Under the pieces are notes generated by a model that saw nothing but the letters and a program-made list of their open reading frames with translations, was not told the DNA's origin and ran no database searches. The position numbers and the translations under genes were made by a program. Positions 1-64,000 of a DNA stretch of 64,000 bases are shown in pieces. The stretch covers positions 13,630-77,629 of the forward strand of contig JBDGRE010000013.1 of assembly GCA_042218325.1 (NCBI GenBank), in the 5' to 3' direction. How positions within the stretch are numbered: the first letter of the stretch is position 1; the number at the start of each line of letters is the position of its first letter. This DNA is from Candidatus Nanohaloarchaea archaeon (GTDB lineage: Archaea > Nanohalarchaeota > Nanosalinia > Nanosalinales > Nanosalinaceae).

Positions 1-337
1 CGACCAATTCTCCCTCTCCCTCATAACTAACGACTGTATCGGTAACTGCCGATAGCGAGCTTGAAGGATCAGCACTTTCTTGATAAATACATATTACAGG
101 AACATCGTACATATCAGCCCAGCCAAGCTCTATGCCTAAACCAGTAGATGGCTCTGAAACCTCTCCTATCATTAGATCACATTCTTCTCGGAGAAAAGTC
201 TTGGAATCGAAGATTCCCTCCGAATCCTCGTGAGGAAAAACCAGATTGTGCTCCTCATACAACTTGCTATCCTTCAAAGGCTGGTAGAGACTGCTCTTGT
301 AGTCAATACTGCTGGAATGCCCGACATAAATCTCCAT
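1..337 (-). CDS. Nucleoside 2-deoxyribosyltransferase / DNPH1(RCL)-like N-hydrolase (3' end outside window; not in ORF track)
   Basis: Manual translation MEIYVGHSS...CDLMIGEVSEPSTGLGIELGWA..., matching the NDT/RCL D-x-x-x-x-E-V-x-x-P-S-x-G-x-G-x-E-L-G motif. Confidence 0.8.
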   Translation of the reverse strand, partial: MEIYVGHSSSIDYKSSLYQPLKDSKLYEEHNLVFPHEDSEGIFDSKTFLREECDLMIGEVSEPSTGLGIELGWADMYDVPVICIYQESADPSSSLSAVTDTVVSYEGEGELV

Positions 338-392
338 AGAAAAACACTTTAGAAACGAAATATTATAGGAATTTCTGAATAAAAACTGTGTT

Positions 393-995
393 ATGGCGGT
401 CGGAACTGTTGACGCAATAGTATTCTACAAAGCCAGAGAAGAAGACAAAGAGTTCTTCCAAGAACTCAAACAACAAGACAAAGAAAGACTGGCAGAACTT
501 GGTGTAGACCTGACCGACTACGGCGAACCCGGAATCTACACCGTCCTAATCGAGAGAGGAAAAACACCATACAAAGAAATGTTAGCCACAGCAGGAGGAC
601 ACATAGAAAACGGCGAAACACCTACAGAAGCGGCAATAAGAGAACTAAAAGAAGAAACAGGAATCCAGACAGAACATCTCGAAACAGTAACAGAAGCAAA
701 GGAAAACTTGGAACTTGTATTCGACCCAAGATACGATCCAGAAGACAAACTGCCCGAAGACGAGCCAGAAGAAATCTACCTGATCGATGGACTGGAAGAC
801 AGAGACGGAGAAGACTTCCACTACTACACCGCCGTATTTGACTACCAGCCAGAAAACCCTGACAGACGAAACTTCCAGCTAAAAGGAGAGACAGACGCCG
901 AAAAATCATTCTGGGTTCCATTACAGGAATTGCCGAAAATGGCTTTCACACAGCACAGAATCGTAGAATGGGGTAGAAAACAGTATGAAAGATAA
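393..995 (+). CDS. NUDIX hydrolase
   Basis: Nudix box GGHIENGETPTEAAIRELKEETG. Confidence 0.9.
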   Translation: MAVGTVDAIVFYKAREEDKEFFQELKQQDKERLAELGVDLTDYGEPGIYTVLIERGKTPYKEMLATAGGHIENGETPTEAAIRELKEETGIQTEHLETVTEAKENLELVFDPRYDPEDKLPEDEPEEIYLIDGLEDRDGEDFHYYTAVFDYQPENPDRRNFQLKGETDAEKSFWVPLQELPKMAFTQHRIVEWGRKQYER

Positions 996-1671
996 AGAGT
1001 ACAACGCAGTAATTTTCGATGTAGACGGCGTCATAGCCCAGACAACAGAAGACTGGGAATGGATGGACAAAGTATACCGACAACACTTTCCACAACCCGA
1101 TAAAAACGGCTACAGCGACTGGGAAGAATACCTACAGGCATACGGCAAAATATTCAGAACTCTACACACAGAAACCGAAGACGGAGTATTCGAGGAAGTA
1201 GGGCTGGAAAATGAACAGGTGCTCGAAGCGTATAGTCAGGTTCAGGATAAGAAGAACCGTATAATGAACCAGTTTTCAGTCTACTCTGACGCTGTAGAAC
1301 TATTGGAATACTTGAACGAAGAGGATTACACGGTAGCGGCTGTCAGCAACGCCAGAGAAGATAATGTCGAACTATTCTTGGAGCAAAACGATTTGCTGAA
1401 ATACTTTGACTATGTAACAGGAGTAAAGCTCGAAGACTTCAACAGTTTCAAACAGAGAAAGAAACCTAACCCTGCTATGCTTCAAGAAGCAATCCAAGAA
1501 CTCGACCTCAACCCAGAAACAACAGTAATGATAGGAGATTCCTCAACAGACCGAGACGCCACCCGAAAAATAGAACAACTCGACTACATCCATCTCAATA
1601 GAGGAGTGGAAGTAGATCCTGATGGAGAACAGACAATAGAAAACTTGAACGAACTCAAGGAGGTTCTCTAA
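985..1671 (+). CDS. HAD-superfamily phosphatase
   Basis: FDVDG motif I, SN motif II, KPNP and GDSSTD motifs. Confidence 0.9.
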   Translation: MKDKEYNAVIFDVDGVIAQTTEDWEWMDKVYRQHFPQPDKNGYSDWEEYLQAYGKIFRTLHTETEDGVFEEVGLENEQVLEAYSQVQDKKNRIMNQFSVYSDAVELLEYLNEEDYTVAAVSNAREDNVELFLEQNDLLKYFDYVTGVKLEDFNSFKQRKKPNPAMLQEAIQELDLNPETTVMIGDSSTDRDATRKIEQLDYIHLNRGVEVDPDGEQTIENLNELKEVL

Positions 1672-1674
1672 CCT

Positions 1675-2280
1675 ATGATGGTCAGCACCCATATTCTAAT
1701 CGGGGGACTAATAGGATACCTTTTCTCAACTGCCATCTCTGTAAATCCAGTTACTCTTGCTTTAGCAGGAATGTTAGGAGGTCTTATACCCGAACTTGAT
1801 TTTCTGATAGGACACCACAGGAAAACACTCCACTTCCCATACAGCTATTTCCTCCTGTCAATACCTGTTCTCATTCTGATCCCTTTCTTTCAGGCAGAAC
1901 TTTTGATATTGCTTGCTACCGTGTTAGTGTCGGCTGGCGTTCATTCGTTTATGGATATTTTCGCTGGAGCCGAACTCCGTTCTTGGGACGAATCCGAGTG
2001 GGAAGATACAGCAGTATATGACCATATCAGAGATAAGTGGATTCAACCCCAAAGAATAGCTTACGGAGGATCTATGAGAGACTTTCTGCTCTCAACTATC
2101 TGCTTTTTCTCGACTATCTACCTGATAAATGATCCAAAAATTCTCCTTATCGCAACTGGACTGATAGTTTTCTCTGTAGCCTATACTATGGGAATCAAGA
2201 AAGCATCAGACGAAATAATAGATGGAAAATATGCTACTCTGAATGGATTTATACGATCAAAATTGAAGGCTCTTCTATAA
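1675..2280 (+). CDS. Membrane-bound metal-dependent hydrolase (YdjM/DUF457-like)
   Basis: N-terminal TH, PELD, HRKTLH and HSFMD motifs; multiple TM helices. Confidence 0.8.
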   Translation: MMVSTHILIGGLIGYLFSTAISVNPVTLALAGMLGGLIPELDFLIGHHRKTLHFPYSYFLLSIPVLILIPFFQAELLILLATVLVSAGVHSFMDIFAGAELRSWDESEWEDTAVYDHIRDKWIQPQRIAYGGSMRDFLLSTICFFSTIYLINDPKILLIATGLIVFSVAYTMGIKKASDEIIDGKYATLNGFIRSKLKALL

Positions 2281-2331
2281 TCTTTCAGAACTGCCGTGCC
2301 GCTCTTTTAAGCGGCTAAAAAATATATTTTC

Positions 2332-3381
2332 TTGAAGATGACCGCTGACGACCTTCACGAGCTTGTCGACTACTACGAGGAACAGGAGAAGTACCAGCCA
2401 ATCACTGTTTACCTTCACGGGTTTGTGAATCACTACAAGGGTGACCTGTCCAAAGGGAGTATTGTACAGTATCTGCGGTACTTGGCCTACCTTGACTTCG
2501 ATCCTCTGGACGAGAATCCCGAACCAGAAGATGTCAAGATCGAAGATTTTCACCTTGACAGGCTACAGGAATGGACAAGAGCCAAAGCCCGGAAACGGTT
2601 CGGAGAGTCAGGCGAGAAACTCAACTCCCGTAATAGGTTTGCGTATATGACATATTTGGCCTTGAAAAAATACTTGAAAATGGCAGATCCCTCGCTGTTG
2701 CCATACCTTCCAGACTCCGAACAGTTCGAGAAACCCTACAGTCAACCAAAGACGATATACTACAGCGAGACACAGATCCAAGACCTGATGATGGCGTCAG
2801 AGAACCGAAAGGTCTTCCTATCTATAGCCCTAATGTACTACGCAGGACTCCGTAGTTACGAGCTACTTCACTTGACACCAGAATGGCTGGAGTTCAAAAC
2901 TGATAGGATTGAGATAGAAATACCGCCGAAGTATGCCAAAGGTCAGAAAAATAACCAGACCTCTGAAATCACTTTCCTCAAGAAAATCTATGGAGAAGAC
3001 CTCAAGCAACACATTAAGGATCAACATAACTATGACGGAGACTATCACCAACTGGTGTCACAGTTGGTGGATCAGGAGAGCTTCCAGCCCGTCTTCAACT
3101 ACAAGGAAAACTCCCAGAAATCCTACAGGGAACTGATGAAGGAGAGATACGAACTGAACCAGAAGTTGAAAGAAACCGCCAAGAAAGCAGGATTCAACAA
3201 AGCCGAGAAAATATCCAGCCATAAACTACGCAGATCATTCATTCGGAAAGTCTATGATTCAACCAAGGATCTTTCCCGAACGGCACAGGTAGCCAGACAC
3301 AAAAGTCCTGAAACCACACAGCAATATCTACATCTGGATAAAGAAGAGCAATTAGAGACCTACCAAGAAGCATTTCTCTGA
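2332..3381 (+). CDS. Tyrosine recombinase/integrase
   Basis: AGLRSYE (R), HKLRR (H-x-x-R), ARH...TTQQY (H, Y). Confidence 0.92.
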   Translation: MKMTADDLHELVDYYEEQEKYQPITVYLHGFVNHYKGDLSKGSIVQYLRYLAYLDFDPLDENPEPEDVKIEDFHLDRLQEWTRAKARKRFGESGEKLNSRNRFAYMTYLALKKYLKMADPSLLPYLPDSEQFEKPYSQPKTIYYSETQIQDLMMASENRKVFLSIALMYYAGLRSYELLHLTPEWLEFKTDRIEIEIPPKYAKGQKNNQTSEITFLKKIYGEDLKQHIKDQHNYDGDYHQLVSQLVDQESFQPVFNYKENSQKSYRELMKERYELNQKLKETAKKAGFNKAEKISSHKLRRSFIRKVYDSTKDLSRTAQVARHKSPETTQQYLHLDKEEQLETYQEAFL

Positions 3382-3655
3382 AACTATATCGGTGTGAAAT
3401 CCACAATATTCCTATATACAACGTAGGAAGTAGAGTCAAATAACGCTGATATTATGAGTCGGAAACCGAGTGGTCTAATATAAGTCATAATTGAAAAACT
3501 AAACAACGCTGATGACTCTTTCTACCTGAAAAAATATACGAAGAAGTTCTATAGTCATTATTTTAGGCTAAATGACTGATTAAAGTAGAAAATCCAAATC
3601 AGACAAGACAGAGGATTTCTCTAAATTATCTCTTCGACCCCCAGTTGAAAGTGAA

Positions 3656-3807
3656 AGCCCCGAGAGGGATTTGAACCCTCGACCTGCCCCTTGCTTGCGA
3701 CCAGTTATATTCCCGAAAGCCATGTAAAGCATGGCTTAAAGCGCGCCGCACGGCGCTTTGGCTGGCGGTACAAGGGGGCCGCTCTAGCCAGACTGAGCCA
3801 TCGAGGC
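3656..3807 (-). tRNA. tRNA-Thr(UGU) with 77-nt intron at 37/38 (intron 3692-3768)
   Basis: Cloverleaf GCCTCGA/TCGGGGC, GCCCC-CT-TGT-A|intron|A-GGGGC, GGTTCAAATCC; BHB central helix CTTG/CAAG. Confidence 0.93.
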
Positions 3808-3863
3808 ACTGTTTTCGTGGTCGCGGAGAATAGTTAAATAACTGGAGCCTCCTCTCACCGTTC

Positions 3864-4829
3864 ATGCGGGAAGACCTTCATGTAACGTCAGACCTCTCGG
3901 ATATAACGCCGGGGAAGATGAAAGGTTCTCGCGTCGCGGTCGGTTTCCGGCCCTCGGGAGAACTACACGTCGGCAACCTGCTTTCCATCGCCTACGCGGC
4001 GGTTATAGCTTCCGAGCTGGACCTGGAGCTCGACCTGATGTGCTGTGATACGGACTGGAGCGCGCATATCCACGAGCAGCATATGCCCGGAGAGAGCGAT
4101 GTCATGCGTCTGTTTTTCATGCGCGATTGCCCGTGCAACAGGCATGATGACATCGCGGAGCACCGTGTTGAGGAAATCGAGCCGTTTCTCCGCGGCCTGG
4201 AGCGGGAAACCAGCGGGGATGCGACTCCCGGCTACCTGTCAGACTTGCGCGGCGATGAGGGTTACAACAGGGCTCTCAGAGAGGTCTTGGAGAACATGGA
4301 ACAGTTTGACAGGGTGTTCGGCGGCGGTTTCCGCAGGCGATACGTTTCCCCGGTCGTACCTGTCTGCGACGGCTGCGGCAACAGCCACGCGAAGGGCGCC
4401 GCGTACTCCCATGAATCAAGGGAACTGGTCGCGGCGTGCCGGAACCCGGACTGCCATAGGGCGTTCATAAGAGGGAGCTTAGAGGATGAGATAGGGGTTT
4501 ACTACTTGGTCGACCCGGTAAGGGATGTGTCACGCGACGTGGCTGTCCATGTTTTCGGCGGCGATTACCGGGTCGCGGAGAAAGAGCAGAAGACCTCGAA
4601 GGTCGCGAAGGTGGCGAAGTTAACAGAGCTGGCCACGGGTGAAACGCCGGCCTACTTCCTCGCCCCCATGACATCGGACAGCGAGGGCAAGCCTCTATCG
4701 AAGTCGAAGGGAACAGGCAGGACGGTCTCGGATATCGAAAATCTCGAAGGTTACGGCCGCGAGCTCGCGGAAAAGGTCTTGGGCTGGCTGGAAGAGGAAA
4801 AGAAACACGTCCAGCAGTCAAATATCTAA
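3864..4829 (+). CDS. Class I aminoacyl-tRNA synthetase catalytic-domain paralog (LysRS-I-like), no anticodon-binding domain
   Basis: PSGELHVGN (HIGH), KPLSKSKG (KMSKS), CxxC...CxxxxC Zn knuckle; ends about 40 aa after KMSKS. Confidence 0.7.
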   Translation: MREDLHVTSDLSDITPGKMKGSRVAVGFRPSGELHVGNLLSIAYAAVIASELDLELDLMCCDTDWSAHIHEQHMPGESDVMRLFFMRDCPCNRHDDIAEHRVEEIEPFLRGLERETSGDATPGYLSDLRGDEGYNRALREVLENMEQFDRVFGGGFRRRYVSPVVPVCDGCGNSHAKGAAYSHESRELVAACRNPDCHRAFIRGSLEDEIGVYYLVDPVRDVSRDVAVHVFGGDYRVAEKEQKTSKVAKVAKLTELATGETPAYFLAPMTSDSEGKPLSKSKGTGRTVSDIENLEGYGRELAEKVLGWLEEEKKHVQQSNI

Positions 4830-5137
4830 GTTAAATCGACATCGGCGTCGTCGATGTCTGCGTCTGGCCCACGGTCCTTGATCTCTCGCTTGGCCGCGTC
4901 CTTGATGCGCTTGACGTTGTTGCTGCGCCCGCATTCCGGGCATTCGATCCACCACGGCCGTGAACCCAGCTCCTCGCTGCGTTCGAACTCGTGGCCGCAG
5001 TACGGGCATTCCATGTGGTAGTGGAAAGTCTCGTTGTCGTACGAGAACATCTTGATACGTCCGGTCTCTTCGCCTTCGTCGTTCTCCAGCTTCCTGTTCG
5101 TGACGTACTCCGCCCGCTCGTAGTCTATTTCTTTCAT
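4826..5137 (-). CDS. Zn-ribbon protein
   Basis: CPYCG...CPECG. Confidence 0.75.
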   Translation of the reverse strand: MKEIDYERAEYVTNRKLENDEGEETGRIKMFSYDNETFHYHMECPYCGHEFERSEELGSRPWWIECPECGRSNNVKRIKDAAKREIKDRGPDADIDDADVDLT

Positions 5138-5178
5138 CCTATCAACACTTCCCCCAGGTTAGTTTTAAGTTTTTCATC

Positions 5179-5658
5179 TCAGTCCATCATCTCCCGGTAG
5201 ACTGTATCTACCTCATCGCTATCCAGTTCTACCTCGATCTTCTCCGTACTTTCCGAGTCGAACAGCGCTTTATCGATCCCGAGCTCCTCACGCGGCCCGG
5301 AGAACTTCAGGTGCTTGATGTCCGGGTTGTATCTCTTCAGGTTCCGGTAGTCCCATTCCCGTGATGTATCCAGCACCCGGAGGTCGTAACCCATGACTGT
5401 CGCGAGGAACGCCCGGACCGCGTCCTCTCGCGACTCTATACGGGCGTAGGCCTGCTCCCCGACCGGTTTACCTCCGAGTCCGTCTTTCTCCTTGCCTTCG
5501 ACTGTGAAGCTCTCTATACCGGGTGTACGTAACAGGACGTCTGCATCCTCCACTTCCACCACTATCATCTCTTCTTTTACTTCGACTTCCTCGACCCGTT
5601 TCTCCAGGTTCTCGGCGAGTTGCTTTTTCTGCTTTACAGGTTTTATCTCGGCTCTCAT
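5179..5658 (-). CDS. Hypothetical protein
   Basis: Acidic ORF with core-like codon usage. Confidence 0.7.
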   Translation of the reverse strand: MRAEIKPVKQKKQLAENLEKRVEEVEVKEEMIVVEVEDADVLLRTPGIESFTVEGKEKDGLGGKPVGEQAYARIESREDAVRAFLATVMGYDLRVLDTSREWDYRNLKRYNPDIKHLKFSGPREELGIDKALFDSESTEKIEVELDSDEVDTVYREMMD

Positions 5659-5713
5659 GTTTTGTTACCTGTCCGCAAAAGCTTTTATGTGAGGCAACCG
5701 AAGCTCTATCCAG

Positions 5714-6112
5714 ATGAAACTGTTCGACAAGATATCTGACGAGGGCGAGGAGGTAGAGATAGACTCCTCGGCGGCAGTGGAGGAGGAAACCGCGGAAGTA
5801 GAGGAGAGCCGCCTGAAGAACCAGGTGGAGGACGAGATAGTCGACGGGAGCACAGGTTCCGGGAGCGCCAGCGATACTTCCTCAGGTCTGCCGGGCATGG
5901 GTTCTTCAAGTACCGGTGACTCAGGGTCGACAGGCTCCAGTTCTTCGACCACATCAGGTTCCTCGCTACCCGGTATGAGCTCTTCAGATTCGACCTCGTC
6001 GAGGACGGGCGACCGCGATATCGATATCGAAGACGTACACAGCCAGAACGAAAAGATAATATCGCTTCTTGAGGATATAAGGTCAGAGGTGAGAGATGAT
6101 GGGGTACTATGA
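5714..6112 (+). CDS. Acidic Ser/Gly-rich low-complexity protein with C-terminal helix
   Basis: ORF track; C-terminal QNEKIISLLE motif. Confidence 0.7.
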   Translation: MKLFDKISDEGEEVEIDSSAAVEEETAEVEESRLKNQVEDEIVDGSTGSGSASDTSSGLPGMGSSSTGDSGSTGSSSSTTSGSSLPGMSSSDSTSSRTGDRDIDIEDVHSQNEKIISLLEDIRSEVRDDGVL

Positions 6113-6590
6113 CAACGTCAAGGACTCGGTGGAGGACCAGGACTCCCGCGACAGGGCCAACTTCGAGTCGCTGAGGAAAGCCGCGGAAGAAACCTCTGAA
6201 GAAGAACAGGAGGGTGACGACACTAGTATCGAGGTCCTTGAGGAAGGTATCTCCCGGGAAGCTCCGGGGAAGACGCAGAAAGAGAAAAGGAAAGAACAGG
6301 AAGGCCAGGGTGATAAAGAGCAGGCCTCCGCAGCATCGGGTTCGCAGGACCTGATGCCCTCTTCTGGTTCGACAGGAAGTTCCGGTGGAGCCTCTTCTGG
6401 TAAAACGGCTGCCGGTAGCGGTTCCAGCCCCGGTGGATCCCTGGGCGGCACGTCGCTGGGACAGGATCCGGGCCACCAGGAGGGTTCAGGCTCGAGCGGA
6501 GAAGAACTTTCCTCGGTAGAGGAGAAGCTCGACAGGATAATCGAGCAGAACGACCGTATGATACGCATCCTCGAGAGCTTCGGTAGCTAG
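6096..6590 (+). CDS. Acidic Ser/Gly-rich low-complexity protein with C-terminal helix
   Basis: GAGGTGA RBS upstream; C-terminal QNDRMIRILE motif. Confidence 0.7.
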   Translation: MMGYYDNVKDSVEDQDSRDRANFESLRKAAEETSEEEQEGDDTSIEVLEEGISREAPGKTQKEKRKEQEGQGDKEQASAASGSQDLMPSSGSTGSSGGASSGKTAAGSGSSPGGSLGGTSLGQDPGHQEGSGSSGEELSSVEEKLDRIIEQNDRMIRILESFGS

Positions 6591-6632
6591 TTCTCTACCC
6601 GTTGATACAAGGAGCTGGAAGCTTCTGTTATC

Positions 6633-6908
6633 TTAAACTACCTTGACAGGTATCTTCCTGCGTCCTTCTTCCGTGCTCTCCATCTCTTCGATGAGCTTGA
6701 TGTCGAGCTCCAGCTGCTTGCGGCTGCCTGACTCGAAGAACTCCATCTCGAGCTGGTTGTCCTTGTTGGGCTCGATTTCCACCTCTTCACGGCCCTTGAA
6801 GCTGAGGCCGACTTCGCCCTCTCGAAGTTTATCGGCGAAGTTTTCCAGGAAGTTGGCGAGCTCATCATTGGAGAACTCGAAATCGAGTTCAAGTTCCTCT
6901 GTTGACAT
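6633..6908 (-). CDS. Amphi-Trp-domain-like small protein
   Basis: ELANFLENFADKLREGEV...LELDIKL pattern. Confidence 0.55.
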   Translation of the reverse strand: MSTEELELDFEFSNDELANFLENFADKLREGEVGLSFKGREEVEIEPNKDNQLEMEFFESGSRKQLELDIKLIEEMESTEEGRRKIPVKVV

Positions 6909-6944
6909 ATTATCTTTCTCCGGCGGTCACTGTTTTATTTTTTG

Positions 6945-7214
6945 TTACTCCTCTTCGGTTTCTCCGTTTTTCTCGAGCTTCCGGGCGAGGAAGTGGTCCT
7001 TCTCCTCGAGTTCACGTATGGATTCGACGGCGAACAGGTAACCGGTCCCTATCATCAGCAGGCCGAGGGTCGCCGGCGCCATGTCGACTATGCCGACAAG
7101 CGGCAGCATGTTGGCTATCACGAGAAGCGAGCCGAGCGTGAAAAGCGTGAAAGAGGCCGCGACTTCCTGGTTTGTGCTCAGTTTTTTAAGTCCGAACCGG
7201 TCTGTTTCCGTCAT
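6945..7214 (-). CDS. Small two-TM membrane protein
   Basis: Two hydrophobic segments; start overlaps the oapC stop. Confidence 0.7.
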   Translation of the reverse strand: MTETDRFGLKKLSTNQEVAASFTLFTLGSLLVIANMLPLVGIVDMAPATLGLLMIGTGYLFAVESIRELEEKDHFLARKLEKNGETEEE

Positions 7215-7594
7215 TCTAGCTCCTCCGTTTCCAGCTTCGCGTCTTCAGGGTTGAAGGCCGACGGAAGCTGTATGTAGTAGTTGCCCTCCTCCCGCCTTAT
7301 AACTAATGGTATCTCCTTGAGCAGACGGGAAACGTTTATCTGGTAGACGCCTTCCTCCTGTATGCTTATGGAGTCCAGGTCGAACTCGAACTTGATGTTC
7401 TCTCTTTCCTCGACGCCCTCGCGGGCCATCTCCTGTATCTCCTCGGTGACCTCCTCCCGTTCTTCCTCGGACATCTCCCGGGCCCCGGCCTCCTGCTCGT
7501 ACATGAAAAGCGAGGAACCGCACTCGCAGCCGTCGATAAGCTCGTCGCTCCCGTCGTCGTACATCTTGCCGCAGTTCATACATCTATGGGGCAT
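7211..7594 (-). CDS. oapC: Zn-ribbon origin-associated protein (DUF2072)
   Basis: MPHRCMNCG...GCECGS; synteny after GTPase and DUF2073. Confidence 0.85.
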   Translation of the reverse strand: MPHRCMNCGKMYDDGSDELIDGCECGSSLFMYEQEAGAREMSEEEREEVTEEIQEMAREGVEERENIKFEFDLDSISIQEEGVYQINVSRLLKEIPLVIRREEGNYYIQLPSAFNPEDAKLETEELE

Positions 7595-7596
7595 TC

Positions 7597-7735
7597 AAAG
7601 ACCACCTCCGCGGTCTTTTGCAAGAAGCAAATTTCTGATTTGCGTCATCAGGCTGCACCTCGTGCTGTCTGATTAAGGAAATCTTGTATTCGAAGATTCG
7701 CCTGAATCTTCTGCAAGAAAATTCCTTGAATTTTC
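7597..7735. repeat. Cluster of palindromic hairpins between oapB and oapC
   Basis: AAAGACC/GGTCTTT, GCAAAT/ATTTGC, GAAGATTC/GAATCTTC, GAAAATTC/GAATTTTC. Confidence 0.8.
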
Positions 7736-7746
7736 ATTTTCGTTAC

Positions 7747-8136
7747 CTAGTTCTCTTCTTCCATCTTGGCCAGGAACGAGACGGTGTCCGGCTCTTCCTT
7801 GATTTTCTCCATCACGCGCGAGTTTCCCACTATCGTGAGGCCGCGCCGGTATCTCTCGTTCAGGAACCGGTCGTAGAACATGCTCTTCATCTTCTCGATG
7901 CGGGAGGCCTGTGCGTCGAAACCCATGAACTCCACGCCGGGGAAGTCCTCGTCGGCCTCCTCGACAGAGCTCTCGATAAGCTGGCGCTTTTCCTCCGGGG
8001 TCCAGGCTTCCTCCAGGACCAGGACGGCGTTCTCCTTGACCTTCTCGAGGACGAATTCCAGCTTGTCGTTGAACTCCTCCTCATCTGACAGCCTCTCCTT
8101 CGAGAGGAACTCTATAGTAACGCCGTCCTCGGACAT
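7747..8136 (-). CDS. oapB: DUF2073 origin-associated protein
   Basis: VLVLEEAWTPEE...LIE...GLTIVG pattern; synteny. Confidence 0.85.
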   Translation of the reverse strand: MSEDGVTIEFLSKERLSDEEEFNDKLEFVLEKVKENAVLVLEEAWTPEEKRQLIESSVEEADEDFPGVEFMGFDAQASRIEKMKSMFYDRFLNERYRRGLTIVGNSRVMEKIKEEPDTVSFLAKMEEEN

Positions 8137-8763
8137 CTAACTCAACCTTTCGACTATTTCCTCATAAAGTTTGTCTATATTGTCTCCCTCCTTTGCCGAG
8201 ATCTCTATCACAGGGTGCTGCGGGAACGCGTCGCGTACACGCTGAGGGTCAGCCTCGTCCAGGTCGATCTTGTTCGCCACCACGAGGATGGGTATGTCCT
8301 TTGCCTCGAGGTTGCCGATGATGGTCACGTTTACCTGCGTGTACGGGTCCTCCGTCGCGTCGAATATCACAAGGCACGCGTCGACGTTGTCGAGGTACTT
8401 GATGGCCTCCACGATTCCCTTCGTGGCTTCTTTCGCGCGGCCCTTCGCCTCTTCCTCCTCCAGGCCGTGCTCGGTGAAGTCCTTGAAGTCGACGTTGGTG
8501 GAGATACCGGGCATGTCAAGCAGGTTCATCTCGATGCTCTGGCCGTCGGCCTCTATCGCGACCTTCTCCTTTTTCTCGACCGCCCGGGTCTCGTGCGGGA
8601 CTTCCGATACGTTGCTCATCTCGTCACCCGTCAGGTCGAGCGATATCTGGTTCGCCAGCGTGGATTTCCCTGCGTTGGGCGGTCCGTAGATACCTATCGA
8701 TATGTCGTCCTTTTCCGAGCTGCTGAAGAAGCTGTTCAGGAGTTCCCTTAGCCTCTCTATCAT
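8137..8763 (-). CDS. oapA: Era-like small GTP-binding protein
   Basis: GPPNAGKS, VPHETR, DMPG, NKID, SAK. Confidence 0.9.
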   Translation of the reverse strand: MIERLRELLNSFFSSSEKDDISIGIYGPPNAGKSTLANQISLDLTGDEMSNVSEVPHETRAVEKKEKVAIEADGQSIEMNLLDMPGISTNVDFKDFTEHGLEEEEAKGRAKEATKGIVEAIKYLDNVDACLVIFDATEDPYTQVNVTIIGNLEAKDIPILVVANKIDLDEADPQRVRDAFPQHPVIEISAKEGDNIDKLYEEIVERLS

Positions 8764-8861
8764 TTTGACACCGGTTAATGATAAATCCGGCTCTTAAGTA
8801 TAAAAACTATGCCCCTGTCGGCCCCGCGAGAATAAAAAATACGGAGCACAAAAGCCGGGAT

Positions 8862-9293
8862 ATGAGAACTGAAAAGGGCGTGATGGTGGTCGCGTACAAG
8901 CAGAAGAACGCGCCGAGGTACCTGGTCCTGAAGCGGGAGAAGAACTGGAAGGGCTGGGAGACACCGAAAGGCCACCTCGAGGACGGCGACTACCGGGCCA
9001 CGGTGAAGGAAGAGCTCTGTGAGGAGGCAGGTATCGACGAGGACGAGATACTCTCGATCGAGGACATGGACGAGACTGTCGAATGGACCTTCGAGGACGA
9101 CGGCGAGAAGGTGAAGCGGGAGTACCGCGGCTACCTCGTAGAGATTTCTCCCGATGTGCACGTCGACGTTTCCGGCAATCCTCACGACGAGCACGAGCAC
9201 GGCTTCTTCTTCAGCTACAGGGATGCCCACGACATAGTTACGCATGACAATAACCGCAAGCTGCTTGAGAAAGCTCACCGGGAAGTAAGCTGA
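8862..9293 (+). CDS. NUDIX hydrolase (Ap4A-hydrolase-like)
   Basis: WETPKGHLE...EELCEEAG. Confidence 0.85.
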   Translation: MRTEKGVMVVAYKQKNAPRYLVLKREKNWKGWETPKGHLEDGDYRATVKEELCEEAGIDEDEILSIEDMDETVEWTFEDDGEKVKREYRGYLVEISPDVHVDVSGNPHDEHEHGFFFSYRDAHDIVTHDNNRKLLEKAHREVS

Positions 9294-9325
9294 CGGATTT
9301 AAACATTGACCTGTATCATGCGAAC

Positions 9326-9577
9326 ATGACAGAACCAGACGAGATGCTGGAGCTCTACCAGTTCGAGGGCTGTCCTTTCTGCTCTAAAGTAAGGGAAAAG
9401 ATGACGGAACTCGGCCTCGACTTTATCGCGCGCCAGGTCGACCCGAAAGGCGACCGCTCCCGCGTCGAGGAGGTCTCAGGCCAGACAGGCGTCCCTGTAC
9501 TGGTCGACCCTAACCGCGACGTGGTTATGCCGGAGAGCGACGATATCGTGGAGTATCTCGAGGAGCACTACGGTTGA
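9326..9577 (+). CDS. Glutaredoxin / GST N-terminal domain protein
   Basis: CPFC, VPVL, ESDDI. Confidence 0.9.
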   Translation: MTEPDEMLELYQFEGCPFCSKVREKMTELGLDFIARQVDPKGDRSRVEEVSGQTGVPVLVDPNRDVVMPESDDIVEYLEEHYG

Positions 9578-9907
9578 TTATTCCAGCTCTCCCTCAAGGG
9601 CCTGCCTGAGCTCCTCTTCGCTCAGTTTCTCCTCGGTGAGGTCGAGCCCGGAAGCTGAAAGTCTGGCGAACAGGGCCGCGCTCTCGGCGTCCTCCCGGTT
9701 TTCATCCTCTACCTCTACGTATTCGACCACCGACTGGTAGAACTCGGCTGCTGCCTCGGCTTTTTTCCCGTCCCTCCCGCGCATGTTCGCCTGCCTGTAG
9801 AACGCCTCATAGGATTCGTAAACGTCGTCGAAGTTGTCCTCTCCAAACAGGCCGAAATCTGGTATATATCTCTCGAGGCTTACGGGTATCAGGTCTGTGA
9901 CCGCCAT
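9578..9907 (-). CDS. Hypothetical protein
   Basis: Acidic ORF. Confidence 0.65.
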   Translation of the reverse strand: MAVTDLIPVSLERYIPDFGLFGEDNFDDVYESYEAFYRQANMRGRDGKKAEAAAEFYQSVVEYVEVEDENREDAESAALFARLSASGLDLTEEKLSEEELRQALEGELE

Positions 9908-10128
9908 GGTGACATTTAAAACAGAAACGGATTTTTATGGCTTTCGGATGACAACTTGTATTTTGGTCCCGAAGAGATAGTATGTTCATGGACCGGCCCT
10001 CAACCAGAGCTAATGCTCAACACGCCCTCTTCAGAGGCTCTTCAAGCTTTGTAGCCTTTATCAGGGTTAGTAGTATTTATAAGGCTAACCTTTTGTCTCG
10101 TCTGGAATTGAGGTGAAAATCCTACTTG

Positions 10129-10725
10129 ATGGAAATTCTTTTACTCATTTATCTGCTATTCCTGTGTATAGGTAGGGAAAGACGAAACGAACCTGAAGTA
10201 GAAGATATCAACCTTGAAGAGATACCCAGGTTCGGAATTCCTATAATCGGGATCTTTCTGGTTTATGCAGCTGTATCGGTCGGATTGAATGATTTGATGT
10301 TAAATCTGGTAATTGGTGGTGCTGGAGTTCTTCTGATAGTTATATTCGGTGTTCTATTCGGTAAAAAGTACCAGGAAGAAGGTTTACAGGAAGCTATAGA
10401 TTACGCTGTTACAGCACCTATAGAAGAGAAAGAAACGGAAAGTAAGTCTCAACCACAAGGTCAAACAACGGAGAAAACTCCCCCGGCACCTGAAAGTTTG
10501 AAAAATGAACTCTACTTTGAAAGAGCGGATAAGCAGTGTGAATGGTGCGGCAAGGACATAGATTCGCCCGATGTTCACCACATTAAACCGCGAGAAGAAG
10601 GCGGACCTAACAAACCTTCTAATTTAATCGTTCTATGTCCGAACTGTCACAGAAAAGCTGATAGCGGAGTTATCAGCCGTTCAAAACTAAAATACCAGGT
10701 AAGGAAAAATAGAGGCGAGGAATAG
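10129..10725 (+). CDS. Membrane-anchored HNH endonuclease
   Basis: N-terminal TM segments; CEWC...HHIKP...N...NLIVLCPNCH. Confidence 0.85.
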   Translation: MEILLLIYLLFLCIGRERRNEPEVEDINLEEIPRFGIPIIGIFLVYAAVSVGLNDLMLNLVIGGAGVLLIVIFGVLFGKKYQEEGLQEAIDYAVTAPIEEKETESKSQPQGQTTEKTPPAPESLKNELYFERADKQCEWCGKDIDSPDVHHIKPREEGGPNKPSNLIVLCPNCHRKADSGVISRSKLKYQVRKNRGEE

Positions 10726-10730
10726 ATACT

Positions 10731-10973
10731 ATGGGAGTTGTCAAACGTGATGGGAAATGGCGTCTCGAGAAGAAAAAGAAAGGTGTCTACCTAGTTACCG
10801 AGAGAGGTCAGCAAAAAGCTAAAATCATAACAGGAGACTATGAACCAGACGGACCTATGAATGATAAAAGAGATGACATGATGTCAAACGTAATAGAGGT
10901 CAAGGATTTTAACGAGGCCAAGAAAGAATTCCGTAGTTTCGTAGAAGGTGGTTCATCTCCAGGATTCTTCTGA
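10731..10973 (+). CDS. Hypothetical protein
   Basis: ORF track; GAGG RBS. Confidence 0.6.
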   Translation: MGVVKRDGKWRLEKKKKGVYLVTERGQQKAKIITGDYEPDGPMNDKRDDMMSNVIEVKDFNEAKKEFRSFVEGGSSPGFF

Positions 10974-10977
10974 TAAA

Positions 10978-11169
10978 ATGAGTAAAGATCCAGTTGAGAC
11001 TGTTATTGAAGCAATTTCTGCCATCTTGATACTTGTAGTTGGACTAAAGATATTGTCGGGATTATTAGAGCAGGCTTCTATCTCTTCAGGTCTAAAATTG
11101 CTGATTCTAGGAGCACTCATTGTAGCAATTATTTCTGTTATCGCCGAGGCGATAGGTGAGGTGTCATAA
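10978..11169 (+). CDS. Small two-TM membrane protein
   Basis: Hydrophobic helices; operon spacing. Confidence 0.6.
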   Translation: MSKDPVETVIEAISAILILVVGLKILSGLLEQASISSGLKLLILGALIVAIISVIAEAIGEVS

Positions 11170-11363
11170 TGGTTAGAGATATTTCTACCAAGACGCTTGC
11201 AGTCAGTCTTTTAGTGGCTGTAGTGGGAGGTCTCGTGGTTTCTATTGTAAGTGAGGTCGAATTAATTTTGAGAGCTGTTATTTTGGATTTGATTATTACT
11301 ATTGCCTTGGCGGTTTACATCTTGTCAGAACCTTGGAACGATGATGAAGAATCGGAGACATAA
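11169..11363 (+). CDS. Small two-TM membrane protein
   Basis: GAGGTG RBS; TAATG overlap. Confidence 0.6.
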   Translation: MVRDISTKTLAVSLLVAVVGGLVVSIVSEVELILRAVILDLIITIALAVYILSEPWNDDEESET

Positions 11364-11412
11364 TATCAGCTTTCAAAATTATTCCTTATGGGAATAATTT
11401 TGGTTCCGGGTT

Positions 11413-11841
11413 TCAGGATTTATCCAGTTCTTTCTCCACTTTCTCCTCCAGCCGGTCTATGATTTCTTCTATTGTTTCTTCGTTCCTGTCGAGATAGTCT
11501 TGGTCTAGGAATTCTCGCCTGTAGTCGATGTCGTTTCTTAAACGCCGGAGCTGGTCCATCAGTTCGAGTTCGGACTGTGAGAAGTCATGGAACTCTTCCA
11601 TGAAGCTTATCAGGCATTCTTGCGAGTAGGATTTGTAGCCTTTTAGGTTGACGAGTGCGGTTACGAGCTTTTTGATGACCTCCCAGTATGATTCGACTAT
11701 GAGCGAGATGTTTTCCTCGTTGCGTTCCCGTCGATTGTTGTCCTCCAGTCTTATTCCTGCCATCTTAAGAAGTGACTCAGCTTCTTCGGGGTTAGGAGAT
11801 CTTTCGTGGACTTTCTCTTATAGGCATTCTTCCCAGTTCAT
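11413..11841 (-). pseudogene. HEPN-like toxin with an early in-frame TAA (11818-11820)
   Basis: MNWEECL*EKVH...; RRLRNDIDY motif; ATGA overlap with the upstream MNT. Confidence 0.7.
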
Positions 11842-12365
11842 CTTTTCACCTTCAGGAAGCCTTTCAAGGTTATTCCGTTCGCGGCACTGTTCGCGAATTC
11901 TGTGTTCGCGGCAAGTTCGTCCTCGGTCATGAACTGCAGGTTAATTTCTCTGTTGAAAGCTCCTTCGTATTCCGTGGTGTCGAACTCTTTCTCTCCTGCT
12001 ACAATCAGGATGTCGATATCGCTTTCCTCTGTGTCTTCTCCGTTGGCTGCGGAGCCAAATAGCACTATACTGTTGGGATGGAATTTTTTCTCAATTTCTT
12101 CTACCAGGCCGGTTTCGTGGAGTTTTCTGACCTTTTCCAGTTTCTTGTATAATTTGAACCTCTCGCTCTTACTGGCCTTGTAGCCGGGATAAGTTCCCTC
12201 TTCAACTTTCTCAAGGAAATCTTCCTCGGCCAGTTCGTTTACGTAATCTCTTACGGTGGGGAGAGATATTTCTGTTTCTCTGGATATTTCTCTCAACTGA
12301 TGCTTGGTGGTAGGCTCCTTGAAGAAGGGCTGGAGAACCCTGTGTTTTGTGAAATCATCAAACAT
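11838..12365 (-). CDS. wHTH + minimal nucleotidyltransferase (MNT antitoxin)
   Basis: LREISRET HTH; LFGSAANG...SDIDI. Confidence 0.88.
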   Translation of the reverse strand: MFDDFTKHRVLQPFFKEPTTKHQLREISRETEISLPTVRDYVNELAEEDFLEKVEEGTYPGYKASKSERFKLYKKLEKVRKLHETGLVEEIEKKFHPNSIVLFGSAANGEDTEESDIDILIVAGEKEFDTTEYEGAFNREINLQFMTEDELAANTEFANSAANGITLKGFLKVKR

Positions 12366-12437
12366 GTTAGAAAAATATAACACATGTTATAAAAATCTAT
12401 CGGCTGTTAGTTTTTGCTAACACTATGTGTTCGTTTG

Positions 12438-12593
12438 TCAGCTCTCTACTCTTTCCTTGAACTCTTCGGCGTCGATATCGCTCCAGGAACCGGCGGCTTC
12501 ATTAAAACGCTTCTTATCTCTAGATATCCTTCTCTTCACAGCTTCTAATTCTCTCTCAATATTCGTTATCTTAGGGATTACGTCCGAAGCCAT
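12438..12593 (-). CDS. Small orphan antitoxin-like protein (51 aa; not in ORF track)
   Basis: MASDVIPK...AAGSWSDIDAEEFKERVES; AGSW motif resembles archaeal VapB-type antitoxins. Confidence 0.5.
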   Translation of the reverse strand: MASDVIPKITNIERELEAVKRRISRDKKRFNEAAGSWSDIDAEEFKERVES

Positions 12594-12740
12594 AGTTCAG
12601 ATTTGCTGACACAAAGACTTATAGCTATGGGTAACGCAACGGGACTGGTTCGTTAAGGGGTCGGGTTCCAGCTGCTAACAGGCGGTCTTTTGGCCGGGAG
12701 CTGCCGGAGAACGGATAGTGTGTTGAACATGTAGTGGGAG

Positions 12741-12950
12741 TGGACCGGCCCGGATTTGAACCGGGGATCTCCACGTTCCTGACGAACTTCTGAACTCGAA
12801 GACCGTAAAATCTTCTGTGACCAGCAACCTGAAGGTTGCGGGAGTTCGATCATCAAAAGCGGCGTTCGAGCAGAGCTCTCAACCGCTTTTGTGCGTTAGT
12901 TGGTGATTCGGTATCAGCGTGGCGCTCTAACCGAGCTAAGCTACCGGTCC
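12741..12950 (-). tRNA. tRNA-Ile(GAU) with 135-nt intron at 37/38 (intron 12777-12911)
   Basis: GGACCGG/CCGGTCC-A, CCACG-CT-GAT-A|intron|A-CGTGG; BHB central helix CTGA/TCAG. Confidence 0.93.
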
Positions 12951-13037
12951 CTCTAATATCCCTGAACTCAGGAGCTATTTTAATAAATCGCCCTGTTTCC
13001 AGGCAGGACTTTTATTCCGGTAATTAAAAGTAACGGT

Positions 13038-13517
13038 GTGGCGCTCGACAGCTACCGGGATGAGGTCGAGGAGATAGGCTCTTCGCTTGAGTCGCACCTG
13101 TCCCGCAGCCAGGCCTACCGCATGAAGACCGCGCTCGACAGTGTGATGCCGGTCGTCCTGCTCTTGGTAGGGTTCGTACTCGTGTTCGAGTTCTTCCTCT
13201 CTATCACGCCCGCGATGGCCCGGTGGATAACCTGGGCTAACTGGGCGCTCATACTTTACTTCGCCACCCGGCTCGCGGTCGCCTATCGTCTTTCGACGAA
13301 CCACGACCGGTTCATACAGCAACACTGGCTTGACATACTGCTTGTCGTACCTGTGTTCTCCGTTATGCAGGAGGCCAGGGTCGCGAAGCTGGTGCCGGCG
13401 CTCGACGACCTGCCGGTCTTCAGGCGGGGCGTACTGTACGCTTTCCAGGGAGGTACGGCCGCCGAGAACGCCGCGAAACTGACTCGTATAACACGGATAA
13501 TCAAGAAGAGCGTGTGA
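13038..13517 (+). CDS. Ion-channel voltage-sensor-like membrane protein without pore domain
   Basis: TM helices, FIQQHWLDILLVVP (S3-like), Arg/Lys-periodic ARVAKL and KLTRITRIIK. Confidence 0.55.
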   Translation: MALDSYRDEVEEIGSSLESHLSRSQAYRMKTALDSVMPVVLLLVGFVLVFEFFLSITPAMARWITWANWALILYFATRLAVAYRLSTNHDRFIQQHWLDILLVVPVFSVMQEARVAKLVPALDDLPVFRRGVLYAFQGGTAAENAAKLTRITRIIKKSV

Positions 13518-13596
13518 TTTTGGTGGCTCGACAGGGTTTGAGGTCGAGAATTCAGGATTTTCTCGGACAAATACCGTCTCAACCATTCCGAAGGAA

Positions 13597-13728
13597 TGGG
13601 CCCGACGGGATTTGAACCCGCGACAACCGGCTGTCCTTGCAAAGATCGGGATCTTCTAGGTCGACCGCCTCTTGCGAGGAACCCGACGCCTAAAAGGCCG
13701 GCGCTCTACCAGACTGAGCTACGGGCCC
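13597..13728 (-). tRNA. tRNA-Lys(UUU) with 58-nt intron at 37/38 (intron 13633-13690)
   Basis: GGGCCCG/CGGGCCC-A, CCGGC-CT-TTT-A|intron|A-GCCGG; BHB CTTT/AAGG. Confidence 0.93.
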
Positions 13729-13803
13729 GTAGCTCATGTAACATAGTTTTCCGATAGAACTGTTTTAAACCGTTTCTCGTTTTGGAGGTCTAACGGCTAT
13801 AAA

Positions 13804-14019
13804 CTACACTGTTTCCTGTTCGAACTCTCCGTGCTGCACGTTCTCCACGGAGCTGTAGGGTACGAAAACTGTCTCGGCCTGTACTTCCTGTGCCTTCTCT
13901 TCCTCGTTTATCACGTGCGGAGAATCCAGTTCGATGCCTTTCTCCTGCTGATGCAGTTGAGATCCTTCCTCGACCAGGTAGTCGCCGGTCGTCGTCAGAA
14001 CTATAGCCTCGAACTTCAT
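13804..14019 (-). CDS. Small hypothetical protein
   Basis: ATGA overlap with rpl37e. Confidence 0.7.
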   Translation of the reverse strand: MKFEAIVLTTTGDYLVEEGSQLHQQEKGIELDSPHVINEEEKAQEVQAETVFVPYSSVENVQHGEFEQETV

Positions 14020-14180
14020 TTTTTCCGGGGCTTGGCGGTGTCGAAATCCTCTCGCTTAGATGTTTTCCCGAAGCCGCAGTTCGCACATACGCGCTTGCGG
14101 AGGTGCAATGACTTCTGTCCGCAGCGCCTGCACTTGCCGTGGGACTTCTTGTTTCCGTCTCCGAGTTCAGATCCGGTCAT
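14016..14180 (-). CDS. rpl37e: 50S ribosomal protein L37e (not in ORF track)
   Basis: KSHGKCRRCG...VCANCGFG; directly downstream of the Lsm gene. Confidence 0.92.
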   Translation of the reverse strand: MTGSELGDGNKKSHGKCRRCGQKSLHLRKRVCANCGFGKTSKREDFDTAKPRKK

Positions 14181-14187
14181 GGTTGAC

Positions 14188-14421
14188 TCACTCCGGGCTT
14201 ACAACGATGACGTTGTCTCCCCTGACGAGCAGCTTGCCGTAGTCGGTCTTCTCGCCGTCGCTCGTCCTTGAGGCGTCTTCGAGCCACATGTTGAGGTGTA
14301 GGTCGAATGCCCTGAGTTTTCCTGTAACTGTGGAACCTCCCTTGAGTTCTGCGATGACTCTGTCGCCTTTCGCCCTGTCGAGAACGTCAAGGGGTCTTTT
14401 GCCGTCGTCGTTGTCTCCCAT
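14188..14421 (-). CDS. Sm-like (Lsm) protein
   Basis: RPLDVL...GKLRAFDLHLN...VRGDNV. Confidence 0.93.
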   Translation of the reverse strand: MGDNDDGKRPLDVLDRAKGDRVIAELKGGSTVTGKLRAFDLHLNMWLEDASRTSDGEKTDYGKLLVRGDNVIVVSPE

Positions 14422-14541
14422 CAAAAATGCACCTATACCAAGGCCTGCTTGAAAAAACTATATAAACCCCACTGGGGCCTCTGCCGGGTTCTGTTCCGGT
14501 CCGGCCACTTTTTATAAAGTTTCAAGTCGCCGGAGTTGTAC

Positions 14542-14916
14542 ATGGCAGTACGACATGACCGTTCCCAGACCAAGAAGACCGGAGGCCGCACGAGGCCGTA
14601 CAGGAAGACAAGGAAATACGACCACGGCTCCGAGTTCTCGGCCCCGGAGCTCGGGGAGAACAGGGTCGAAAAGAGGGACGGGCGTGGAAACACCGAGAAA
14701 AATGTTGTAAGACGCTCAGAGACGGTGAATCTTTCGGTCGACGGCGAAGTGAAGAACGTCGAAATCGAGTCCGTCGAGAAGAACCGTGCCAACCCGAACT
14801 ACGTCCGTCGTTCACTTCTCACGAAGGGCACTGTCATCGAGACTTCCGAGGGCAGGGCGGTCATCACTTCGAGGCCCGGCCAGGACGGAGTGGTCAACGC
14901 GAAGTTAACCGATTAG
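14542..14916 (+). CDS. rps8e: 30S ribosomal protein S8e
   Basis: KKTGGR...RGNT...TKGTVI...SRPGQDGVVNA. Confidence 0.95.
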   Translation: MAVRHDRSQTKKTGGRTRPYRKTRKYDHGSEFSAPELGENRVEKRDGRGNTEKNVVRRSETVNLSVDGEVKNVEIESVEKNRANPNYVRRSLLTKGTVIETSEGRAVITSRPGQDGVVNAKLTD

Positions 14917-14947
14917 ACCGCGGCTCCGGTAGAATTTTACCTTTTGC

Positions 14948-15412
14948 ATGCTATCCAAGCCTATGGTGTACGAGAACACTGCCAGGAGCGCTGTTTACAC
15001 TGTCTTCGGTGGAGACATATCCGGGCTGGCGGAGAAGGTGACCGATTTCTGCCACGGCGAGTATGGCGACCGGTGCGAGTTCTATACAGTGGCTGTCGAG
15101 CGACATCACCCGGACGGGAACTCTTGGACTGTCCACGGATTCGACAGTTTCGATGAAAACGCAGCGAGAGCCGTGGAGAACCATCTCAGGGCGCGGCGGG
15201 ACGTGGTCAAGCTACGTTTCGGCGCTTCCGGCACGGACTATTCGCTTGATTTCATTATCTGTCCGGCCAGGAACACAGCCCAGCTGGCTCGCTACGTGAA
15301 GAAAGAGCATCTTGAGTCTTTTCAAGACGACGATCTCGTGGTCCTCAGCGTGGAGAGAAAGCGGGGCGAGATAGATTCCGAGCAGAGAAGGATGCTGGAG
15401 GAGCTGGAATAA
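14948..15412 (+). CDS. Hypothetical protein
   Basis: ORF track; acidic. Confidence 0.6.
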   Translation: MLSKPMVYENTARSAVYTVFGGDISGLAEKVTDFCHGEYGDRCEFYTVAVERHHPDGNSWTVHGFDSFDENAARAVENHLRARRDVVKLRFGASGTDYSLDFIICPARNTAQLARYVKKEHLESFQDDDLVVLSVERKRGEIDSEQRRMLEELE

Positions 15413-15557
15413 ATAAAAACTCGAGGTGGGTCGCTAACCTCTTACCGTCCTTCTTACAGCCCTGAAGGGCTTGAAGAGGACGGATATCACTGACTTGCTG
15501 CTGAACTCGACCGGGATTTGGTGGCCGGTCTCGTCCACGAAATCAGTATCCATCATG

Positions 15558-15734
15558 CTACCGTTCGCCTCCCAACGCTTTTATACCGTTCCCACGAGAA
15601 AGGTTTATGCCCTCTATAATGGCTTCAGCGGCGCTCTCGACCTCTTCTTCCTCGATAGATATCTCTCTCAGGGCTTCCCTCTCTTTCTTGGGCAGGTATT
15701 CCATGTGATCCTCGTAGCGGGTGATGTCTCGCAT
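15558..15734 (-). CDS. Small hypothetical protein (58 aa)
   Basis: Manual translation MRDITRYEDHMEYL...; TATA-like TTTATA about 25 nt upstream. Confidence 0.4.
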   Translation of the reverse strand: MRDITRYEDHMEYLPKKEREALREISIEEEEVESAAEAIIEGINLSRGNGIKALGGER

Positions 15735-15796
15735 ACTCTGCTATTCCAGCTACTCGGTTTATAAAGAATCGAAGACCGTTCCGCGAAGACCGGTAG

Positions 15797-16813
15797 TCAC
15801 TCCTGGACTGTGTACTTCCGCCAGCGACCCTCTCCTTCTGTTTCGATTAAGCGGTAGTGGTCCATCTTGTTCAGGTACTTACGCAGCGTGCGGTCCACCT
15901 TCGGCTCCTCCACCTCTTCCCGGTAATGCTCGTAGAGGTCCCCGGGCTCTACGCGGCCTTCTTCCTCTATTATGTCGTAGAGTACTTTCTGGTGGTGGTT
16001 GAGTTTGTCAAGCGACTTCGACTTGTTCTGTTTCTCAGCCTCGGGCAGCGCCTCCTCCACTACTTCCTCCTCTATCTCCTCGAGGCCCTGTGACTCTGCC
16101 TCCTCCGCCGCGATACGCAGCGAGTTGATTGCCACCCGTGCATCCCCGTCGGCACGGTTCGCGATACGGTGCAGCAGCGAAGTCTCTACGGCGCCACTTT
16201 CGAGCCCCCATTCCCTGCGGTCCTCCAGTATATCGACCAGCTCCTCGGTCGAGTACGCGGGGAAGTGTATCTCCTGCGTACCCTCCAGCGAGGAGCGGAT
16301 CCGGTCGTCGAGGTTGTAAAGCGCGGTCTCCTTGTTGGCTATCATTATGAGTGCGACGTCCTCCCGTGCGAAGTCGTACAGTATCCGCTCCTCCTCGATC
16401 TGGTCGACCTCGTCCAGTATCACAACGGTCTTTCTCCGGCCGGCCTTTGTCCGGAACTTGTCCACCAGCTCGTCGGTAGGCGTACCGGTCCGGTGTATCA
16501 GGTTGACGCCGAGGTCCTGCAGCAGGTTGTAGTAGACCTTGAACCTGCTTGGATACCGCCAGCAGTTGACGCTGCCGGAAACTACCTCGGAGGAGTGCTT
16601 CTGCATCTCGTCGATGACGTACTCTGCCATAGTCGACTTCCCGGTTCCAGGAGGCCCGTACAGCAGCATGTTTCTCGGGCTGCCAGACTCCAGCAGCGGC
16701 TGCAGGTTCCGCTTTATCTCCTGCACTTGGTTGTCCCTGTGCACCATCCTCCTCGGGATGAAGCCCTCACGCAAGACGCGGGCGTCCTCGATTATCGCGT
16801 TACGGGTTCTCAC
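15797..16813 (-). CDS. cdc6: Orc1/Cdc6-type replication initiator
   Basis: FIPRRMVHRD, GPPGTGKS, ILDEVD, GDARVAI, C-terminal winged helix. Confidence 0.93.
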   Translation of the reverse strand: MRTRNAIIEDARVLREGFIPRRMVHRDNQVQEIKRNLQPLLESGSPRNMLLYGPPGTGKSTMAEYVIDEMQKHSSEVVSGSVNCWRYPSRFKVYYNLLQDLGVNLIHRTGTPTDELVDKFRTKAGRRKTVVILDEVDQIEEERILYDFAREDVALIMIANKETALYNLDDRIRSSLEGTQEIHFPAYSTEELVDILEDRREWGLESGAVETSLLHRIANRADGDARVAINSLRIAAEEAESQGLEEIEEEVVEEALPEAEKQNKSKSLDKLNHHQKVLYDIIEEEGRVEPGDLYEHYREEVEEPKVDRTLRKYLNKMDHYRLIETEGEGRWRKYTVQE

Positions 16814-16825
16814 GGAAAGACTATG

Positions 16826-16932
16826 CTTCCGCTACTTTAAAAGAGATTTACGCAGGGTTCCGCTACTTCCGCTAACAGCGGTCGTTCTGACACCTTTCAA
16901 TAGGAACGGTGTGTTCCGCGACTTCCGCTAAC
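16826..16932. promoter_or_regulatory. Direct repeats upstream of cdc6 (GTTCCGCkACTTCCGCTAAC twice plus a half site)
   Basis: 16857-16876 and 16913-16932 are 19/20 identical; half site at 16826-16837. Confidence 0.7.
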
Positions 16933-16945
16933 GGTGGTCTCTTGC

Positions 16946-18258
16946 TCAGTGCCTCGTGTTCTCCGGTAATATGCTGCTGACCTGGCCTTCCAGCTCTTGG
17001 AGGGCATCCGGTCTTTCCCGGTCGACCTCTTCCTCGTAGGCCGTTACCAGGCCGTAGGCAGAGTAGAACGCCTCCAGTCTTTCGTATCCTAGTTCGCCGG
17101 CGTCCACTTCTCTTACCTGCGGCAGCAGCTGCTCCGCCTCGTACCTCGCGCCTTCTACAGGGTCCCGGCTCTCCAGCATCTTCAGGTGGCGCTCCACTCC
17201 TCGTGGAAGTTCGGCACCCCAAGCATTTCCAGGGAGCTTTCGATGATGCCCTCGACACCTCTCGGTGTCGTGGCGACGTTCGCCATCAGCTCCCGTGCCA
17301 TCTGCCTTCCGGCCTCGTCACCGTGTTCATGCCGGAGCGCGAGATCCACGAGCGCGGCCTCGGTCATGCCGAGCGTATAGGGGTCGCTGTAGAGGCTGTC
17401 GTTGTCGCCGGAGGTATCCATGAGATACGCGAGCTTTTCAGCGAGGCCGAGGGGATCCTCTATCTCTTCCTGGAGACTCTCTACTGCCTGGAGGTCGCCC
17501 TCGAACTGGGAGAGGTCTTCGATCGATGCGCGCCTGACATCGGAGCTATACTCTTCCTGGCCCTCGGTGGTTGAGGATACATGTCTGGAAAGCTGCTTCA
17601 GTCCTGGGTTCAGAAGGTACTGGATGCTATGAGTGTATTCGTGTGTCGAGGTCCCTCTCGGGTCTATCCTGTTCCCGTCTCTCTCGAAGGGTTCTGAGAG
17701 TTCCAGTCCCGGCCCGATTTTCTTGAAGAGAACCGGTGGAAGCCGGATCTTTCGTTCACCGTAGCTGTTGAGGCGATGCCGGTTTCCGGCTCCTCTATGG
17801 CTGTTGAAAGCCCTGACGGAAGCTCGTAGTCACTGGCGGCCGAGGAGGTCATGTCTCGGACCTTCCAGTTCTTCGTGTAGCTCGCCCATGAGAAAATCGT
17901 GAAGAGTTATCTTGTACGCTTTCTTCAGGTTCCGCGGCTCCGATGTGAATCCTGGTGACGCATGGAGTACGAACTTCTCTCTTTCCTGGTCGAACTCTGT
18001 TTCTGAGAACAGCGGGGGTGAGGTATCTTTCTCGACCATTACTGGACCCGGGATGTCCAGCGAGGCTCCTATCTCGTCATCCAGTTCCTCGACCGCCTTA
18101 CTGAAGATATGCGGAAAATATCTTTCGTCGGCCTGTTCCATCTGCATGACAGGGTCGACTTTGATGCCCTCAACGTCTAAGTGTGACGCGGTACGGTCCC
18201 ATTCTGGCTCGCTCTCCGGGCTGTCATCTCCGGAAAGCAACCTGGAAACCAGGTTCAT
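16946..18258 (-). pseudogene. Fragmented HExxH (zincin-like) metalloprotein gene
   Basis: Four ORF-track fragments join through frameshifts; a stretch outside the ORF track encodes ...STHEYTHSIQ... Confidence 0.6.
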
Positions 18259-18293
18259 GTGTTATGGGGCCCTCATAAATGTTTTAGCCTTTT

Positions 18294-19382
18294 TTAGACG
18301 TGCCGGAGGTTCAGCTCCAGTATATCCTCGTCCATCAGCTCGTGGTTCTCGCCGACTTCCTGTTTCGGGAACTCGGCGCTGTCGCCGGTCACCCTCGCGG
18401 CCTTGAATCTATCCTTCATATCGCCGGGCAGCTCGTCGAGTGCGTCCCCGACCGTGTCGCCCTCCCTGAGGATCAGCGGCTCGTCTTTATCGGGCTCCTC
18501 GCCCTTTTTCTTCATGTATACTCTTATGAGGCCCAGCTCGTCGAACAGGGTGTCCTTCAGCTCGTCGAGGTTCTCGCCTGTCTCCGCCGAGACCACGAGG
18601 TCGTATTCCTGCCTGTATTTTTCCTGCTCTTCGCCGCTGACGGTGTCTATCTTGTTGACCGCGGCCACCATCGGCACGTACTTCCGGTTGTCCATCAGGC
18701 CGTCGATGAACCTGTCCACGTCAACCTGCTCCCGGATGACGACCTTTGCGTTGGTGTAGCCGTTCTGTTTCATGACCTCGCGGATGGTCTCCTCCTCTAT
18801 GTCGAGGTCAACGGTCGATGAGACCTGTATCCCTCCGCGGCCTTTTTTCTCCACCTTCATGTCGGGAGGACTCGAGTTGACGCGGATGTCGGCCCTGTAA
18901 AGCTCTCGGGTTATCTCGTCGTACCGCATCTCCTCAGGGTCGAGCAAAACGAGCACGAGGTCGGCGTTCCTGACAACCGAGAGAACCTGCGTCCCGTCGC
19001 CACGCCCCTCTGCGGCTCCTCCTATCAGTCCGGGGACATCGAGCATCTGTATCTTTGCTCCTTTGTGATCCAGCATCCCCGGCTCGACGTCGAGCGTTGT
19101 GAACTCGTATTCGCCTGTCTCGGAGTCGGCGTTGGTTATCTCGTTGAGAAGCGTCGACTTTCCGACCGATGGAAAGCCTACGAGCGCGACGGTGGCGTCG
19201 CCCCGTTTCTTGACGGCATAGCCCGATGTGTCGCCGGTGCCTTTCTGCTTCTGCTGCTTCTCCTCCTTCAGCTCCGCGATACGGGCCTTCAAACGGCCTC
19301 GCTCGGTCTCGGTCGACTTGTTGACAGGTGTCTCCCTCAGCTTCTCCTCCAGCTCCTCTAAGCGTTCCTCGATTCCTCCCAT
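18294..19382 (-). CDS. DRG-family GTPase with TGS domain
   Basis: GFPSVGKS, YEFTT, DVPG, NKID. Confidence 0.95.
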   Translation of the reverse strand: MGGIEERLEELEEKLRETPVNKSTETERGRLKARIAELKEEKQQKQKGTGDTSGYAVKKRGDATVALVGFPSVGKSTLLNEITNADSETGEYEFTTLDVEPGMLDHKGAKIQMLDVPGLIGGAAEGRGDGTQVLSVVRNADLVLVLLDPEEMRYDEITRELYRADIRVNSSPPDMKVEKKGRGGIQVSSTVDLDIEEETIREVMKQNGYTNAKVVIREQVDVDRFIDGLMDNRKYVPMVAAVNKIDTVSGEEQEKYRQEYDLVVSAETGENLDELKDTLFDELGLIRVYMKKKGEEPDKDEPLILREGDTVGDALDELPGDMKDRFKAARVTGDSAEFPKQEVGENHELMDEDILELNLRHV

Positions 19383-19434
19383 CTGGATAAAAAAGGCTCC
19401 GGGAAGAGTTAAAATCCTTTCAGTCCGGCAGAAT

Positions 19435-19731
19435 CTACTCTACAGGCTCGATGTTGCCGTCCCGGCCTATGTTCAGCTGGATGTCGTCCGCCCATTCCCG
19501 GACGTACGCACCGGTTATCTGGACCTCGTCACCTTCCTCGACGGCGTCGATCTCTTCCTCCCAGAGCGTCAGGTCGATATCGCCGGTATCGTCCTCGAAA
19601 GTACAGGTAACGATTTTCTTCTGGCCGTACTGGGTGGAAACTGCGCGAGGAGTAGGGAGCTCCTTGATGGTCCCCGTGATTTCGACGTCGTCGTCTTCGG
19701 GTCCGAGTTCCTCAACGGTCTTCTCTACCAT
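19435..19731 (-). CDS. Single OB-fold ssDNA-binding protein
   Basis: DDTGDIDLTLW...GAYVREW...QLNIGR. Confidence 0.88.
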   Translation of the reverse strand: MVEKTVEELGPEDDDVEITGTIKELPTPRAVSTQYGQKKIVTCTFEDDTGDIDLTLWEEEIDAVEEGDEVQITGAYVREWADDIQLNIGRDGNIEPVE

Positions 19732-19835
19732 GATACCACGTAGAGACTATCTCTACCAGTTTTAAATTATTTCTCCTCATGTGCTTAGAGCCCGGTAACC
19801 AAGCGGTTAAAACTCTCGCGCCGCAAACACCGGGC

Positions 19836-20711
19836 ATGAAGCTGCCATGGCGGAGGAAAATCGAGGAGAAAGAGAACCGGATAGAGGAGCTCGAGCAACG
19901 GGTAGAAGAGCTGGAACAGCAGCTTGATTCCTGCCGGGAAAGGTTCGAGGCGGAGAAGGAGCGCCGCTCGGAGCTCGCCCGGAAGAAACAGGAGGCCGAG
20001 GAAGAGCTGAACCGGCTGGAGGACAGGCTTGAAACACGCGAGCATGAGGAAGAAACGCTGGAGGAAGAGGAGAAACAGCTCGAGAGCCTGGAGTTCCGGG
20101 ATGCGCTCAGGCTGCTCCAGAAGCTTGCAACGGTCGAATCCCCCGAGGAAGACCTTCTCACGGTTTACTCGCCGGAGAGGGTCGACGAAGTGGATGACTT
20201 CCGCGGCCTGAAGAACGCGGTCACGCCCGGCCAGCTGGAAGAACTGGAGCAGAAGGAGTCCTTTGCGGCTTTTATCGATCCCGACCGCGAGACCGTGGTG
20301 CTGAAGACACGGCCGTTCTTCACGGACGGCTGGACGCTGGAGGACAGGTTCGATGTCTCACCGCTCCTCGAGTTCATCGAGGCCGAAAAGGTTTTTGCGC
20401 TGGTATCCGCCGGTGAAACCTCCATATACAGGGAAAGCGAGGGAGAGTACGAGGAGCTGGACCGTGTAAGTTCCCGGGTCGACCGGAAGCACTCGAAGGG
20501 CGGCTTCTCCCAGGACCGGTTCGAGCGGAAGCGGGAGGAACAGGTCGAACAGCACCTCGACGAAGTGGAGGACGCTCTCGAGGACCGGGAAAATGTCTAC
20601 CTGCTGGGCGATCGTTCTCTCTGCAAGGAGCTACCGGGCGAGTACCTCGGAGGTTTCGACCCGAACCTCGGGAAACCTGAAGTATTTTACAGTTTCCAGC
20701 AGGTTTCCTGA
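19836..20711 (+). CDS. VLRF1 (Vms1/ANKZF1-like) aRF1-family protein with N-terminal coiled coil
   Basis: KHSKGGFSQDRFERKR motif. Confidence 0.85.
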   Translation: MKLPWRRKIEEKENRIEELEQRVEELEQQLDSCRERFEAEKERRSELARKKQEAEEELNRLEDRLETREHEEETLEEEEKQLESLEFRDALRLLQKLATVESPEEDLLTVYSPERVDEVDDFRGLKNAVTPGQLEELEQKESFAAFIDPDRETVVLKTRPFFTDGWTLEDRFDVSPLLEFIEAEKVFALVSAGETSIYRESEGEYEELDRVSSRVDRKHSKGGFSQDRFERKREEQVEQHLDEVEDALEDRENVYLLGDRSLCKELPGEYLGGFDPNLGKPEVFYSFQQVS

Positions 20712-20713
20712 AC

Positions 20714-21364
20714 ATGGGTGAAGAAGAGAAAATCCGGGATATTAACCAGTGGCTGCTTGACAGGTACGGCGAGCCGGAGGAACCCGCGGATATAGAGCCG
20801 GTGGAGCTTGTTATCCGGGTCATACTGTCGCAGAACACCAATGACATCAACCGCGACAAGGCCTTCCAGAACCTGAAGGACAGGTACGGCCTCGACTACG
20901 GCGAGATAGAGAACGCAGACCTCGACGAGCTGACCGATACCATCCGGGTCGCGGGTCTCGGGCCGACGAAGGCGGAACGCATACAGGGCGCGCTGGAGAT
21001 AATAAGGAAGGAATCAGGAGCTTACGAGTTGGAGTTCCTTGAGGACATGAGCGTGGAAGAGGCCAAGGACTGGCTGACGGAGATACCGGGCATCGGGCCG
21101 AAGTCCGCGGCGGTCATCCTCTGCTTCGGCTTCGGCAAACCGGTGTTCCCGGTCGACACCCACGTCCACCGCCTCTCGAAACGGTACGGTCTGGTGCCGG
21201 AGAACGCCTCAAGAGAGAAGACGCACGACATCATGGAGGAGAAGGTGCCGGACGACATCAAGTACGAGTTCCACCGCAACCTGATAGAGCACGGCCGCGA
21301 AGAATGCGCCGCGAGAAAGGAGAACTGCGACTGCACGCTGTGTGAACGCTATGGCGATGAGTAG
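20714..21364 (+). CDS. nth: Endonuclease III-family HhH-GPD glycosylase
   Basis: ILSQNT, IPGIGPKSA, PVDTHV, C-terminal Cys cluster. Confidence 0.88.
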   Translation: MGEEEKIRDINQWLLDRYGEPEEPADIEPVELVIRVILSQNTNDINRDKAFQNLKDRYGLDYGEIENADLDELTDTIRVAGLGPTKAERIQGALEIIRKESGAYELEFLEDMSVEEAKDWLTEIPGIGPKSAAVILCFGFGKPVFPVDTHVHRLSKRYGLVPENASREKTHDIMEEKVPDDIKYEFHRNLIEHGREECAARKENCDCTLCERYGDE

Positions 21365-22199
21365 ACGCGAAAAACTGGAAACGGTGCTCCGGGTACCCCG
21401 GCCGGCCCTGGTCGTCATGATAGTCGTTGGCATGGTCGCCGGCATCGAATCCATGGGTGCTCTAACACCGGTGAATTTTGCGGCCGCGGTTTACCTCTCC
21501 GTTACCTCCTGCTACTCCATCTTCGGCATCAACGACTACTACGATAGGGAGACTGACAGGGCGAATGACAGGAAGGGAGGCCTGCAGGGAGAGGTCGCAA
21601 CCGGTGGGAGACGAGAGATGGTGAAGTACTCCGCGATAGCCGGGACGCTGCTTCTCGCGGCCTCCACGTTTTTCCTCTCCGGCCTGGCCCGGTACGCGGT
21701 TATCGGGATGACGGCGTTCTCGGTCGCCTACTCAGTCCCTCCCGTAAAGCTCAAGGGCCGGCCACCTCTCGATTCCATCTCTAACGGTTTCTGGGTCTTC
21801 ACGGTCTTCGCCGCAGGAATAGGTCTCGCGGGAGGAAGCTTCTCGTCGATAATCCCGGGCGCGTACTGGTTCTCCGCGATAATCGCGGGCGCCCACGCCG
21901 TCGCCTCGCTGCCGGATATCGAGGCCGACAGGAAGGCAGGGATAAAGACGACCGGCATGGTTCTCGGCTGGCGGCCCACCGTCTCGCTGCTGCTTGCCGT
22001 GATCCTCGCATCTCTATACTTCGTTAACTGGAGCGACCTGACCGCGGGCTACCTCGCCGGCTCCGCGCTCATCCTCTCGACCATACTCCTGGAGCCGGAC
22101 AGGCAGCGCTGGTACCGCTCTATGACCGCGTTCTACTTGTTCTCGTTCATCTACGGAGTGTACTGGATAACATGGAAAGCAGGTGTAGCGGTGCTGTAG
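21351..22199 (+). CDS. UbiA-family prenyltransferase (LyeJ/lycopene-elongase-like)
   Basis: NDYYDRETD, YSVPPVKLKGRPPLDSISNG, PDIEADRKAGIKTT. Confidence 0.8.
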   Translation: MAMSRREKLETVLRVPRPALVVMIVVGMVAGIESMGALTPVNFAAAVYLSVTSCYSIFGINDYYDRETDRANDRKGGLQGEVATGGRREMVKYSAIAGTLLLAASTFFLSGLARYAVIGMTAFSVAYSVPPVKLKGRPPLDSISNGFWVFTVFAAGIGLAGGSFSSIIPGAYWFSAIIAGAHAVASLPDIEADRKAGIKTTGMVLGWRPTVSLLLAVILASLYFVNWSDLTAGYLAGSALILSTILLEPDRQRWYRSMTAFYLFSFIYGVYWITWKAGVAVL

Positions 22200-22271
22200 A
22201 AAGAGTATAAGAAGAAAAAGTGTGGGAGAAGGAGCCGAAAACGGGAAAAAGAACTTCCCGACTTCCGAACT

Positions 22272-22505
22272 TTACTCCTCGTTGTCTTCCAGTTCTTCGG
22301 CTAGTTCTTCAGGCGCAGCGCCTCCCTGCTGCTCCTGCATCTCCTCGACGATCTCCTGTGCCTTCTCGTTGATAGTGTCCTGGTCGATCATGTCTTCCTC
22401 GTCCAGAACGGCGAGAAGAGCGTGGACTGTCAGCTCGAGGTTTCCTAGCTTCTGCTGGAACATCTGCATCATCTGCTGAGAGTTCATCTCAGGTTGTTCT
22501 GCCAT
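22272..22505 (-). CDS. Small acidic Gln-rich hypothetical protein
   Basis: AGGTGA RBS; ORF track. Confidence 0.75.
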   Translation of the reverse strand: MAEQPEMNSQQMMQMFQQKLGNLELTVHALLAVLDEEDMIDQDTINEKAQEIVEEMQEQQGGAAPEELAEELEDNEE

Positions 22506-22658
22506 TGTCTAAATCACCTTGAAAGGTAGAAGCAGGTAATCAACCTGCCATCTCTACACCTATCCCACTGATAACCTACAACTCTTATAAATGGGTCGAC
22601 CGTCGCGGTTTCTATCCTCGCTAATCGGCTAAATCCCGTAACCCTCGGACAGGTCGTC

Positions 22659-23054
22659 TTAGTCGTCGAACCCCTGCTCCGCCAGGTCTTTTACGGTCAC
22701 CCGCCTGCTGAAAAACAGAACGTCTCTCAGGAAATCCTTTACGCCGTCCTGCTCGGTGTCCGCCACCCCGTACGAGACCCTTTCCCGGGCCCCGACCCTT
22801 TCGCTGCCTGACAGGGCTGCCGCGGCCGCGACGCCTATATTGTAAGCTGCCTGCCCCCTACCGAGACCTTTTTCGACGGCGTCCCTGTAAGCCCTCCGGG
22901 AGGTCTGCTCGATAGCCGCCAGGTCACCGTCCATCACCTCGAAATCCTTCCGGGCCTCACTCAGGAAATCCTCGTCAAGCTCCCTCGCCGGCAGGCTGTA
23001 GGCCAGCGGCGTTTTATCGCCGAGCCACCTTCCAAGACGGTCCCAGTCCACCAT
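22659..23054 (-). CDS. Hypothetical protein
   Basis: Follows aIF2-beta; GGAGG RBS. Confidence 0.55.
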   Translation of the reverse strand: MVDWDRLGRWLGDKTPLAYSLPARELDEDFLSEARKDFEVMDGDLAAIEQTSRRAYRDAVEKGLGRGQAAYNIGVAAAAALSGSERVGARERVSYGVADTEQDGVKDFLRDVLFFSRRVTVKDLAEQGFDD

Positions 23055-23062
23055 CGAAAAGA

Positions 23063-23470
23063 TCAGTCCTCCATCGGCGTCCGGGCACCACAGGCCTGGC
23101 ACTTCATGATCTCCACGCCCTTCTCCTTGATTATCTCGGTGTCCGGCCGCTCACACTTCGGGCAGAACACGTACTCGTCCGCGAACTGCTGGACCTTCGC
23201 CTGGACGTTGCCGCGCCGGAACTCACCGTTCAAAACCAGCTCGTCGCCGTCGATATGGCCTGCCGTCCCGAGCTCGTTCTGGATGTAATTCGACACCCGC
23301 TTCTGCTCCCGCGAAAACGCATCAACTATCTCCTTGAAATTAGTTATAACCGTCGAAGAACCCGACTTCTTCGTCTCCGCAACAGGAACCTCGAAACGCT
23401 CCTCGGTCTCCTCGACCTCCGGCACCTCATCCATACCCTTCTCCAAGAGATCTTCGTAATCGTCAGTCAT
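23063..23470 (-). CDS. eif2b: Translation initiation factor aIF2 beta subunit
   Basis: YEDLL...ERFEVP...ELGT...CPKCERPDT...CQACGA. Confidence 0.95.
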   Translation of the reverse strand: MTDDYEDLLEKGMDEVPEVEETEERFEVPVAETKKSGSSTVITNFKEIVDAFSREQKRVSNYIQNELGTAGHIDGDELVLNGEFRRGNVQAKVQQFADEYVFCPKCERPDTEIIKEKGVEIMKCQACGARTPMED

Positions 23471-23624
23471 ACCGCAGTATTAAGGCGTGAGTTTCTTAAC
23501 TTGGGTTGTCTCTGCCGAACATTTCGTCTCGCAGTTTTTTAGCTTTCTTTCGATTTTCTATTTTCGCAAGAGCGGCTATTGAAAGGACTGCTTCGTAAAG
23601 GATTCTGGAGTGGAAAAATATTTG

Positions 23625-24017
23625 TTAGAATATTGAGACTGATGTAAAGATGGCAAGCTCCAATTGCCATCCGAGTTCAAGGTTATCCCAAATAAGGAAA
23701 AGAGAGGCAATAGAGAGCACGAAAAGAATTAATGCTGTAGCTACTTCTGCGGCCTTTAGCGGACTTCTAAATACATCCTTGAAGACACGCATTCCTTCTA
23801 TTCCGGCGTTCGAAGGTTTCTCTCCTTCGATGGAATTCAGGTCCTCGTCCTCGCTTGATAGAACAGCCGCGGCACCTACCATGAAGACGTAGATTATTCC
23901 CCAGTTAAACGGGCTCAGTAAAGGGGTTTTGATGCCCTGAAAAGATAAAATTGCGAAGTTAGTTGATATTAGGAACAGGATTTTCTCGTTTTCATCAGGA
24001 TTGAACGCTGGTATCAT
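23625..24017 (-). CDS. AT-rich membrane protein
   Basis: Hydrophobic ORF with atypical composition. Confidence 0.55.
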   Translation of the reverse strand: MIPAFNPDENEKILFLISTNFAILSFQGIKTPLLSPFNWGIIYVFMVGAAAVLSSEDEDLNSIEGEKPSNAGIEGMRVFKDVFRSPLKAAEVATALILFVLSIASLFLIWDNLELGWQLELAIFTSVSIF

Positions 24018-24020
24018 TAC

Positions 24021-24764
24021 CTACAGCTTCTTGATCTTCCCTGGCTTTGGCTCATAGAAGGTGCCCTCGCTTAACAGAGAATTAATCGTGTCTTCGAGCT
24101 GGTCTTCGGGGGCGTCGACTTCTTCCGCGATGTCGCTGTAGTCCGCTCCCTCTTCCGTGTCCATGCGTTCGACGGCGTCTATGACCTTCCGCTCCAGGTT
24201 CTCCCTGTTTTCCTGCTGGGAGGTGTCGAACTGTTCGCCGAACGACTGGAGCAGCGCATCCACTTCTTCTTCCTCGAGCTTGCCGGCCATCTCCTTCTCT
24301 ATCTCGTCCTGTGATTTCCCGCTTTCCTTCAGCTGCTTGACCGTGTTCCTTATGGACTGCCATTCCTCCTCGGATCTCCTGTACCTGAGCTGGTGGAGGA
24401 ACTCCCGCTTCACGTCCCGGTCGACGAGTATCTCGGCGTTCATGTATATCTGGCCCTGGTACTCCCGGACCTTGCCGACCGCTTCCACGATGTCGCCTAT
24501 CTCGTGCTCGTCCATCGGTTCGAGCTCGTTGAAGAACTTGACCTGTACCGTGTCGGTGCCGTCGTCGAGGGTTATCGAGCCGTAGGTCTCGTCCTCGTTC
24601 TTGAACTTGTCGACGACCGTGGCGACGACGCGGCCCCGGGAGATGCGGCGGCCTTCCGGCGTGAGAAGGTAGTTTGGTGTGAATCCTTCCTTCTGGAAGT
24701 ACTTGCCTGTGTTGAGTTCTTCTGCCGTCGTCAGCTTTGCTGTCTGTCTTTTCTGCTGTGGCAT
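24021..24764 (-). CDS. RPA32-like OB-fold + winged-helix protein
   Basis: SITLDDGT...GKVREY; C-terminal EGTFYEPKPG. Confidence 0.85.
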   Translation of the reverse strand: MPQQKRQTAKLTTAEELNTGKYFQKEGFTPNYLLTPEGRRISRGRVVATVVDKFKNEDETYGSITLDDGTDTVQVKFFNELEPMDEHEIGDIVEAVGKVREYQGQIYMNAEILVDRDVKREFLHQLRYRRSEEEWQSIRNTVKQLKESGKSQDEIEKEMAGKLEEEEVDALLQSFGEQFDTSQQENRENLERKVIDAVERMDTEEGADYSDIAEEVDAPEDQLEDTINSLLSEGTFYEPKPGKIKKL

Positions 24765-24787
24765 ATTGTTATCACGGGGTACGAATT

Positions 24788-25267
24788 TTAAGAAGTTGCT
24801 CTCTCGTCGGCCTCTTCTTCCAGTGCTTTTCCGTACAGGCCGTCCTCCCTTTCGGCGCGTTTCCGGACCTGCATCTCGGTCATGTCCTGTGCCTCGGCAT
24901 CGACTATCTCCTGGAGTCCCTCGTATAGCTGGCCCGTGAAGGTGTCGACCGCCTGCAGGGTGGCGTAGCCTCTCTCCGTGAGCCCCCAGCCGTTTGGACC
25001 TCTTTCTGCGTATCCCCTGCGCTCGAACTCCTCGCCTATCTTCATGACCGAGGGCGTGTCTTCGTCGAGTGCATCGGCGATGTTCCGGAAGGTCGGTGTG
25101 GACCTGTGGCCTATCCCGAGGAAGACCTGGTAGCCGAGACCGTTTCCCTGTCCGAGCAGCGAGAATATCTCCCCTGGCTCGGCGTCCTGCGAGTCGTGTA
25201 GTTCCTCACTGAAATCCTCGTAGCTCGGTACCCTGAAAAGTCCGTCTTCGTCGCGGTAGCTGCTCAT
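24788..25267 (-). CDS. Winged-helix domain protein
   Basis: FRNIADALD...ERRGYAER...WGLTERG. Confidence 0.6.
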   Translation of the reverse strand: MSSYRDEDGLFRVPSYEDFSEELHDSQDAEPGEIFSLLGQGNGLGYQVFLGIGHRSTPTFRNIADALDEDTPSVMKIGEEFERRGYAERGPNGWGLTERGYATLQAVDTFTGQLYEGLQEIVDAEAQDMTEMQVRKRAEREDGLYGKALEEEADERATS

Positions 25268-25271
25268 GTCC

Positions 25272-27263
25272 TTACACCTGCTGGATGTGGCCGGGTTGCG
25301 GCTCCCAGAGGTCTCCCTCGCGTTTCATGCGCTGGATTATCTCCTCAGCCTTGTCGCGGTCCAGGCCCTGGTCCTCCGCGGCCTCGATGACCGAGTCGAC
25401 CTCGACCGCGGAGTCGTCGCCGCCCTCGCTCCTGATTATCTGTTTCATCGTCTGCAGCCGGTTGCGCTGCGACGAGGAGACGCCGGATTCTATCATGTCG
25501 ATGTCGTAGTCACCGGTCTCCGGGTCGACCCCTATCTGCTTCAGGCAGTAGGTGAGTATGTCGATGGCGCGCTGGGAGTCCTTCTCCACGACCTCGTCCC
25601 GCAGCTCGGCCCGTGCACTCGCCTCCGCGACACGCACGAGCGCCTCGAGCTGTCTCGCTGTTATCGGTACGGAATCGCCTTCTTCCGACCCTGATTCACG
25701 CATGGATACGTAGAACTCCTGTATGTGATCCGCCGCCTCCTGTGTCAGCTGCGGCCGGAGGTTCTTCTTGGCATAGGCGACGTACTTCCTCAGCGTATCC
25801 GCGTCGATGGCCGCGTCAAGGTTCTCCGGCTCGATGTGGTTCTGGAGCACCTGAGAGGAGAGCTTGGTGTCCTTCTCCTTGTCCGGCTCGTCCTTTACCG
25901 GGAAGATGAAATCGAACCGGGACAGCAGCGTGTCGCCCAGGTCTATCTGCTGCGGTATCGGCTCATACGGGTCGAACCGGCCGAGCTTCGGGTTTCCTGC
26001 GGCGAGGATCGATGTCTGGGCGTTGAGCGTGGCCTGGATGTTCGCCTTCGCCACGGATATCTGCTGCTGCTCCATCGCCTCGTGCATCGAGGAGCGGTCC
26101 TCGGAGGACATCTTGTCTATCTCGTCGACCGCCGCAAGACCTTTGTTCGCGAGCACGATGGCGCCGGCCTCCAGCTCGAACTCGCCGGTCTGCTCGTTCC
26201 TTACCGCCGCTGCAGTCAGGCCTGCTCCGGTCGAGGATTTTCCGACCACGTAACGACCCTTCGGCGCGAGCTCTCCGGCGAATTTGAGTATCTGCGACTT
26301 TCCTGTTCCCGGCTCACCGATCAATAGTATGTGGAGGTCTCCCCGGGACTTTACGCCGTCCTCTCGTGTCTTCTTCACTCCGCCGAACAGCTGGAGAGCG
26401 ACCGCCTCCTTTATCTTGTCGTGGCCGTAGATAGAGGGTGCTATGGAGTCAGCTATCTTCTGGAATATCTCCTCGTCGCTCGACAGCTGCTTGATGCGCT
26501 CGATTTCCTCGTCGTCGAGCTCCAGCTCCTCGAACTCCTGCTCGGTCGGGTCGAGGTAGTTGGCCTCCATGTAGATATCGTACTTCTTCGAGTTCTTCTG
26601 GAACGGTTTTTCTCTGAGTACTCCTGTTATCGCGGCGACGTTACCCGGCACCACCTTCTTCTGGAAGTCGGGGTCGACCAAGTCGCCCTCCAGCCGGACG
26701 TTCAGGTTCGCCGGCTGCTCGCTGCCTTCCCGTGACTCCGGGTTCTCCTCCAACACGACGTTCTGGGTGTCGGTCATCTTTTTCTCCGCGACCTCGAACT
26801 TGCGGGAGCCGCACTCGCACTTGTACGGCGACTTGAGCTCGGTGGAGTCCTGCTCCTTCACGTGCAGGTCGCCGCACTGTGTGCACTCGAACTCCGCCTC
26901 TGTCAGCTCCGGCTTCACCTGCGACGCGCGCTTTATCATGCCCTCGATGGGGACGAAGTTGCCGATGTGCTCGGAGCGCAGGTTCTTCAGCTTGACGAAG
27001 TCTTCCTCCGGCATCCCCGTGAACCTGATCTGGAACTCCTCGTCGGAGACTATGTCGACGCCGAGCACTCCTTCGGAGGCGGCTTCCAGCGCGCTGTCCG
27101 GGCTTTCGCGGAGGTAGTCCGCGAGCTCAGGGTTGAAGACGTCCAGCTCCTGGAACTCCACGACTACCGAGTCCTCGCCCTCCTGGACAGCTTCAGCTAC
27201 TTTTTCGTACCATTTCTGGGAGAAGAACTCTTCGAACTCCCTTACCGCCTCCCCGAACTCCAT
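25272..27263 (-). CDS. mcm: MCM replicative helicase
   Basis: Zn finger, GEPGTGKS, VDEIDKM, AAGNP, SRFD; no intein. Confidence 0.97.
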   Translation of the reverse strand: MEFGEAVREFEEFFSQKWYEKVAEAVQEGEDSVVVEFQELDVFNPELADYLRESPDSALEAASEGVLGVDIVSDEEFQIRFTGMPEEDFVKLKNLRSEHIGNFVPIEGMIKRASQVKPELTEAEFECTQCGDLHVKEQDSTELKSPYKCECGSRKFEVAEKKMTDTQNVVLEENPESREGSEQPANLNVRLEGDLVDPDFQKKVVPGNVAAITGVLREKPFQKNSKKYDIYMEANYLDPTEQEFEELELDDEEIERIKQLSSDEEIFQKIADSIAPSIYGHDKIKEAVALQLFGGVKKTREDGVKSRGDLHILLIGEPGTGKSQILKFAGELAPKGRYVVGKSSTGAGLTAAAVRNEQTGEFELEAGAIVLANKGLAAVDEIDKMSSEDRSSMHEAMEQQQISVAKANIQATLNAQTSILAAGNPKLGRFDPYEPIPQQIDLGDTLLSRFDFIFPVKDEPDKEKDTKLSSQVLQNHIEPENLDAAIDADTLRKYVAYAKKNLRPQLTQEAADHIQEFYVSMRESGSEEGDSVPITARQLEALVRVAEASARAELRDEVVEKDSQRAIDILTYCLKQIGVDPETGDYDIDMIESGVSSSQRNRLQTMKQIIRSEGGDDSAVEVDSVIEAAEDQGLDRDKAEEIIQRMKREGDLWEPQPGHIQQV

Positions 27264-27315
27264 GTCTATTGATTGGTCGGAAAGAGTGAAAAAACGTGCA
27301 GGACCAGCACTTACC

Positions 27316-27612
27316 GTGACCGGCGAGAGACTTTCGGACGACGAGGTAGAAGAGGCCCTGAGAGACCTCGAGATATGGGGCGTGCAGTTCGAAAAGCTGG
27401 CTACCCGGGTGGAGTTCGACAGCTACGAGAACTCGGTGCTCTTCGCGAACAGGGTGTTCACGCTTGCCGCGGATACGGAATCGAAGCCGGAGGTCACCGT
27501 CTCGGGCGATGCGGTGGAGATAGACATATGGACGCCGGACACCGGGATAACCTCCCGGGATGTCGAGTTCGCCAGGAGCATCGAGCAGGAGCTGAGAGAA
27601 CTCGACCTTTGA
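27316..27612 (+). CDS. Pterin-4a-carbinolamine dehydratase-like protein
   Basis: RLSDDEVEEAL...W...DIWT...GITSRDVEFA; the usual HHP motif is replaced by SKP. Confidence 0.7.
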   Translation: MTGERLSDDEVEEALRDLEIWGVQFEKLATRVEFDSYENSVLFANRVFTLAADTESKPEVTVSGDAVEIDIWTPDTGITSRDVEFARSIEQELRELDL

Positions 27613-27618
27613 TAACCG

Positions 27619-28227
27619 TTATTCTTCCATATAGGCGGCAGCTACCGCGGAGAGGAGGATGCCCATGAGCAGCAGCGCACCCCCGGCTATCGCCGCGGGG
27701 ACTACCGCGCTCTTCCTCGGGTACTTGTACTCGTCGTAACCCGCGGTGTGGCCCGGAACGTTGGAGACCTTCCCGTCGCCTTCCCCGACCTTCAGCTGGG
27801 CCTTCATGCCTTTCTGCTGGTGCTGGGGGACGCCGCAGTGGACCCTGAAGGTCTCGTCCTGCGCCGGAAGGATGAAAGTGCCTGTCTCGCTGCCCGGGCC
27901 GGTGACCTCGATGGTGAACATGCCGCCGGGGTAGACGTTCCAGGGAAGGCCGTGGACCATCCACTGGTGCCTCACCGAGTCGTTGTTCACGAAAGTCACG
28001 GTCAGCTTCGTGCATTTCTCGAACTTGAGCGTCCTCTCGTCGTAGGTAAACGTCTTGCCGTTGAACTGCTGCGCGTACTCCCGCCCTTCGTGGACCGTTA
28101 TGTTCTTCCAGCCGCTGATTGAGTCGCAGTTCGTCGGGAGCTCGTCCGGGTTCCCGTTCATCACCATCGACACACCGGGCGCTGACAGCACCGTCACCAG
28201 CAGAGCCGCGAGCAGGGATTTACGCAT
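27619..28227 (-). CDS. Exported cupredoxin (blue copper) protein, currently in frame with the upstream oxidase fragment
   Basis: Signal peptide MRKSLLAALL; HQW...HCGVPQHQQKGM; own GGTGA RBS. Confidence 0.75.
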   Translation of the reverse strand: MRKSLLAALLVTVLSAPGVSMVMNGNPDELPTNCDSISGWKNITVHEGREYAQQFNGKTFTYDERTLKFEKCTKLTVTFVNNDSVRHQWMVHGLPWNVYPGGMFTIEVTGPGSETGTFILPAQDETFRVHCGVPQHQQKGMKAQLKVGEGDGKVSNVPGHTAGYDEYKYPRKSAVVPAAIAGGALLLMGILLSAVAAAYMEE

Positions 28228-29876
28228 CCCTGTCACCCATCTCTTTCTCGCTGTGTAACCGGCACCGAGACCTATAATCAGTCCGGCAACCGCTATAGCG
28301 GCTATCACCGGCCCGGACGGGGGCAGCATAGCGATATCCCCGAACAGGCCGGTCGGGTCGTAACTGTTCCAGACCGGTACTTCGCGCTCGTAGTAGGCCT
28401 CCGTGAAGTATGGCTTCCAGGACACGCCCTTCATCTCCGGCTCGCCGTTTGGCTTCAGGTAGGACCTGTAGGTGATGGTCGACAGGTCTCCCCCCGGCGC
28501 TATACCGTCGGTAGTGACCGCGTTCTCCCTGTGGTTGTGCATCAGCCAGACGCCGGGGCCGTATGAGTCGAGGCCGTTGTCGGTCGTGTTGATGACGAGG
28601 TCGAGCCGCTGGAAAGCACCGAGCTTGAACACGTCGCGCTGTATCTGCCGGGACCTGACGCCGTCCCTGTGGGTCGCGGTCGGCTTGTGGCCGTGCATGT
28701 GCAGGTCGATATCCTGCTTGCCTGTGTTGATAACCCGGAGCTTGACCTGCTGGTTCTTCTCCACCATTATCTGGGACTCCCTCTCGGTGTACGGGAACGA
28801 TTTGCCGTTGAGGAGGAAGTAGTCCGCGGTCCGCTCCGTCACGTCTTATCCCCGGTTTATCATCTTCGAGACCACTCGCGGGTCGTTGGACATCTCGACT
28901 ATCTCGTGCAGCTTCCGGTCCACGTCCTGGTAGATGTAGTCGTACTCTTGGTCGTATTCTTTCTCCACGGGTTTCGACGGGTTCCTCACCTTGCCGCCGC
29001 CGATGTTGAAAGTCTGCAAGGTGTTGTTCTCCGCCTCCGGCGATATGACGAACATGCCGTTCAGGCCCATGAGGACGTGGCTCTGCGGCTGGACGTGGCA
29101 GTGGTACGCCATCGTGCCGGGCTGTCTTGTTTCTATCTCGTAGGTCCCGGACTCGCCCGGCATCACGGGTTCCTCCGAGGTCTGCGGCACCCCGTCGTTG
29201 CCTTCACCGCCTGACGTGAAGCCGTGGTCGACGCCGTGGAAATGTATGGTGTGCGGCATGTAGTGCGTGTTCTCCAGCTCCACGCTCACGTGGTCGCCCT
29301 GCTCGACACGCAGGGTCGGTGACGGCACCCGTATCAGCTCGGATGGGGTGCTGCCCTCGGAGGCCATACCCCGCGTCTTGGGGCAGAAGACCCAGAAGCC
29401 GGGAGCTATACCCGGCGCTATCTCCTGCCTGACAGTATTTGTTCGGCTGCCCGAAGGCTTCTTGCCGTTTATCTCCGAGACCTCCAGCGTGATGTTGATG
29501 ACGTCAGGATCTCCGTCGCCGTCGAGGTCGCGGCCTTTCTCCACCGCGTCCTCCGCGAGACCTGTCTCCATCAGCGCGCTCATGGGCACGTTGTTTGTGC
29601 CTCTTGTCGCCGCCGCTACGACTTTCGGGTTGTCGGGCCTGCAGTTCCTGTCCTGCTGTATCTCCACGCCGAGCACTTCCTGCGCGGGCCTCCAGTCACT
29701 CCAGGTCGAATTCTTCGGGCAGAACTCCTCCGCGCGGATAAGTCGATCTTTTCCTCTGTAGGCGGCGCTTCTGTATAAACGGGTGGCGGCCTCTGGTTCG
29801 CTCCGCTGGAGTGGGCTGCCGTACTCCCGGCCAGGAGGATCACAAGGATCAAGGCCTGTATCTCTGGAGACTCCAT
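28228..29876 (-). pseudogene. Two-domain multicopper oxidase, disrupted
   Basis: HTIHFHG, YHCHV, HMHGH, HNH; frameshift near 29735 and in-frame TAA at 28846-28848. Confidence 0.8.
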
Positions 29877-29903
29877 GTACTACCAGAGGCAGTTCTCTTT
29901 TGG

Positions 29904-30362
29904 TTAGTTAAATTTTTCCCGGAGATCTTCTGTCCGCGATATCGGCACGGTTCCTCTTTCCTCTACTATCTCCAGCATCCGGCTCCTGTTCTCCTTCCGT
30001 AGCTCCATCTCTCGGAGTTCACTTATGGAGAAAAAGCCGTAGTCCAGTATCTCGCCGTCGAAATGGTTATCCGGCTCGCCTTCACTTTCCAGCTCCACTT
30101 CGACAAGGAAGACGATGACAGGGTATTCGGTCGTGTCGGACTCCTCGATGAACGTCCCGTAGAGGCCGTTCGCCTTGACGCTTTAGCCTGTTTCCTCTTT
30201 TACCTCACGCTCGACGCATTCTTTCACTGATTCGTCTTGCTCCAGTCCGCCGCCGGGAAAATCCCAGAGACCGTATACGTGGTCCTTGCCCTCCTGTACC
30301 ATCAGTAACTCTCCTGAGTCGTACCTGCAGACAGCGAGGGTCGCGGAGATGAAACCAGCCAT
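29904..30362 (-). pseudogene. NUDIX hydrolase with in-frame TAA (30183-30185)
   Basis: WDFPGGGLE...REVKEETG*SVK. Confidence 0.8.
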
Positions 30363-30395
30363 GGTAAAAATAAAGAGAAAAGAGATAGGAAGGGT

Positions 30396-30968
30396 TTACT
30401 CGAGAGCCCCGATCTCCCTGAGGTTCTCTTTCAGCTTGGAGATACCTTCCTGTACGTCGTCGTATGTCCTTCCACCGGTGCAGACGATGCGCCCTGAGGA
30501 GAACAGCAGGAACACAACGTTCGGCTCGTCAAGCCTGTAGACGAGTCCTGGGAACTGTTCCGGCTCGTACTCTGTACCGACGAGCTCGAACGCGATACGG
30601 TTGAGGTTGAGCGTCTGGCCAAGTTCCGAGGACGCGACCATGTTCTGGACCGTGATGTCCGGCTTGGTCTCGATGTCGACGTCCGCTTCACGCAGCTCGT
30701 CGATGATCTTGTGGACCGCGTCCTTTGCCATCTCCGGGCTCTGGGTTCCGGTACATACTACCTTGCCGGATCCGAAGATGAGGGCTGCGGCCTTCGGGTC
30801 CTCGAGCCTGTAGACGAGTCCCGGGAACTGTTCCGGCTCGTACTCCGTGTTCTCGAGGTAGATAGCGATGCGGTCGAGCGGCATCCGCCTGTCCAGCGTT
30901 GTGGAGGCGACGACGTTCTCAATTTTGATGTCTTCATCCTTTTTGATGTCGTGTTCTTGTTCGGCCAT
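30396..30968 (-). CDS. tbp: TATA-binding protein
   Basis: Duplicated YEPEQFPGLVYRL repeats. Confidence 0.98.
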   Translation of the reverse strand: MAEQEHDIKKDEDIKIENVVASTTLDRRMPLDRIAIYLENTEYEPEQFPGLVYRLEDPKAAALIFGSGKVVCTGTQSPEMAKDAVHKIIDELREADVDIETKPDITVQNMVASSELGQTLNLNRIAFELVGTEYEPEQFPGLVYRLDEPNVVFLLFSSGRIVCTGGRTYDDVQEGISKLKENLREIGALE

Positions 30969-31102
30969 GAGTATCACGTTGAAAGCACAAGAGTTTGCTT
31001 ATAAACTCTTTAAATAGGGTTTAAAAGGGAAATCTTATAAAGGTATTTATAAACCGGCTCCGGGAGGGTCACTTCAAAAACGTCCGCGGCTTAAAACTCT
31101 GC

Positions 31103-31324
31103 ATGGAGACGTTCCAGCGGCAGATGTTGCTCCTCGTGGGTTTCATGACTTTGCTGGCGACGGTGTTCCTGTTCCTGTTCGTCTACGCGCCGGATCCACT
31201 GAGTCCTCCCTCTATGGCCAGTTTCCTGCCTGACCCCGTGAACGATGCTGTCAACGCGACGGTCCAGGGCTGGGAGGCGCTCTTCGAGGACCTGGGTAGT
31301 GCGAAAGACATAGGGACAAGCTAG
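31103..31324 (+). CDS. Small membrane protein
   Basis: Single TM helix. Confidence 0.55.
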   Translation: METFQRQMLLLVGFMTLLATVFLFLFVYAPDPLSPPSMASFLPDPVNDAVNATVQGWEALFEDLGSAKDIGTS

Positions 31325-31659
31325 TTCTCAAGGGACTCGAGAGTCCCGGATACGCCCGTGACCTGTATGAAGCCTTTCTCGCCGCCTATCTCGTCTATGA
31401 GCGCGAGCGCGGCCCTCAGGTCGTCCTCTGCCTGGCGGTTGACTCTGATGACTCCTTCCTGTTTTTCCTCCTCGAAACGGTTGCCTATTATCCAGAAATC
31501 AGCGTTACTGGAGCCTTTCGAGCCAAGGAAACCGAGCGCAGCGTCCCAGACCGCGTCTACCACCTCGCCGAGATCCCTCGGCTCTTCACAGTGGACCCGG
31601 AACCCGAGGTAGCGCTGTTTCTCCTGTATCGCTGGCGGCAGCCGCTTAATCGCTATCAC
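31321..31659 (-). CDS. rnp2: RNase P protein Pop5
   Basis: LPPAIQEKQRYL...GVSGT. Confidence 0.9.
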   Translation of the reverse strand: MIAIKRLPPAIQEKQRYLGFRVHCEEPRDLGEVVDAVWDAALGFLGSKGSSNADFWIIGNRFEEEKQEGVIRVNRQAEDDLRAALALIDEIGGEKGFIQVTGVSGTLESLEN

Positions 31660-32269
31660 CTCCTATCTCGACGCCGGGCCTGACCACGGAGCCGTCGTTC
31701 GCCTTTTTCGCCCTCTCGATTATGCCTGCGGGGAAATCGGAGACCGCCTTCTTCCCGCTATAGCCGAGCGAGTCGATGATCGCCTTGAGCTCTCTCGGCG
31801 CCCGCATCTCAAGTTTTTCCCGGGCCGAGGAGGTTACCAGGTAAGGGGTGTCGTATTTCTCGCACAGTCTCAGGTTGCGGTGCCAGTGCTTCAGGACATG
31901 GCTCTGCCTTTTCCCGTCCCCGGGCAGCTGCTGCAGGTCGAGGCCTATCGCCACCCGGTTCTCCGCGGCCTTCTCCGCGACTACGTGGTCGATACCGGAG
32001 TCCTTCCGGCTCTTTTCCGGGTGCATTATGACGTCGACGCGGGGATCGCCTGCGGCCTTCCTGTTCAGCTCCTCGTCGCCGCCCTCGAAAACCAGGACGT
32101 CGCAATGCTCCCGTTTCTCTCCTATCTTCTGCTTGAGCTCGCCCCAGTCTTCCGCCTCTATGAATACGGTCTCGTACCGGCAGTTGGTGGAGTCCCAGCC
32201 GAGTTCCTCCGCGAACTCCTCGATATTGCTGGAGGTATCTCTCAGGCAGATATCGTGGAAACCCGTCAT
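31646..32269 (-). CDS. rnp3: RNase P protein Rpp30
   Basis: NRKA...VDVI...GIDHV...MRAPREL. Confidence 0.9.
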   Translation of the reverse strand: MTGFHDICLRDTSSNIEEFAEELGWDSTNCRYETVFIEAEDWGELKQKIGEKREHCDVLVFEGGDEELNRKAAGDPRVDVIMHPEKSRKDSGIDHVVAEKAAENRVAIGLDLQQLPGDGKRQSHVLKHWHRNLRLCEKYDTPYLVTSSAREKLEMRAPRELKAIIDSLGYSGKKAVSDFPAGIIERAKKANDGSVVRPGVEIGGDSD

Positions 32270-32303
32270 GCTGAAAAATATCTATCCGCAAAGTTATCAA
32301 TTG

Positions 32304-32453
32304 ATGGCCGAACACCGGATGTCCGAGGCTCTGGTCGACGAGCTTGTCATGGAGGAAGAAGATGAACTGCTACTTTACGACAGGGAAGGCAAAACCGGTG
32401 CGTGGATAGCTTCGGACCTCGAGACCGCATACGATACACGCGATTTCCGGTAG
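32304..32453 (+). CDS. Small halophile-type hypothetical protein (49 aa)
   Basis: ELLLYDRE...AWIASD motif. Confidence 0.55.
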   Translation: MAEHRMSEALVDELVMEEEDELLLYDREGKTGAWIASDLETAYDTRDFR

Positions 32454-33029
32454 TTACTTGCCCTTGCAGTCGTTCGCGCCCTGCGATGGCCGCAGCTTCT
32501 CCGCACCCTTGCCCTTGTTGTCCAGGCCTCGAGACTTTTTTGCGGCTGGTGTGAGGCCTCGCTCGACGCGGTCGCGCTGGTCGCAAATGAAGTTCAGGTC
32601 GTCGTCGCTCTTTATCTGCGGGTGCTCTGGGTCGACCATTATGATTTCGAACCAAGTGTAGGTCCCGTCTTCGGCCACCCAGTAGCTGTTCAGTACCTCG
32701 AGGTTGTCGTACCTGGCGGATGCCCGACTTTCCGCGATAACGCGGTTCGACTTCTTCGGCGAGAAACGGTTCTGGCCCGCACGCTTCGGTCTTCGTCCCG
32801 CGGTGAGGCGTTCGCGCTTCGAGTTACCTTTTCTTATCCTCGTACGCACGACTATGAATCCTTCCTTCGACTTGTATCCCTGTGATCGGGCCTTTGGTAT
32901 CCTTGTCGGGTTGTCTATCTTTACTATCGCGTCTTGGTCTCTCCACTCGACAAGGCGTTCCTGCCACAGCTCGTCCAGGTTCTCCTTCGGCTGCTCGTAC
33001 TGCTCGCGTGCGTACTTGTAAAGTGTCAT
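32454..33029 (-). CDS. rpl15e: 50S ribosomal protein L15e
   Basis: PTRIPKARSQGYKSK...LEVLNSYWV...RGLT. Confidence 0.97.
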   Translation of the reverse strand: MTLYKYAREQYEQPKENLDELWQERLVEWRDQDAIVKIDNPTRIPKARSQGYKSKEGFIVVRTRIRKGNSKRERLTAGRRPKRAGQNRFSPKKSNRVIAESRASARYDNLEVLNSYWVAEDGTYTWFEIIMVDPEHPQIKSDDDLNFICDQRDRVERGLTPAAKKSRGLDNKGKGAEKLRPSQGANDCKGK

Positions 33030-33172
33030 GGTATCTATACCTACAAAACTCGGGAAAATATTATAAACATCTTCCTTGGCTCCCCATTTGCAAGCTTCTG
33101 TTGAGCGGTGTTTCGGCCTCAGCCCAGCGAAACGTATAAAACAGCTATCTGTTATCATCACTGTGTGATACC

Positions 33173-33523
33173 ATGCATCCAGCACTTAAGATACTGATAG
33201 GAGCGCTGATGGTGGTCGTTGGAGTCTACTCCTCGGTCACGTTCTGGAACGAGCTTCTGCTGGTCGTTAAGGCCGGAATCGGACCTCTCCTCGTACTCGT
33301 GGGAGCGTTCATCGTCTGGCTGGAAAGCGACGAGTGGAAGATGCGCCGTGAACAGGAAGAGAGCGGAGTCCAGAGAAGTCTTGAGACCGAGGCAGGTATG
33401 GAAGAAGTCCAGGAAGAAGTGACACAGGAAGAGGAAGAAGAGGGCTTCACCTGCGAAGAGTGCGGCAAGACTTTCGACACCCAGAGAGGGCTCAGCATCC
33501 ACCAGGCACAGAAGCACGAGTGA
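33173..33523 (+). CDS. Membrane protein with C-terminal C2H2 zinc finger
   Basis: Two TM segments; CEECGKTF...LSIHQAQKH. Confidence 0.8.
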   Translation: MHPALKILIGALMVVVGVYSSVTFWNELLLVVKAGIGPLLVLVGAFIVWLESDEWKMRREQEESGVQRSLETEAGMEEVQEEVTQEEEEEGFTCEECGKTFDTQRGLSIHQAQKHE

Positions 33524-33567
33524 TCCGTGCGCCACATTTCACCTTATCTTTCTTTTTGTTTTCCTGT

Positions 33568-35247
33568 CTAGGTCTGTTCCTGCTGCTGGTATAGACGCTC
33601 GACCTTCTCCAGTGAGTCGGCCTCGTCCTTCTCGTCGCGGAAGCTTTTCAGCCTCGGGAACCGGAGCGCGTAGCCCGAGGAGTAGGTAGGACTTTCCTGT
33701 ATCTCCTCGTACTCCACCTCGACGATGACCTTCGGCCGCACCTTCACGTCCCGGCCGTCTTCTTCGACTATCAGAGGTTTCAGCCTCTCGGTTATCTCCT
33801 GCAGCTGCTCGTCGGTCAGTCCTGTAGCCATCTTGCCCGTCTGCAGGTGTTCCTGTTTCTGCTCATCGTAGCAGCCGAGCTCGAGGCGCGACAGCCAGTC
33901 GCTCCGCCTGCCTTCTCCCCATTTCGCCCCGATTATCGCCAGGTCGAGCGTCTCCATGACAGGTTTCAGTTTCACCATGTAGCCGACGCGTGAACCCGGC
34001 CTGTACTCCGCGTCTGGGTTCTTCATCATGATTCCCTCGTGGCCGTCCTCAAGAGATTTTTGCTGCAGCGCGCTGACCTCTTCCTCCTCAGCGGTTACTA
34101 TCCTGTCCGCCAACCTCAGCTCGTGCTCCTGTTCCTCGACTATCTCCTGCAGCTGCTCGAAACGCTCATAGTAGTGTTCCTGTATCATCGAGCCCTCGAG
34201 ATACAGCAGGTCGAAAGGCCTGACTTCGACGGGTATCTTCTCCCGCATCTCCGCGATGTCGTACTTCCTCTTGACCCTCCGGGAAAGCTGTTGGAAAGGT
34301 ATGGTAGATCCATCCTCCGGGTCGTAGGCAGTGACCTCCGCGTCTATGATGAAGTTGTCCGCATCCACGTGCTCCTCGACGAACTCTGCCACGTCCGGGA
34401 ACTGCTCGGTAACGTCTTCGAGCCGGCGGGTGAAGACCTTCACCTCGCCGTCCCTGCAGTGTACTTGGGCCCGGAAGCCGTCGTACTTGTAATCGACCGC
34501 GGCCGGCCTCCCGACCTCCTCGAAACCGTCTTCTATCGATTCGACCTTCTTCGCCAGCATCGACTTGATGGGCCGGAAAAGCTCGATTTTCAGATCCTCC
34601 AGCTCTTCCACTCCGTCCCGGCAGGCGGCGGCGACCTCCCGGAAGTCGTTGGTCAGGTCGTAAGCCCTCTGTATCTCGTCCGCATGCTCGCCGTCGAAGA
34701 AAGCCTCTGCGAGTGCATCGCGCACGATACCCTCGCCGACGCCGAGCCTCAGGTTCTCGATGAACGTCCTCACGACGTACTTCGCCTCGCCGGGCGTGGA
34801 GTCGTTGAGCAGGGCCGCGACCTCTTTCTTCTTCTTGTCCATGGAGACCGAGCCGAGTGATTCCTCATCCATCTTCGCGACCTTCTCCAGCTTGTCGTTC
34901 ACCCTCTCTACGGTCAGTTCCTGCTGCATCAGGCTCTGCTGGCCTCCACCGCCTTCGAGTATATTTTCGGCGGCGGAGCCGAGGTCTCCCTCTTCTTTCC
35001 ACGCCTCCTCTATCTCCGCCTCGCTCCTGCCAGAGGCCTCTTTGATGATGTCGACCATCGTCTTGCTGGAGATCCCGAGGTCAAGGTCCTGCCAGCTGGG
35101 AAAAGCGCGGCCCATAGACAGGAGGACCACGTCTTCAAGCTCGTCTCCTGCAGCAGAGAAAAGCTCCGCGAGGATATCCGTTTTCTCGAGGGTCGCCTGG
35201 GTCGATTCCAGCTTCCTGTAGGTTTCTACGAGTTCAGAGTAGTTCAC
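33568..35247 (-). CDS. lig: ATP-dependent DNA ligase
   Basis: KYDGFR, EGIMMK, LRFPR. Confidence 0.97.
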   Translation of the reverse strand: MNYSELVETYRKLESTQATLEKTDILAELFSAAGDELEDVVLLSMGRAFPSWQDLDLGISSKTMVDIIKEASGRSEAEIEEAWKEEGDLGSAAENILEGGGGQQSLMQQELTVERVNDKLEKVAKMDEESLGSVSMDKKKKEVAALLNDSTPGEAKYVVRTFIENLRLGVGEGIVRDALAEAFFDGEHADEIQRAYDLTNDFREVAAACRDGVEELEDLKIELFRPIKSMLAKKVESIEDGFEEVGRPAAVDYKYDGFRAQVHCRDGEVKVFTRRLEDVTEQFPDVAEFVEEHVDADNFIIDAEVTAYDPEDGSTIPFQQLSRRVKRKYDIAEMREKIPVEVRPFDLLYLEGSMIQEHYYERFEQLQEIVEEQEHELRLADRIVTAEEEEVSALQQKSLEDGHEGIMMKNPDAEYRPGSRVGYMVKLKPVMETLDLAIIGAKWGEGRRSDWLSRLELGCYDEQKQEHLQTGKMATGLTDEQLQEITERLKPLIVEEDGRDVKVRPKVIVEVEYEEIQESPTYSSGYALRFPRLKSFRDEKDEADSLEKVERLYQQQEQT

Positions 35248-35301
35248 GTCGCTGGTTTTCTGGCTGAAAGGTTTAAACCATAGCCCGACAAAATCCTCCT
35301 T

Positions 35302-35943
35302 ATGTCTGCATTTGAACAGATAAGAGAGCTCCCTTCTTTCCGGAAGGCCCGGGATGAGGTCATCTCGAGGAAGGTCGTCGGCAAGGTAGTGGAGGCCGGT
35401 CGCAACGCGCCTTCCCCCGGCAACGTGCAGAGCGCAGAGTTCATAGTGGTGGAGGATTCCGGCCAGAAAGAGGCGCTTTACCGCGCGACACAGGACGAAC
35501 GGGTGCGGGAGGCTCCGACCGCTGTACTCGTGGTCGCGGGCTTCGACAGGATGCAGCGCCGGGTGGGCGAGGACGCAGAGAAGGCCGCCTACTCCGAGGC
35601 GGCGACAGCGGTGCAGAACATGCGTATCGTCGCCGCTGAGCAGGATGTCGCGTCGGCCTGGCTCGGCGGTTTCGACGAGCGGGCTGTCAGCGAGAAGTTC
35701 GGTGTGCCTGAAGGAAGGAGAATCGTGGCGGCCGTGCTGCTCGCGTACACCGACAACCCTGTATACACGGAGCAGAGGTTCGACATCGACGAGGTCGTGT
35801 TCTACGACAAGTATGATAACCAGATCAACAGTTTCTGGGACGAGCCGGGCTGGCGGGGCCTGAGGACGGAGTCACGCATCCATGGCAAGAAGGCGGAGGG
35901 TTTCTTCCAGAAGGTCAGGAGGAAACTTGACCATCTTTTATAA
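35302..35943 (+). CDS. Nitroreductase family protein
   Basis: APSPGNVQ, AVQNM, WLGGFD. Confidence 0.85.
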   Translation: MSAFEQIRELPSFRKARDEVISRKVVGKVVEAGRNAPSPGNVQSAEFIVVEDSGQKEALYRATQDERVREAPTAVLVVAGFDRMQRRVGEDAEKAAYSEAATAVQNMRIVAAEQDVASAWLGGFDERAVSEKFGVPEGRRIVAAVLLAYTDNPVYTEQRFDIDEVVFYDKYDNQINSFWDEPGWRGLRTESRIHGKKAEGFFQKVRRKLDHLL

Positions 35944-36062
35944 GTTTGCAGGAATAATAATTGTTCACCGGGCGATGGTAAAAGCCTCTGGGCTGGTGTG
36001 GAAAACCGCCTGAAAAGGTTTATAACTGCCCGATATGATAGTTTTAACATGAAGGTGTGAAA

Positions 36063-36914
36063 ATGGTAGCGAGCCAAGAAACTCTGGACAAGCTCGAAGA
36101 CATCGGACTAAACATGTATGAGAGGAAGATTTACTCCGCCCTCCTGGGTAGAGGTACTTCCACTGCGGGCGAACTGTCCGAGATGACGAACGTTCCGCGT
36201 TCGAGGGCCTATGATGTCCTCGAGTCGCTGGCCGAGAAAGGTTTTGCTGTTATCAAGTCCTCCCAGCCGATGGAGTACGTTTCTATCCCCCCACAGCAGG
36301 CTATAGAGAATATCAAGAAGCAGCACCAGAAGGAGCTGGAGGAGAAGCTGGACAAGCTTGACAGCTTCAAGGATTCCGAAGCCGTGAACGAGCTGGAGGA
36401 GCTGTACGACCAGGGTGTAGAGCTTGTAGACCCCGCGGACATGTCTGGCTCGCTGCAGGGTCGCCACCAGATACACCAGCACATGGGAACCATGTTCCAG
36501 GAAGCCGAAGAGGCTATCAAGATAGTGACCTCAGAGGAAGGTCTCAACGAGATAGCAGATAACCACGCCGACCTGCTAAGGGAGGCGAGAGAGGAAGGTG
36601 TCAATGTAAAGGTCCTCGCACCTGTAACAGATAACAACCGTAACTCCTACGAGGCGCTGAAGGATTCAGCGGAGATAAGACACCTCGAAGACCGTGAAGA
36701 GTTCGAGATGCCTAACTCCCGTTTCGCCATCGTCGACAACGACGCGGTTACTGTGGCGATGACCGAGGAGGACGTCCATTCCACACAGGACACTGCTTTC
36801 TGGACCAAGAGCGACCACATGGCCGAGAACACGATGGAGCCTGTTTTCGACATGCTCTGGCATCATTCTGGAAAGCCGGAGGGCCCGAAGGGCGGTCCTG
36901 ATCCTGAAGAATAG
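36063..36914 (+). CDS. TrmB-family transcriptional regulator
   Basis: GLNMYE...VPRSRAYDVLESLAEKG. Confidence 0.92.
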   Translation: MVASQETLDKLEDIGLNMYERKIYSALLGRGTSTAGELSEMTNVPRSRAYDVLESLAEKGFAVIKSSQPMEYVSIPPQQAIENIKKQHQKELEEKLDKLDSFKDSEAVNELEELYDQGVELVDPADMSGSLQGRHQIHQHMGTMFQEAEEAIKIVTSEEGLNEIADNHADLLREAREEGVNVKVLAPVTDNNRNSYEALKDSAEIRHLEDREEFEMPNSRFAIVDNDAVTVAMTEEDVHSTQDTAFWTKSDHMAENTMEPVFDMLWHHSGKPEGPKGGPDPEE

Positions 36915-36921
36915 TTCTTTT

Positions 36922-37764
36922 TTACCGGAAGGAAGATCTCAGGGGAGACTGTAGATCGAACCCGATTCCCAGGTCCGTGGCCAGTAACGACAGCAAGCTG
37001 AAGTCGGGATGGCCCTGTACTTCCTGGACTTTCAGCTCTTTATCCGTCATGTTCTCCGCTACCTCGACCGCTTCCTTTCTTCCGCCGAGGCTGTCCACGA
37101 GGCCGAGCTCTTTGGCCTCCGTCCCCAGGAACGCCTCGCCGGTTTCGACTTCCTGGACCTGCTCCGCAGTCAGGTTCCTGTTCTCGCTGACGAGACGGAT
37201 GAACTGGGTGTGAACCTGCTCTATCTTCTGCTTGAGCAGCTTCCTCTCCTCCTCAGTGATGTTCCGGTAACGCGAGCCGACGTCCTTGCGGCTGCCGGCA
37301 GTGATGTTGACGTACTCCACGCCGAACCTCTCCAGCAGCCCGGAGAACTCGAGGTAGGATGCTTTCACGCCTATGCTGCCGGTCAGGGAGGCAGAGTCCG
37401 CCACTATCCTGTCACAGCCGAGAGAGGCGAGGTAGGCGCCGGAGGCCCCGATGTCGCGGATGCGGCAGACGGTCGGTTTCTCCACGCTGTCGATGGCTCT
37501 CATTACCTCCTTGGACGCGACCACCGCTCCGCCGCCGGAGTTGATCTCGTATATCACGGCGTCAGGGTTCCTGTTCAACGCCCTGTCGGTGAGGTCACGC
37601 ACCTGCTCCGGTGTTATGCCGCTGCTCGACAGGCCCTGTGAAGAGGGCTGTATCGTGCCCGAGAGTTTTACAACCGCGGCGGTCCCCTCCGATTCGAAAA
37701 GGCTGAAACCGGTCGCGGAGGCCGTCAGCAGCAAGACGGACAGCAACAGTATCTCTGTTTTCAC
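36922..37764 (-). CDS. sppA: Signal peptide peptidase SppA (S49)
   Basis: INSGGG, ASGAY, GSIGV, GLVDSLG. Confidence 0.92.
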   Translation of the reverse strand: MKTEILLLSVLLLTASATGFSLFESEGTAAVVKLSGTIQPSSQGLSSSGITPEQVRDLTDRALNRNPDAVIYEINSGGGAVVASKEVMRAIDSVEKPTVCRIRDIGASGAYLASLGCDRIVADSASLTGSIGVKASYLEFSGLLERFGVEYVNITAGSRKDVGSRYRNITEEERKLLKQKIEQVHTQFIRLVSENRNLTAEQVQEVETGEAFLGTEAKELGLVDSLGGRKEAVEVAENMTDKELKVQEVQGHPDFSLLSLLATDLGIGFDLQSPLRSSFR

Positions 37765-37816
37765 ATGTTTTTCCGCGCGTCTGTTACTTTTAACTTTTCA
37801 CACAGAGTTCCTGCGT

Positions 37817-39391
37817 ATGAGCCTCCAGGAACTTTCCCGTACGATAGTTGACGAGATAGAGTCAGGCGACCTCGAGTCGAAGGAGGAGATAGAGCAGCGG
37901 AAGAAGGAACTCTGCGGCGAGCTGGAGTTCGACGGCATGCCCAAGAACTCGGACATACTCAACTTCGTGGACGAAGATGAAAGCGAGGCGAAGCAGCTGC
38001 TGAAGACCAAGCCGATGCGTACCATCTCCGGCATCGCCAACATCGCCATAATGGCCCGCCCCGCGCCGTGCGGCGGCGGATGCATATACTGCCCGAAAGG
38101 CGAGGACGCGCCGCAGAGCTACACAGGGAAAGAGCCGGCGACCAGGAGGGCTATACGGAACCAGTACGACCCGTACGACCAGGCGCAAGACCGGCTGGAG
38201 CAGTACAAGAAGAACGGCCACGAGATTGACAAGTCGAAGCTGATAATCATGGGCGGCACGTTCCCGTTCCAGGACCCGGAGTACCAGCGCGAGTTCATGA
38301 AGGAGGCGTTCAATGGCTTTAACACATACGACAGCGAGGAAGAGAGAGTCGATACCCTCGCGGAGGCCAAGGATATCAACGAGACCGCGGAGGTGCGGTG
38401 CGTCGGTGTCACGTTCGAGACCCGGCCGGACATCTGTGAGACAGAGCACATCGACCGTCTGCTCGAGTTCGGCGGGACCAGGGTGGAGATGGGTGTCCAG
38501 ACAGTCTTCGACGAGACCCACGAACGGACCAACAGGGGCCACGGCATGGACCGCGTGATAGAGGCGACAAAGAGGCTGAAAAACGCGGGCTTCAAGGTAG
38601 CCTACCACCTTATGCTCGGGCTTCCGGGAGAGGGCTACGAGGACGATATCGAGAAGTTCAGGGAAGTGTTCTCCAACGCAGATTACCAGCCGGATGAGAT
38701 CAAGATCTATCCTTGTGAGGTCATACAGGGCACCGAGCTGTACCGGCATTATGAGGAGGACGAGTTCGACCCTATCAGCGACGGGGAGGCGAAGGAGCGC
38801 CTGAAGGAAGTGCAGAAGAACGTGATACCGCCACACGTCAGGATAAAACGCGTGATGCGCGACATCCCGTCGACAGAAGTCGATGCGGGGCCGCAGCTCA
38901 CCAACATGAGGCAGATGGCGTTGCAGGAACTGGAAGAAGAGGGCGAGCGCTGTCGCTGCATCCGGTGCCGCGAGGTCGGTCACGTGAAACAGAAGCGTGG
39001 AGAGGAGCCGGAGGACATCGAGCTTATCGAGAGGACCTACGACGCCTCGGGCGGGAAAGAGTTCTTCATCAGCTATGAGGATACAGAAAAAGATATCATA
39101 CTCGGCTTCACCCGTCTACGGGCCCCGTCGGAGAGCTTCCGGCCGGAAATCGACGATGACACGTTGATAGTCAGGCAGCTGAAGGTTCTCGGCAGCTCGG
39201 CTGCGATAGGTGACAGCGGGGAGGTCCAGCACCAGGGCTTCGGGAAGTCGCTGATGCAGAAGGCAGAAGAGAAGGCGCGGGAGCTCGGCCGCAGAAAGGT
39301 CGCGGTCATCTCTGGCGTCGGAACACGGGAGTACTACCGGAAGCTCGGCTATGAACAGGAAGGCGTCTACATGGTCAAGTCGCTTGACTAG
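37817..39391 (+). CDS. elp3: Elp3 tRNA U34 acetyltransferase (radical SAM + GNAT)
   Basis: CGGGCIYCP, ETRPD, QHQGFG, ISGVG. Confidence 0.95.
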   Translation: MSLQELSRTIVDEIESGDLESKEEIEQRKKELCGELEFDGMPKNSDILNFVDEDESEAKQLLKTKPMRTISGIANIAIMARPAPCGGGCIYCPKGEDAPQSYTGKEPATRRAIRNQYDPYDQAQDRLEQYKKNGHEIDKSKLIIMGGTFPFQDPEYQREFMKEAFNGFNTYDSEEERVDTLAEAKDINETAEVRCVGVTFETRPDICETEHIDRLLEFGGTRVEMGVQTVFDETHERTNRGHGMDRVIEATKRLKNAGFKVAYHLMLGLPGEGYEDDIEKFREVFSNADYQPDEIKIYPCEVIQGTELYRHYEEDEFDPISDGEAKERLKEVQKNVIPPHVRIKRVMRDIPSTEVDAGPQLTNMRQMALQELEEEGERCRCIRCREVGHVKQKRGEEPEDIELIERTYDASGGKEFFISYEDTEKDIILGFTRLRAPSESFRPEIDDDTLIVRQLKVLGSSAAIGDSGEVQHQGFGKSLMQKAEEKARELGRRKVAVISGVGTREYYRKLGYEQEGVYMVKSLD

Positions 39392-40533
39392 ACCCGCAGA
39401 TCCTCGTGCATCGAGTTGAAGTTCTCGTACCCGTTCTCAGTTACCAGTACCATGTCCTCGATCCTGACACCGCCGGTGTCGCCGTAGTACAGTCCTGGTT
39501 CTATGGTCAGGACGTTTCCGGCCTCGAGTTCCGTGTCGCTGTCCGCTATCCGTGGGGGCTCGTGCAGCCCGAGGCCGACTGCATGGCCTGTCGAGTGGAT
39601 GAACCCTTCTTCCGCTCCGCTCCTCATGGTGTCGAAGCCGTGCTCCTCCAGCACGTCGCATACCGCCGAATGCACCTCGGCTGCCTTTACACCGGCCTCT
39701 ATCTCCTTTAACGCGGCCTCCTTCGCCTTCTTTACGGCGTTATGCATGTTCTCCGTCTTCTCGCCTGGCTCTCCCTTCACGAAGGTCCGGGTCATGTCTC
39801 CGAAGTACCTGTTCCCGTGCCTGGGGAATATGTCGACCACGACGGGTTTTCCTCCCTCAAAGACGCCGCTGCCAAGGGAGTGCGGCTTCGCGCCGTCTTC
39901 TCCGCAGGCGACTATCATGCCCTCCGGCGTCGTGCAGTCGTGTTCGAGCAGAAACACCTGCAGTTTTCTACGCGCTCTCTCCGAGGTCAGGGGCTCATCT
40001 TCGAGATAAAGCTCTCCGTTCCTGCTCTTGGCTTCTCCAAGGATCCGTTCCATCTCCTGCATCGCCTCTTCGGTCACGGACTGCGCCTCTTCCAGCTTCT
40101 CAACCTCGGACTCCGTCTTCAACTTCCGGGCCTCCATTACACGGTTCTCGACCGGTTCGATATCCATTTTTCCGGAGAGCTCCTCCGTCAGGCCGAGAGG
40201 GAAGTCTTCCGGGACCGCGAGTCTTTGGATACCGTAACGCTCCAGGAAGCCTGCTATCATGTCGGCCCTGCCTCCTTCACCCCGGCCCTCGCCGTCCACG
40301 AACTCCGAGGTGCTGATGACCTCGTCGACATCTGAATCCTCTTTCGCCCGTGAAAACTCGAGCTGCGGCACCAGCAGGATGCTCTTGCCGCCGGTTCTCA
40401 GGTAGATGAAAGGGTCGGAGGCCTCGAAACCTGCCAGGTAGTACATGTCCGGGTCGGAGGAGTCACCACGCATGAGAAATCCGTCAAAGTTCTCTTCTTC
40501 GAGCAGGTCGTCGAGAGGCCCTGTTCTTTCCAT
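39388..40533 (-). CDS. M24 Xaa-Pro peptidase
   Basis: GDMTRT, HSTGHAVGL, TIEPG, RIED. Confidence 0.93.
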   Translation of the reverse strand: MERTGPLDDLLEEENFDGFLMRGDSSDPDMYYLAGFEASDPFIYLRTGGKSILLVPQLEFSRAKEDSDVDEVISTSEFVDGEGRGEGGRADMIAGFLERYGIQRLAVPEDFPLGLTEELSGKMDIEPVENRVMEARKLKTESEVEKLEEAQSVTEEAMQEMERILGEAKSRNGELYLEDEPLTSERARRKLQVFLLEHDCTTPEGMIVACGEDGAKPHSLGSGVFEGGKPVVVDIFPRHGNRYFGDMTRTFVKGEPGEKTENMHNAVKKAKEAALKEIEAGVKAAEVHSAVCDVLEEHGFDTMRSGAEEGFIHSTGHAVGLGLHEPPRIADSDTELEAGNVLTIEPGLYYGDTGGVRIEDMVLVTENGYENFNSMHEDLRV

Positions 40534-40557
40534 GGGTCTGGATTGTACTGCTGTTTC

Positions 40558-40950
40558 TTATATCTTGGACAGGTCGTCGAAGACGATAGTTTCAAGCTCG
40601 ACGGAGGCGATCTCGCAGGCCTCCCTGATGCAGTCACGGTACACCTTTCTTTCACCCTCTACAGGCCGGGTGAAGTACCTGGCCTCCTCGATGCCGTGTT
40701 CTTCCAGGTAATCCGCTGCGTCTTCCGCGACCTGCTCCATGTTTTCATCGGCCAGTAACTGGTCGTAGGACGGAACTTCCTCATCCGGCTCCACGAGCCC
40801 GAACTTGCCGGAGAGTACTGCGAACGGCTCATCTTCCTCCCCGGCCAGCTCGTTAACCCGGTCTATCCGCGCAGAATCGTACCTCTCCGATGCTGTGAGG
40901 CCTTCACCGCGTTTCTTCTCTCCGCTGCAGTAGGTTACGTGGAGTGTCAT
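40558..40950 (-). CDS. Conserved hypothetical protein (DUF6884-like)
   Basis: CSGEK...Y...LSGKFGLV...YD motif. Confidence 0.6.
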   Translation of the reverse strand: MTLHVTYCSGEKKRGEGLTASERYDSARIDRVNELAGEEDEPFAVLSGKFGLVEPDEEVPSYDQLLADENMEQVAEDAADYLEEHGIEEARYFTRPVEGERKVYRDCIREACEIASVELETIVFDDLSKI

Positions 40951-41084
40951 ATGTTATCGAACCGGTATCTCTTGGGTGCATGCTCGAAAATTCCGGGAGA
41001 ATTTTCTCATACCGGCAGCGCTACACGCAACCGGTGGAAAGAAAATCGACGGTCCCCTCCCCCGAGACTCGCCGATGAGGACTT

Positions 41085-41366
41085 TCAGTTGGAGTGTCGC
41101 TGCTTGAGTGTCTGCCAGCGGTCCGCGAACTCGTCTTTCATTTCTTCCAGCGCGATCCTTTCCTCGTCGCTGAGGTCGTTGGATTCGACGATGTTCCTGT
41201 AGATCTTGTAAGGGTGAGTCGGTACGTCCTGGTTCATGTTGTTCCGGAAACGGTCCTCGAACTTGTCCCGGTGCTGTTCTACTTTGTCCTTCAGGACGCC
41301 TTCTTCCTCCCATTCATCGGCGAGCTTTTCCTTGGAACTCTTGCCGATGTCCCACATGCTCGCCAT
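41085..41366 (-). CDS. Hypothetical protein
   Basis: Acidic ORF. Confidence 0.65.
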   Translation of the reverse strand: MASMWDIGKSSKEKLADEWEEEGVLKDKVEQHRDKFEDRFRNNMNQDVPTHPYKIYRNIVESNDLSDEERIALEEMKDEFADRWQTLKQRHSN

Positions 41367-41558
41367 ATCTCAGGTTCTTTAGCCAACCCTTATTAACCTT
41401 GTGCCTGTCTAAAATCGGCCCTACAGTCCTGAACAGTCATTTGTGTATCTGATGGCTGATAACAACAGTTCAAAGAAAGTGTGCGGTCTTGAAACCCCGC
41501 GAGCGAACGGTAGAGCTCTCAGGTCAGTTTTAACAGGCTGGCCCCGCTATACCGTGAC

Positions 41559-42260
41559 GTGATGCCGAGTATTATCAATGTTTTGAAAGACAGCTTCCGG
41601 CTGCTGCGGCAGCAACCACGCTTCTTCACGCCGAAGCTGGTCTCCGCTTCCGTAGGCGCTGCATGGTTCATAGGGCTTTTCTCGGGTACCGGGCCGCTCT
41701 ATCTTTACGCTGCTACAGGGCCGCTACTGGCGTTGCTTGCGCTTTTCGTCTCCGTGATGCTTGCCGCGATGGTGGAGAAGAAGGAGTCCGGCAGTGTGCT
41801 GAGGAAGGGATTCGTCGATGCGGGCAGGAAGTGGCGGAAGATACTGCTGTCGTTCCTCGCCTTCACGCTGGCTGCGGTCGTTATCTACATACCTTTTCTG
41901 GCTGGTTTCTCCCTTTACTACATGCTCGGGGGAGCGTTTTTCTTGGCTGCGGGAGCCTTTCTCAGCCTGTTGCTGCTCGTAGTTTTCAGCTTCCTGTCCT
42001 ACTTCTTCCCCATCAGCCTGCTGCAGAAGGGATCTGTCAGTGGAGGGTTCATGGATTCGGCCTCGACCGCGGTCTCGAACTCGCGCGAGGTCGTACCGCT
42101 GACACTGCTGTCTTTCGCGCTGCTTGTCGCTGCCTCGCTGACGCCGGACGCCGGTATGAAGGTGCTTGGGTACGCCGGCTTCTTCGCAATGAGAATCGTG
42201 TCGGCTATCGCGACGACCTATATATTTGTAGTAAGCCCGAACTATTACCTGCGGTCGTAG
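41559..42260 (+). CDS. Multi-TM membrane protein
   Basis: About six hydrophobic helices. Confidence 0.75.
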   Translation: MMPSIINVLKDSFRLLRQQPRFFTPKLVSASVGAAWFIGLFSGTGPLYLYAATGPLLALLALFVSVMLAAMVEKKESGSVLRKGFVDAGRKWRKILLSFLAFTLAAVVIYIPFLAGFSLYYMLGGAFFLAAGAFLSLLLLVVFSFLSYFFPISLLQKGSVSGGFMDSASTAVSNSREVVPLTLLSFALLVAASLTPDAGMKVLGYAGFFAMRIVSAIATTYIFVVSPNYYLRS

Positions 42261-42334
42261 TTTGGTGGCGGGGATGCAGCGGGGCAGTGATAAGTGCAGG
42301 TTTTTATGTAAGAGCCACTGAAAATTTGGATTAT

Positions 42335-42754
42335 ATGCCAAGATATACTGTTTTTACGATAGAGTTCAAATCAGGTGAGGATGTTATGGATGCTGGTGAA
42401 CTGCCTCCTGAATTACAAGGCATAACCAGAAGCAGTAGAGATCACGGTAGATATTTATCTTTGTTAAAGAATCGACAAACGGATCTGACATATGAAGATA
42501 TAGTTTCTAGACTTTTTGGTTTGCCTGACGTGAAACGTATCTCTGCCTGCTTTTGTGATGACACCAGTGATACGGCTTTTTTCCGACTCTTTAAGTACGA
42601 TAATGGTATATGGGAGATTGATAACAGGTATGATTCAGATTCCTTTGAGGAGGAAGAAACAGGAACCTTCGGTAAGCCAGCAAGAAAGTACCTCAAGCAG
42701 AAATATGATTTCGATGGCTGGACAATCTGGCAATTTTGGGAGTCTAAAGAGTAG
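42335..42754 (+). CDS. AT-rich hypothetical protein
   Basis: MPRYTVF... portion of the 363-aa ORF; atypical composition. Confidence 0.6.
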   Translation: MPRYTVFTIEFKSGEDVMDAGELPPELQGITRSSRDHGRYLSLLKNRQTDLTYEDIVSRLFGLPDVKRISACFCDDTSDTAFFRLFKYDNGIWEIDNRYDSDSFEEEETGTFGKPARKYLKQKYDFDGWTIWQFWESKE

Positions 42755-42838
42755 TTTGTCTGCAAACCTCTTCCTGGTAAATTTCCAGGTGTTATATATT
42801 GAAATCTAATACGCATCTCCGCTCTTAACTTCTATTTT

Positions 42839-43408
42839 TCATCCTCTGAGGGTCTCGACGAGTTCTTCGGCAGCTTTCTCCGCCTTGCTCTCCTCGTTGT
42901 CGATGACCTTGAAGAAGGCTCCGGACAGGACTGCACAGGTGGAGGCCATCTCGTGGCCGACGTCCTGGTACTCCCTTATGTCTGCAGGCGACTCGTGCTC
43001 CCGGTCCCTGCTCTCGTCGCCCTGTGTCCGGGACCAGATGGCTTCCGGGTCTGCCCTCAGCATGATTATCTTCGATGGTTCGAGGTTCTCGACGGTCCAC
43101 TTCGGGAGGCCGGGAAGGTAGCCGAACGGTGTTTTTATCGCAGCGTGCGTGTCTACTATGATGTCTTTTTCCTCGGCTTCTTCCTGTATGGAGTCTGCGG
43201 CCTCTTTCTGTATCCGCCTGTTGGTCTCCGAGTCGAGCTCCTTTAGCTCGTCTCTGCTGTCGACGAGACCTTCTTCCTTCGCGGTTTCCAGCATCCTGTC
43301 GCCGTAGTTTATGACCTCGTACTCCCTGTCGGCGAGCAGCATCGCCTCCTCGAGTACAGTTCCTTTTCCGACTCCTGAAAGACCTACCACTATGTTGACC
43401 TCTCCCAT
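42839..43408 (-). CDS. adkA: Archaeal adenylate kinase
   Basis: GLSGVGKGT, NYGD, DTH...GYLPGLP. Confidence 0.93.
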   Translation of the reverse strand: MGEVNIVVGLSGVGKGTVLEEAMLLADREYEVINYGDRMLETAKEEGLVDSRDELKELDSETNRRIQKEAADSIQEEAEEKDIIVDTHAAIKTPFGYLPGLPKWTVENLEPSKIIMLRADPEAIWSRTQGDESRDREHESPADIREYQDVGHEMASTCAVLSGAFFKVIDNEESKAEKAAEELVETLRG

Positions 43409-43409
43409 G

Positions 43410-44759
43410 TTATTCTTGCCTCCGTATCCTGAGTTTTTTCGCAAGATACTTTAACCATTCCTCCGTCCCGCAGGCCGCGTTGACGAAACTGTAGTCCTGT
43501 AGCTCGGCAGCGACCCTGTCCGGGATACCTTTCTGCTCGAGTTCGCCCGCGAGGAAGTGTTTCATGTACTCTTTCGCATCCGTGAACTCGCGTTCTGTCT
43601 TGGCGTACACGCGGTCATCCTTCACGAACACGTTGTCGTACTTCGAAGTGAACTGCTCTATGTGCTCGCTGCCGTGGAACACCTTCGGACCCTGTAGCTC
43701 CTCGACTTCGGGAAGTTTCTGGTCCAGCTCGAAGAAGAGCCGGGTCTTCTCGTCTCCCACGTGGAAGCCTGACTCGAACAGCCTGAAATTCCGGTTCTCG
43801 AGCACGTCCTCGAACCTTGATAGTGTTTTCCTCATCTGTGGATACACCACGTCTTCCACGCCTTCAGGCCTGTCGAACTCGATAACTAAGAAGTCGCCAC
43901 GCTGCTCTATCTCGTGCTTCACGTCGAACTCCGCGACCCTGAGATCTTTCTCCTCGTAGAGGTGTATGCCTGGTTCCTGCTGGAACTTCCAGCACCGGTA
44001 GATGAACCGGGCGAAGTTCTCTCTCGAAAGCACCGAGGCGACGTTCCTTTCCGGGTCGACCGGGTCGATCACCACGAAAGGTTCGTCCGTGAACTTTTCC
44101 TCCAGCTTCTCCGGCAGCTTTTCGTGGTGGTCTTCCGGATCGATGAGCTCATCCTCTCTCCAGTCGACTGCGGCCTCCACGAGCTGCCTGAAGCCGCCGT
44201 AGTGCGCGACAAGGACCTCGCACAGGTAGCCCGAGAAACCTCTCGTTTTCAGCGACGAGCCGTAGATATCCGCGGCCCTCAGGAAGGTTTTCAGCAGGAC
44301 CACGTCGCGGCGCTGCTCCTCATCTAGGTTCTCCTTCACCCACCTCGAGTGGTGGGGAGTCCGGTCGACCGCACTCTTGATGTTCCCGGGCCCGACGTCG
44401 TAACACGGAACTATCTCGACCTCGTGCCCATTGATAACGCCCCGGGTGTAGGGGTGCTCGGCGTACTCTATCTCGTGTTCTCCCGAGAACTCGTCGAACA
44501 CCTTTTTCCCGAACTCGAGGCCACGGTCCTCCAGCTCCTGCCGCCCGGTCTCCTCCGGGAACAGGACGAAGATGTCGATGTCGCGGTCGCCCTTCATGCA
44601 GGTCCCGCGGCCGCTCGAGCCGGCGAAATGTGTCTCCCGGGAGAACTCGTCCTCGATAAAATCCGATATCTCCCTGTACTTCTGCCGTGTCTCCTCCAGT
44701 TCTTCCTCAGAAGGGTAGTACTCGTCGAGGATCTTCTCCCTCAGGCGTTCGAAGTCCAT
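43410..44759 (-). CDS. cca: CCA-adding enzyme (class I)
   Basis: GS...DIDIF, YAEHPY, AVDRTPHH, GFSGY, DPVDPERNVA. Confidence 0.96.
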   Translation of the reverse strand: MDFERLREKILDEYYPSEEELEETRQKYREISDFIEDEFSRETHFAGSSGRGTCMKGDRDIDIFVLFPEETGRQELEDRGLEFGKKVFDEFSGEHEIEYAEHPYTRGVINGHEVEIVPCYDVGPGNIKSAVDRTPHHSRWVKENLDEEQRRDVVLLKTFLRAADIYGSSLKTRGFSGYLCEVLVAHYGGFRQLVEAAVDWREDELIDPEDHHEKLPEKLEEKFTDEPFVVIDPVDPERNVASVLSRENFARFIYRCWKFQQEPGIHLYEEKDLRVAEFDVKHEIEQRGDFLVIEFDRPEGVEDVVYPQMRKTLSRFEDVLENRNFRLFESGFHVGDEKTRLFFELDQKLPEVEELQGPKVFHGSEHIEQFTSKYDNVFVKDDRVYAKTEREFTDAKEYMKHFLAGELEQKGIPDRVAAELQDYSFVNAACGTEEWLKYLAKKLRIRRQE

Positions 44760-44812
44760 AAGAAAGGTTGCGGGGCGACAGGTTTTAATCTTTCCAGCCT
44801 ATAACGGGGATT

Positions 44813-45160
44813 GTGGAACTGGATTTTGTCTCGCTTACAGTAAAGGATATGGACCGCGCAGTGGGGTTCTATAGCGATTTGCTCGGGGAGGAACCGGAGC
44901 GAAAAGACTCCAGGCTATCTTTCTACGACCTGGGGAACATACGCCTGAGTCTGTGGAACGCTTCGGCGGATGATATGGATGTGGATTTCGGTGATAACTG
45001 CGTCGCGACATTCCGGACTGAGGATATCGAGCAGGAGCGTGAGCGAGTCAAGCAGCTGGCTTCTGAGGTCGAGGAGATAAAGGATGCCGGGGGCTACCGG
45101 CTGTTCCATTTCAGGGATACAGAGGGTAACTTGGTCGAGGTATACGAGGGAGAGAAGTAG
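44813..45160 (+). CDS. VOC/glyoxalase family protein
   Basis: VKDMDRAVGFY...FRDTEGNLVE. Confidence 0.88.
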   Translation: MELDFVSLTVKDMDRAVGFYSDLLGEEPERKDSRLSFYDLGNIRLSLWNASADDMDVDFGDNCVATFRTEDIEQERERVKQLASEVEEIKDAGGYRLFHFRDTEGNLVEVYEGEK

Positions 45161-45181
45161 CTCTGACCGACGGAATCCTGT

Positions 45182-45556
45182 CTATCGGTTCTCTTCTTTT
45201 ACAGTGTTTCCGTGTTCATCAACGTACCTGACGTGGACTTCCTGGTCCTCGTTCCAGGGTGGCTGTGATATCAGGAGGATTTCCAGCTCGCCGAGGTAGT
45301 AGACTTTGGTCCCAGGTTCTGCGAACACCACATCACCTGCCTCCACCTCGGTTTCTTCCCTGTCAAGGAAGAAGCTGCCCTCACCTTCGATGATGTAGTA
45401 GTAGAACGTGCACTCTTGGTTGTAATACTCCTCCAGGTGGCCTTTCTCAGTCTTTTCCCGGAGGATTTCGAGGTCATCCGCTTCCTCGCCGAAGTAATCC
45501 CAGAACTTGACCCCGAACTTCTCGAAGCGGTTGGCGTCTTCGCTGGAGATCTTCAT
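45182..45556 (-). CDS. Cupin domain protein
   Basis: YYIIEGEG...AGDVVFAEPG. Confidence 0.8.
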   Translation of the reverse strand: MKISSEDANRFEKFGVKFWDYFGEEADDLEILREKTEKGHLEEYYNQECTFYYYIIEGEGSFFLDREETEVEAGDVVFAEPGTKVYYLGELEILLISQPPWNEDQEVHVRYVDEHGNTVKEENR

Positions 45557-45560
45557 CGAT

Positions 45561-45944
45561 TCAGCCTTTCAGTCCCTTCACGAGCTTCCGGTCCTCGATG
45601 ACCCAGTACTTTATCTCGTCGCCCTCGTGAGCGTCGAGATCCTCTGGAAGCTCCATCTCCTCGGTCTCGTAAGTGTCCATGTCCATGACCTGGGCGATGT
45701 TGCCCTCTCTGGAGACTACCTGGCCGACCTTCTTGTCTATGTCCGGCGACATCATCATGGAGTCACCGGGTTTCGTTATGTGCCTGTCCTTGTCGTCGAA
45801 GACTCCGCGCGCCTTTATCTTTATCTTGGCGCTGCCGTGCTTTCCTGGACTGGATTTAGAAGTACTTCTTACCTCGCAGGGCTCTCCGTCGATTATAACG
45901 TAGCGCCCGGACTTCAGACTTGATGCTTCGACTTGTTTTGCCAT
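45561..45944 (-). CDS. eif5a: Translation factor aIF5A
   Basis: SPGKHGSAK hypusine site. Confidence 0.97.
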   Translation of the reverse strand: MAKQVEASSLKSGRYVIIDGEPCEVRSTSKSSPGKHGSAKIKIKARGVFDDKDRHITKPGDSMMMSPDIDKKVGQVVSREGNIAQVMDMDTYETEEMELPEDLDAHEGDEIKYWVIEDRKLVKGLKG

Positions 45945-45959
45945 TATGTGTTCACCTGT

Positions 45960-46166
45960 TTACTGTGTCGCGAGTTCGACGTCTTCTTTTTTAACAGTGT
46001 TTCTGCCGGCATGGTCCGCCATCTCGATGGCTTTCCTGCCGATATCCTTCCCTGCGTCCTCGACCGCATCCTTGAGTTCTTCTATAGCGTCCTCAGAGAC
46101 CCGGTCGGCTCCTGCTTTCCTGATTATCCTCTCTATCGGTGCCTTGGGCAGACTCGTATCGCTCAC
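45960..46166 (-). CDS. Archaeal histone
   Basis: LPKAPIERI...RVS...[12 protein letters not shown]. Confidence 0.95.
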
Positions 46167-46249
46167 GTTGAAACTATCCGAGCCAAGTTTTAATATGTGA
46201 ACGGTAGTTCTCGCCAGCCTTTTAGTTATAGGGCAGCACCAGTAACTCT

Positions 46250-46696
46250 ATGAGAGCGGTGGTCGACGCGAACGTCTTCATGAGAGGGCCCGGCCCGGGT
46301 TACGACAGCTACCTCACCGTTCCGGAGGTGATGGAGGAACTGGAAAGCGGGTCCTCCCGCCTCAGCTTCGATACCTCGAGCGTCGAAGTCAGGGAGCCGT
46401 CCACGGACAGCATCGAGACGGTAGAACAGAAATCAGGGGAGATAAACGCGGAGACCTCTGAAACTGATGAAAGGTTGCTGGCGCTCGCCCTCGAGCTCGA
46501 CGAGGTCATCGTCACGGACGATCTCGGGCTGCAGAACCTCGCCGCCCACCTCGGCGTGGAGTTCGAGTCGTACCTCGGGGACGAGATAGAGGAGCGGAGG
46601 GCGTGGACGCTTGTATGCGCGAACTGCGGCCGTGAGGTCGACGGGGAGAAGTGTTCCGCGTGCGGCTCTACTGGGGTGGAGAGGAAACCAGGTTAG
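46250..46696 (+). CDS. nob1: Nob1-like PIN + Zn-ribbon nuclease
   Basis: VVDAN...SETD...TDD...QN...CANC...CSACG. Confidence 0.88.
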   Translation: MRAVVDANVFMRGPGPGYDSYLTVPEVMEELESGSSRLSFDTSSVEVREPSTDSIETVEQKSGEINAETSETDERLLALALELDEVIVTDDLGLQNLAAHLGVEFESYLGDEIEERRAWTLVCANCGREVDGEKCSACGSTGVERKPG

Positions 46697-47705
46697 TGTA
46701 GTTCTGGATGAACTCCTTCGTAAGTATCAGGAGCAGCGGCCCCAGGATGACTCCTTTCAGCCCGAGGGTCAGCGGGCCGGCGATGAAACCGGTGAATATT
46801 ATCAGGGGGTGCTCGTCCATCTGCCGTGACCCGATGTACGGCCGGATAAATATTTCGGGCAGGATGTTCAGGACGATTATCCCGAACACGATTATCAGCG
46901 AGCCCTTGACAGGTTCGCCTGTTATCATGTAGAACAAGCCTATCGGCCCGTAGAACATGAAGGCCGCGACTATCGGTAAAAGGGCCGCGATTCCGATCAG
47001 GAACGCCCACAGCGGTATCAGCGGCATCGGAGAGGTCACCAGCGAGATGGCGTAGAACCCAATCCCGGATACAAGGCCGAGTATCGCCGCGACCAGGAAC
47101 TGCGTGACGAAGACACCGCGGAAAATGGAGTCCATGGAGCGGATAAGAGACTTGATTATCTTCTTCTCGTTGTCAGGCAGGTTCTCCACGACCTCGCTGA
47201 TATCGCTCTCTATCTTGCTACCGTCCTTGTAGAGGTAGATAGCCGTTACGACGAAGATGGCGAGGTCGATGAACAGCGAAGGTATCTTGGTGAAGACATC
47301 GACGAGCCAGTCCGTGGCTCTTCCGGAGATCGAGTCTATGACATTGACGGCGTTCTGCTTGAAGCTCTCCGGCAGCTGCAGCACCTCTATTATGTTTACC
47401 AGGCCCTGCCTCAGGGAGCCCGTAAGTGTGTTCAGGCCGCTGAGTATGTCAACGAAGTTGTTTATGAAGAAGTATATGCCGAGCCCGAGTAACGCGAATA
47501 CGCTTGATATGATTATTATGCTGGAAACAGTCTCATTATTTATCCTGCTGTTAAGCGCCTGATGCGCGAACCTGAGCAGGTAAGAAGTCGCTACCGCGAG
47601 TATTATGGCGTCAAGGAAAGGGTACAGTACAAATATGCTGCCGAGTGAGAGCAGGAGAGCGACCCCGAGAATCTCCCGCTTGAAACGCAGTTCCTCTTCG
47701 GCCAT
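46668..47705 (-). CDS. AI-2E family transporter
   Basis: IRP...HPLIIF...G...LGLKGVILGP. Confidence 0.88.
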   Translation of the reverse strand: MAEEELRFKREILGVALLLSLGSIFVLYPFLDAIILAVATSYLLRFAHQALNSRINNETVSSIIIISSVFALLGLGIYFFINNFVDILSGLNTLTGSLRQGLVNIIEVLQLPESFKQNAVNVIDSISGRATDWLVDVFTKIPSLFIDLAIFVVTAIYLYKDGSKIESDISEVVENLPDNEKKIIKSLIRSMDSIFRGVFVTQFLVAAILGLVSGIGFYAISLVTSPMPLIPLWAFLIGIAALLPIVAAFMFYGPIGLFYMITGEPVKGSLIIVFGIIVLNILPEIFIRPYIGSRQMDEHPLIIFTGFIAGPLTLGLKGVILGPLLLILTKEFIQNYTNLVSSPPQ

Positions 47706-47857
47706 AAAGGTATTTTGTGCCCGATGCTGTTTTATTAACTGTGGCGGCCATGTTGCTACCGCCGCGTCAACCCGTAAACCGAAACTTATATAAGAGTGGG
47801 GGCTACATGGATGGGTGTCGGGGGGGGAAACGACTCCTTATGCCGGAAAAGGATACT

Positions 47858-48964
47858 ATGTCAGAGCAGGAACACGTACCGCGTCGCGAATTCGACTCTT
47901 ACCAGGTTCCCGAAGAATGGGAGGCTGAAGAAGAGGAAAAACCAGAAGAAGATCCACAGGATTCTCCGGAAGCCGGGGCCGAAGAGATAGACGAGGAAGC
48001 CGTCGCTGAAGGAGAGGGATACACTGTAGTACAGGAAGAGGCCGAAGAGGGCGACATGGTCCTCACCTGTCCCGAGTGTGGGGCACAGCGTTTCGAGGAG
48101 GACTCTGCTGAAGGACAGCTCGTCTGCGTCGAGTGTGGACTCATCGTCGACGAGAACCGTATCGACGAATCCGCGGAATGGCGCGCCTTCAACCAGGAGG
48201 AGCGCGAGAAGAAGGCCCGTGCCGGACAGCCGCTAACTTATACCAAGCACGACATGGGCGTATCCACGGAGATAGGAAAGGGTTCGGGAGAGCTCTACAA
48301 GGTCTCGGGGAACAAGCGCGCACAGTACTACCGCCTGAGGAAGTGGCACAAGCGCCTTACCAAGTCGAAGGACCGTAACCTCGGGTTCGCCCTCTCGGAA
48401 CTGAACTCGATGGTCTCCAACCTGAACCTTCCTGAATCTGTGCACGAGGAGGTCGCCCGGCTATACGAGAAGGCGGTCGACAAGGGCCTCGTCCGCGGCC
48501 GTTCCATGGAGTCCATCATCTCCGCGCTGCTCTACATCGTCGCGCGGAAGCAGGGAACGCCGAGGACCCTGGACGAGATCTCCGAGGCATCGGGCATCGA
48601 GAAACGCGAGATCGGCCGCGCATACCGTTACGTTGCGAGGGAACTCGGTCTCCGCATCCTGCCCGCCAAGCCGCAGGACTACGTACCGCGGTTCGCTGGA
48701 AAGCTCCAGCTATCCGGAGAAGTCCAGGCCCGGGCGCGCCAGATACTGAAGGAGGCGCGCGAGAAGGACCTGCTCTCCGGTAAAGGCCCGACAGGCCTCG
48801 CCGCAGCCGCGCTCTACATCGCCGCGGTGCTCGAAGGCGAAAAAAGGACGCAGCGCGAAGTCGCTGACGTCGTCGGAGTGACGGAAGTCACCATCCGGAA
48901 CCGCTACAAGGAGCTAGCGGAGAAGCTCGGCCTCGAGGACGAACTCGAGGAGAAGAGTAACTGA
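47858..48964 (+). CDS. tfb: Transcription initiation factor TFB
   Basis: CPECG...CVECG, EWRAF, two cyclin repeats, VTIRNRY. Confidence 0.97.
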   Translation: MSEQEHVPRREFDSYQVPEEWEAEEEEKPEEDPQDSPEAGAEEIDEEAVAEGEGYTVVQEEAEEGDMVLTCPECGAQRFEEDSAEGQLVCVECGLIVDENRIDESAEWRAFNQEEREKKARAGQPLTYTKHDMGVSTEIGKGSGELYKVSGNKRAQYYRLRKWHKRLTKSKDRNLGFALSELNSMVSNLNLPESVHEEVARLYEKAVDKGLVRGRSMESIISALLYIVARKQGTPRTLDEISEASGIEKREIGRAYRYVARELGLRILPAKPQDYVPRFAGKLQLSGEVQARARQILKEAREKDLLSGKGPTGLAAAALYIAAVLEGEKRTQREVADVVGVTEVTIRNRYKELAEKLGLEDELEEKSN

Positions 48965-49103
48965 TTCTGGCCGCTGGCCCGGCTGCATTTCCTCTTATTT
49001 CTCTTATTCTTGTTCCTTCGCTTAAATCGACATTCCTACATCCCGGGTCAGATCCATAGAAAATCCGCAGGGATTTTCTGGTGATGCAGAAACTCTATCG
49101 AGT

Positions 49104-49214
49104 TTCGAATCCGGGTCCTGCCAATTGCATTTCTCCACATTTGATAGGAATGCGGGAACTGCCGAGAAACTTTTCAAGTGGTTGGATTATATTACTGTGC
49201 TATTCTTGCAAATT
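49104..49214 (+). repeat. 111-bp repeat starting with a tRNA T-arm/acceptor-like segment (TTCGAATCCGGGTCCTGCCA)
   Basis: 98/111 ungapped identity to 63890-64000 by manual alignment. Confidence 0.9.
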
Positions 49215-49251
49215 CGATTCGGGTAAAAAGAAGAAAGAGTAAATGTTGATG

Positions 49252-49923
49252 TTAGCTAAAGAAATTGTTCAAAAGGTTTGAGACGATTCCAGGGTTTCTT
49301 TCCTGAGCTTGTTCATTTCCCGGTGTTCCGTTAACCGCTTCTTCAGCATTTTGAGATGACCCTTCTCGTTCAACTTCAGCTTCAGTCTCTGTTTCATTGT
49401 CGTCTGTTCTCTGTTCTACTTCTGCCTCTGTTTCCTGTTCACCAGACTCTCGTTCAACTTCAGCTTCAGTCTCTGTTTCGGCATTCCTTCTTTCGAACTC
49501 TACTTCGCTCTCTGAATCAGCTTCTGAATCTTCTGATTCAAGCTCGGCAACTTCTCTTCTCAGGTCCATCACCATTCCTCGAAGCTCATCGATTCTGTCC
49601 TTGGCTTGTTCAAGGTTCTGAACTTCTATTTGTTCAAGCTCTTCTACTTCTGATTCGTTCTCCTCTTTGCCTTCTGTTTCTGCCGCTTCTGATTCGTTGA
49701 TAGAGAGTACTGTGCTGTTGTCGGTTTTTTCCATCTCTAAATCGTCTTCTGTCTCATTCTCTTCCTGTTCTATGACTTCTTCGGTTTCATTTTCTTCATA
49801 CTCTGCTTCTTCTGTCTCTTCCTCGTCATCCGAGTCGTCTTCTGGAACATCTGAATCATCTTCCTCCGTCTCATTCAAATGTTCATCAGCCATTACAGGA
49901 GCCAATGCCAACATCAAGACCAT
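49252..49923 (-). CDS. Secreted, extremely acidic protein with internal ETEAEVE repeats
   Basis: Signal-peptide-like N-terminus; 32-bp identical repeat at 49364-49395 and 49448-49479. Confidence 0.7.
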   Translation of the reverse strand: MVLMLALAPVMADEHLNETEEDDSDVPEDDSDDEEETEEAEYEENETEEVIEQEENETEDDLEMEKTDNSTVLSINESEAAETEGKEENESEVEELEQIEVQNLEQAKDRIDELRGMVMDLRREVAELESEDSEADSESEVEFERRNAETETEAEVERESGEQETEAEVEQRTDDNETETEAEVEREGSSQNAEEAVNGTPGNEQAQERNPGIVSNLLNNFFS

Positions 49924-49998
49924 TGCAAGTGCTAAAAACTTGCCTTTGCTTGATACCTAAAATTGGAATTAATTCTCTTGTTATAAATAATAACCGAT

Positions 49999-50016
49999 AA
50001 TTCGGGCCCTGCCAAT
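49999..50016 (+). repeat. Short copy of the tRNA-3'-like repeat
   Basis: AATTCGGGCCCTGCCAAT vs AATCCGGGTCCTGCCAAT (16/18). Confidence 0.7.
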
Positions 50017-50052
50017 ATTTATATTTTTTTTAAAGGAAAATGTTAATGATCA

Positions 50053-50518
50053 ATGAAAATATCCAATAATATTTTTTTTGGCATTTGCTCTCTTCTTAGG
50101 CATTTTTCTTGTTATTCAATATCAGGTTTCTAGTCATGATATTAAGATTGTAACAGGTTCGGGAAAAAACACCTCTTCGGTAAATCCGGAACATACCTCT
50201 TCGATAAGTCCTGAAAACCCCCAATCTTCTGTTCTTGAAGTAAATGTGTTGAAGGCATCAGATTACTCGGGTTTTTCAAAAGGGGATGATATCCGTTTAA
50301 AAATTAAGTATTATACTAATCCTCCTCCTTCCCTAAAGTTTCTGTCATCTCTTAATAATTTAACTGAAGGAGATAGAATCCGTGTTTCGAGTCGTAGTGG
50401 AAATTGGACCGGGGAATTTATTTCCTTTGACAAAAGGAATATTGATTCTTTTGACCAAAAGATCAGTCTAGGAAACTCGCCCGACTGGAATCAATCAATA
50501 AGTTTTTTTTTTCAGTAG
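50053..50518 (+). pseudogene. Membrane-anchored hypothetical protein, probably frameshifted near the start
   Basis: ATG at 50053 is out of frame with the 50078 ORF across A/T homopolymers. Confidence 0.45.
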
Positions 50519-50653
50519 ACTAATCTGTATCTCATCAATTAAGAAAAGGTGTTCAGCCGAAGAGAACTCGCAAGTTCATTTTTGGCCGACAATCTGAATT
50601 TATGGGGGGCGGAGACTGTGGTTTTTATTATTTTTTATTTCGGTTGTTGAGTT

Positions 50654-51165
50654 ATTTTTCCGTTTTCGCATTTCTTCACAGGCTATTTGATTGGCTTTCT
50701 CTTGACAACTTTAGGATTAGTAGATTTATCTAGTACAACCGTGGCAGTATTTGGAATTCTATCTCTGCTGCCAGATGCTGACGCCATATGGCACAGCAAA
50801 ATCAAAGAACATCATAAAACGCTATTTCATGCACCGCTATTCTGGATAATTATTTCCACTTTGACTTTATTTGAGAGTACAGAGATGGCAATTATAATTT
50901 CGTCCATCACCTTGACCCATATTTTTACAGACTATATAACCGGCAGAACGGTCGGTATCGCGTTTCTATACCCGATTAAAGATAATGAAGTAAGTCTATA
51001 TCCATTAAATGATGAAACTGCCAGTCTTAATCCTGTGAGTCCACAAAAAGAACTCCTGAACAACATCTATCATTTTACATTGAAAACAAAAAATTGCTGA
51101 TATTTGAAGGGCTTCTCACAATCTCAGGAGCAATCAGTCTAATTATACTAATCCTCCAGCTATGA
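50654..51165 (+). pseudogene. Membrane-bound metal-dependent hydrolase, start lost and 3' frameshift
   Basis: (I)FPFSH...PDAD...HHKTLFHAP...HIFTD; C-terminal TM is in another frame. Confidence 0.65.
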
Positions 51166-51174
51166 CTATTCATG

Positions 51175-51231
51175 GATTCCGGAAACTTCCAATTGCATAT
51201 CTCCACATTTGAAATGGATACGAAAACTCCC
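51175..51231 (+). repeat. Degenerate copy of the tRNA-3'-like repeat
   Basis: CCAATTGCATATCTCCACATTTGA core nearly identical to 49121-49144. Confidence 0.85.
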
Positions 51232-51234
51232 AAA

Positions 51235-51683
51235 TTAGTGTTTGTACTCTTTGAGGTTTACATCTTTATCAGCTGGGCCATAAAGTTCAGGCAGAAGTTC
51301 TCTTAACTTAGTTTCTTCAGTCTCTTCTGTCCCTGCCATGAGAATTGTAATATCATTTTCTTCATTAGGTTGAGCAAATTCGTTCATCAACTGTAGACAC
51401 ATTCCACAAGGTTTGAATCCTGTAGAAGAATCTCTCATCACACATATACCCTTAAATTGATAGTTTCCCTCTGTTACAGCATTTCCAATGGCGTTTCGTT
51501 CTGAACAAGTTACCATCCCAGATATCATGCTCTTGACATTAACCCCTGTATATATTTCCCCCTTCTCGGTTAATACTGCTGTGGATGTCTAAGTACCTCC
51601 TGAAGGTGTAAAGGCATTACCTAAAACTTTTTCGGCTTCGTCAATTAATCTGGACTTTTCATTTTCGATAGGGTCGTTGACAT
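51235..51683 (-). pseudogene. Cytidine deaminase with in-frame TAG and 5' frameshift
   Basis: GEIYTGVNV...CSERNAI...PCGMC...LLP. Confidence 0.8.
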
Positions 51684-51716
51684 ATACTGATAATTAATCC
51701 CTATTATCAATAATTT

Positions 51717-51777
51717 AATCCCGGAAGCTGTCAACTGCATATCTTCTTGATTTCGGTTCAGACATACGTCCTGCCAA
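51717..51777 (+). repeat. Two adjacent degenerate copies of the tRNA-3'-like repeat
   Basis: AATCCCGGAAGCTGTCAACTGCATATCT and CGGTTCAGACATACGTCCTGCCAA. Confidence 0.6.
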
Positions 51778-51844
51778 GTAGTTTGCAATTTTGCCTTCAG
51801 CTCATCATGAAAATAGTTTAATAGCCTCTAACTCGAAATCGGAT

Positions 51845-52102
51845 TTATGCAATTTCTTCCAGATAACTCAAGCCCCGGAATTCTTCAGCTACCTTGTTTT
51901 TAACATGGAAGTTGCCGGTTTCATACACCTCTTCAATAACTTTGCTTGAAGGTATTAGATAGTGTTCTCTTGGTTCTCCTACTACGAGCAGGAAAATGTA
52001 TGCGATGGAAAGATTCTCTCCAGCTCTTCCTCTTCTACTTGCGTGAAAACTCGGATGTTCTAACTTGTCCTCGATTGCCTGAAGCCCTTTACAATTCCCC
52101 AA
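51845..52102 (-). pseudogene. Gene fragment of unknown function
   Basis: Short AT-rich ORF with a protein-like C-terminus only. Confidence 0.3.
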
Positions 52103-52140
52103 TTTTTCCGGTTGAGTTTCCAGTGCTGTAAAAACTTTGT

Positions 52141-52436
52141 CTACTCCAGCCCGTACTCGTCCCAGTCCGAGTCTCTTATCGAGAAGGATATGTCGTAGTG
52201 CTCGGTCCGGGCACTTTCCAGGGCCGCGATCTTAGAGAACACCCGATAGACGAAGTTGTGGTGTTCCTCGTACTGGCCGTCCAGATATACGTCGATTGCG
52301 TTGACCTCGCCGCGCCAATCTATTCGTGCATCCAGGTGTCGACTGCGTCAGGCATGTCCACGTCGAACTCCTCGCCCGCGTAACTTTCCATCAAATCGTT
52401 CGCCTGACTGGCGTTTAGTCATCCCTTTCTTGCCAT
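52141..52436 (-). pseudogene. Decayed acidic hypothetical gene
   Basis: Core-like codons interrupted by TGA, TAG and a frameshift. Confidence 0.4.
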
Positions 52437-52572
52437 AAAGGGAGCGCTGCCGGCCAGGAGAGGTTTTTTGTCTTGCCGGGGTTCGACTTCTTCCAGTTTG
52501 TCGTCTTCATCAGATTCTGCTGAGATAGTTATTACTGTTCAACAGTTCGCATTCAAGAAGTAAAATGGTTCC

Positions 52573-53670
52573 CTACAGCTCCCGGATGATACCCTTGATA
52601 TCTTTTATGGGCGCGTCCGTCCTGAAACCGGTCGGCGAGAAATGCGTCCGTGAAACAGGATAGCCCTTCTCATCGATGGCCTCTATAACGCGGTCGCGTT
52701 TGGGTACCTGTATCTCGAGCAGCGAGCACAGCTCGTGGAGGTCGTAGAACGGCGTCAGTATCTCCGCTTCCTTGTGGACCAGCTCCAGGATTTCGCGTGC
52801 TTCTTCCCAGTCCTCCGGCATCTCGTCCATGATCTCTCCAGTGAACCTTCGATCCGCTATCTTCCCGGTCCAGAGCGGGCCGGCGATCTTTGTCTCGCCT
52901 CCGCATAGAGGGCACTCAGCTTTTCTTTCAAGGGCACGCCATCGGCACTCCGGGCAGAACGACAGGTGGCCGATGTTCTCCGTGTTTTTGTTTGCGCGGC
53001 GCTTCGACTCCGTCACTCTTCCTGTTGCGCGGGAGTAGTGCTGCTCGTGCCAGCACAGTTTTGGGTCGAAGTCCTTGTCGAACCGGGCGAAGTTCCGGAA
53101 AGCCTCCTTGATGTATATCCTCAGCCCGGTCTCGTGCATGAAGCTGTTCTTCAGCGGCGTCGAACCGTACCTCCGTTCACATACCTTCGGGTAGCTTCCA
53201 GCCGGTGCCGCGTTGTCGGTTGCGGTAAAACCTGCGAGGCTCTGGTAGTTTGCTGCTCGTGCCGCAGAGTCGAGGTAGTTCGTGAACGAGCCGAAAGGGT
53301 CGACGTCTATTATATTGAAGTAGTTGCCGTGCTCGGAGAGCAGGACGTTCGCGTCCTTCTCCGTGACCTCTGCCTTTATGCCGTTTTCCCCCAGGCCTCT
53401 CCTGATGCTTTCGACCGCCTCCGGGCTGGTGTCGTTGATGACGACGTTACCGAAATCCGTGTACCGGAAGCCGCGGATGCCTGAAGCTGCGAGCGCGTCG
53501 CAAATCCGCGGCCCGTCGATCTCGGTCTCGTCGAGGAACACTTTCGCCGCGGTGACGGAAAGATCACGGTTCGCCAACATGTCCTTGTTGTAGAAGACCT
53601 CCGACTCCTTGTCGGGCTCCTCTTCTCTCGCGGCGAACAGCGAGAAACCGCGCTCCTCTATCTTATCCAT
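52573..53670 (-). CDS. trm1: tRNA (guanine-26-N2)-dimethyltransferase
   Basis: VFYN...NRDLS...ASGIRG...DVDPFGS...GPLW. Confidence 0.95.
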   Translation of the reverse strand: MDKIEERGFSLFAAREEEPDKESEVFYNKDMLANRDLSVTAAKVFLDETEIDGPRICDALAASGIRGFRYTDFGNVVINDTSPEAVESIRRGLGENGIKAEVTEKDANVLLSEHGNYFNIIDVDPFGSFTNYLDSAARAANYQSLAGFTATDNAAPAGSYPKVCERRYGSTPLKNSFMHETGLRIYIKEAFRNFARFDKDFDPKLCWHEQHYSRATGRVTESKRRANKNTENIGHLSFCPECRWRALERKAECPLCGGETKIAGPLWTGKIADRRFTGEIMDEMPEDWEEAREILELVHKEAEILTPFYDLHELCSLLEIQVPKRDRVIEAIDEKGYPVSRTHFSPTGFRTDAPIKDIKGIIREL

Positions 53671-53773
53671 GGATTGATATGGCCGGGAAAATGTTTTTAA
53701 AGAGGCCTCTGTTTCCGGCGCTGACAGGGTTTATAAACATGTGCTTAACTACTCATTCTCGAGGGATTCTGAG

Positions 53774-54094
53774 ATGGCAGAAGTTGTGAGCGAGGTCAAG
53801 AAGGCGGAAGAAGACGCGGATTCTATCATCCGGGACGCCAGGGAAGAAGCAGAGGACATCATCGAAGAAGCAGAGCAGGAGGCCCGCGAGATAGTGACCG
53901 AGGCCGAGAAGGACGCGCAGCAGCTCAAGTCCGACCGTATCGAGAAAGTCCGTGACAGGATGGACGAGAAACGTGACCGGATAATAGAAGAGGGAGAGCA
54001 GGAGGCGGACAGGATAGCTGACAGGGCATCGGAAAACATGGAAGACGCGGTAGATGTACTTGTAGAACATTTCAGGCAGGAATTCCTTGAGTGA
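53774..54094 (+). CDS. ahaH: A-type ATP synthase subunit H
   Basis: Helical EAE repeats; first gene of the operon. Confidence 0.85.
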   Translation: MAEVVSEVKKAEEDADSIIRDAREEAEDIIEEAEQEAREIVTEAEKDAQQLKSDRIEKVRDRMDEKRDRIIEEGEQEADRIADRASENMEDAVDVLVEHFRQEFLE

Positions 54095-54101
54095 TGACAT
54101 C

Positions 54102-55916
54102 ATGGTCAGGCCAGCAGAGATGACGAAGATATCGGTAACAGGACCCAAGTCCGAGCTCCAGGCAGTGATAGAGGAGCTTCACGGCCTTTCCCTGATGGAC
54201 ATAGAGGAATACGACGGGGAGCTGGAGACCGGCGAACCGTTCGAAGAGGCCGAGGAACTCTCGGAAACGCTGGTCGACGTCCGCTCACTGATCTCAAAGC
54301 TCCCGGGGAGCGAAGAAAAAGCTGAGACGTCTCTCGATGAGATACAGCGGAATATAGACCGGATCCGGGAACAGGTCGAGGAACTTGAGGACCGCGGCCA
54401 GGAGGTCGAGAACGAACTCTCGAGTCTCGAGGACCAGGAAGGTTTCTTCCGGAAGATAGAAGGCTCAGGCGTCAGGGCCGAAGATCTTGAGGGCTCGGAG
54501 ACGCTTGATGTTTACGTGGGTCGTTTCGACCCGGCGGAGCTGGAATCCGGGACCGGCGCGAGCTATGAGGTTTTCGAGGGACGGCAGGCGAATATCGTTT
54601 TCTACCGCGAGGCCGACTCGGAGGACATCGAAACCGCCCTGAGGGAGATAGGCGCCGAGCAGGTCAACCCTGTCGATACAGGTTTCGAGGGGGAACCGGT
54701 CGAGGTGCTCGAAAAGATAGAGGAGAGAAAAGAAGAACTTGGGCAAGAAAAACAGCAGATAGAGGAAGAGCTCCAGGATATAGCCGATGAGTGGCGTTCC
54801 GGGCTCAAAAACGCCGAGGAGTTCCTCACGGAAAAAGTGGAGAAATCCGAGGCACCCATAAAGTTCGCCACCACGAAGAGGACTTTCATCGCGGAGGGAT
54901 GGGTTCCTGCAGAGGAACTTGGACCTCTGCGCAGCCGTCTCGAGGCGGAGACGAGCGGAAAGATACACATACAGGAAGAGGAAGGCGAGAACCCGCCTGT
55001 CAAGCACGACAACCCGGGCCCGGTCAAGCCGTTCGAGTCGCTGACCGATCTCGTCTCCACACCAACATATAACGAACTCGACCCATCGTTCATGATATTC
55101 CTGACCTTCCCTGTCATGTTCGGATTCATGATAGGCGACGCCGGCTACGGTATTACGACACTGGCTGTGTTTTACGCAGGCTACAGGATGTTCCCGGAAG
55201 CGAAACAGATATTCAAGTCGCTGATGTACGCCTCCGTCGCGACCATCGTATTCGGCCTGGCGTTCGGGGACGCGTTCGGATACATGCTGTTCGGATCGCA
55301 CTCGGACCTGGCGCACGTGACAGGTATACACCTGTTCGAGCAGATACCTGTACTGTTCCACCGGGCCGATCACCTTGGACAGGTCTTCAACATCGCGGCC
55401 CTGTTCGGACTGGTACACGTCAACGCAGGATACCTGCTCGGCGGCTACAACGAGTACGTCAACCACGGCCTGAAAGAGGCGTTCCTCGAGAAGGGCAGCT
55501 GGCTGCTGCTCGAAGTCGGCGCGGCGCTCTGGTACTTCGTCGGCATGACAGCAGGTCTGCCGGTGATACTCATCTCCATAGTGACTCTGTACCTCGGAGA
55601 GGGAGTTGAAGGCGTCGTCGAGATACCATCGCTGGTATCGAACGTTCTCTCCTACCTGCGGATATTCGGTGTTTCGGTCGCGGCAGTCGCACTTGCGGGA
55701 GTTGTGAATTCGATGGCGCAGCCACTGTTCGAGATGCACACCCTGCTCGGGACGGTAGCGGGCATCGGTGTTTTAATGATAGGCCATACTTTCAACACGT
55801 TCATCAAAATCATGGAAGGCTTCCTCCAGGGCATCAGGCTCCACTACGTGGAACTTTTCACGAAGTTCTTCGAGGGAGGAGGCCGCAAGTACGCTCCCTT
55901 CGGGGCGCGTAAATGA
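54102..55916 (+). CDS. ahaI: A-type ATP synthase subunit I (a)
   Basis: ELDP...FGFMIGDAGYG...LSYLRI...RLHYVE. Confidence 0.96.
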   Translation: MVRPAEMTKISVTGPKSELQAVIEELHGLSLMDIEEYDGELETGEPFEEAEELSETLVDVRSLISKLPGSEEKAETSLDEIQRNIDRIREQVEELEDRGQEVENELSSLEDQEGFFRKIEGSGVRAEDLEGSETLDVYVGRFDPAELESGTGASYEVFEGRQANIVFYREADSEDIETALREIGAEQVNPVDTGFEGEPVEVLEKIEERKEELGQEKQQIEEELQDIADEWRSGLKNAEEFLTEKVEKSEAPIKFATTKRTFIAEGWVPAEELGPLRSRLEAETSGKIHIQEEEGENPPVKHDNPGPVKPFESLTDLVSTPTYNELDPSFMIFLTFPVMFGFMIGDAGYGITTLAVFYAGYRMFPEAKQIFKSLMYASVATIVFGLAFGDAFGYMLFGSHSDLAHVTGIHLFEQIPVLFHRADHLGQVFNIAALFGLVHVNAGYLLGGYNEYVNHGLKEAFLEKGSWLLLEVGAALWYFVGMTAGLPVILISIVTLYLGEGVEGVVEIPSLVSNVLSYLRIFGVSVAAVALAGVVNSMAQPLFEMHTLLGTVAGIGVLMIGHTFNTFIKIMEGFLQGIRLHYVELFTKFFEGGGRKYAPFGARK

Positions 55917-55938
55917 TACTTTAGGTGAAAATCCACAA

Positions 55939-56184
55939 ATGGCATCACAAGCTACGATCCAGATTCTGACAAGCGGATTGGGTCCTGCACTCGGTGCGGG
56001 CCTCGCGATAGGCATCTCCGCCATCGCGACGGCATACGCCCAGGCAAAGATCGGAGCCGCCGGCATGGGAGCTCTCGCAGAGGACGACTCCCTGTTCGGA
56101 CAGGCACTGATCCTGACAGTAATCCCGGAGACAGCAGTCATCTTCGGCCTGGTAGTCGCGCTGATTGTGACAGGATTCATCTAG
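55939..56184 (+). CDS. ahaK: A-type ATP synthase subunit K (c)
   Basis: Two-TM hairpin with IPET. Confidence 0.96.
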   Translation: MASQATIQILTSGLGPALGAGLAIGISAIATAYAQAKIGAAGMGALAEDDSLFGQALILTVIPETAVIFGLVVALIVTGFI

Positions 56185-56196
56185 GAAAAACCACAA

Positions 56197-56216
56197 GACG
56201 GGCCGCAAGGCCCGTC
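56197..56216 (+). terminator. GC-rich hairpin after ahaK (terminator or mRNA-stabilising stem)
   Basis: GACGGGCC-GCAA-GGCCCGTC perfect 8-bp stem with GNRA loop. Confidence 0.6.
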
Positions 56217-56350
56217 CCACACTTACTCTATTCGATAAAACAGCAAAGGAGGAAAACGATACTATGAAACACAGGGAACAAACCGTAAGTCGCTGGAGTC
56301 CGCTTTGCGGACGGAACGCGGCTTGACATGATCGAACTCTGGTGGAGTTC

Positions 56351-56884
56351 GTGGGACTAGAAGACGTCAAATCCGACATCCTGAACGAGGCGGAACAGGA
56401 GTCGAACCGCATCGTCGAGGAAGCGGAAGAAGAAGCAGAAGAAATCATCGAAGAGGCCGAAGAGGAGGCGGAGAGCATCCGCGAACAGGCCGAAAAAGAG
56501 ATAGAGGAGAAGGAAGAATCGATAAAGAGGAAGGCGCTCTCCAGCGCGCGGATGAAGGCGAAACAGGTAAAGCTGCGGGAAAAGCAGAAACATCTCGACA
56601 CAGCCTTCAGGGACTTCCGCGAAAAGCTTGAAGACCTGGCAGACGATGAAAAAGAGGCCTTCGTGGAGAGCTGCCTCGACCGGGCCAGCTTCGAAGTAGG
56701 AACTGTCAGAGGTGGCGAAGAGTTCAGCGACGCCGTCTCGAAGGACTTCGAGGAGGCCGATATCGACGGTATCATCCTTGAGTCTGAGGACGGCGAGAGG
56801 CGGATGGACTTCACCTTCGACCGCATAGTCGAGGACTACCGTGAAAACCACAGAAGAGAGGTAGCGGAGGCGCTGTTCGAGTAG
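56351..56884 (+). CDS. ahaE: A-type ATP synthase subunit E
   Basis: (V)GLEDV...I...GIILES...DFTF. Confidence 0.92.
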   Translation: MGLEDVKSDILNEAEQESNRIVEEAEEEAEEIIEEAEEEAESIREQAEKEIEEKEESIKRKALSSARMKAKQVKLREKQKHLDTAFRDFREKLEDLADDEKEAFVESCLDRASFEVGTVRGGEEFSDAVSKDFEEADIDGIILESEDGERRMDFTFDRIVEDYRENHRREVAEALFE

Positions 56885-56885
56885 G

Positions 56886-57869
56886 ATGACAGACTACCCC
56901 TACATGTACGCACGCGTCAGCGCAAAACGGGCGAAGCTGCTCGACACCGGGGACTACGAGAACTTGGTTAAGATGCAGCCGAACGAGATAGCCCGCAATC
57001 TCGAGGAAGGAGACTACCGCGAGGATATCAACGAGCTTGGCGCACGCCATGAAGGGGTAGAACTGGTGGAGCTCGCGCTCAACCGCAACCTTTCACGAAC
57101 ACTCACACATCTTTCCGAGATAGCACCGCCTGAGCTGGAAGAAGTGATAGAGACTTACCTGCGGAAGTACGAGCTGACGAGCCTCAAGCGCCTGCTCAGG
57201 TGGAAGAAATCGGACCGGGATATCGAAATCGAGGACATGCTCGTCACTACCGGGGATATCTGTGGAGAACCTATCGATGAACTGAAGGAGGAAAGCTTCG
57301 AAGAGATACTTGAAGCCATCCGGTTCAAAGACTCGCAGGTCGACTACCGCGACTACATCGAGGACCCGAGCGATCTCCGTGAGATCGAGCATGCGCTGGA
57401 CAGGGCATACTACGACGAACTCGACATCCTCTCGGAAAAGGTCGAGAGCCCCCGGTTCCGTAGCTTCATCAGGAAGGAGCTGGAATACGAGAGCCTCAGC
57501 ACGGCCCTGAGACTAAAAAAATATGGTTACAGCTACGAGCAGATAGAGCCCTACCTCGTCGCCCGGAACGGTTCTTCGCTGGTCGAGGAAGTCGGCCACA
57601 CCGAGGACATCGACAGGGCGCTCGAGATCGTCAAGTCGGAAAAAGATGTTGACGGAGAACGCCTCGAGGACGTCGAGCACGCCCTCGAGGTCCAGAGACT
57701 GGAGAAAGCGCTCACGATGCTCCACACGGAGCCGCTCGGCATAACGTCCATACTTGGTTACATCGTTGCGAAGATAATCGAGGTAAAGAACCTTAGGATG
57801 CTTATCCGGGCGAAACAGACCGGTATCCAAAACCTGGAAACGATCAGGAGCAACCTGGTGACAGCGTAA
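56886..57869 (+). CDS. ahaC: A-type ATP synthase subunit C
   Basis: YPYMYARV...EVKNLR. Confidence 0.93.
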   Translation: MTDYPYMYARVSAKRAKLLDTGDYENLVKMQPNEIARNLEEGDYREDINELGARHEGVELVELALNRNLSRTLTHLSEIAPPELEEVIETYLRKYELTSLKRLLRWKKSDRDIEIEDMLVTTGDICGEPIDELKEESFEEILEAIRFKDSQVDYRDYIEDPSDLREIEHALDRAYYDELDILSEKVESPRFRSFIRKELEYESLSTALRLKKYGYSYEQIEPYLVARNGSSLVEEVGHTEDIDRALEIVKSEKDVDGERLEDVEHALEVQRLEKALTMLHTEPLGITSILGYIVAKIIEVKNLRMLIRAKQTGIQNLETIRSNLVTA

Positions 57870-57870
57870 G

Positions 57871-58182
57871 ATGGTAGACAGGCAAGAGAAGAAAAAGATA
57901 GCCGTTATCGGCGACAGTGACTTCACCGCCGGCTTCAGGCTCGCCGGTATCCAGAAGATATTCGACAAGGAGGACTACGCTAACACCATCCAAGAGCTTG
58001 TCGACCGTGAAGACATCGGTATACTGGTAGCCGAACAGGACGACCTCGAGGAACTACCGGGCCGGATCCGCACGAAGGTCGAGGAATCGGTCGACCCGGT
58101 CGTCGTCCCACTGTCCGAGACCGAAACACAGGGCCAGATAAACGAAAAAATCCGGAAAGTTATCGGAGCAGACATAACTTAA
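57871..58182 (+). CDS. ahaF: A-type ATP synthase subunit F
   Basis: IAVIGD...GFRLAG...IG. Confidence 0.95.
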   Translation: MVDRQEKKKIAVIGDSDFTAGFRLAGIQKIFDKEDYANTIQELVDREDIGILVAEQDDLEELPGRIRTKVEESVDPVVVPLSETETQGQINEKIRKVIGADIT

Positions 58183-58208
58183 CACATACTAAAAGGTGAC
58201 AAACAAAC

Positions 58209-59942
58209 ATGACAGACGGTGAAATTCACAAGGTAACAGGGCCGGTCGTAGTCGCGACCGGCATGAACCCCCAGATGAACGACGTAGTACGCGTCGGTGA
58301 CGAGGGGCTGATGGGAGAAGTCATCCAAATCGAGGGAGAAAAATGCTACATCCAGGTCTACGAGGACACAACAGGCGTCAAACCTGGAGAGCCGGTGGAG
58401 AACACTGAGCAGCCGCTATCCGTGGAACTCGGGCCCGGCCTGCTCGGCTCCATCTATGACGGCCTCCAGAGACCGCTCGAGGTCCTGCAGGAGAAGACCG
58501 GCGACTTCATCGCAAGAGGAGAAGACGCACCTGGAATCAATCCTGACGAGGAGTACGATTTCGAGCCGGTCGTCGAGGAAGGCGACGAGGTAGAGGCAGG
58601 TGAAATACTCGGAGAGGTCGACGTATCCTACGGAACGCACAGGGTCATGCTGCCGCCGCATATGGACGGCGGAGAAGTCGAAACCATAGAATCCGGCTCC
58701 CACTCGGTACGGGAAACCGTCGCCGAGGTCTCAGGACAAGAAATCTCCATGAGGCAGGAATGGCCTATCAGGGAGGACAGGCCGGTCGAGGACGACCTCA
58801 AGCCGGAGATACCTCTCATCACAGGACAGAGAGTGCTCGACGGGCTGTTCCCGATAGCAAAAGGTGGTACCGCAGCGGTACCGGGAGGCTTCGGAACAGG
58901 AAAAACAGTTACACAGCAGTCGCTCGCAAAGTTCTCGGATGCGGACATCATCGTGTACATCGGTTGTGGAGAACGTGGAAACGAGATGACCGAGGTACTC
59001 GAGGAGTTCCCGGAGCTCGAGGACCCGCAGACCGGCGACAAGATAATCAACCGTACAGTACTCATCGCGAACACGTCTAACATGCCTGTAGCCGCACGTG
59101 AAGCCTCGATTTACACAGGCATCACCATCGCGGAGTACTTCCGTGATATGGGACTCGACGTCGCGCTCATGGCGGATTCAACGTCGCGGTGGGCGGAGGC
59201 CATGCGTGAGATATCTGCACGGCTGGAGGAGATGCCTGGAGAGCGTGGATACCCGGCTTACCTGGCGTCGAAGCTGGCCGAGTTCTACGAGAGGGCCGGC
59301 AGGGTCGACCCTCTCGGCGTCGACGACCCTGGAAGCGTCTCCATTATCGGCGCAGTCAGCCCACCGGGCGGAGACTTCTCCGAGCCGGTCACACAGAACA
59401 CGCTGAGAGTCGTCAAGAACTTCTGGGCGCTCGACAAGGACCTCGCGGAGAAGCGGCACTTCCCCGCGATAAACTGGGACGAGTCCTACTCCGGCTACGA
59501 GGAGCTGATGCACGAGTACTTCGGCGAACAGGTCGACCCGGAGTGGGGCGCGAAGATACAGAGGATGAAGGACCTGCTGCAGAAGGACAGCGAGCTCCAG
59601 GAAACAGTCCAGCTCGTCGGGAAGGACGCGCTGCCGGATAGAGAAAGGCTGACGCTGGAGATCGCGACGATGCTGAAGCAGTTCTTCCTGCAGCAGAACG
59701 CGTTCCACGACGTCGACCAGTACTGCCCGCCGGAGAAGACCTTCAAGATACTCGACCTCATCCTGGACTGGGGAGACAACGCGTACGAGGCGCTTGAAGA
59801 CGGCGCGCTCGTGTCTGATATCATCTCGGTCGACTCCCGGAACAGGATTTCCGAAGTCGCGATATCCGAGGACTACGACGAGAAAATCGAGGAAATCCGC
59901 GGCCAGATGGAAGAAGAGTTCGAAAAGGTGGTCGAGCAGTGA
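58209..59942 (+). CDS. ahaA: A-type ATP synthase subunit A
   Basis: [25 protein letters not shown]; no intein. Confidence 0.98.
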
Positions 59943-60199
59943 GAGATGTGGATCTGGAGAAGAGGCTGAACGGCCTCCAGTACCTGTCTCACATCGGCCT
60001 TGAGGACTGCTCTGACTACGAAGAAGAACTTGACTCTCTGGAGACGGACATCAGGCTTGAATACGGTTCTCACTGGGCTACCCAGATGTCCGAGAGCCTG
60101 GAGAGAGGGGATTACAGCACAGCCAGGGATCTGGCAGGTTTCCTTGAGGAACGTGACGCGAAAAATTCGGAAGGCTCGTTCATGAAGAGGGCAAGGTGA
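59939..60199 (+). CDS. Unknown 86-aa acidic protein inside the ATP synthase operon
   Basis: GTGA overlap with the ahaA stop; its stop lies in the ahaB RBS (AAGGTGA). Confidence 0.65.
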
Positions 60200-60209
60200 C
60201 AACCATACT

Positions 60210-61592
60210 ATGAAGCAAGAATACCAAACTATCAACGAAGTATCAGGACCACTAGTTTTCGTGGAGAAAACCGAGAACATCGCGTACGGGGACATCGTGG
60301 AGATAGAGACCCCGGAAGGCGACGTCAAGAAGGGTGAGGTGCTCGAGACCTCGAAGGATGTTGTAGTTGTCCAGGTCTACGAGGACACCACAGGTATCGG
60401 CCAGGACGCCCGCGTGCGTTTCCTCGACCAGAACGTCAAGATGCCGGTAACGGAAGATCTACTCGGGCGCATCCTTGACGGCACCGGCGACCCTATCGAC
60501 AACGGCCCTGAAATCATCCCGGATGAGGAACGGGATATCGTAGGGGAGGCTATCAACCCGAGTTCCCGGGAGCTGCCGGAGGACTTCATCCAGACCGGCG
60601 TCTCCACCATCGACGTCATGAACACGCTGGTCCGCGGCCAGAAGCTTCCTATCTTCTCCGGCTCGGGACTGCCGCACAACGAGCTGGCGATGCAGGTCGC
60701 ACGCCAGGCCGACGTCCAGGGCGAGGAAGAGGAGTTCGCAGTCGTCTTCGCCGGCATGGGAATCACGGAGGAAGAAAGCCGTGAGTTCATCGAGGAGTTC
60801 CGGGAGACCGGAGCCCTTGAACGCTCCGTCGTCTTCCTCAACAAGGCGAGCGACCCGGCCCCGGAGCGTATCATCACGCCAAGACTGGCGTTAACGACCG
60901 CGGAGTACCTGGCTTACGACAAGGGATACCAGGTGCTGGTCGTCATGACCGATATGACCAACTACGCCAACGCACTCCGTGAGGTATCGGCGGCGAGAGA
61001 GGAGGTTCCGGGCCGCAGAGGATACCCGGGATACATGTACACCGACCTCGCCAAACTGTACGAGCGCGCAGGCATCATAGAAGGCAGGGAGGGAAGCGTA
61101 ACGCAGCTACCGATACTGACGATGCCTAACGACGACATAACGCACCCGATCCCGGACTTGACCGGGTACATCACGGAGGGCCAGCTGGTAGTCGGGCGTG
61201 AGCTCGACAACAAGGGCATCAAGCCACCTATCAACGTGCTCCCATCCCTGTCCCGGTTGATGGACAACGGTATCGGTGAGGGCTACACCCGCGGCGACCA
61301 CCCGGATGTTTCCGACCAGCTCTACTCGCTGTACGCGGAGGGGCAGGACCTGCGTGACCTCGTCGCTATCGTCGGGGAAGACGCACTGAGCGAAAAGGAC
61401 GAGAAGGTGCTCGAGTTCACAAGACAGTTCGAGCGCGAGTTCATCCAGCAGGGCAGCCACGAGAACCGTAGCATCGAAGATTCACTTGGGATTGCCTGGG
61501 ACCTGCTGGGAATCCTGCCGGAGGACGAGCTCATCCGTATCGACCCGGAAACCCGGGAGAAGTACCTCGATTCCCAGGAGCAGGGTGAGTAA
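60210..61592 (+). CDS. ahaB: A-type ATP synthase subunit B
   Basis: [33 protein letters not shown]. Confidence 0.98.
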
Positions 61593-61595
61593 GAG

Positions 61596-62228
61596 ATGGC
61601 CCAGGATGTCAAGCCGACGCGCAGCGAAGAACTCAGGCTGAAGGAACAGATAGAGCTCGCGGAGAACGGCCACGACATCCTGGAGAAGAAGCGTGACGGC
61701 CTCATCCACGAGTTCATGGAGATAGTCGACGAGGCGAAGGAGGTCAACGAGGAGCTCGCGGACCAGTACTCCCGCGCCCGCCTCAAGCTGTTGCTGGCAA
61801 AGATCTACGACGGCGAGGACACCATCAAGGCCAACTCTCTCGCGATAGAAGACGAGCCGGAGATAACTACGGAGACACAGAACATCATGGGAGTCGTGGT
61901 ACCGGAGATATCGTCTGATGAAGATATCAGGACCCGCGTCATGGATCGCGAGTACGGTATCACATCCTCCACCTCCCGCATCGACTCCGCGGCCGACGAG
62001 TACGAGAAACTGCTGGAGCAGATAATCGAAGCCGCGGAAACACAGACGAAGCTGCTGAAGCTGCTCAACGAGATAGAGAAGACCAAGCGCCGTGTCAATG
62101 CGCTGGAGCACAAGGTCATACCCGAGATGAACGAGGCCCTCGACATCGTTTCCCAGTCGCTCGAGGAGTCGGAACGCGAGGAGACCTTCCGCATGAAGAA
62201 GGTTAAGTCTATGTCAAGTTCGGATTAA
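61596..62228 (+). CDS. ahaD: A-type ATP synthase subunit D
   Basis: PTRSE...KKRD...TKRRVNALE. Confidence 0.97.
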   Translation: MAQDVKPTRSEELRLKEQIELAENGHDILEKKRDGLIHEFMEIVDEAKEVNEELADQYSRARLKLLLAKIYDGEDTIKANSLAIEDEPEITTETQNIMGVVVPEISSDEDIRTRVMDREYGITSSTSRIDSAADEYEKLLEQIIEAAETQTKLLKLLNEIEKTKRRVNALEHKVIPEMNEALDIVSQSLEESEREETFRMKKVKSMSSSD

Positions 62229-62305
62229 CCCCTTTCAGAGAGTGTTTACTCCCCCAACATTTTTACCTATTTCCCGAATAAAGATTCTTGATAGGTTCAC
62301 CAACT

Positions 62306-62464
62306 ATGGCAGATGAAGGTAAAAGACGCGTACAATCAAAAGGCGAGATAACCTTGCCCAAAGAATTCCGAGAGGAAAATGACATCTCCCCTGGAGATTA
62401 TATCACTTGGAAACGCCACAGCCGCGACAGCTCAAAACTGATAATCGAAGTAAAGAAAGATTAA
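62306..62464 (+). CDS. AbrB/MazE/SpoVT-family DNA-binding protein (52 aa; not in ORF track)
   Basis: RVQSKGEITLPKEFREENDISPGDYITW. Confidence 0.85.
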   Translation: MADEGKRRVQSKGEITLPKEFREENDISPGDYITWKRHSRDSSKLIIEVKKD

Positions 62465-62722
62465 AACAGAACTATATTTGACAATTTTTTCTTTCACCTT
62501 TTTCTTCTGTTCTTTATCCAAGTCGTATTTCTCAATAATTTTATCCAATTCTTCTTCATCTATCCGGCCTTCAGACCTATTCTCTTCAATTTCTTTCTCT
62601 ATATCTTCAGCTACATCTTCATCCAGATTATTTAGTGCAACTTCTAATGCAGGATGCTGATCGATTGAATCATTTTTCAAATCCTCAGTTTTCTCTAAAT
62701 TATAACTCATAGCAGCAAACAT
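62432..62722 (-). CDS. Hypothetical protein, possibly a fragment
   Basis: Acidic ORF; 3' end overlaps the AbrB gene. Confidence 0.45.
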   Translation of the reverse strand: MFAAMSYNLEKTEDLKNDSIDQHPALEVALNNLDEDVAEDIEKEIEENRSEGRIDEEELDKIIEKYDLDKEQKKKVKEKIVKYSSVLIFLYFDYQF

Positions 62723-62974
62723 ACAGTGGCTTCCTGGTTCTGCGCCGTAATCATGACGGGTAAAGGGAGCGGTTAGATAAACTGTTTTGAAAAGCTGTAT
62801 TCCGGTTGCGGCAGGCGTTTATCCGTCTCTCCGAGATAGGTGGTAGAACTAAGGAGCAGGAAGAAGAACTTGAAGAAGTTAAGAGAAGGATCTGGGAACT
62901 CAAAAAGTCGATAGCTGGAGAAGAAGACCCTCATCCTTTCACCTCGAACCCTGAAGAAATAGAAGGTGAGTTGT

Positions 62975-63385
62975 ATGGCTGAAGAAGATTTGAATTGGGA
63001 AAAAGCTGAATCACGCAGTGATTTGTTTAGCCGGTATTGGTATCATCCTAAAGCCGGAGATATATTGGAAGATATAGATGGAAACAGAAATATCACGTTC
63101 CTCAGCGATAGAAAGTATATCTCGATTTATGCCACTTTTGCAGCGATAAGGAAAGACATCAATGACCTGGTTCAAAGAGTCAACGAACTGGAGAAAGAAA
63201 GTGATACCGGAGGAAGTTTGGAGGAACGTGTCATGGCTTTGGAGGAAAAGCTGCCTAAAACCCGGACAGAGAAAATCCGTTACGACCTGGTAAACACCGA
63301 TAAGAAACAGAAAGAGATAGCAGAACGGTACGGAGTATCTCCAGAGTACGTTTCCAAGGTTAAACGTGAGGCCGGAATCCAATGA
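62975..63385 (+). CDS. Coiled-coil + C-terminal HTH protein
   Basis: AGGTGA RBS; QKEIAERYGVSPEYVSKVK. Confidence 0.75.
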   Translation: MAEEDLNWEKAESRSDLFSRYWYHPKAGDILEDIDGNRNITFLSDRKYISIYATFAAIRKDINDLVQRVNELEKESDTGGSLEERVMALEEKLPKTRTEKIRYDLVNTDKKQKEIAERYGVSPEYVSKVKREAGIQ

Positions 63386-63870
63386 ATCGAGAACATGACC
63401 GGAACTACAGCATCATGGTTAAGGTCCGTAATGAAGACCCATACCTGCCTCCAAGTAGGCATCTCGATACAATGGAGCTGCCGAAAGGAGAAAGGAACCC
63501 GGTAGAGGATGAAAAGGAATTGGTTTCACTGCTCTACTTGGTGTATAAACGGGAGATGAAGGTAAGTTTGCAGGTGAGTAGGGGCGGGTTCAAAACCTGT
63601 TATCGTGGATTGATAGACCCTGTTTTCAGGAAGACGCGGAGAGGGGGAAAGAGACTGCGTTTTGTCAGGTTCAAATCGTTTGAAGAGTCACTGGAGTATT
63701 ATCTCGGCATCGAACCTGTCCACCCCACAACAGAGAAGGATAATCGCTGGATTAAGATAGAAGATCCGGAGAGTTTGGTTCCCTCAAAGTTCTTGGAAGA
63801 GAAAAGGGAAGAGTTCCAAGACTACCAGGAAGGTTCTCGGCATCGAGTAAATGAAAAAGAAAGATTTTGA
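63382..63870 (+). CDS. Hypothetical protein
   Basis: ATGA overlap with the upstream HTH gene. Confidence 0.6.
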   Translation: MNREHDRNYSIMVKVRNEDPYLPPSRHLDTMELPKGERNPVEDEKELVSLLYLVYKREMKVSLQVSRGGFKTCYRGLIDPVFRKTRRGGKRLRFVRFKSFEESLEYYLGIEPVHPTTEKDNRWIKIEDPESLVPSKFLEEKREEFQDYQEGSRHRVNEKERF

Positions 63871-63884
63871 GGTATTATCAGGAT

Positions 63885-64000
63885 TCCGGTTCAAATCCGC
63901 GACCTGCCAATTGCATATCTCCAGATTTCATAGGGATGCGGGAAATGCCGAGAAACTTTTCAAGTGGTTGAATTATATTACCGCGTTATTTTTGCAAATT
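63885..64000 (+). repeat. tRNA-3'-like repeat, long copy (may continue beyond window)
   Basis: CCGGTTCAAATCCGCGACCTGCCA followed by about 90 bp matching 49124-49214. Confidence 0.9.

Follow-up and report, generated by a model that had tools for sequence, protein, structure and literature searches.

We analysed a 64,000-nt stretch of DNA from a Candidatus Nanohaloarchaea archaeon (hereafter the window) and found that positions 49042-51776 (2.7 kb) are best read as a tandem array of three small integrase-less integrative units, which arose through site-specific recombination at a tRNA-Pro(UGG)-derived site. We give this reading a probability of about 60%. The units measure 0.89 kb (A), 1.18 kb (B) and about 0.58 kb (C). 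The architecture of the site, the foreign composition of the island, the hot-spot variability of the locus and the sharing of units between genomes were all observed.

The locus between the TFB and Trm1 genes

The features of the locus, with one further repeat copy at the end of the window, are the following (coordinates, strand, description).

47717..48964, +, TFB gene, left flank, with a conserved core at 48017-48964 (Pfam TFIIB repeat, E = 2.7e-47, and TFIIB zinc ribbon)
49042..49058, +, degenerate 5' half of a T-arm (CCCGGGTCAGATCC), left edge of the array, read from the sequence; no tRNA body upstream
49059..49106, +, module X, 47 nt, two perfect hairpins (49059-49078 and 49089-49106), from DNA folding
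49102..49123, +, O copy 1 (GTTTCGAATCCGGGTCCTGCCA): T-loop, T-stem 3' strand and acceptor 3' strand of tRNA-Pro, from pattern and profile
49124..49163, +, arm P' copy 1: box ATTGCATTTCTCC then ACATTTGATAGGAATGCGGGAACTGCC, from box count and comparison of loci
49164..49992, -, unit A, acidic secreted protein gene (49252-49923), no Pfam family
49993..50014, +, site 2, decayed O remnant (AATTCGGGCCCTGCCA), P' lost, from profile
50015..51169, +, unit B, gene for a 146-aa protein (50078-50518) and gene for a YdjM-like membrane protein (50687-51100)
51170..51231, +, site 3, O-variant (TTCCGGAAACTTCCA) and a complete P' arm, from the repeat of site 1 and profile
51235..51693, -, unit C, cytidine deaminase gene (Pfam dCMP_cyt_deam_1, E = 8.9e-10)
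51717..51776, +, right end, attR-like: arm P at 51717-51754 (box ACTGCATATCTTC and TTGATTTC) and O at 51755-51776 (GGTTCAGACATACGTCCTGCCA)
51777..52572, -, right flank, AT-rich as far as about 52150, GC-rich frameshifted ORF pieces beyond, ending at the Trm1 stop
52573..53670, -, Trm1, tRNA (guanine-N2)-dimethyltransferase gene (Pfam TRM, E = 4.5e-89), syntenic in 8/8 relatives
63888..64000, +, sixth strong O-P' copy (profile E = 3.6e-22)

The island takes up the gap between TFB and Trm1, and its GC content is 31-45%, against 51-65% in the flanks and 57% in the genome. The core of the TFB gene is host DNA (55-65% GC), with 90-98% amino acid identity in 8/8 relatives. The right flank was delimited by the GC profile and stop-to-stop ORFs; it matched no Pfam family, and tblastn found no match to it in the relatives.

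Pfam agreed with the genes called in the first-pass annotation for the YdjM-like protein (E = 1.3e-8; score 35 bits, cut-off 29), the cytidine deaminase and the upstream TFB, and assigned no family to the acidic protein or to the 146-aa protein, which has a hydrophobic N-terminus. The GC content of unit B is 36%, and the gene orientations in the array are -, +, +, -. The cytidine deaminase gene is interrupted by an in-frame TAG (51589-51591), both open pieces sharing one frame; one cargo gene of the array is already a pseudogene. Unit A has a counterpart in a Nanohalobium sp. MAG: 49118-49857 aligns over 784 nt, at 72.6% identity, with locus L063, where the matching segment is the first unit behind tRNA-Pro(TGG).

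The locus is variable, as would be expected of a gene-capture platform of the kind that the first-pass annotation had proposed. Among the 8/8 syntenic relatives, the gap between TFB and Trm1 ranges from 381 to 4728 bp and its content is unrelated. In the congener G001 this gap likewise contains a site copy (E = 2e-9), beside other genes, and several relatives have gaps with unrelated genes and without repeats. In run X4, a related population lacks the array: its TFB end is joined to the end of Trm1, and the intervening letters number about 458 at most. Neither here nor in any of the 8 relatives does a tRNA gene lie between TFB and Trm1, so that the primary target is missing at this locus, which counts against the array reading. 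Back-joints from site 3 to site 1 in run contigs involve the repeat only; their source is probably a different locus or organism.

Repeat copies and architecture of the site

Five same-orientation copies of a tRNA-3'-end-like motif had been described at 49104, 49999, 51175, 51717 and 51753. The motif was present at every one of these places and its orientation was uniform, but its strength was very unequal: copies 49104 and 51175 were strong, and the other three were weak by profile E-value (51717 ranking as moderate in strength, 49999 and 51753 as weak). Moreover, 51717 and 51753 are the halves of a single composite site. The repeat is about 60-110 nt long and consists of a tRNA T-arm plus acceptor 3' end (O), followed by a conserved 40-nt arm (P'). 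This greater length, the sixth copy at 63890 and the 47-nt two-hairpin module at 49059-49106 are features that the first-pass annotation did not contain.

Copy 49104 reads TTCGAATCCGGGTCCTGCCA then ATTGCATTTCTCC and fits the pattern without a mismatch; its profile E-value is 2.6e-22 genome-wide. The 51175 copy is 77% identical to 49107-49163 as a 57-nt direct repeat (E = 1.4e-9 genome-wide), and the 51717 copy has 27 nt at 81% identity to 51176-51202 (E = 0.23 genome-wide, 0.004 in the gap alone). The 49999 copy is reduced to its site 2 remnant (E = 0.56 genome-wide, 0.01 in the gap), and the 51753 copy alone is not significant (E about 1 in the gap). The composite formed by 51717 and 51753 is known from other loci as box + TTGATTTC + GGTTCA...CCTGCCA. 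In a variant contig of runs X2 and X3, a good site lies exactly where the 49999 copy sits (joint 49995>51189), 49995 being joined to a good O-P' site via ...TCGGGGGTCCTG; this indirectly supports the 49999 copy as a real site.

A chance origin of the strong copies is excluded. At up to 3 mismatches, the pattern gave 3 matches in the window against 0 across all 100 shuffles, and the box CCAATTGCATWTCTCC gave 4 against 0.65 expected, with 1/100 shuffles reaching 4. Our profile search of the genome returned 12 matches at E < 0.01, six of them outside the training copies, and the counts exceeded those of the reversed controls for the pattern (9 vs 0), the box (11 vs 1) and O (16 vs 0). The 63890 copy, 111 nt of which are 88% identical to 49104-49214, ends a second AT-rich island (about 62229-64000); behind it follows the start of a unit A paralogue, likewise 88% identical, which is cut by the contig end.

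The parent tRNA predicted from the 3' end of the repeat does exist: tRNA-Pro(TGG) on another contig (G000:C2:58851-58925) ends in GGTTCAAATCCGGGCCCTGCCA and runs into a P' arm, and tRNA-Pro(CGG) has the same 3' end as well. P' is conserved immediately behind tRNA-Pro(TGG) in 8 loci (the tRNA-O-P' form). O copy 1 carries the variant GGGTCC, that of tRNA-Pro(TGG) of other genera; the resident variant is GGGCCC. At 49-52 kb, neither ARAGORN (introns allowed) nor Rfam detected a tRNA. A split, permuted or intron-bearing tRNA gene was considered and rejected, since no foldable tRNA or half was present and CGAGT before the T-loop of copy 1 does not pair with CCGGG.

Module X lies within the T-loop and is flanked by duplicated TTCRAATCC. 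It occurs with identical neighbours in C16, G001, G007 and G008, with one compensatory change in G001 (GAAACCC/GGGTTTC), and a GGTTCAAATCC piece precedes it also in C16, G007 and G008. The fold of 49040-49125 reaches -17.3 kcal/mol (z = -3.62; 1/200 shuffles as stable). The O-P' sites folded as DNA (1, 3, 4/5 and 63890; 1 and 3 on both strands) gave z from -0.97 to +1.30, and the Rfam scan matched the repeat to no family at gathering score. Two minus-strand ORFs lie over sites (49022-49177 and 51075-51233), and their similarity is no greater than the DNA repeat implies.

Direct repeats of the 3' part of the tRNA bound the inserted DNA, with O at 49102-49123 and at 51755-51776 and remnants between. 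The right-end O has no P' behind it. This composite also serves as the closing site of units at C2:59732-59787, L064:815, L037:9551, L059:6137 and 7494, and C31:34916. The O-variant of site 3 recurs at C26:1631-1690 and C2:59722-59756, and site 3 looks like a fusion of P and P' minus the O core.

The array could be explained by the following process. A unit would exist as a free circle, the attP of which would be composed of arm P, core O and arm P'. Arm P would span about 35 nt (a CCAATTGCATATCTC-like box then TTGATTTC), core O 22-27 nt with the same sequence as the tRNA-Pro T-arm and 3' acceptor end, and arm P' 40 nt (the same box as in arm P, then ACAWTTSWTAGGGATGCGGAAACTGCC). Recombination of attP with any O copy, in a tRNA gene or a resident unit, would give O-P'...cargo...P-O, and repeated integration would stack units with P-O-P' joints. 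In the window array, the left end is O-P' (49102-49163) and the right end P-O-flank (51717-51776); the inner joints have decayed, site 2 by loss of P' and site 3 apparently by a deletion between two boxes that removed O. The recombinase would act in trans and most likely be the tyrosine integrase of a larger element. The process may be active at the present day, and an array would have to be seeded at a place without a tRNA gene.

Sites, units and recombinases in Nanohaloarchaeota

The repeat is present in 11/18 genomes of the family and in 0/12 genomes from four other families of the order. It had been expected at gene-content breakpoints, and on high-GC contigs 6/8 copies do lie in or at the edges of foreign, AT-rich patches, against 7.3% of positions. 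Across Nanohaloarchaeota the site takes three forms, tRNA-O-P', P-O-P' (within arrays, e.g., L037:8128) and P-O-flank (P-O with another flank at at least 5 loci by regex), and these are the forms expected of putative attL, tandem junctions and attR, respectively. Two clean single-gene units are bounded by O-P' and P-O: C2:58904-59787 (862 bp, RadC-like) and C31:33948-34916 (947 bp). At the sister locus C2:58851-59787 one end is formed by an intact tRNA gene, as it is at the 8 loci of the tRNA-O-P' form. The tRNA of G007 and of G012 continues directly into a flank homologous to that beyond the C2 unit, and this junction is, judged by the homology, an empty site. C2, C31, L064 and the two ends of the window array retain both site forms. 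Orphan arrays that terminate in attL-like and attR-like sites are found again in G011, a complete genome with a 4-copy orphan array, and on C31.

We calculated the spacings below 12 kb between successive profile matches and obtained 41, of which 15 were 42-133 nt and 26 were at least 542 nt. Two tRNA-to-tRNA distances (3118 and 3813) and one duplicated record were left out and weak matches were included, which gave 23 units of 542-2208 nt (median 876). The 22 units examined had a GC content of 35-45% irrespective of host GC, and 16/22 had one ORF of at least 60 aa. In these single-gene units (n = 16), 12 genes were antisense and 4 sense to the site, and the gene 3' end faced P' in 12/16. L110 has a 4-kb integrase-less unit with other arms at tRNA-Pro, and the unit sizes are therefore not strictly small.

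Units are shared between genomes. L059 unit 3 and L073 unit 1 are 76% identical over 714 nt, a similarity that runs from one O to the other and stops there, and the start of G001 unit 2 is 81% identical to L064 unit 1 over 535 nt. The L059 and L073 units could be old, vertically inherited last units and not moved ones. The site forms and the units shared from site to site speak for the proposed gene capture at tRNA-derived att sites, but a cognate recombinase, the other part of that proposal, was not found.

For the window locus itself, PF00589 and tblastn agreed with the first-pass annotation that no recombinase is adjacent, as ARAGORN and Rfam did for an intact tRNA. The nearest PF00589 match in the window is at 2767-3345, outside the island and its surroundings. 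When the 7 integrases of G000 were compared by tblastn, the best E-value was 4.3 for the window island and 1.0 for 6 island regions, and among 28 array loci only L065 (an integrase 3.6 kb from the site) and L067 (a 20-aa N-terminal integrase fragment) matched. None of the 22 units examined contains an integrase. An SSV-type 'suicidal' integrase element was rejected: there were no integrase halves, and integrase similarity was absent at both island edges.

The C26 integrase is the sole one abutting a repeat copy. Its homologues adjoin tRNA-Gly(TCC) in L067 and G005, and it was rejected as the cognate recombinase since it belongs beside that tRNA gene in other genomes. It is 97% identical to an integrase in another genus, C26 possibly being mis-binned, and it scores 40.7 bits on the integron-integrase model (cut-off 265). 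In G011, the sole PF00589 and sole PF00239 matches lie about 500 kb from the orphan array. Excised circles joined at the repeat, which the first-pass annotation had proposed to look for, did not appear in assembled run contigs, nor did empty-site variants of single units. For the free attP form, scans of viral contigs gave nothing real and a metagenome scan gave integrated copies only.

Alternative explanations, known systems and significance

The repeats could be scars of full-size proviruses or plasmids with their own integrase, serially inserted and whittled down by deletion, the small units never having been mobile. Tandem integration and post-integration loss of the integrase have been described for archaeal elements (PMC8371274) and for Prochlorococcus islands (bioRxiv 10.1101/2020.12.28.424599), and integrase-bearing nanohaloarchaeal spindle viruses are reported (bioRxiv 10.1101/2025.02.15.638363). 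The window array is decayed (weak 49999 and 51753 copies, a cytidine deaminase pseudogene), and L065 holds a larger element with an integrase beside one site copy. We nevertheless consider such scars unlikely. Apart from the L067 fragment and the distant L065 integrase, the arrays have no integrase remnants, whereas tycheposon islands are reported to hold fragmented integrases (bioRxiv 10.1101/2020.12.28.424599). All 23/23 unit lengths are at most 2.2 kb, none reaching the size of a full element, and both arms are intact in the two clean single-gene units, a rare outcome of random deletion.

The collinearity of O, P' and unit A with the Nanohalobium sp. region over 784 nt behind tRNA-Pro(TGG), and the GGGTCC variant that belongs to other genera, would also fit an island acquired as a block in a single event from the tRNA-Pro-linked array of a low-GC relative, via illegitimate recombination or TFB homology, with the repeats as passengers. 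The locus has no tRNA target, the high identity of TFB across genera makes it a potential recombination anchor, and several relatives' gaps hold unrelated genes without repeats. However, a proper P-O-flank composite closes the array, which is what recombination would be expected to produce, the gap of G001 contains another site copy next to different genes, and the orphan arrays of G011 and C31 have attL-like and attR-like ends; a block transfer is quite improbable in our judgement. Recombination, and not a signal, predicts the three site forms and the site-to-site homology of units, and we attach very little probability to the repeat being a regulatory or structural signal that travels with genes (terminator, promoter or small RNA) or to the weak copies being chance. 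Such a signal would be in line with P' being conserved right behind tRNA-Pro(TGG) in many genera, with hairpin modules X and Y, which appear structured (z = -3.62), and with the 12/16 genes whose 3' end points toward P'; against it, the O-P' repeats have no significant fold and no Rfam family, and chance is excluded for the strong copies.

Integrons and CALINs are arrays of small cassettes with attC; CALINs lack the integrase, and they are reported in Archaea too. The array of integrative units resembles them in its small, mostly single-gene cassettes with one recombination site each, its variable content and a recombinase that may be absent. The first-pass label 'integron-like' holds only as an analogy: there is no IntI or attI by the array, the sites do not have the hairpin fold of attC and gene orientations are mixed, and an integron or CALIN was rejected. 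Here the sites are tRNA-derived direct repeats, and a unit would carry a three-part attP and not attC. The array is a new form of tRNA-targeted island accretion, not an integron. CIMEs are integrase-less elements between att sites and are mobilised by an autonomous relative. They are alike in having att sites at both ends, no recombination module and a tandem arrangement with other elements at one site, and differ in that they belong to bacteria, are associated with conjugative elements and measure several kb. The units shared between genomes are compatible with a helper-moved element of this kind. Among island features, the locus has foreign GC and presence/absence among relatives, and it lacks both a complete tRNA gene at either array end and an integrase gene inside.

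Tycheposons are tRNA-targeted integrative elements stacked in Prochlorococcus genomic islands (bioRxiv 10.1101/2020.12.28.424599). There, too, newcomers shift older elements outward, degenerate remnants and partial tRNAs are scattered and the cargo is strain-specific. Tycheposons have their own integrases and their islands hold fragmented ones, whereas here 0/22 units have an integrase; our units are mostly single genes below 1 kb with a three-part site, their hosts are DPANN archaea and arrays occur also away from tRNA genes. Archaeal integrated elements share integration at tRNA 3' ends, tandem arrangement at one locus and later loss of the integrase, which leaves captured DNA bounded by partial tRNA repeats ('gene capture'), but the cases described are plasmids and proviruses with sizes from several kb to tens of kb (PMC8371274). 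In our literature search we met no report of single-gene units of about 0.9 kb that have conserved arms and occur throughout a family.

The genomes of Nanohaloarchaeota measure about 1 Mb, the organisms live in dependence on a host cell, and their gene gain and loss are little understood. If the units were only scars of larger elements, the locus would be an ordinary, decayed integration hot spot. Somewhat short of even odds, in our estimate, is the wider idea that the family shares a pool of recombinase-less cassettes, each of 1-2 genes and an approximately 100-nt attP around the tRNA-Pro(UGG) 3' end, which would hop by means of a host or helper recombinase between the tRNA-Pro gene, resident O copies and orphan 'landing pads', of which the TFB-Trm1 gap would be one, as a functional counterpart of integrons in DPANN archaea. 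If this were true, a shared pool of single-gene cassettes and one docking site would explain the AT-rich hypervariable patches, and cassettes would cross between hosts of 40% and 57% GC. The O core with its arms, about 100 nt, would then be a concrete recombination site for genetic tools in Nanohaloarchaeota.

The AT-rich island and its repeat copies

The genome comprises 35 contigs (1.07 Mb, about 57% GC), and the window is positions 13,630–77,629 of contig C5. We calculated GC content in 300-nt windows and obtained 31–45% across about 48950–52100, compared with 51–65% on both sides. TFB is the left neighbour of this island and Trm1 is the right neighbour. Five copies of a motif resembling a tRNA 3' end had been described here by the first-pass annotation, at 49104, 49999, 51175, 51717 and 51753. 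All five are present in one orientation, as described, but their strength is unequal: those at 49999 and 51714 are weak, and the profile score of 51753 is not significant alone. The copy at 49104 matches the pattern perfectly, and the one at 51175 repeats 57 nt of it with 77% identity. When up to three mismatches were allowed, the pattern was found three times in the window and never in 100 shuffles. A profile built from six strong copies was used for the site search. Its genome-wide E values were 2.6 × 10−22 (49104), 1.4 × 10−9 (51175), 0.23 (51714) and 0.56 (49999); the last two became 0.004 and 0.01 with the search confined to the TFB–Trm1 gap. A further strong copy is located at 63890, at the window's end (E = 3.6 × 10−22).

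The array is listed below. O denotes the T-arm and acceptor 3' end of tRNA-Pro, P and P' denote the arms on either side of it, and units A, B and C are three small gene packages, about 0.89, 1.18 and 0.58 kb long.

Features of the array at 49042–51776 and its right flank (window positions)
49042–49058: left end, 5' half of T-arm
49059–49106: left end, 47-nt two-hairpin module
49102–49123: left end, O
49124–49163: left end, P'
Unit A: between P' (ends 49163) and decayed O (starts 49993)
49252–49923, − strand: acidic secreted protein, no family
49993–50014: decayed O
Unit B: between decayed O (ends 50014) and the site at 51170
50078–50518, + strand: 146-aa protein, no family
50687–51100, + strand: YdjM-like membrane protein
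51170–51231: site with O replaced by TTCCGGAAACTTCCA and P' full
Unit C: pseudogene, between the 51170–51231 site and P-O at 51717
51235–51693, − strand: cytidine deaminase, gene broken by an in-frame TAG
51717–51776: right end, P-O
Beyond the right end: 375 nt of AT-rich flank, then frameshifted GC-rich ORF pieces up to Trm1

The 51717 and 51753 copies are the two halves of one P-O composite, the array's right end. The form found at 51170–51231 is just what would be left of a P-O-P' junction that had lost the segment between its two boxes.

A second AT-rich island (62229–64000, 43–44% GC) begins immediately behind the gene for V-ATPase subunit D. Three small ORFs lie in it, and at its end a strong O-P' copy precedes the first part of a unit A paralogue. 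The contig breaks at this point, and the break was probably caused by the repeat.

The parent tRNA and the forms of the site

We found 43 tRNA genes in the genome using ARAGORN with introns, three of them for tRNA-Pro. Most carry long introns (48–143 nt) at the canonical position; because of these introns standard ARAGORN finds no tRNA in the window, while Rfam finds two. A parent tRNA with the motif's 3' end had been predicted, and it was identified as tRNA-Pro(TGG) at C2:58851–58925, whose 3' end GGTTCAAATCCGGGCCCTGCCA is followed by ATTGCAAATCTCCACAATTCTAAGGGATGACGAAACTGCC. The repeat therefore consists of the last 22–27 nt of tRNA-Pro (O) and a 40-nt arm (P').

The repeat was searched for in the whole genome, with reversed patterns as controls. 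A 20-nt pattern gave nine matches against zero, a 15-nt arm box gave 11 against one, and O with up to four mismatches gave 16 against zero. The profile scan proposed earlier returned 12 matches at E < 0.01, distributed over contigs C5 (three), C26 (three), C2 (two), C16 (two), C31 (one) and C20 (one). On the high-GC contigs, six of the eight matches lie where local 1-kb GC content is below 47% (7.3% of positions), and the other two are on an AT/GC boundary. The binomial p-value of 3.7 × 10−6 overstates this enrichment because the eight copies belong to only four loci.

We investigated the repeat in other genomes. With BLAST, the 79-nt repeat was found in 12 of 31 genomes including this one, that is, in 11 of 18 of its own family and in none of 12 from four further families in that order. 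We also scanned public genomes for the exact pattern and obtained 19 loci. All ten labelled Nanohaloarchaea, Nanohalobium or uncultured archaeon had profile matches, and six of these had tRNA-Pro(TGG); the other nine (Butyrivibrio, Bifidobacterium and others) were taken as chance matches and kept outside the analysis.

The site occurs in three forms. The first, tRNA-Pro(TGG)-O-P', was found at eight loci (C2 of this genome, G005, G009, G010, L059, L061, L064 and L066). In the second, P-O is followed by another flank, and P combines a further CCAATTGCATATCTC-like box with either TTGATTTC or GAATATC; five cases were found by regular expression and more by eye, including window 51717–51776 and C31:34916. 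The third, P-O-P', occurs inside arrays, for example at L037:8128. In the genomes G007 and G012 the tRNA is directly followed by TCGCTTTCAGCG..., which is homologous to the flank beyond P-O at C2:59787. The C2 locus therefore reads as tRNA-O-P', a RadC-like gene in the unit at C2:58926–59767, and P-O with the native flank; this insert is 862 bp, with a single gene and both junctions intact. Site-specific recombination of an attP (P-O-P') with an O-containing attB is expected to yield these three forms.

A metagenome scan for P-O junctions gave 34 loci, nine of them with a profile match (three only at E = 0.022). The three that were examined closely (L091, L102 and L110) hold integrated copies only. 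Behind tRNA-Pro(TGG), L110:1368–5413 is a 4-kb unit bounded by two O copies with other arms; it encodes a histone-deacetylase-family protein, an alpha/beta hydrolase and unknown proteins, without an integrase.

Some site copies contain related elements of about 47 nt, modules X and Y, each with two perfect 7–8-bp hairpins and 3–4-nt loops. Module X is located inside a T-loop copy, with TTCRAATCC duplicated on either side of it. Module Y (AAATTCTTCCAGAATTT...GAAAATCTTCGATTTTC) is flanked in a similar way by duplicated CTGCCA and separates O from P'. The modules are found at window 49059–49106, C16:56258–56431, L039 of G007 (7250–7700), L043 of G012 (6800–7100), L063 and L074. Both are conserved between genera; the congener G001 shows at least one compensatory change. 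A binding site, a terminator or a miniature insert is possible.

Unit content and variability of the loci

We measured the spacings between successive profile matches, with weak ones included (E up to 0.6 in this genome and 0.05 elsewhere). Among 41 spacings below 12 kb, 15 were 42–133 nt and 26 were at least 542 nt. After removal of one duplicate record and of two spacings, 3118 and 3813, that span tRNA-Pro(CGG) to tRNA-Pro(TGG), 23 units of 542–2208 nt remained (median 876). ORFs of at least 60 aa were counted in 22 units: 16 had one, five had two and one had four. In all 22, unit GC content was 35–45%, even in hosts of 56–57% GC. The gene was antisense to the site in 12 of the 16 single-gene units. 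The larger ORFs matched HD, histone-deacetylase-family or alpha/beta-hydrolase domains in Pfam, or nothing, and PADLOC gave no defence match among eight proteins.

Several units are shared. Unit 3 of L059 and unit 1 of L073 share 76% identity along 714 nt; the alignment runs between two neighbouring O copies and stops there, and the contexts of the two units differ. The start of unit 2 in G001 and unit 1 of L064 are 81% identical over 535 nt. O-P'-unit A of the window is 72.6% identical over 784 nt to the first unit behind tRNA-Pro(TGG) in a Nanohalobium sp. MAG. A second unit A start, 88% identical, lies behind the 63890 site, and contigs of the runs X1–X3 carry a unit A variant of about 87% identity, whose depth is above this organism's in X2 and X3. 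Behind tRNA-Pro(TGG), the present genome has 4.7 kb and G001 has 9.2 kb of DNA with no similarity between them, and the flanks are syntenic.

The order histone, PIN, permease, TFB, gap, Trm1, atpH, atpI is kept in all eight relatives whose loci were fetched. The gap is 3608 bp in this genome and 4412, 4728, 2707, 673, 648, 620, 619 and 381 bp in the relatives, with unrelated genes, so the locus is not invariant; invariance would have counted against the proposed gene-capture platform. No tRNA was found in any of these relatives' gaps. G001 has one repeat copy mid-gap (E about 2 × 10−9).

Read evidence was taken from assembled contigs, and island parts that lack cover in X2–X4 carry no weight. 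In X4, a run of the same study with a related population, a single contig connects the end of TFB (48962) with that of Trm1 (52573); 10 of 1039 letters differ in its TFB part and 52 of 486 in its Trm1 part. Judging by the record length, these ends are separated by no more than about 458 further letters. An independent X1 contig spans the island's right AT/GC junction, with one difference over 50072–54500. Among the listed pieces no contig crosses the left junction, where depth rises several-fold, as a repeat would give. No trustworthy circles or single-unit variants were found in the assembled contigs of X1–X4. Contig joints that link site 1 with site 3 were rejected as deletions or circles, as were the back-joints 51203>49104 or 49125, since the short sides of all these joints fall within the repeat.

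Recombinase candidates and comparison with known systems

None of the units contains an integrase. The seven PF00589 proteins of the genome were compared with six island regions by tblastn, and the best E value was 1.0; by this test the locus is not an SSV-type split integrase. Against 28 array loci, the same proteins gave only an integrase in L065 (3.6 kb from the site) and a 20-residue N-terminal fragment in L067. No integrase was found by tblastn in a site-bearing locus among the 34 metagenome loci.

Contig C26 (4356 bp, 42% GC) carries an integrase gene that ends exactly at a site copy, and three O-P' sites follow with two units of 1.4–1.6 kb. The integrase has a C-terminal zinc ribbon and is 97% (aa) and 90% (nt) identical to G006:C16:26050–27261 of another genus, the homology ending at the stop codon. 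C26 itself may belong to another genome. We considered this integrase as the cognate enzyme; the same type lies directly behind tRNA-Gly(TCC) in L067 and G005, and it is not assignable. In L067 a P-O junction interrupts the same gene after codon 18; a T-arm-like hairpin, CCCGGGTTCATAAACCGGG, stands before the start of the gene.

Under the XerA model (cut-off 220 bits), the C26 integrase scored 92 and the sole tyrosine recombinase of G011 scored 84. G011 is a complete genome whose array has four copies and no tRNA in front of it; its single PF00589 and single PF00239 matches are both about 500 kb from the array. The presence of serine recombinases does not follow that of the arrays: the present genome and G011 have one small resolvase-type match each, and none over cut-off was found in G001, G005, G007 and G012. 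Three scans of viral contigs for attP gave zero matches, 11 chance matches and zero matches.

Other elements lie beside tRNA genes. AT-rich patches of the window at 1–4000 and 10001–13000 (41–46% GC) adjoin the intron-bearing genes listed here.
3656–3807, − strand: tRNA-Ala, intron-bearing
About 12740–13728, − strand: tRNA-Ile and tRNA-Lys, intron-bearing
The first patch has a tyrosine integrase (PF00589 match at 2767–3345), and both patches look like ordinary tRNA-linked integrated elements. Beside tRNA-Glu(TTC), C23:15316–15579 holds an N-terminal piece of an integrase of the C26 type (50% identity) with a single in-frame TAG, and a second copy of the tRNA-Glu(TTC) 3' half is at C23:17567. 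The region has the look of an element that decayed at another tRNA.

The array had been called integron-like, which holds as an analogy only. It is not an integron: IntI is absent, the sites show no folding (z between −0.97 and +1.30) and orientation is mixed. A tRNA, a tRNA half or an intron-bearing tRNA at the locus was ruled out by ARAGORN with introns and Rfam. As the interval from TFB to Trm1 lacks a tRNA that carries O, either a pseudo-site would have been used or the array would have entered as a block.

The Prochlorococcus tycheposons are described as stacked elements with partial tRNA copies between them, the older ones pushed outward and decaying (bioRxiv 10.1101/2020.12.28.424599); this stacking at partial tRNA copies resembles the present arrays. 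Tandem integration and integrase-less integrated elements appear among the archaeal cases of PMC8371274. Nanohaloarchaeota viruses with integrases have been reported, with no att analysis apparent in the consulted part of the preprint (bioRxiv 10.1101/2025.02.15.638363). Our literature searches turned up no account of cassette arrays linked to tRNA-Pro in Nanohaloarchaeota. The principle of accretion at an att site derived from a tRNA is known. What is new here is fourfold: units that are minimal, lack a recombinase and mostly hold a single gene; a three-part site that is conserved; orphan arrays; and the spread across one archaeal family.

Follow-up and report, generated by a model that had tools for sequence, protein, structure and literature searches.

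A low-GC island between TFB and Trm1 in a nanohaloarchaeal genome carries repeats derived from tRNA-Pro(UGG) and a small cassette that recurs in other genera

A low-GC island of about 3 kb in the genome of a Candidatus Nanohaloarchaea archaeon, lying between the convergent core genes for TFB and Trm1, contains repeats made of the 3' end of tRNA-Pro(UGG) and a conserved downstream arm. The island spans positions 49040 to 52140 of the window, the 64,000-nucleotide stretch of contig JBDGRE010000013.1 that was analyzed. The repeat belongs to a family that marks low-GC islands in this genome and that, in many Nanosalinaceae genera, occurs in stacks 3' of tRNA-Pro(UGG). One segment of the island, cassette 1, is a discrete unit found again beside other neighbors. 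We lean toward reading the island as an ectopic array of small, integrase-less mobile cassettes that are moved by site-specific recombination and then decay.

The left flank of the island is the TFB gene (47717 to 48964, plus strand; Pfam TFIIB repeats and Zn ribbon), a conserved host gene of high GC content, and the right flank is the conserved gene for the tRNA methyltransferase Trm1 (52573 to 53670, minus strand; PF02005, E value of 4.5e-89), which is present in 29 of 31 genomes. At 10 of 11 loci of relatives, TFB adjoins Trm1. Windowed GC content was 0.34 to 0.44 over the island, excluding two GC windows that straddle its edges, 0.58 to 0.64 in the TFB gene, and 0.52 to 0.59 on the right side. 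Between the island and Trm1 lies a stretch of high GC content with broken reading frames (52141 to 52520, minus strand) that matched no family and, in a DNA search, no relative among 50 genomes of the family; it is probably a damaged host gene or an older gene. The original prediction, made without database searches, held that the upstream gene is TFB and that neither an intact parent tRNA nor a recombinase is adjacent. All of this was confirmed by tRNA, Pfam, and integrase scans, which detected neither tRNA-Pro nor an integrase within the island or next to it. ARAGORN in bacterial mode called no tRNAs over the window, and an intron-aware run called three on the contig within the window, none of them for Pro. 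An Rfam scan of positions 48900 to 52600 gave two chance-level matches only, none at the repeats.

The repeats were scored with nhmmer, using a profile of the core and the downstream arm. Copy 1 (49104 to 49167, plus strand; E value of 8.6e-21) consists of a core corresponding to the last 20 nt of a tRNA-Pro gene and a conserved downstream arm of ∼45 nt, denoted P', and its homology with other copies of cassette 1 extends to 49214 and beyond. Copy 3 (51175 to 51233, plus strand; E value of 1.3e-9) has a variant core, also seen on contigs C26 and C2 and in genome G006, followed by the P' arm, and is 77% identical to copy 1 over 57 nt. Copy 2 (49999 to 50016, plus strand) is a short core only, 18 nt with 89% identity to copy 1; that it forms the conserved right end of cassette 1 was confirmed by aligning this cassette with two further copies. 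Copy 4 (51716 to 51744, first noted at 51717, plus strand) is degenerate, with an E value of 0.26 and 81% identity to copy 3 over 27 nt, and copy 5 (51753 to 51776, plus strand) is the weakest, a degenerate core matching at 17 of 24 positions. Within 8 mismatches of this 24-mer there are only 10 sites on both strands of the window, including at least two real tRNA genes (12741 and 13597) and three repeat copies. Thus, of the five same-strand copies originally proposed, those at 49104 and 51175 are strong and that at 49999 is short and confirmed by homology, whereas those at 51717 and 51753 are weak. A 20-mer across core and arm, with up to 3 mismatches allowed, matched at 3 sites where chance predicts 0.02, and the plus strand of the island gave 3 matches within 9 mismatches against 0.23 in shuffles. 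An additional full copy, absent from the earlier account, is located at the contig end (63890 to 63953, plus strand; E value of 5.4e-20) and shows 88% identity to 49104 to 49214 over 111 nt. A candidate sixth core, very degenerate (15 of 24 positions) and situated exactly at the GC switch on the right edge (52108 to 52131, plus strand), was rejected as noise, with 33 sites in the window matching equally well.

Directly 5' of the core of copy 1 is a unit that we call the P-arm (49040 to 49103, plus strand), in which a degenerate T-loop copy is followed by ∼55 nt containing two hairpins. The P-arm and core together, ∼85 nt, are conserved on contig C16 of G000 and in G001, G007, and G008. Identity to G007 is 98% over 50 nt, and across eight sequences both hairpins are preserved via compensatory changes at three pairs. 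A split or intron-bearing tRNA at 49040 to 49124 was considered and set aside, as inspection by eye revealed no 5' half or acceptor partner upstream; the element was read as a fragment.

The parent of the repeats is a tRNA-Pro(UGG) gene on contig C2 (58851 to 58925), which has the same downstream arm 3' of the gene; the repeat comprises the last ∼20 to 30 nt of this tRNA gene and ∼45 conserved nucleotides downstream. Locating this gene, whose 3' part the repeats match, upheld the proposal that they are tRNA-derived att sites. The 5' end predicted for the parent, GGCAGGN, was wrong, the actual sequence being GGCGGGG or GGCGGGA, with pairing through G-U. This genome holds about 10 repeat copies, nearly all in low-GC islands. 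Nine of the 10 core-plus-arm sites lie in or at most 200 nt from low-GC islands, whose share of the genome is 10.4%, and the tenth is 470 nt beyond an island edge. This association, together with the breaks at the flanks of cassette 1, bears out the claim that the repeats fall at gene-content breakpoints. The order at the C2 locus is tRNA-Pro, a 0.8-kb island, and displaced tRNA fragments. Such an arrangement of an intact tRNA and a displaced 3' fragment was found there and at 11 loci of relatives, and not at the locus in the window.

Cassette 1 occupies positions 49124 to 50016 and carries a gene for an acidic protein of 223 amino acids with a hydrophobic N terminus (49252 to 49923, minus strand) that belongs to no Pfam or NCBIfam family. 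The segment from 49104 to 50016 aligns over its full length to L058 (87.5% and 78.7%) and also to L065 (72.6%), where it stands directly behind tRNA-Pro, so that the cassette recurs whole, core to core, in two other genera. A second copy in this genome starts at the end of contig C5, with the repeat at 63890 to 63953, and has its other end at the start of contig C27. The flanks differ in all four places. The homology begins with the final bases of the left core and, in three copies, stops right after the right core, with breaks confined to ∼8 to 13 nt at the tRNA 3' end, and the P' arm always moves together with its downstream cargo. The DNA identity of cassette 1 is 79 to 88%, versus a Trm1 protein identity of 62 to 65% between these genera. 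Of the discrete cassettes originally postulated, at least this one is shared between genera.

The rest of the island contains four further reading frames. An open reading frame (ORF) of 153 codons with a hydrophobic N terminus (50057 to 50518, plus strand) has no ATG, the first start being a TTG at 50078, matches no family, and is probably damaged; in the source run, one variant contig contains additional letters at 50031 and 50071. A gene for a YdjM-like membrane protein follows (50651 to 51100, plus strand; PF04307, E value of 1.7e-10), and then a cytidine deaminase pseudogene (51235 to 51684, minus strand; PF00383, TIGR01354), whose translation has an in-frame TAG (51589 to 51591) inside the conserved N-terminal part. 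The last low-GC gene is an ORF of 85 amino acids of no known family (51845 to 52102, minus strand). The earlier gene calls stand, with a YdjM match at 50651 to 51100 and a cytidine deaminase domain at 51235 to 51588, and the deaminase stop codon and degenerate repeats show the proposed decay. A DNA search with positions 50017 to 52560 in 50 genomes of the family returned the repeat itself as the sole match. As cassettes 2 to 4 have no DNA relatives in those genomes, they are candidate cassettes, recognized by degenerate repeats, and for these three the array first proposed found no support.

Among relatives, a 141-nt query that includes the P-arm matched 12 of 18 genomes of the family and none of 12 genomes from other families of the order, and a 64-nt query matched 22 of 50 family genomes, representing 14 of 21 genera. 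In these organisms the repeat usually lies directly 3' of tRNA-Pro(UGG) and separates one to four small cassettes. Arrays of one to four cassettes of 0.5 to 2 kb each were found at tRNA-Pro(UGG) in G001, G005, G009, and G012 and at L057, L061, L065, L069, and L105. In G007 and L074, repeat copies are immediately 3' of this tRNA gene, and L099 has three single-gene cassettes at a locus that starts with a core without a called tRNA. Cassette genes point both ways, in the window as well as in the arrays of relatives. Among the array cargo are toxin-antitoxin pairs, a C5 methylase, a peroxiredoxin, two NIF3 proteins, and two YdjM proteins in addition to the one in the window; arrays with YdjM-like cargo lie on contig C16 and in G009. 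A scan with a 19-nt repeat pattern gave no matches in viral contigs. In genome contigs it gave 50 stretches, against ∼35 expected by chance by our own arithmetic; 12 of the 50 came from nanohaloarchaeal or other archaeal metagenome-assembled genomes, and 10 of these were examined.

The TFB-Trm1 locus is variable, and an invariant locus is what the original prediction had named as speaking against it. In 10 relatives the gap between the two genes measures 55 to 1,140 bp and holds different genes, and G001 has an island of 4.4 kb, unrelated in content, in which an att copy lies equally far from TFB. A contig from run X3 joins TFB to Trm1 across 458 other letters. Apparent joints of 49124 to 49163 with 51176 to 51189, seen in contigs of four runs, turned out to be cross-matches of repeat copies from other loci and were discarded; these contigs showed neither an excision circle nor an empty site from the same strain. 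It is very unlikely that the island itself is an assembly or binning artifact, in which low-GC DNA of another organism was joined to the contig at the repeat. In the source run, short unitigs make up the left part of the island (48817 to 50072), other contigs share the repeat, and some low-GC contigs in the bin resemble G006. However, one unitig of 5,749 nt runs from 50072 over the right edge into Trm1 with no difference, another of 210 nt leads from TFB via the P-arm into copy 1, and the closed genome of G001 has an island with the same repeat in the same place.

The island in the window has no tyrosine integrase and no replication module of its own, and none were present in the scanned arrays either: the integrase family PF00589 was absent from all 39 array ORFs scanned, and no integrase fragments were found among them. 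The genome gave seven integrase matches, several adjoining other tRNA genes. Three relatives with closed genomes, G001, G007, and G011, have their integrases more than 75 kb away from the arrays. When compared by eye, 4 of 45 repeat matches in 22 genomes had an integrase at most 5 kb away on the same contig, namely, G000:C26, G059:C37, G010:C44, and a subthreshold match on G009:C25. On C26, the repeat begins right after the integrase stop codon. The order on G059:C37 is tRNA-Pro, a 144-amino-acid cassette, att, a 99-amino-acid ORF, and the integrase; no other array has one. Proteins related to the C26 integrase are encoded beside tRNA-Leu or tRNA-Gly, and a metagenome scan with this protein found three loci, none with the repeat; tRNA-Leu(TAG) is just upstream in two, and the third starts within the integrase. 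The G006 integrase, 97% identical to the C26 type, has no repeat behind it. Contigs C26 and C3 may belong to a different organism within the bin, since both are 90% identical to G006 at the DNA level. Relatives of the G059 integrase lie beside tRNA-Val or at a contig end, none of them beside tRNA-Pro.

In the array of mobile cassettes that we favor, each cassette would consist of the P' arm (∼45 nt), one or two cargo genes, and a short core from the 3' end of tRNA-Pro(UGG). The cargo genes appear to have their own promoters, judged by eye for cassette 1 only. Cassettes would form circles and integrate at the tRNA 3' end through site-specific recombination, presumably catalyzed in trans by a tyrosine integrase from a resident or passing tRNA-targeting element; candidates are the C26 type and the type at the far end of the G059 tRNA-Pro array. 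The array behind TFB would have grown on an att copy inherited from the common ancestor of this species and G001, and unused cassettes would subsequently decay. Points against this reading are that the analysis tied no recombinase to these sites, that copy 2 lacks the arm, that copies 4 and 5 are weak, that the right edge has no convincing repeat, and that the array in the window is away from any tRNA gene. It is possible, and we suggest it only tentatively, that nanohaloarchaea have a functional counterpart of the integron, in which a trans-acting tyrosine recombinase captures circular single-gene cassettes with their own promoters, both at the terminal 3' bases of tRNA-Pro(UGG) and at landing pads that are portable. 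The landing pad would then be the structured P-arm unit plus the core, seeding arrays at new places, such as behind TFB. If this were true, these 1-Mb symbionts would have a gene pool common to several genera.

Classical accretion and decay, by which full-size integrase-bearing elements integrated serially and then suffered deletions that left displaced tRNA fragments between the leftovers, would account for the pseudogenes and degenerate repeats in the island, for the integrase-bearing element within the G059 tRNA-Pro array, and for the seven integrase matches in the genome, several of them by other tRNA genes. Partial tRNAs are likewise scattered through tycheposon islands (bioRxiv 10.1101/2020.12.28.424599). 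We nevertheless find this explanation rather doubtful, as a 0.9-kb core-to-core unit with identical ends in four contexts is not expected from independent decay, as none of the 39 array ORFs is an integrase or a fragment of one, and as rows of single-gene units recur across many genera. Homologous recombination, with the repeat serving as a homology block only and cassettes being swapped after DNA uptake with no dedicated recombinase, is an improbable source of breaks in the same ∼8 to 13 nt at both ends of all copies of cassette 1 and of a P' arm that always travels with the downstream cargo. The repeats are long (65 to 110 nt) and well conserved between genera, and no recombinase is linked to arrays in closed genomes, as that explanation would have it, but the repeat is the 3' end of a tRNA gene, and such ends are classical targets of tyrosine integrases.

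A true integron, or an integrase-less attC cluster (CALIN), is scarcely credible, even though small cassettes stand in a row, their recombination sites lie on the same strand, and toxin-antitoxin genes and genes without a known function abound in the cargo. Integron cassettes are mostly promoterless and co-oriented behind a common promoter, and attC is a conserved single-strand hairpin with little sequence conservation. The att unit described here is conserved in sequence, and six folds of att units of 76 to 78 nt, computed as DNA, were no better than those of shuffles (z scores of −1.30 to +0.91). The best nearby integrases reached 40.7 bits, the score of the C26 protein on TIGR02249, against an integron-integrase cutoff of 265, and the G059 integrase did not match TIGR02249. 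The integrase scores and the fold test refute membership in this class. With no IntI, no attC fold, and genes facing both ways, the array is not an integron, and the term "integron-like" used in the original prediction holds as an analogy only.

We rate the array as a variant of tRNA-targeted island accretion, nearest to tycheposon islands and to cis-mobilizable elements. Among streptococcal integrative and conjugative elements (ICEs), cis-mobilizable elements are flanked by att sites, lack recombination genes, and are thought to be moved by the integrase of a neighbor at the same site. Cassette 1 is likewise flanked by att sites and devoid of recombination genes, and the order of the G059 array fits; the known elements are bacterial, larger, and tied to conjugative elements, and mobilization in trans is only presumed here. 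In crenarchaea, She and coworkers are said to have reported in 2001 that genes are captured via integrase-mediated integration at tRNA genes, with the integrase gene split on integration; integrated elements accumulate at archaeal tRNA genes in both cases, but no split integrase is seen here. Tandems of phages and ICEs, related to the streptococcal case, have been described (PMC13651849). Islander-type islands, formed by tandem integration at tRNA genes (PMC4383910), resemble the present case in that a tRNA gene is the target of a tyrosine integrase and is regenerated, with displaced 3' fragments at the island ends, and in that repeated integration at one site leads to arrays, which the C2 locus fits. 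They differ in that the units here are 0.5 to 2 kb without integrases, the repeat spans ∼45 nt beyond the tRNA, and arrays also occur off tRNA genes. Tycheposons, which build islands in Prochlorococcus (bioRxiv 10.1101/2020.12.28.424599), share with our system a small, streamlined genome with flexible genes in islands by tRNA genes, side-by-side elements split by a partial tRNA, and degenerate remnants and partial tRNAs scattered in the islands. However, they have their own integrase, and their remnants have fragmented integrases, while none occurred in the 39 array ORFs here; furthermore, an integrase-less cassette is here shared in its entirety between genera, and the host is an archaeal symbiont. 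Integrons and CALINs have been reported in Archaea as well (bioRxiv 10.1101/2022.02.06.479319), and they have in common with the present system small cassettes in rows, with a recombination site at the end of each, accessory cargo, and arrays without an adjacent integrase. Unlike them, the arrays here show no IntI, attC-like fold, or layout of attI and common promoter, and the att sites are tRNA derived.

No published description of such a system was found in the literature on nanohaloarchaeal integrases, tRNAs, islands, and direct repeats or on integrase-less archaeal integrative elements, supplementary tables aside. Little is known about the ways in which nanohaloarchaea, obligate symbionts whose genomes measure ∼1 Mb, acquire and trade accessory genes. 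A system of cassettes on one tRNA gene, occurring in 14 of the 21 genera searched and with cassettes that are far more similar between genera than core genes are, would account for some of their flexible genes, among them those for surface or secreted proteins, toxin-antitoxin pairs, methylases, and membrane proteins. Integron-like gene capture would then have evolved a second time, independently. The cassette hypothesis is directly testable, since one can predict which sequence the junction of a free cassette would have. Sequence relatives of cargo were also detected beyond cassette 1: the NIF3 domain on contig C31 is 81% identical to a tRNA-Pro cassette of G005, and the C26 cassette has a relative at 68% identity ∼140 nt from a repeat copy in G059.

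Transcription factor B (TFB; 47717-48964, + strand) and the tRNA methyltransferase Trm1 (52573-53670, - strand) are encoded by convergent genes 3.6 kb apart, and most of the space between them is a low-GC island at 49040-52140. Except for two GC windows that straddle its edges, the island has a GC content of 0.34 to 0.44, whereas the TFB gene on its left has 0.58 to 0.64 and the DNA on its right 0.52 to 0.59. It contains genes for a 223-aa acidic protein (- strand), a YdjM-like membrane protein (+ strand) and a cytidine deaminase with an in-frame TAG (- strand), along with a 153-codon frame lacking ATG (+ strand) and an 85-aa ORF (- strand). A broken-frame, high-GC stretch (52141-52520) lies between the island and Trm1. 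The five same-orientation repeats originally proposed, at 49104, 49999, 51175, 51717 and 51753, were all recovered there on the + strand. A repeat profile built from six full copies of the studied genome matched copy 1 (49104-49167; E 8.6e-21), copy 3 (51176-51233; E 1.3e-9) and, weakly, copy 4 (51716-51744; E 0.26). Copy 2, at 49999, is an 18-nt core only, 89% identical to copy 1, and comparison of cassette copies identified it as the conserved right end of the first cassette; copy 5, at 51753, matches at 17 of 24 positions. Allowing no more than three mismatches, a 20-mer spanning the core and its downstream arm has three matches in the window, with 0.02 expected. An additional full copy (63890-63953) ends 47 nt short of the contig end.

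A parent tRNA had been sought for these repeats, and intron-aware ARAGORN located it as tRNA-Pro(UGG) at C2:58851-58925, on another contig of the same genome (1.07 Mb in 35 contigs). Over the final 20 nt of this tRNA gene there are two mismatches to copy 1, and the conserved ∼45 nt found downstream of the repeat copies also lie downstream of the gene, so the repeat unit consists of the tRNA-Pro 3' end (core) plus this arm (P'). In its core, copy 1 has the acceptor variant that tRNA-Pro genes show in other genera (G005, G007, G015 and G018), not that of the studied genome, which fits a foreign origin. At an E value of ≤0.01, the genome holds 10 core-plus-arm sites. The repeat family marks foreign DNA: although low-GC islands account for just 10.4% of the genome, nine of the sites are inside such islands or no more than 200 nt away, and the remaining one is 470 nt outside an island edge. 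The unit preceding copy 1 (P-arm), used alone as a profile, gave three more matches elsewhere in the genome, which may be chance hairpins. Contigs C5 (which includes the window as its positions 13630-77629) and C26 are among those ending in the repeat, as expected if the repeat breaks assembly. The arrangement on C2 is the classical one of intact tRNA, segment and displaced 3' fragments: behind tRNA-Pro come 0.8 kb of low-GC DNA carrying a single gene (a weak RadC-like match), tRNA 3' fragments and host DNA.

The acidic-protein unit (cassette 1, 49104-50016 from core to core) is, judging from sequence comparison, a mobile module. It aligns over its full length (578 nt at 87.5% and 347 nt at 78.7% identity) to a locus in a MAG of another genus, L058, where it lies between two repeat copies ∼1 kb from a tRNA-Gly gene. 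A further relative (784 nt at 72.6%) is the first unit behind tRNA-Pro(UGG) in locus L065, and a second copy in the studied genome is divided over two contigs, with one part at the C5 end and the other at the C27 start. The flanking sequence differs at all four places. Homology starts on the left at the last core bases and stops on the right directly after the short core, which places the exchange point within ∼8 to 13 nt at the extreme 3' end of the tRNA-derived sequence and makes P' part of the cargo downstream of the core. Because Trm1 proteins of the genera sharing cassette 1 are only 62 to 65% identical, the cassette has moved between genera after these had split. Two weaker cases point in the same direction: a NIF3 domain in an island on C31 is 81% identical to a tRNA-Pro cassette of G005, and a C26 cassette gene has a relative in G059 (68% DNA identity) ∼140 nt from a repeat copy. 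Cassettes 2 to 4 of the window had no DNA relatives among 50 family genomes.

The locus is variable, as proposed: TFB and Trm1 adjoin in 10 of 11 loci of relatives, with gaps of 55 to 1,140 bp containing differing small genes. The gap in G001, a closed congeneric genome, measures 4.4 kb, is low in GC and has no sequence in common with the island in the window. It contains a repeat copy ∼120 nt past a TFB stop codon (E 7.9e-9; the distance is 140 nt in the window) and a second, degenerate copy seen by eye. A contig from a sequencing run of a closer relative (X3; 52 differences over 486 nt of Trm1) has 458 other nucleotides in place of those that separate 48962 from 52573 in the window. One 5,749-nt unitig of the source run covers 50072-53300 without a difference and a 210-nt unitig covers TFB, the P-arm and copy 1; between them lie short unitigs, in line with the presence of a second copy of cassette 1. 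Given the spanning unitigs and the island in G001, it is unlikely that the island is an assembly artefact. Behind TFB, G001 additionally carries an insert of 1.6 kb between duplicated ∼80-nt TFB 3' ends (locus L041, G001:C1:750000-766000, at ∼10108-11790). The TFB 3' end thus serves another element as its attachment site, so that the locus has attachment sites of two kinds. Across the family, most genera have a different small gene in the gap, with one common to G014 and G004 and another to G002 and G018; the gap is a hot spot of gene turnover, including in genomes without the tRNA-Pro repeat there.

A 141-nt query that included the P-arm found the repeat in 12 of 18 further family genomes and in none of 12 genomes from four different families within the order. 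A 64-nt query found it in 22 of 50 family genomes and 14 of 21 genera, the studied genome included. Matching public contigs are titled Candidatus Nanohaloarchaea and Candidatus Nanohalobium. In relatives, the repeat usually lies immediately 3' of tRNA-Pro(UGG), and further same-strand copies separate small low-GC segments. The array of G001 has three segments (an MNT/HEPN pair; a ParE/RHH pair with two ORFs; one ORF), as do those of L057 and L099, the latter with single-gene segments and a core at the locus start without a called tRNA. L061 has two segments, G005, G009, G012 and L069 have one each, and repeat copies lie immediately 3' of the tRNA in G007 and L074. Arrays distant from tRNA-Pro also occur in G011 and G059.

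None of 39 array ORFs (10 from other loci of the studied genome and 29 from 15 other loci) matched the integrase family PF00589, and in the closed genomes G001, G007 and G011 more than 75 kb separates integrase matches from arrays. A candidate recombinase is encoded on the low-GC contig C26, a 405-aa tyrosine recombinase with a zinc ribbon. A repeat copy lies right after its stop codon, followed by two two-gene segments, each closed by a repeat. The protein is 97% identical to one in G006, from a genus of ∼45% GC, where homology ends at the stop codon and no repeat lies behind. C3 and C26, both low in GC (loci L015 and L008), share 90% DNA identity with L048 (G006:C16). C26 may therefore not belong to the studied organism, the likeness reflecting either recent transfer or mis-binned contigs. 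The best link of a candidate integrase to tRNA-Pro attachment sites is G059:C37, which reads tRNA-Pro(UGG), a 144-aa cassette, core, a 99-aa ORF and an integrase sharing 32% identity with the C26 enzyme. This order is the one expected if an integrase-bearing element was in place first and the cassette was then inserted at the tRNA. Relatives of these two integrases (31 to 66% identity) are found beside tRNA-Leu, tRNA-Gly or tRNA-Val. Elsewhere in the window, a low-GC segment at 62229-63889, flanked by a host gene and the contig-end repeat copy, encodes three ORFs (96, 139 and 162 aa) of no known family. The 17-kb low-GC region at the contig start (C5:1-17425; 1-3800 of the window) is probably a separate large integrated element; it ends near an integrase gene (∼2767-3345) and an intron-bearing tRNA-Ala(UGC) (∼3656-3807).

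The main line of the original prediction, with tRNA-derived putative attachment sites, discrete cassettes, a variable platform and decay, was right. Its description of the array as integron-like stands as an analogy, the likeness being apparently functional only, and fails for a true integron: the repeat unit folds as single-stranded DNA no better than shuffled sequences, nearby integrases are generic Xer-like tyrosine recombinases scoring far under the integron-integrase cut-off, and cassette genes lie in both orientations. Among described systems, the nearest counterparts are islands integrated in tandem at tRNA genes and the islands that tycheposons build in Prochlorococcus, throughout which partial tRNAs are scattered (bioRxiv 10.1101/2020.12.28.424599). 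Compared with those systems, the present arrays have small units without integrases and a repeat with a long conserved arm, and they also occur at a distance from any tRNA gene.

The P-arm (∼64 nt, 49040-49103) comprises another, degenerate copy of the T-loop and a 55-nt stretch with two hairpins, both maintained through compensatory changes. Together with the core (∼85 nt), it is conserved in several genera, reaching 98% identity over 50 nt to G007, and besides the window it occurs at L013:4354-4439, L042:8731-8815, L043:8485-8569 and L032:1465-1548. It is often found at array junctions, and sometimes a further conserved spacer precedes P'. It may serve as an accessory recombination site or as a landing pad, or it may be a tRNA-intron relic. 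The tRNA-Pro genes of the studied genome, G001 and G007 have no intron; those for tRNA-Pro(UGG) in two other nanohaloarchaeal MAGs (L105:2241-2377 and L065:940-1073) have a 61- to 62-nt intron with two hairpins at the canonical position. ARAGORN found only 31 tRNAs in the studied genome, and none in the window unless introns were allowed; most of the tRNA genes found have long introns, of up to 139 nt.
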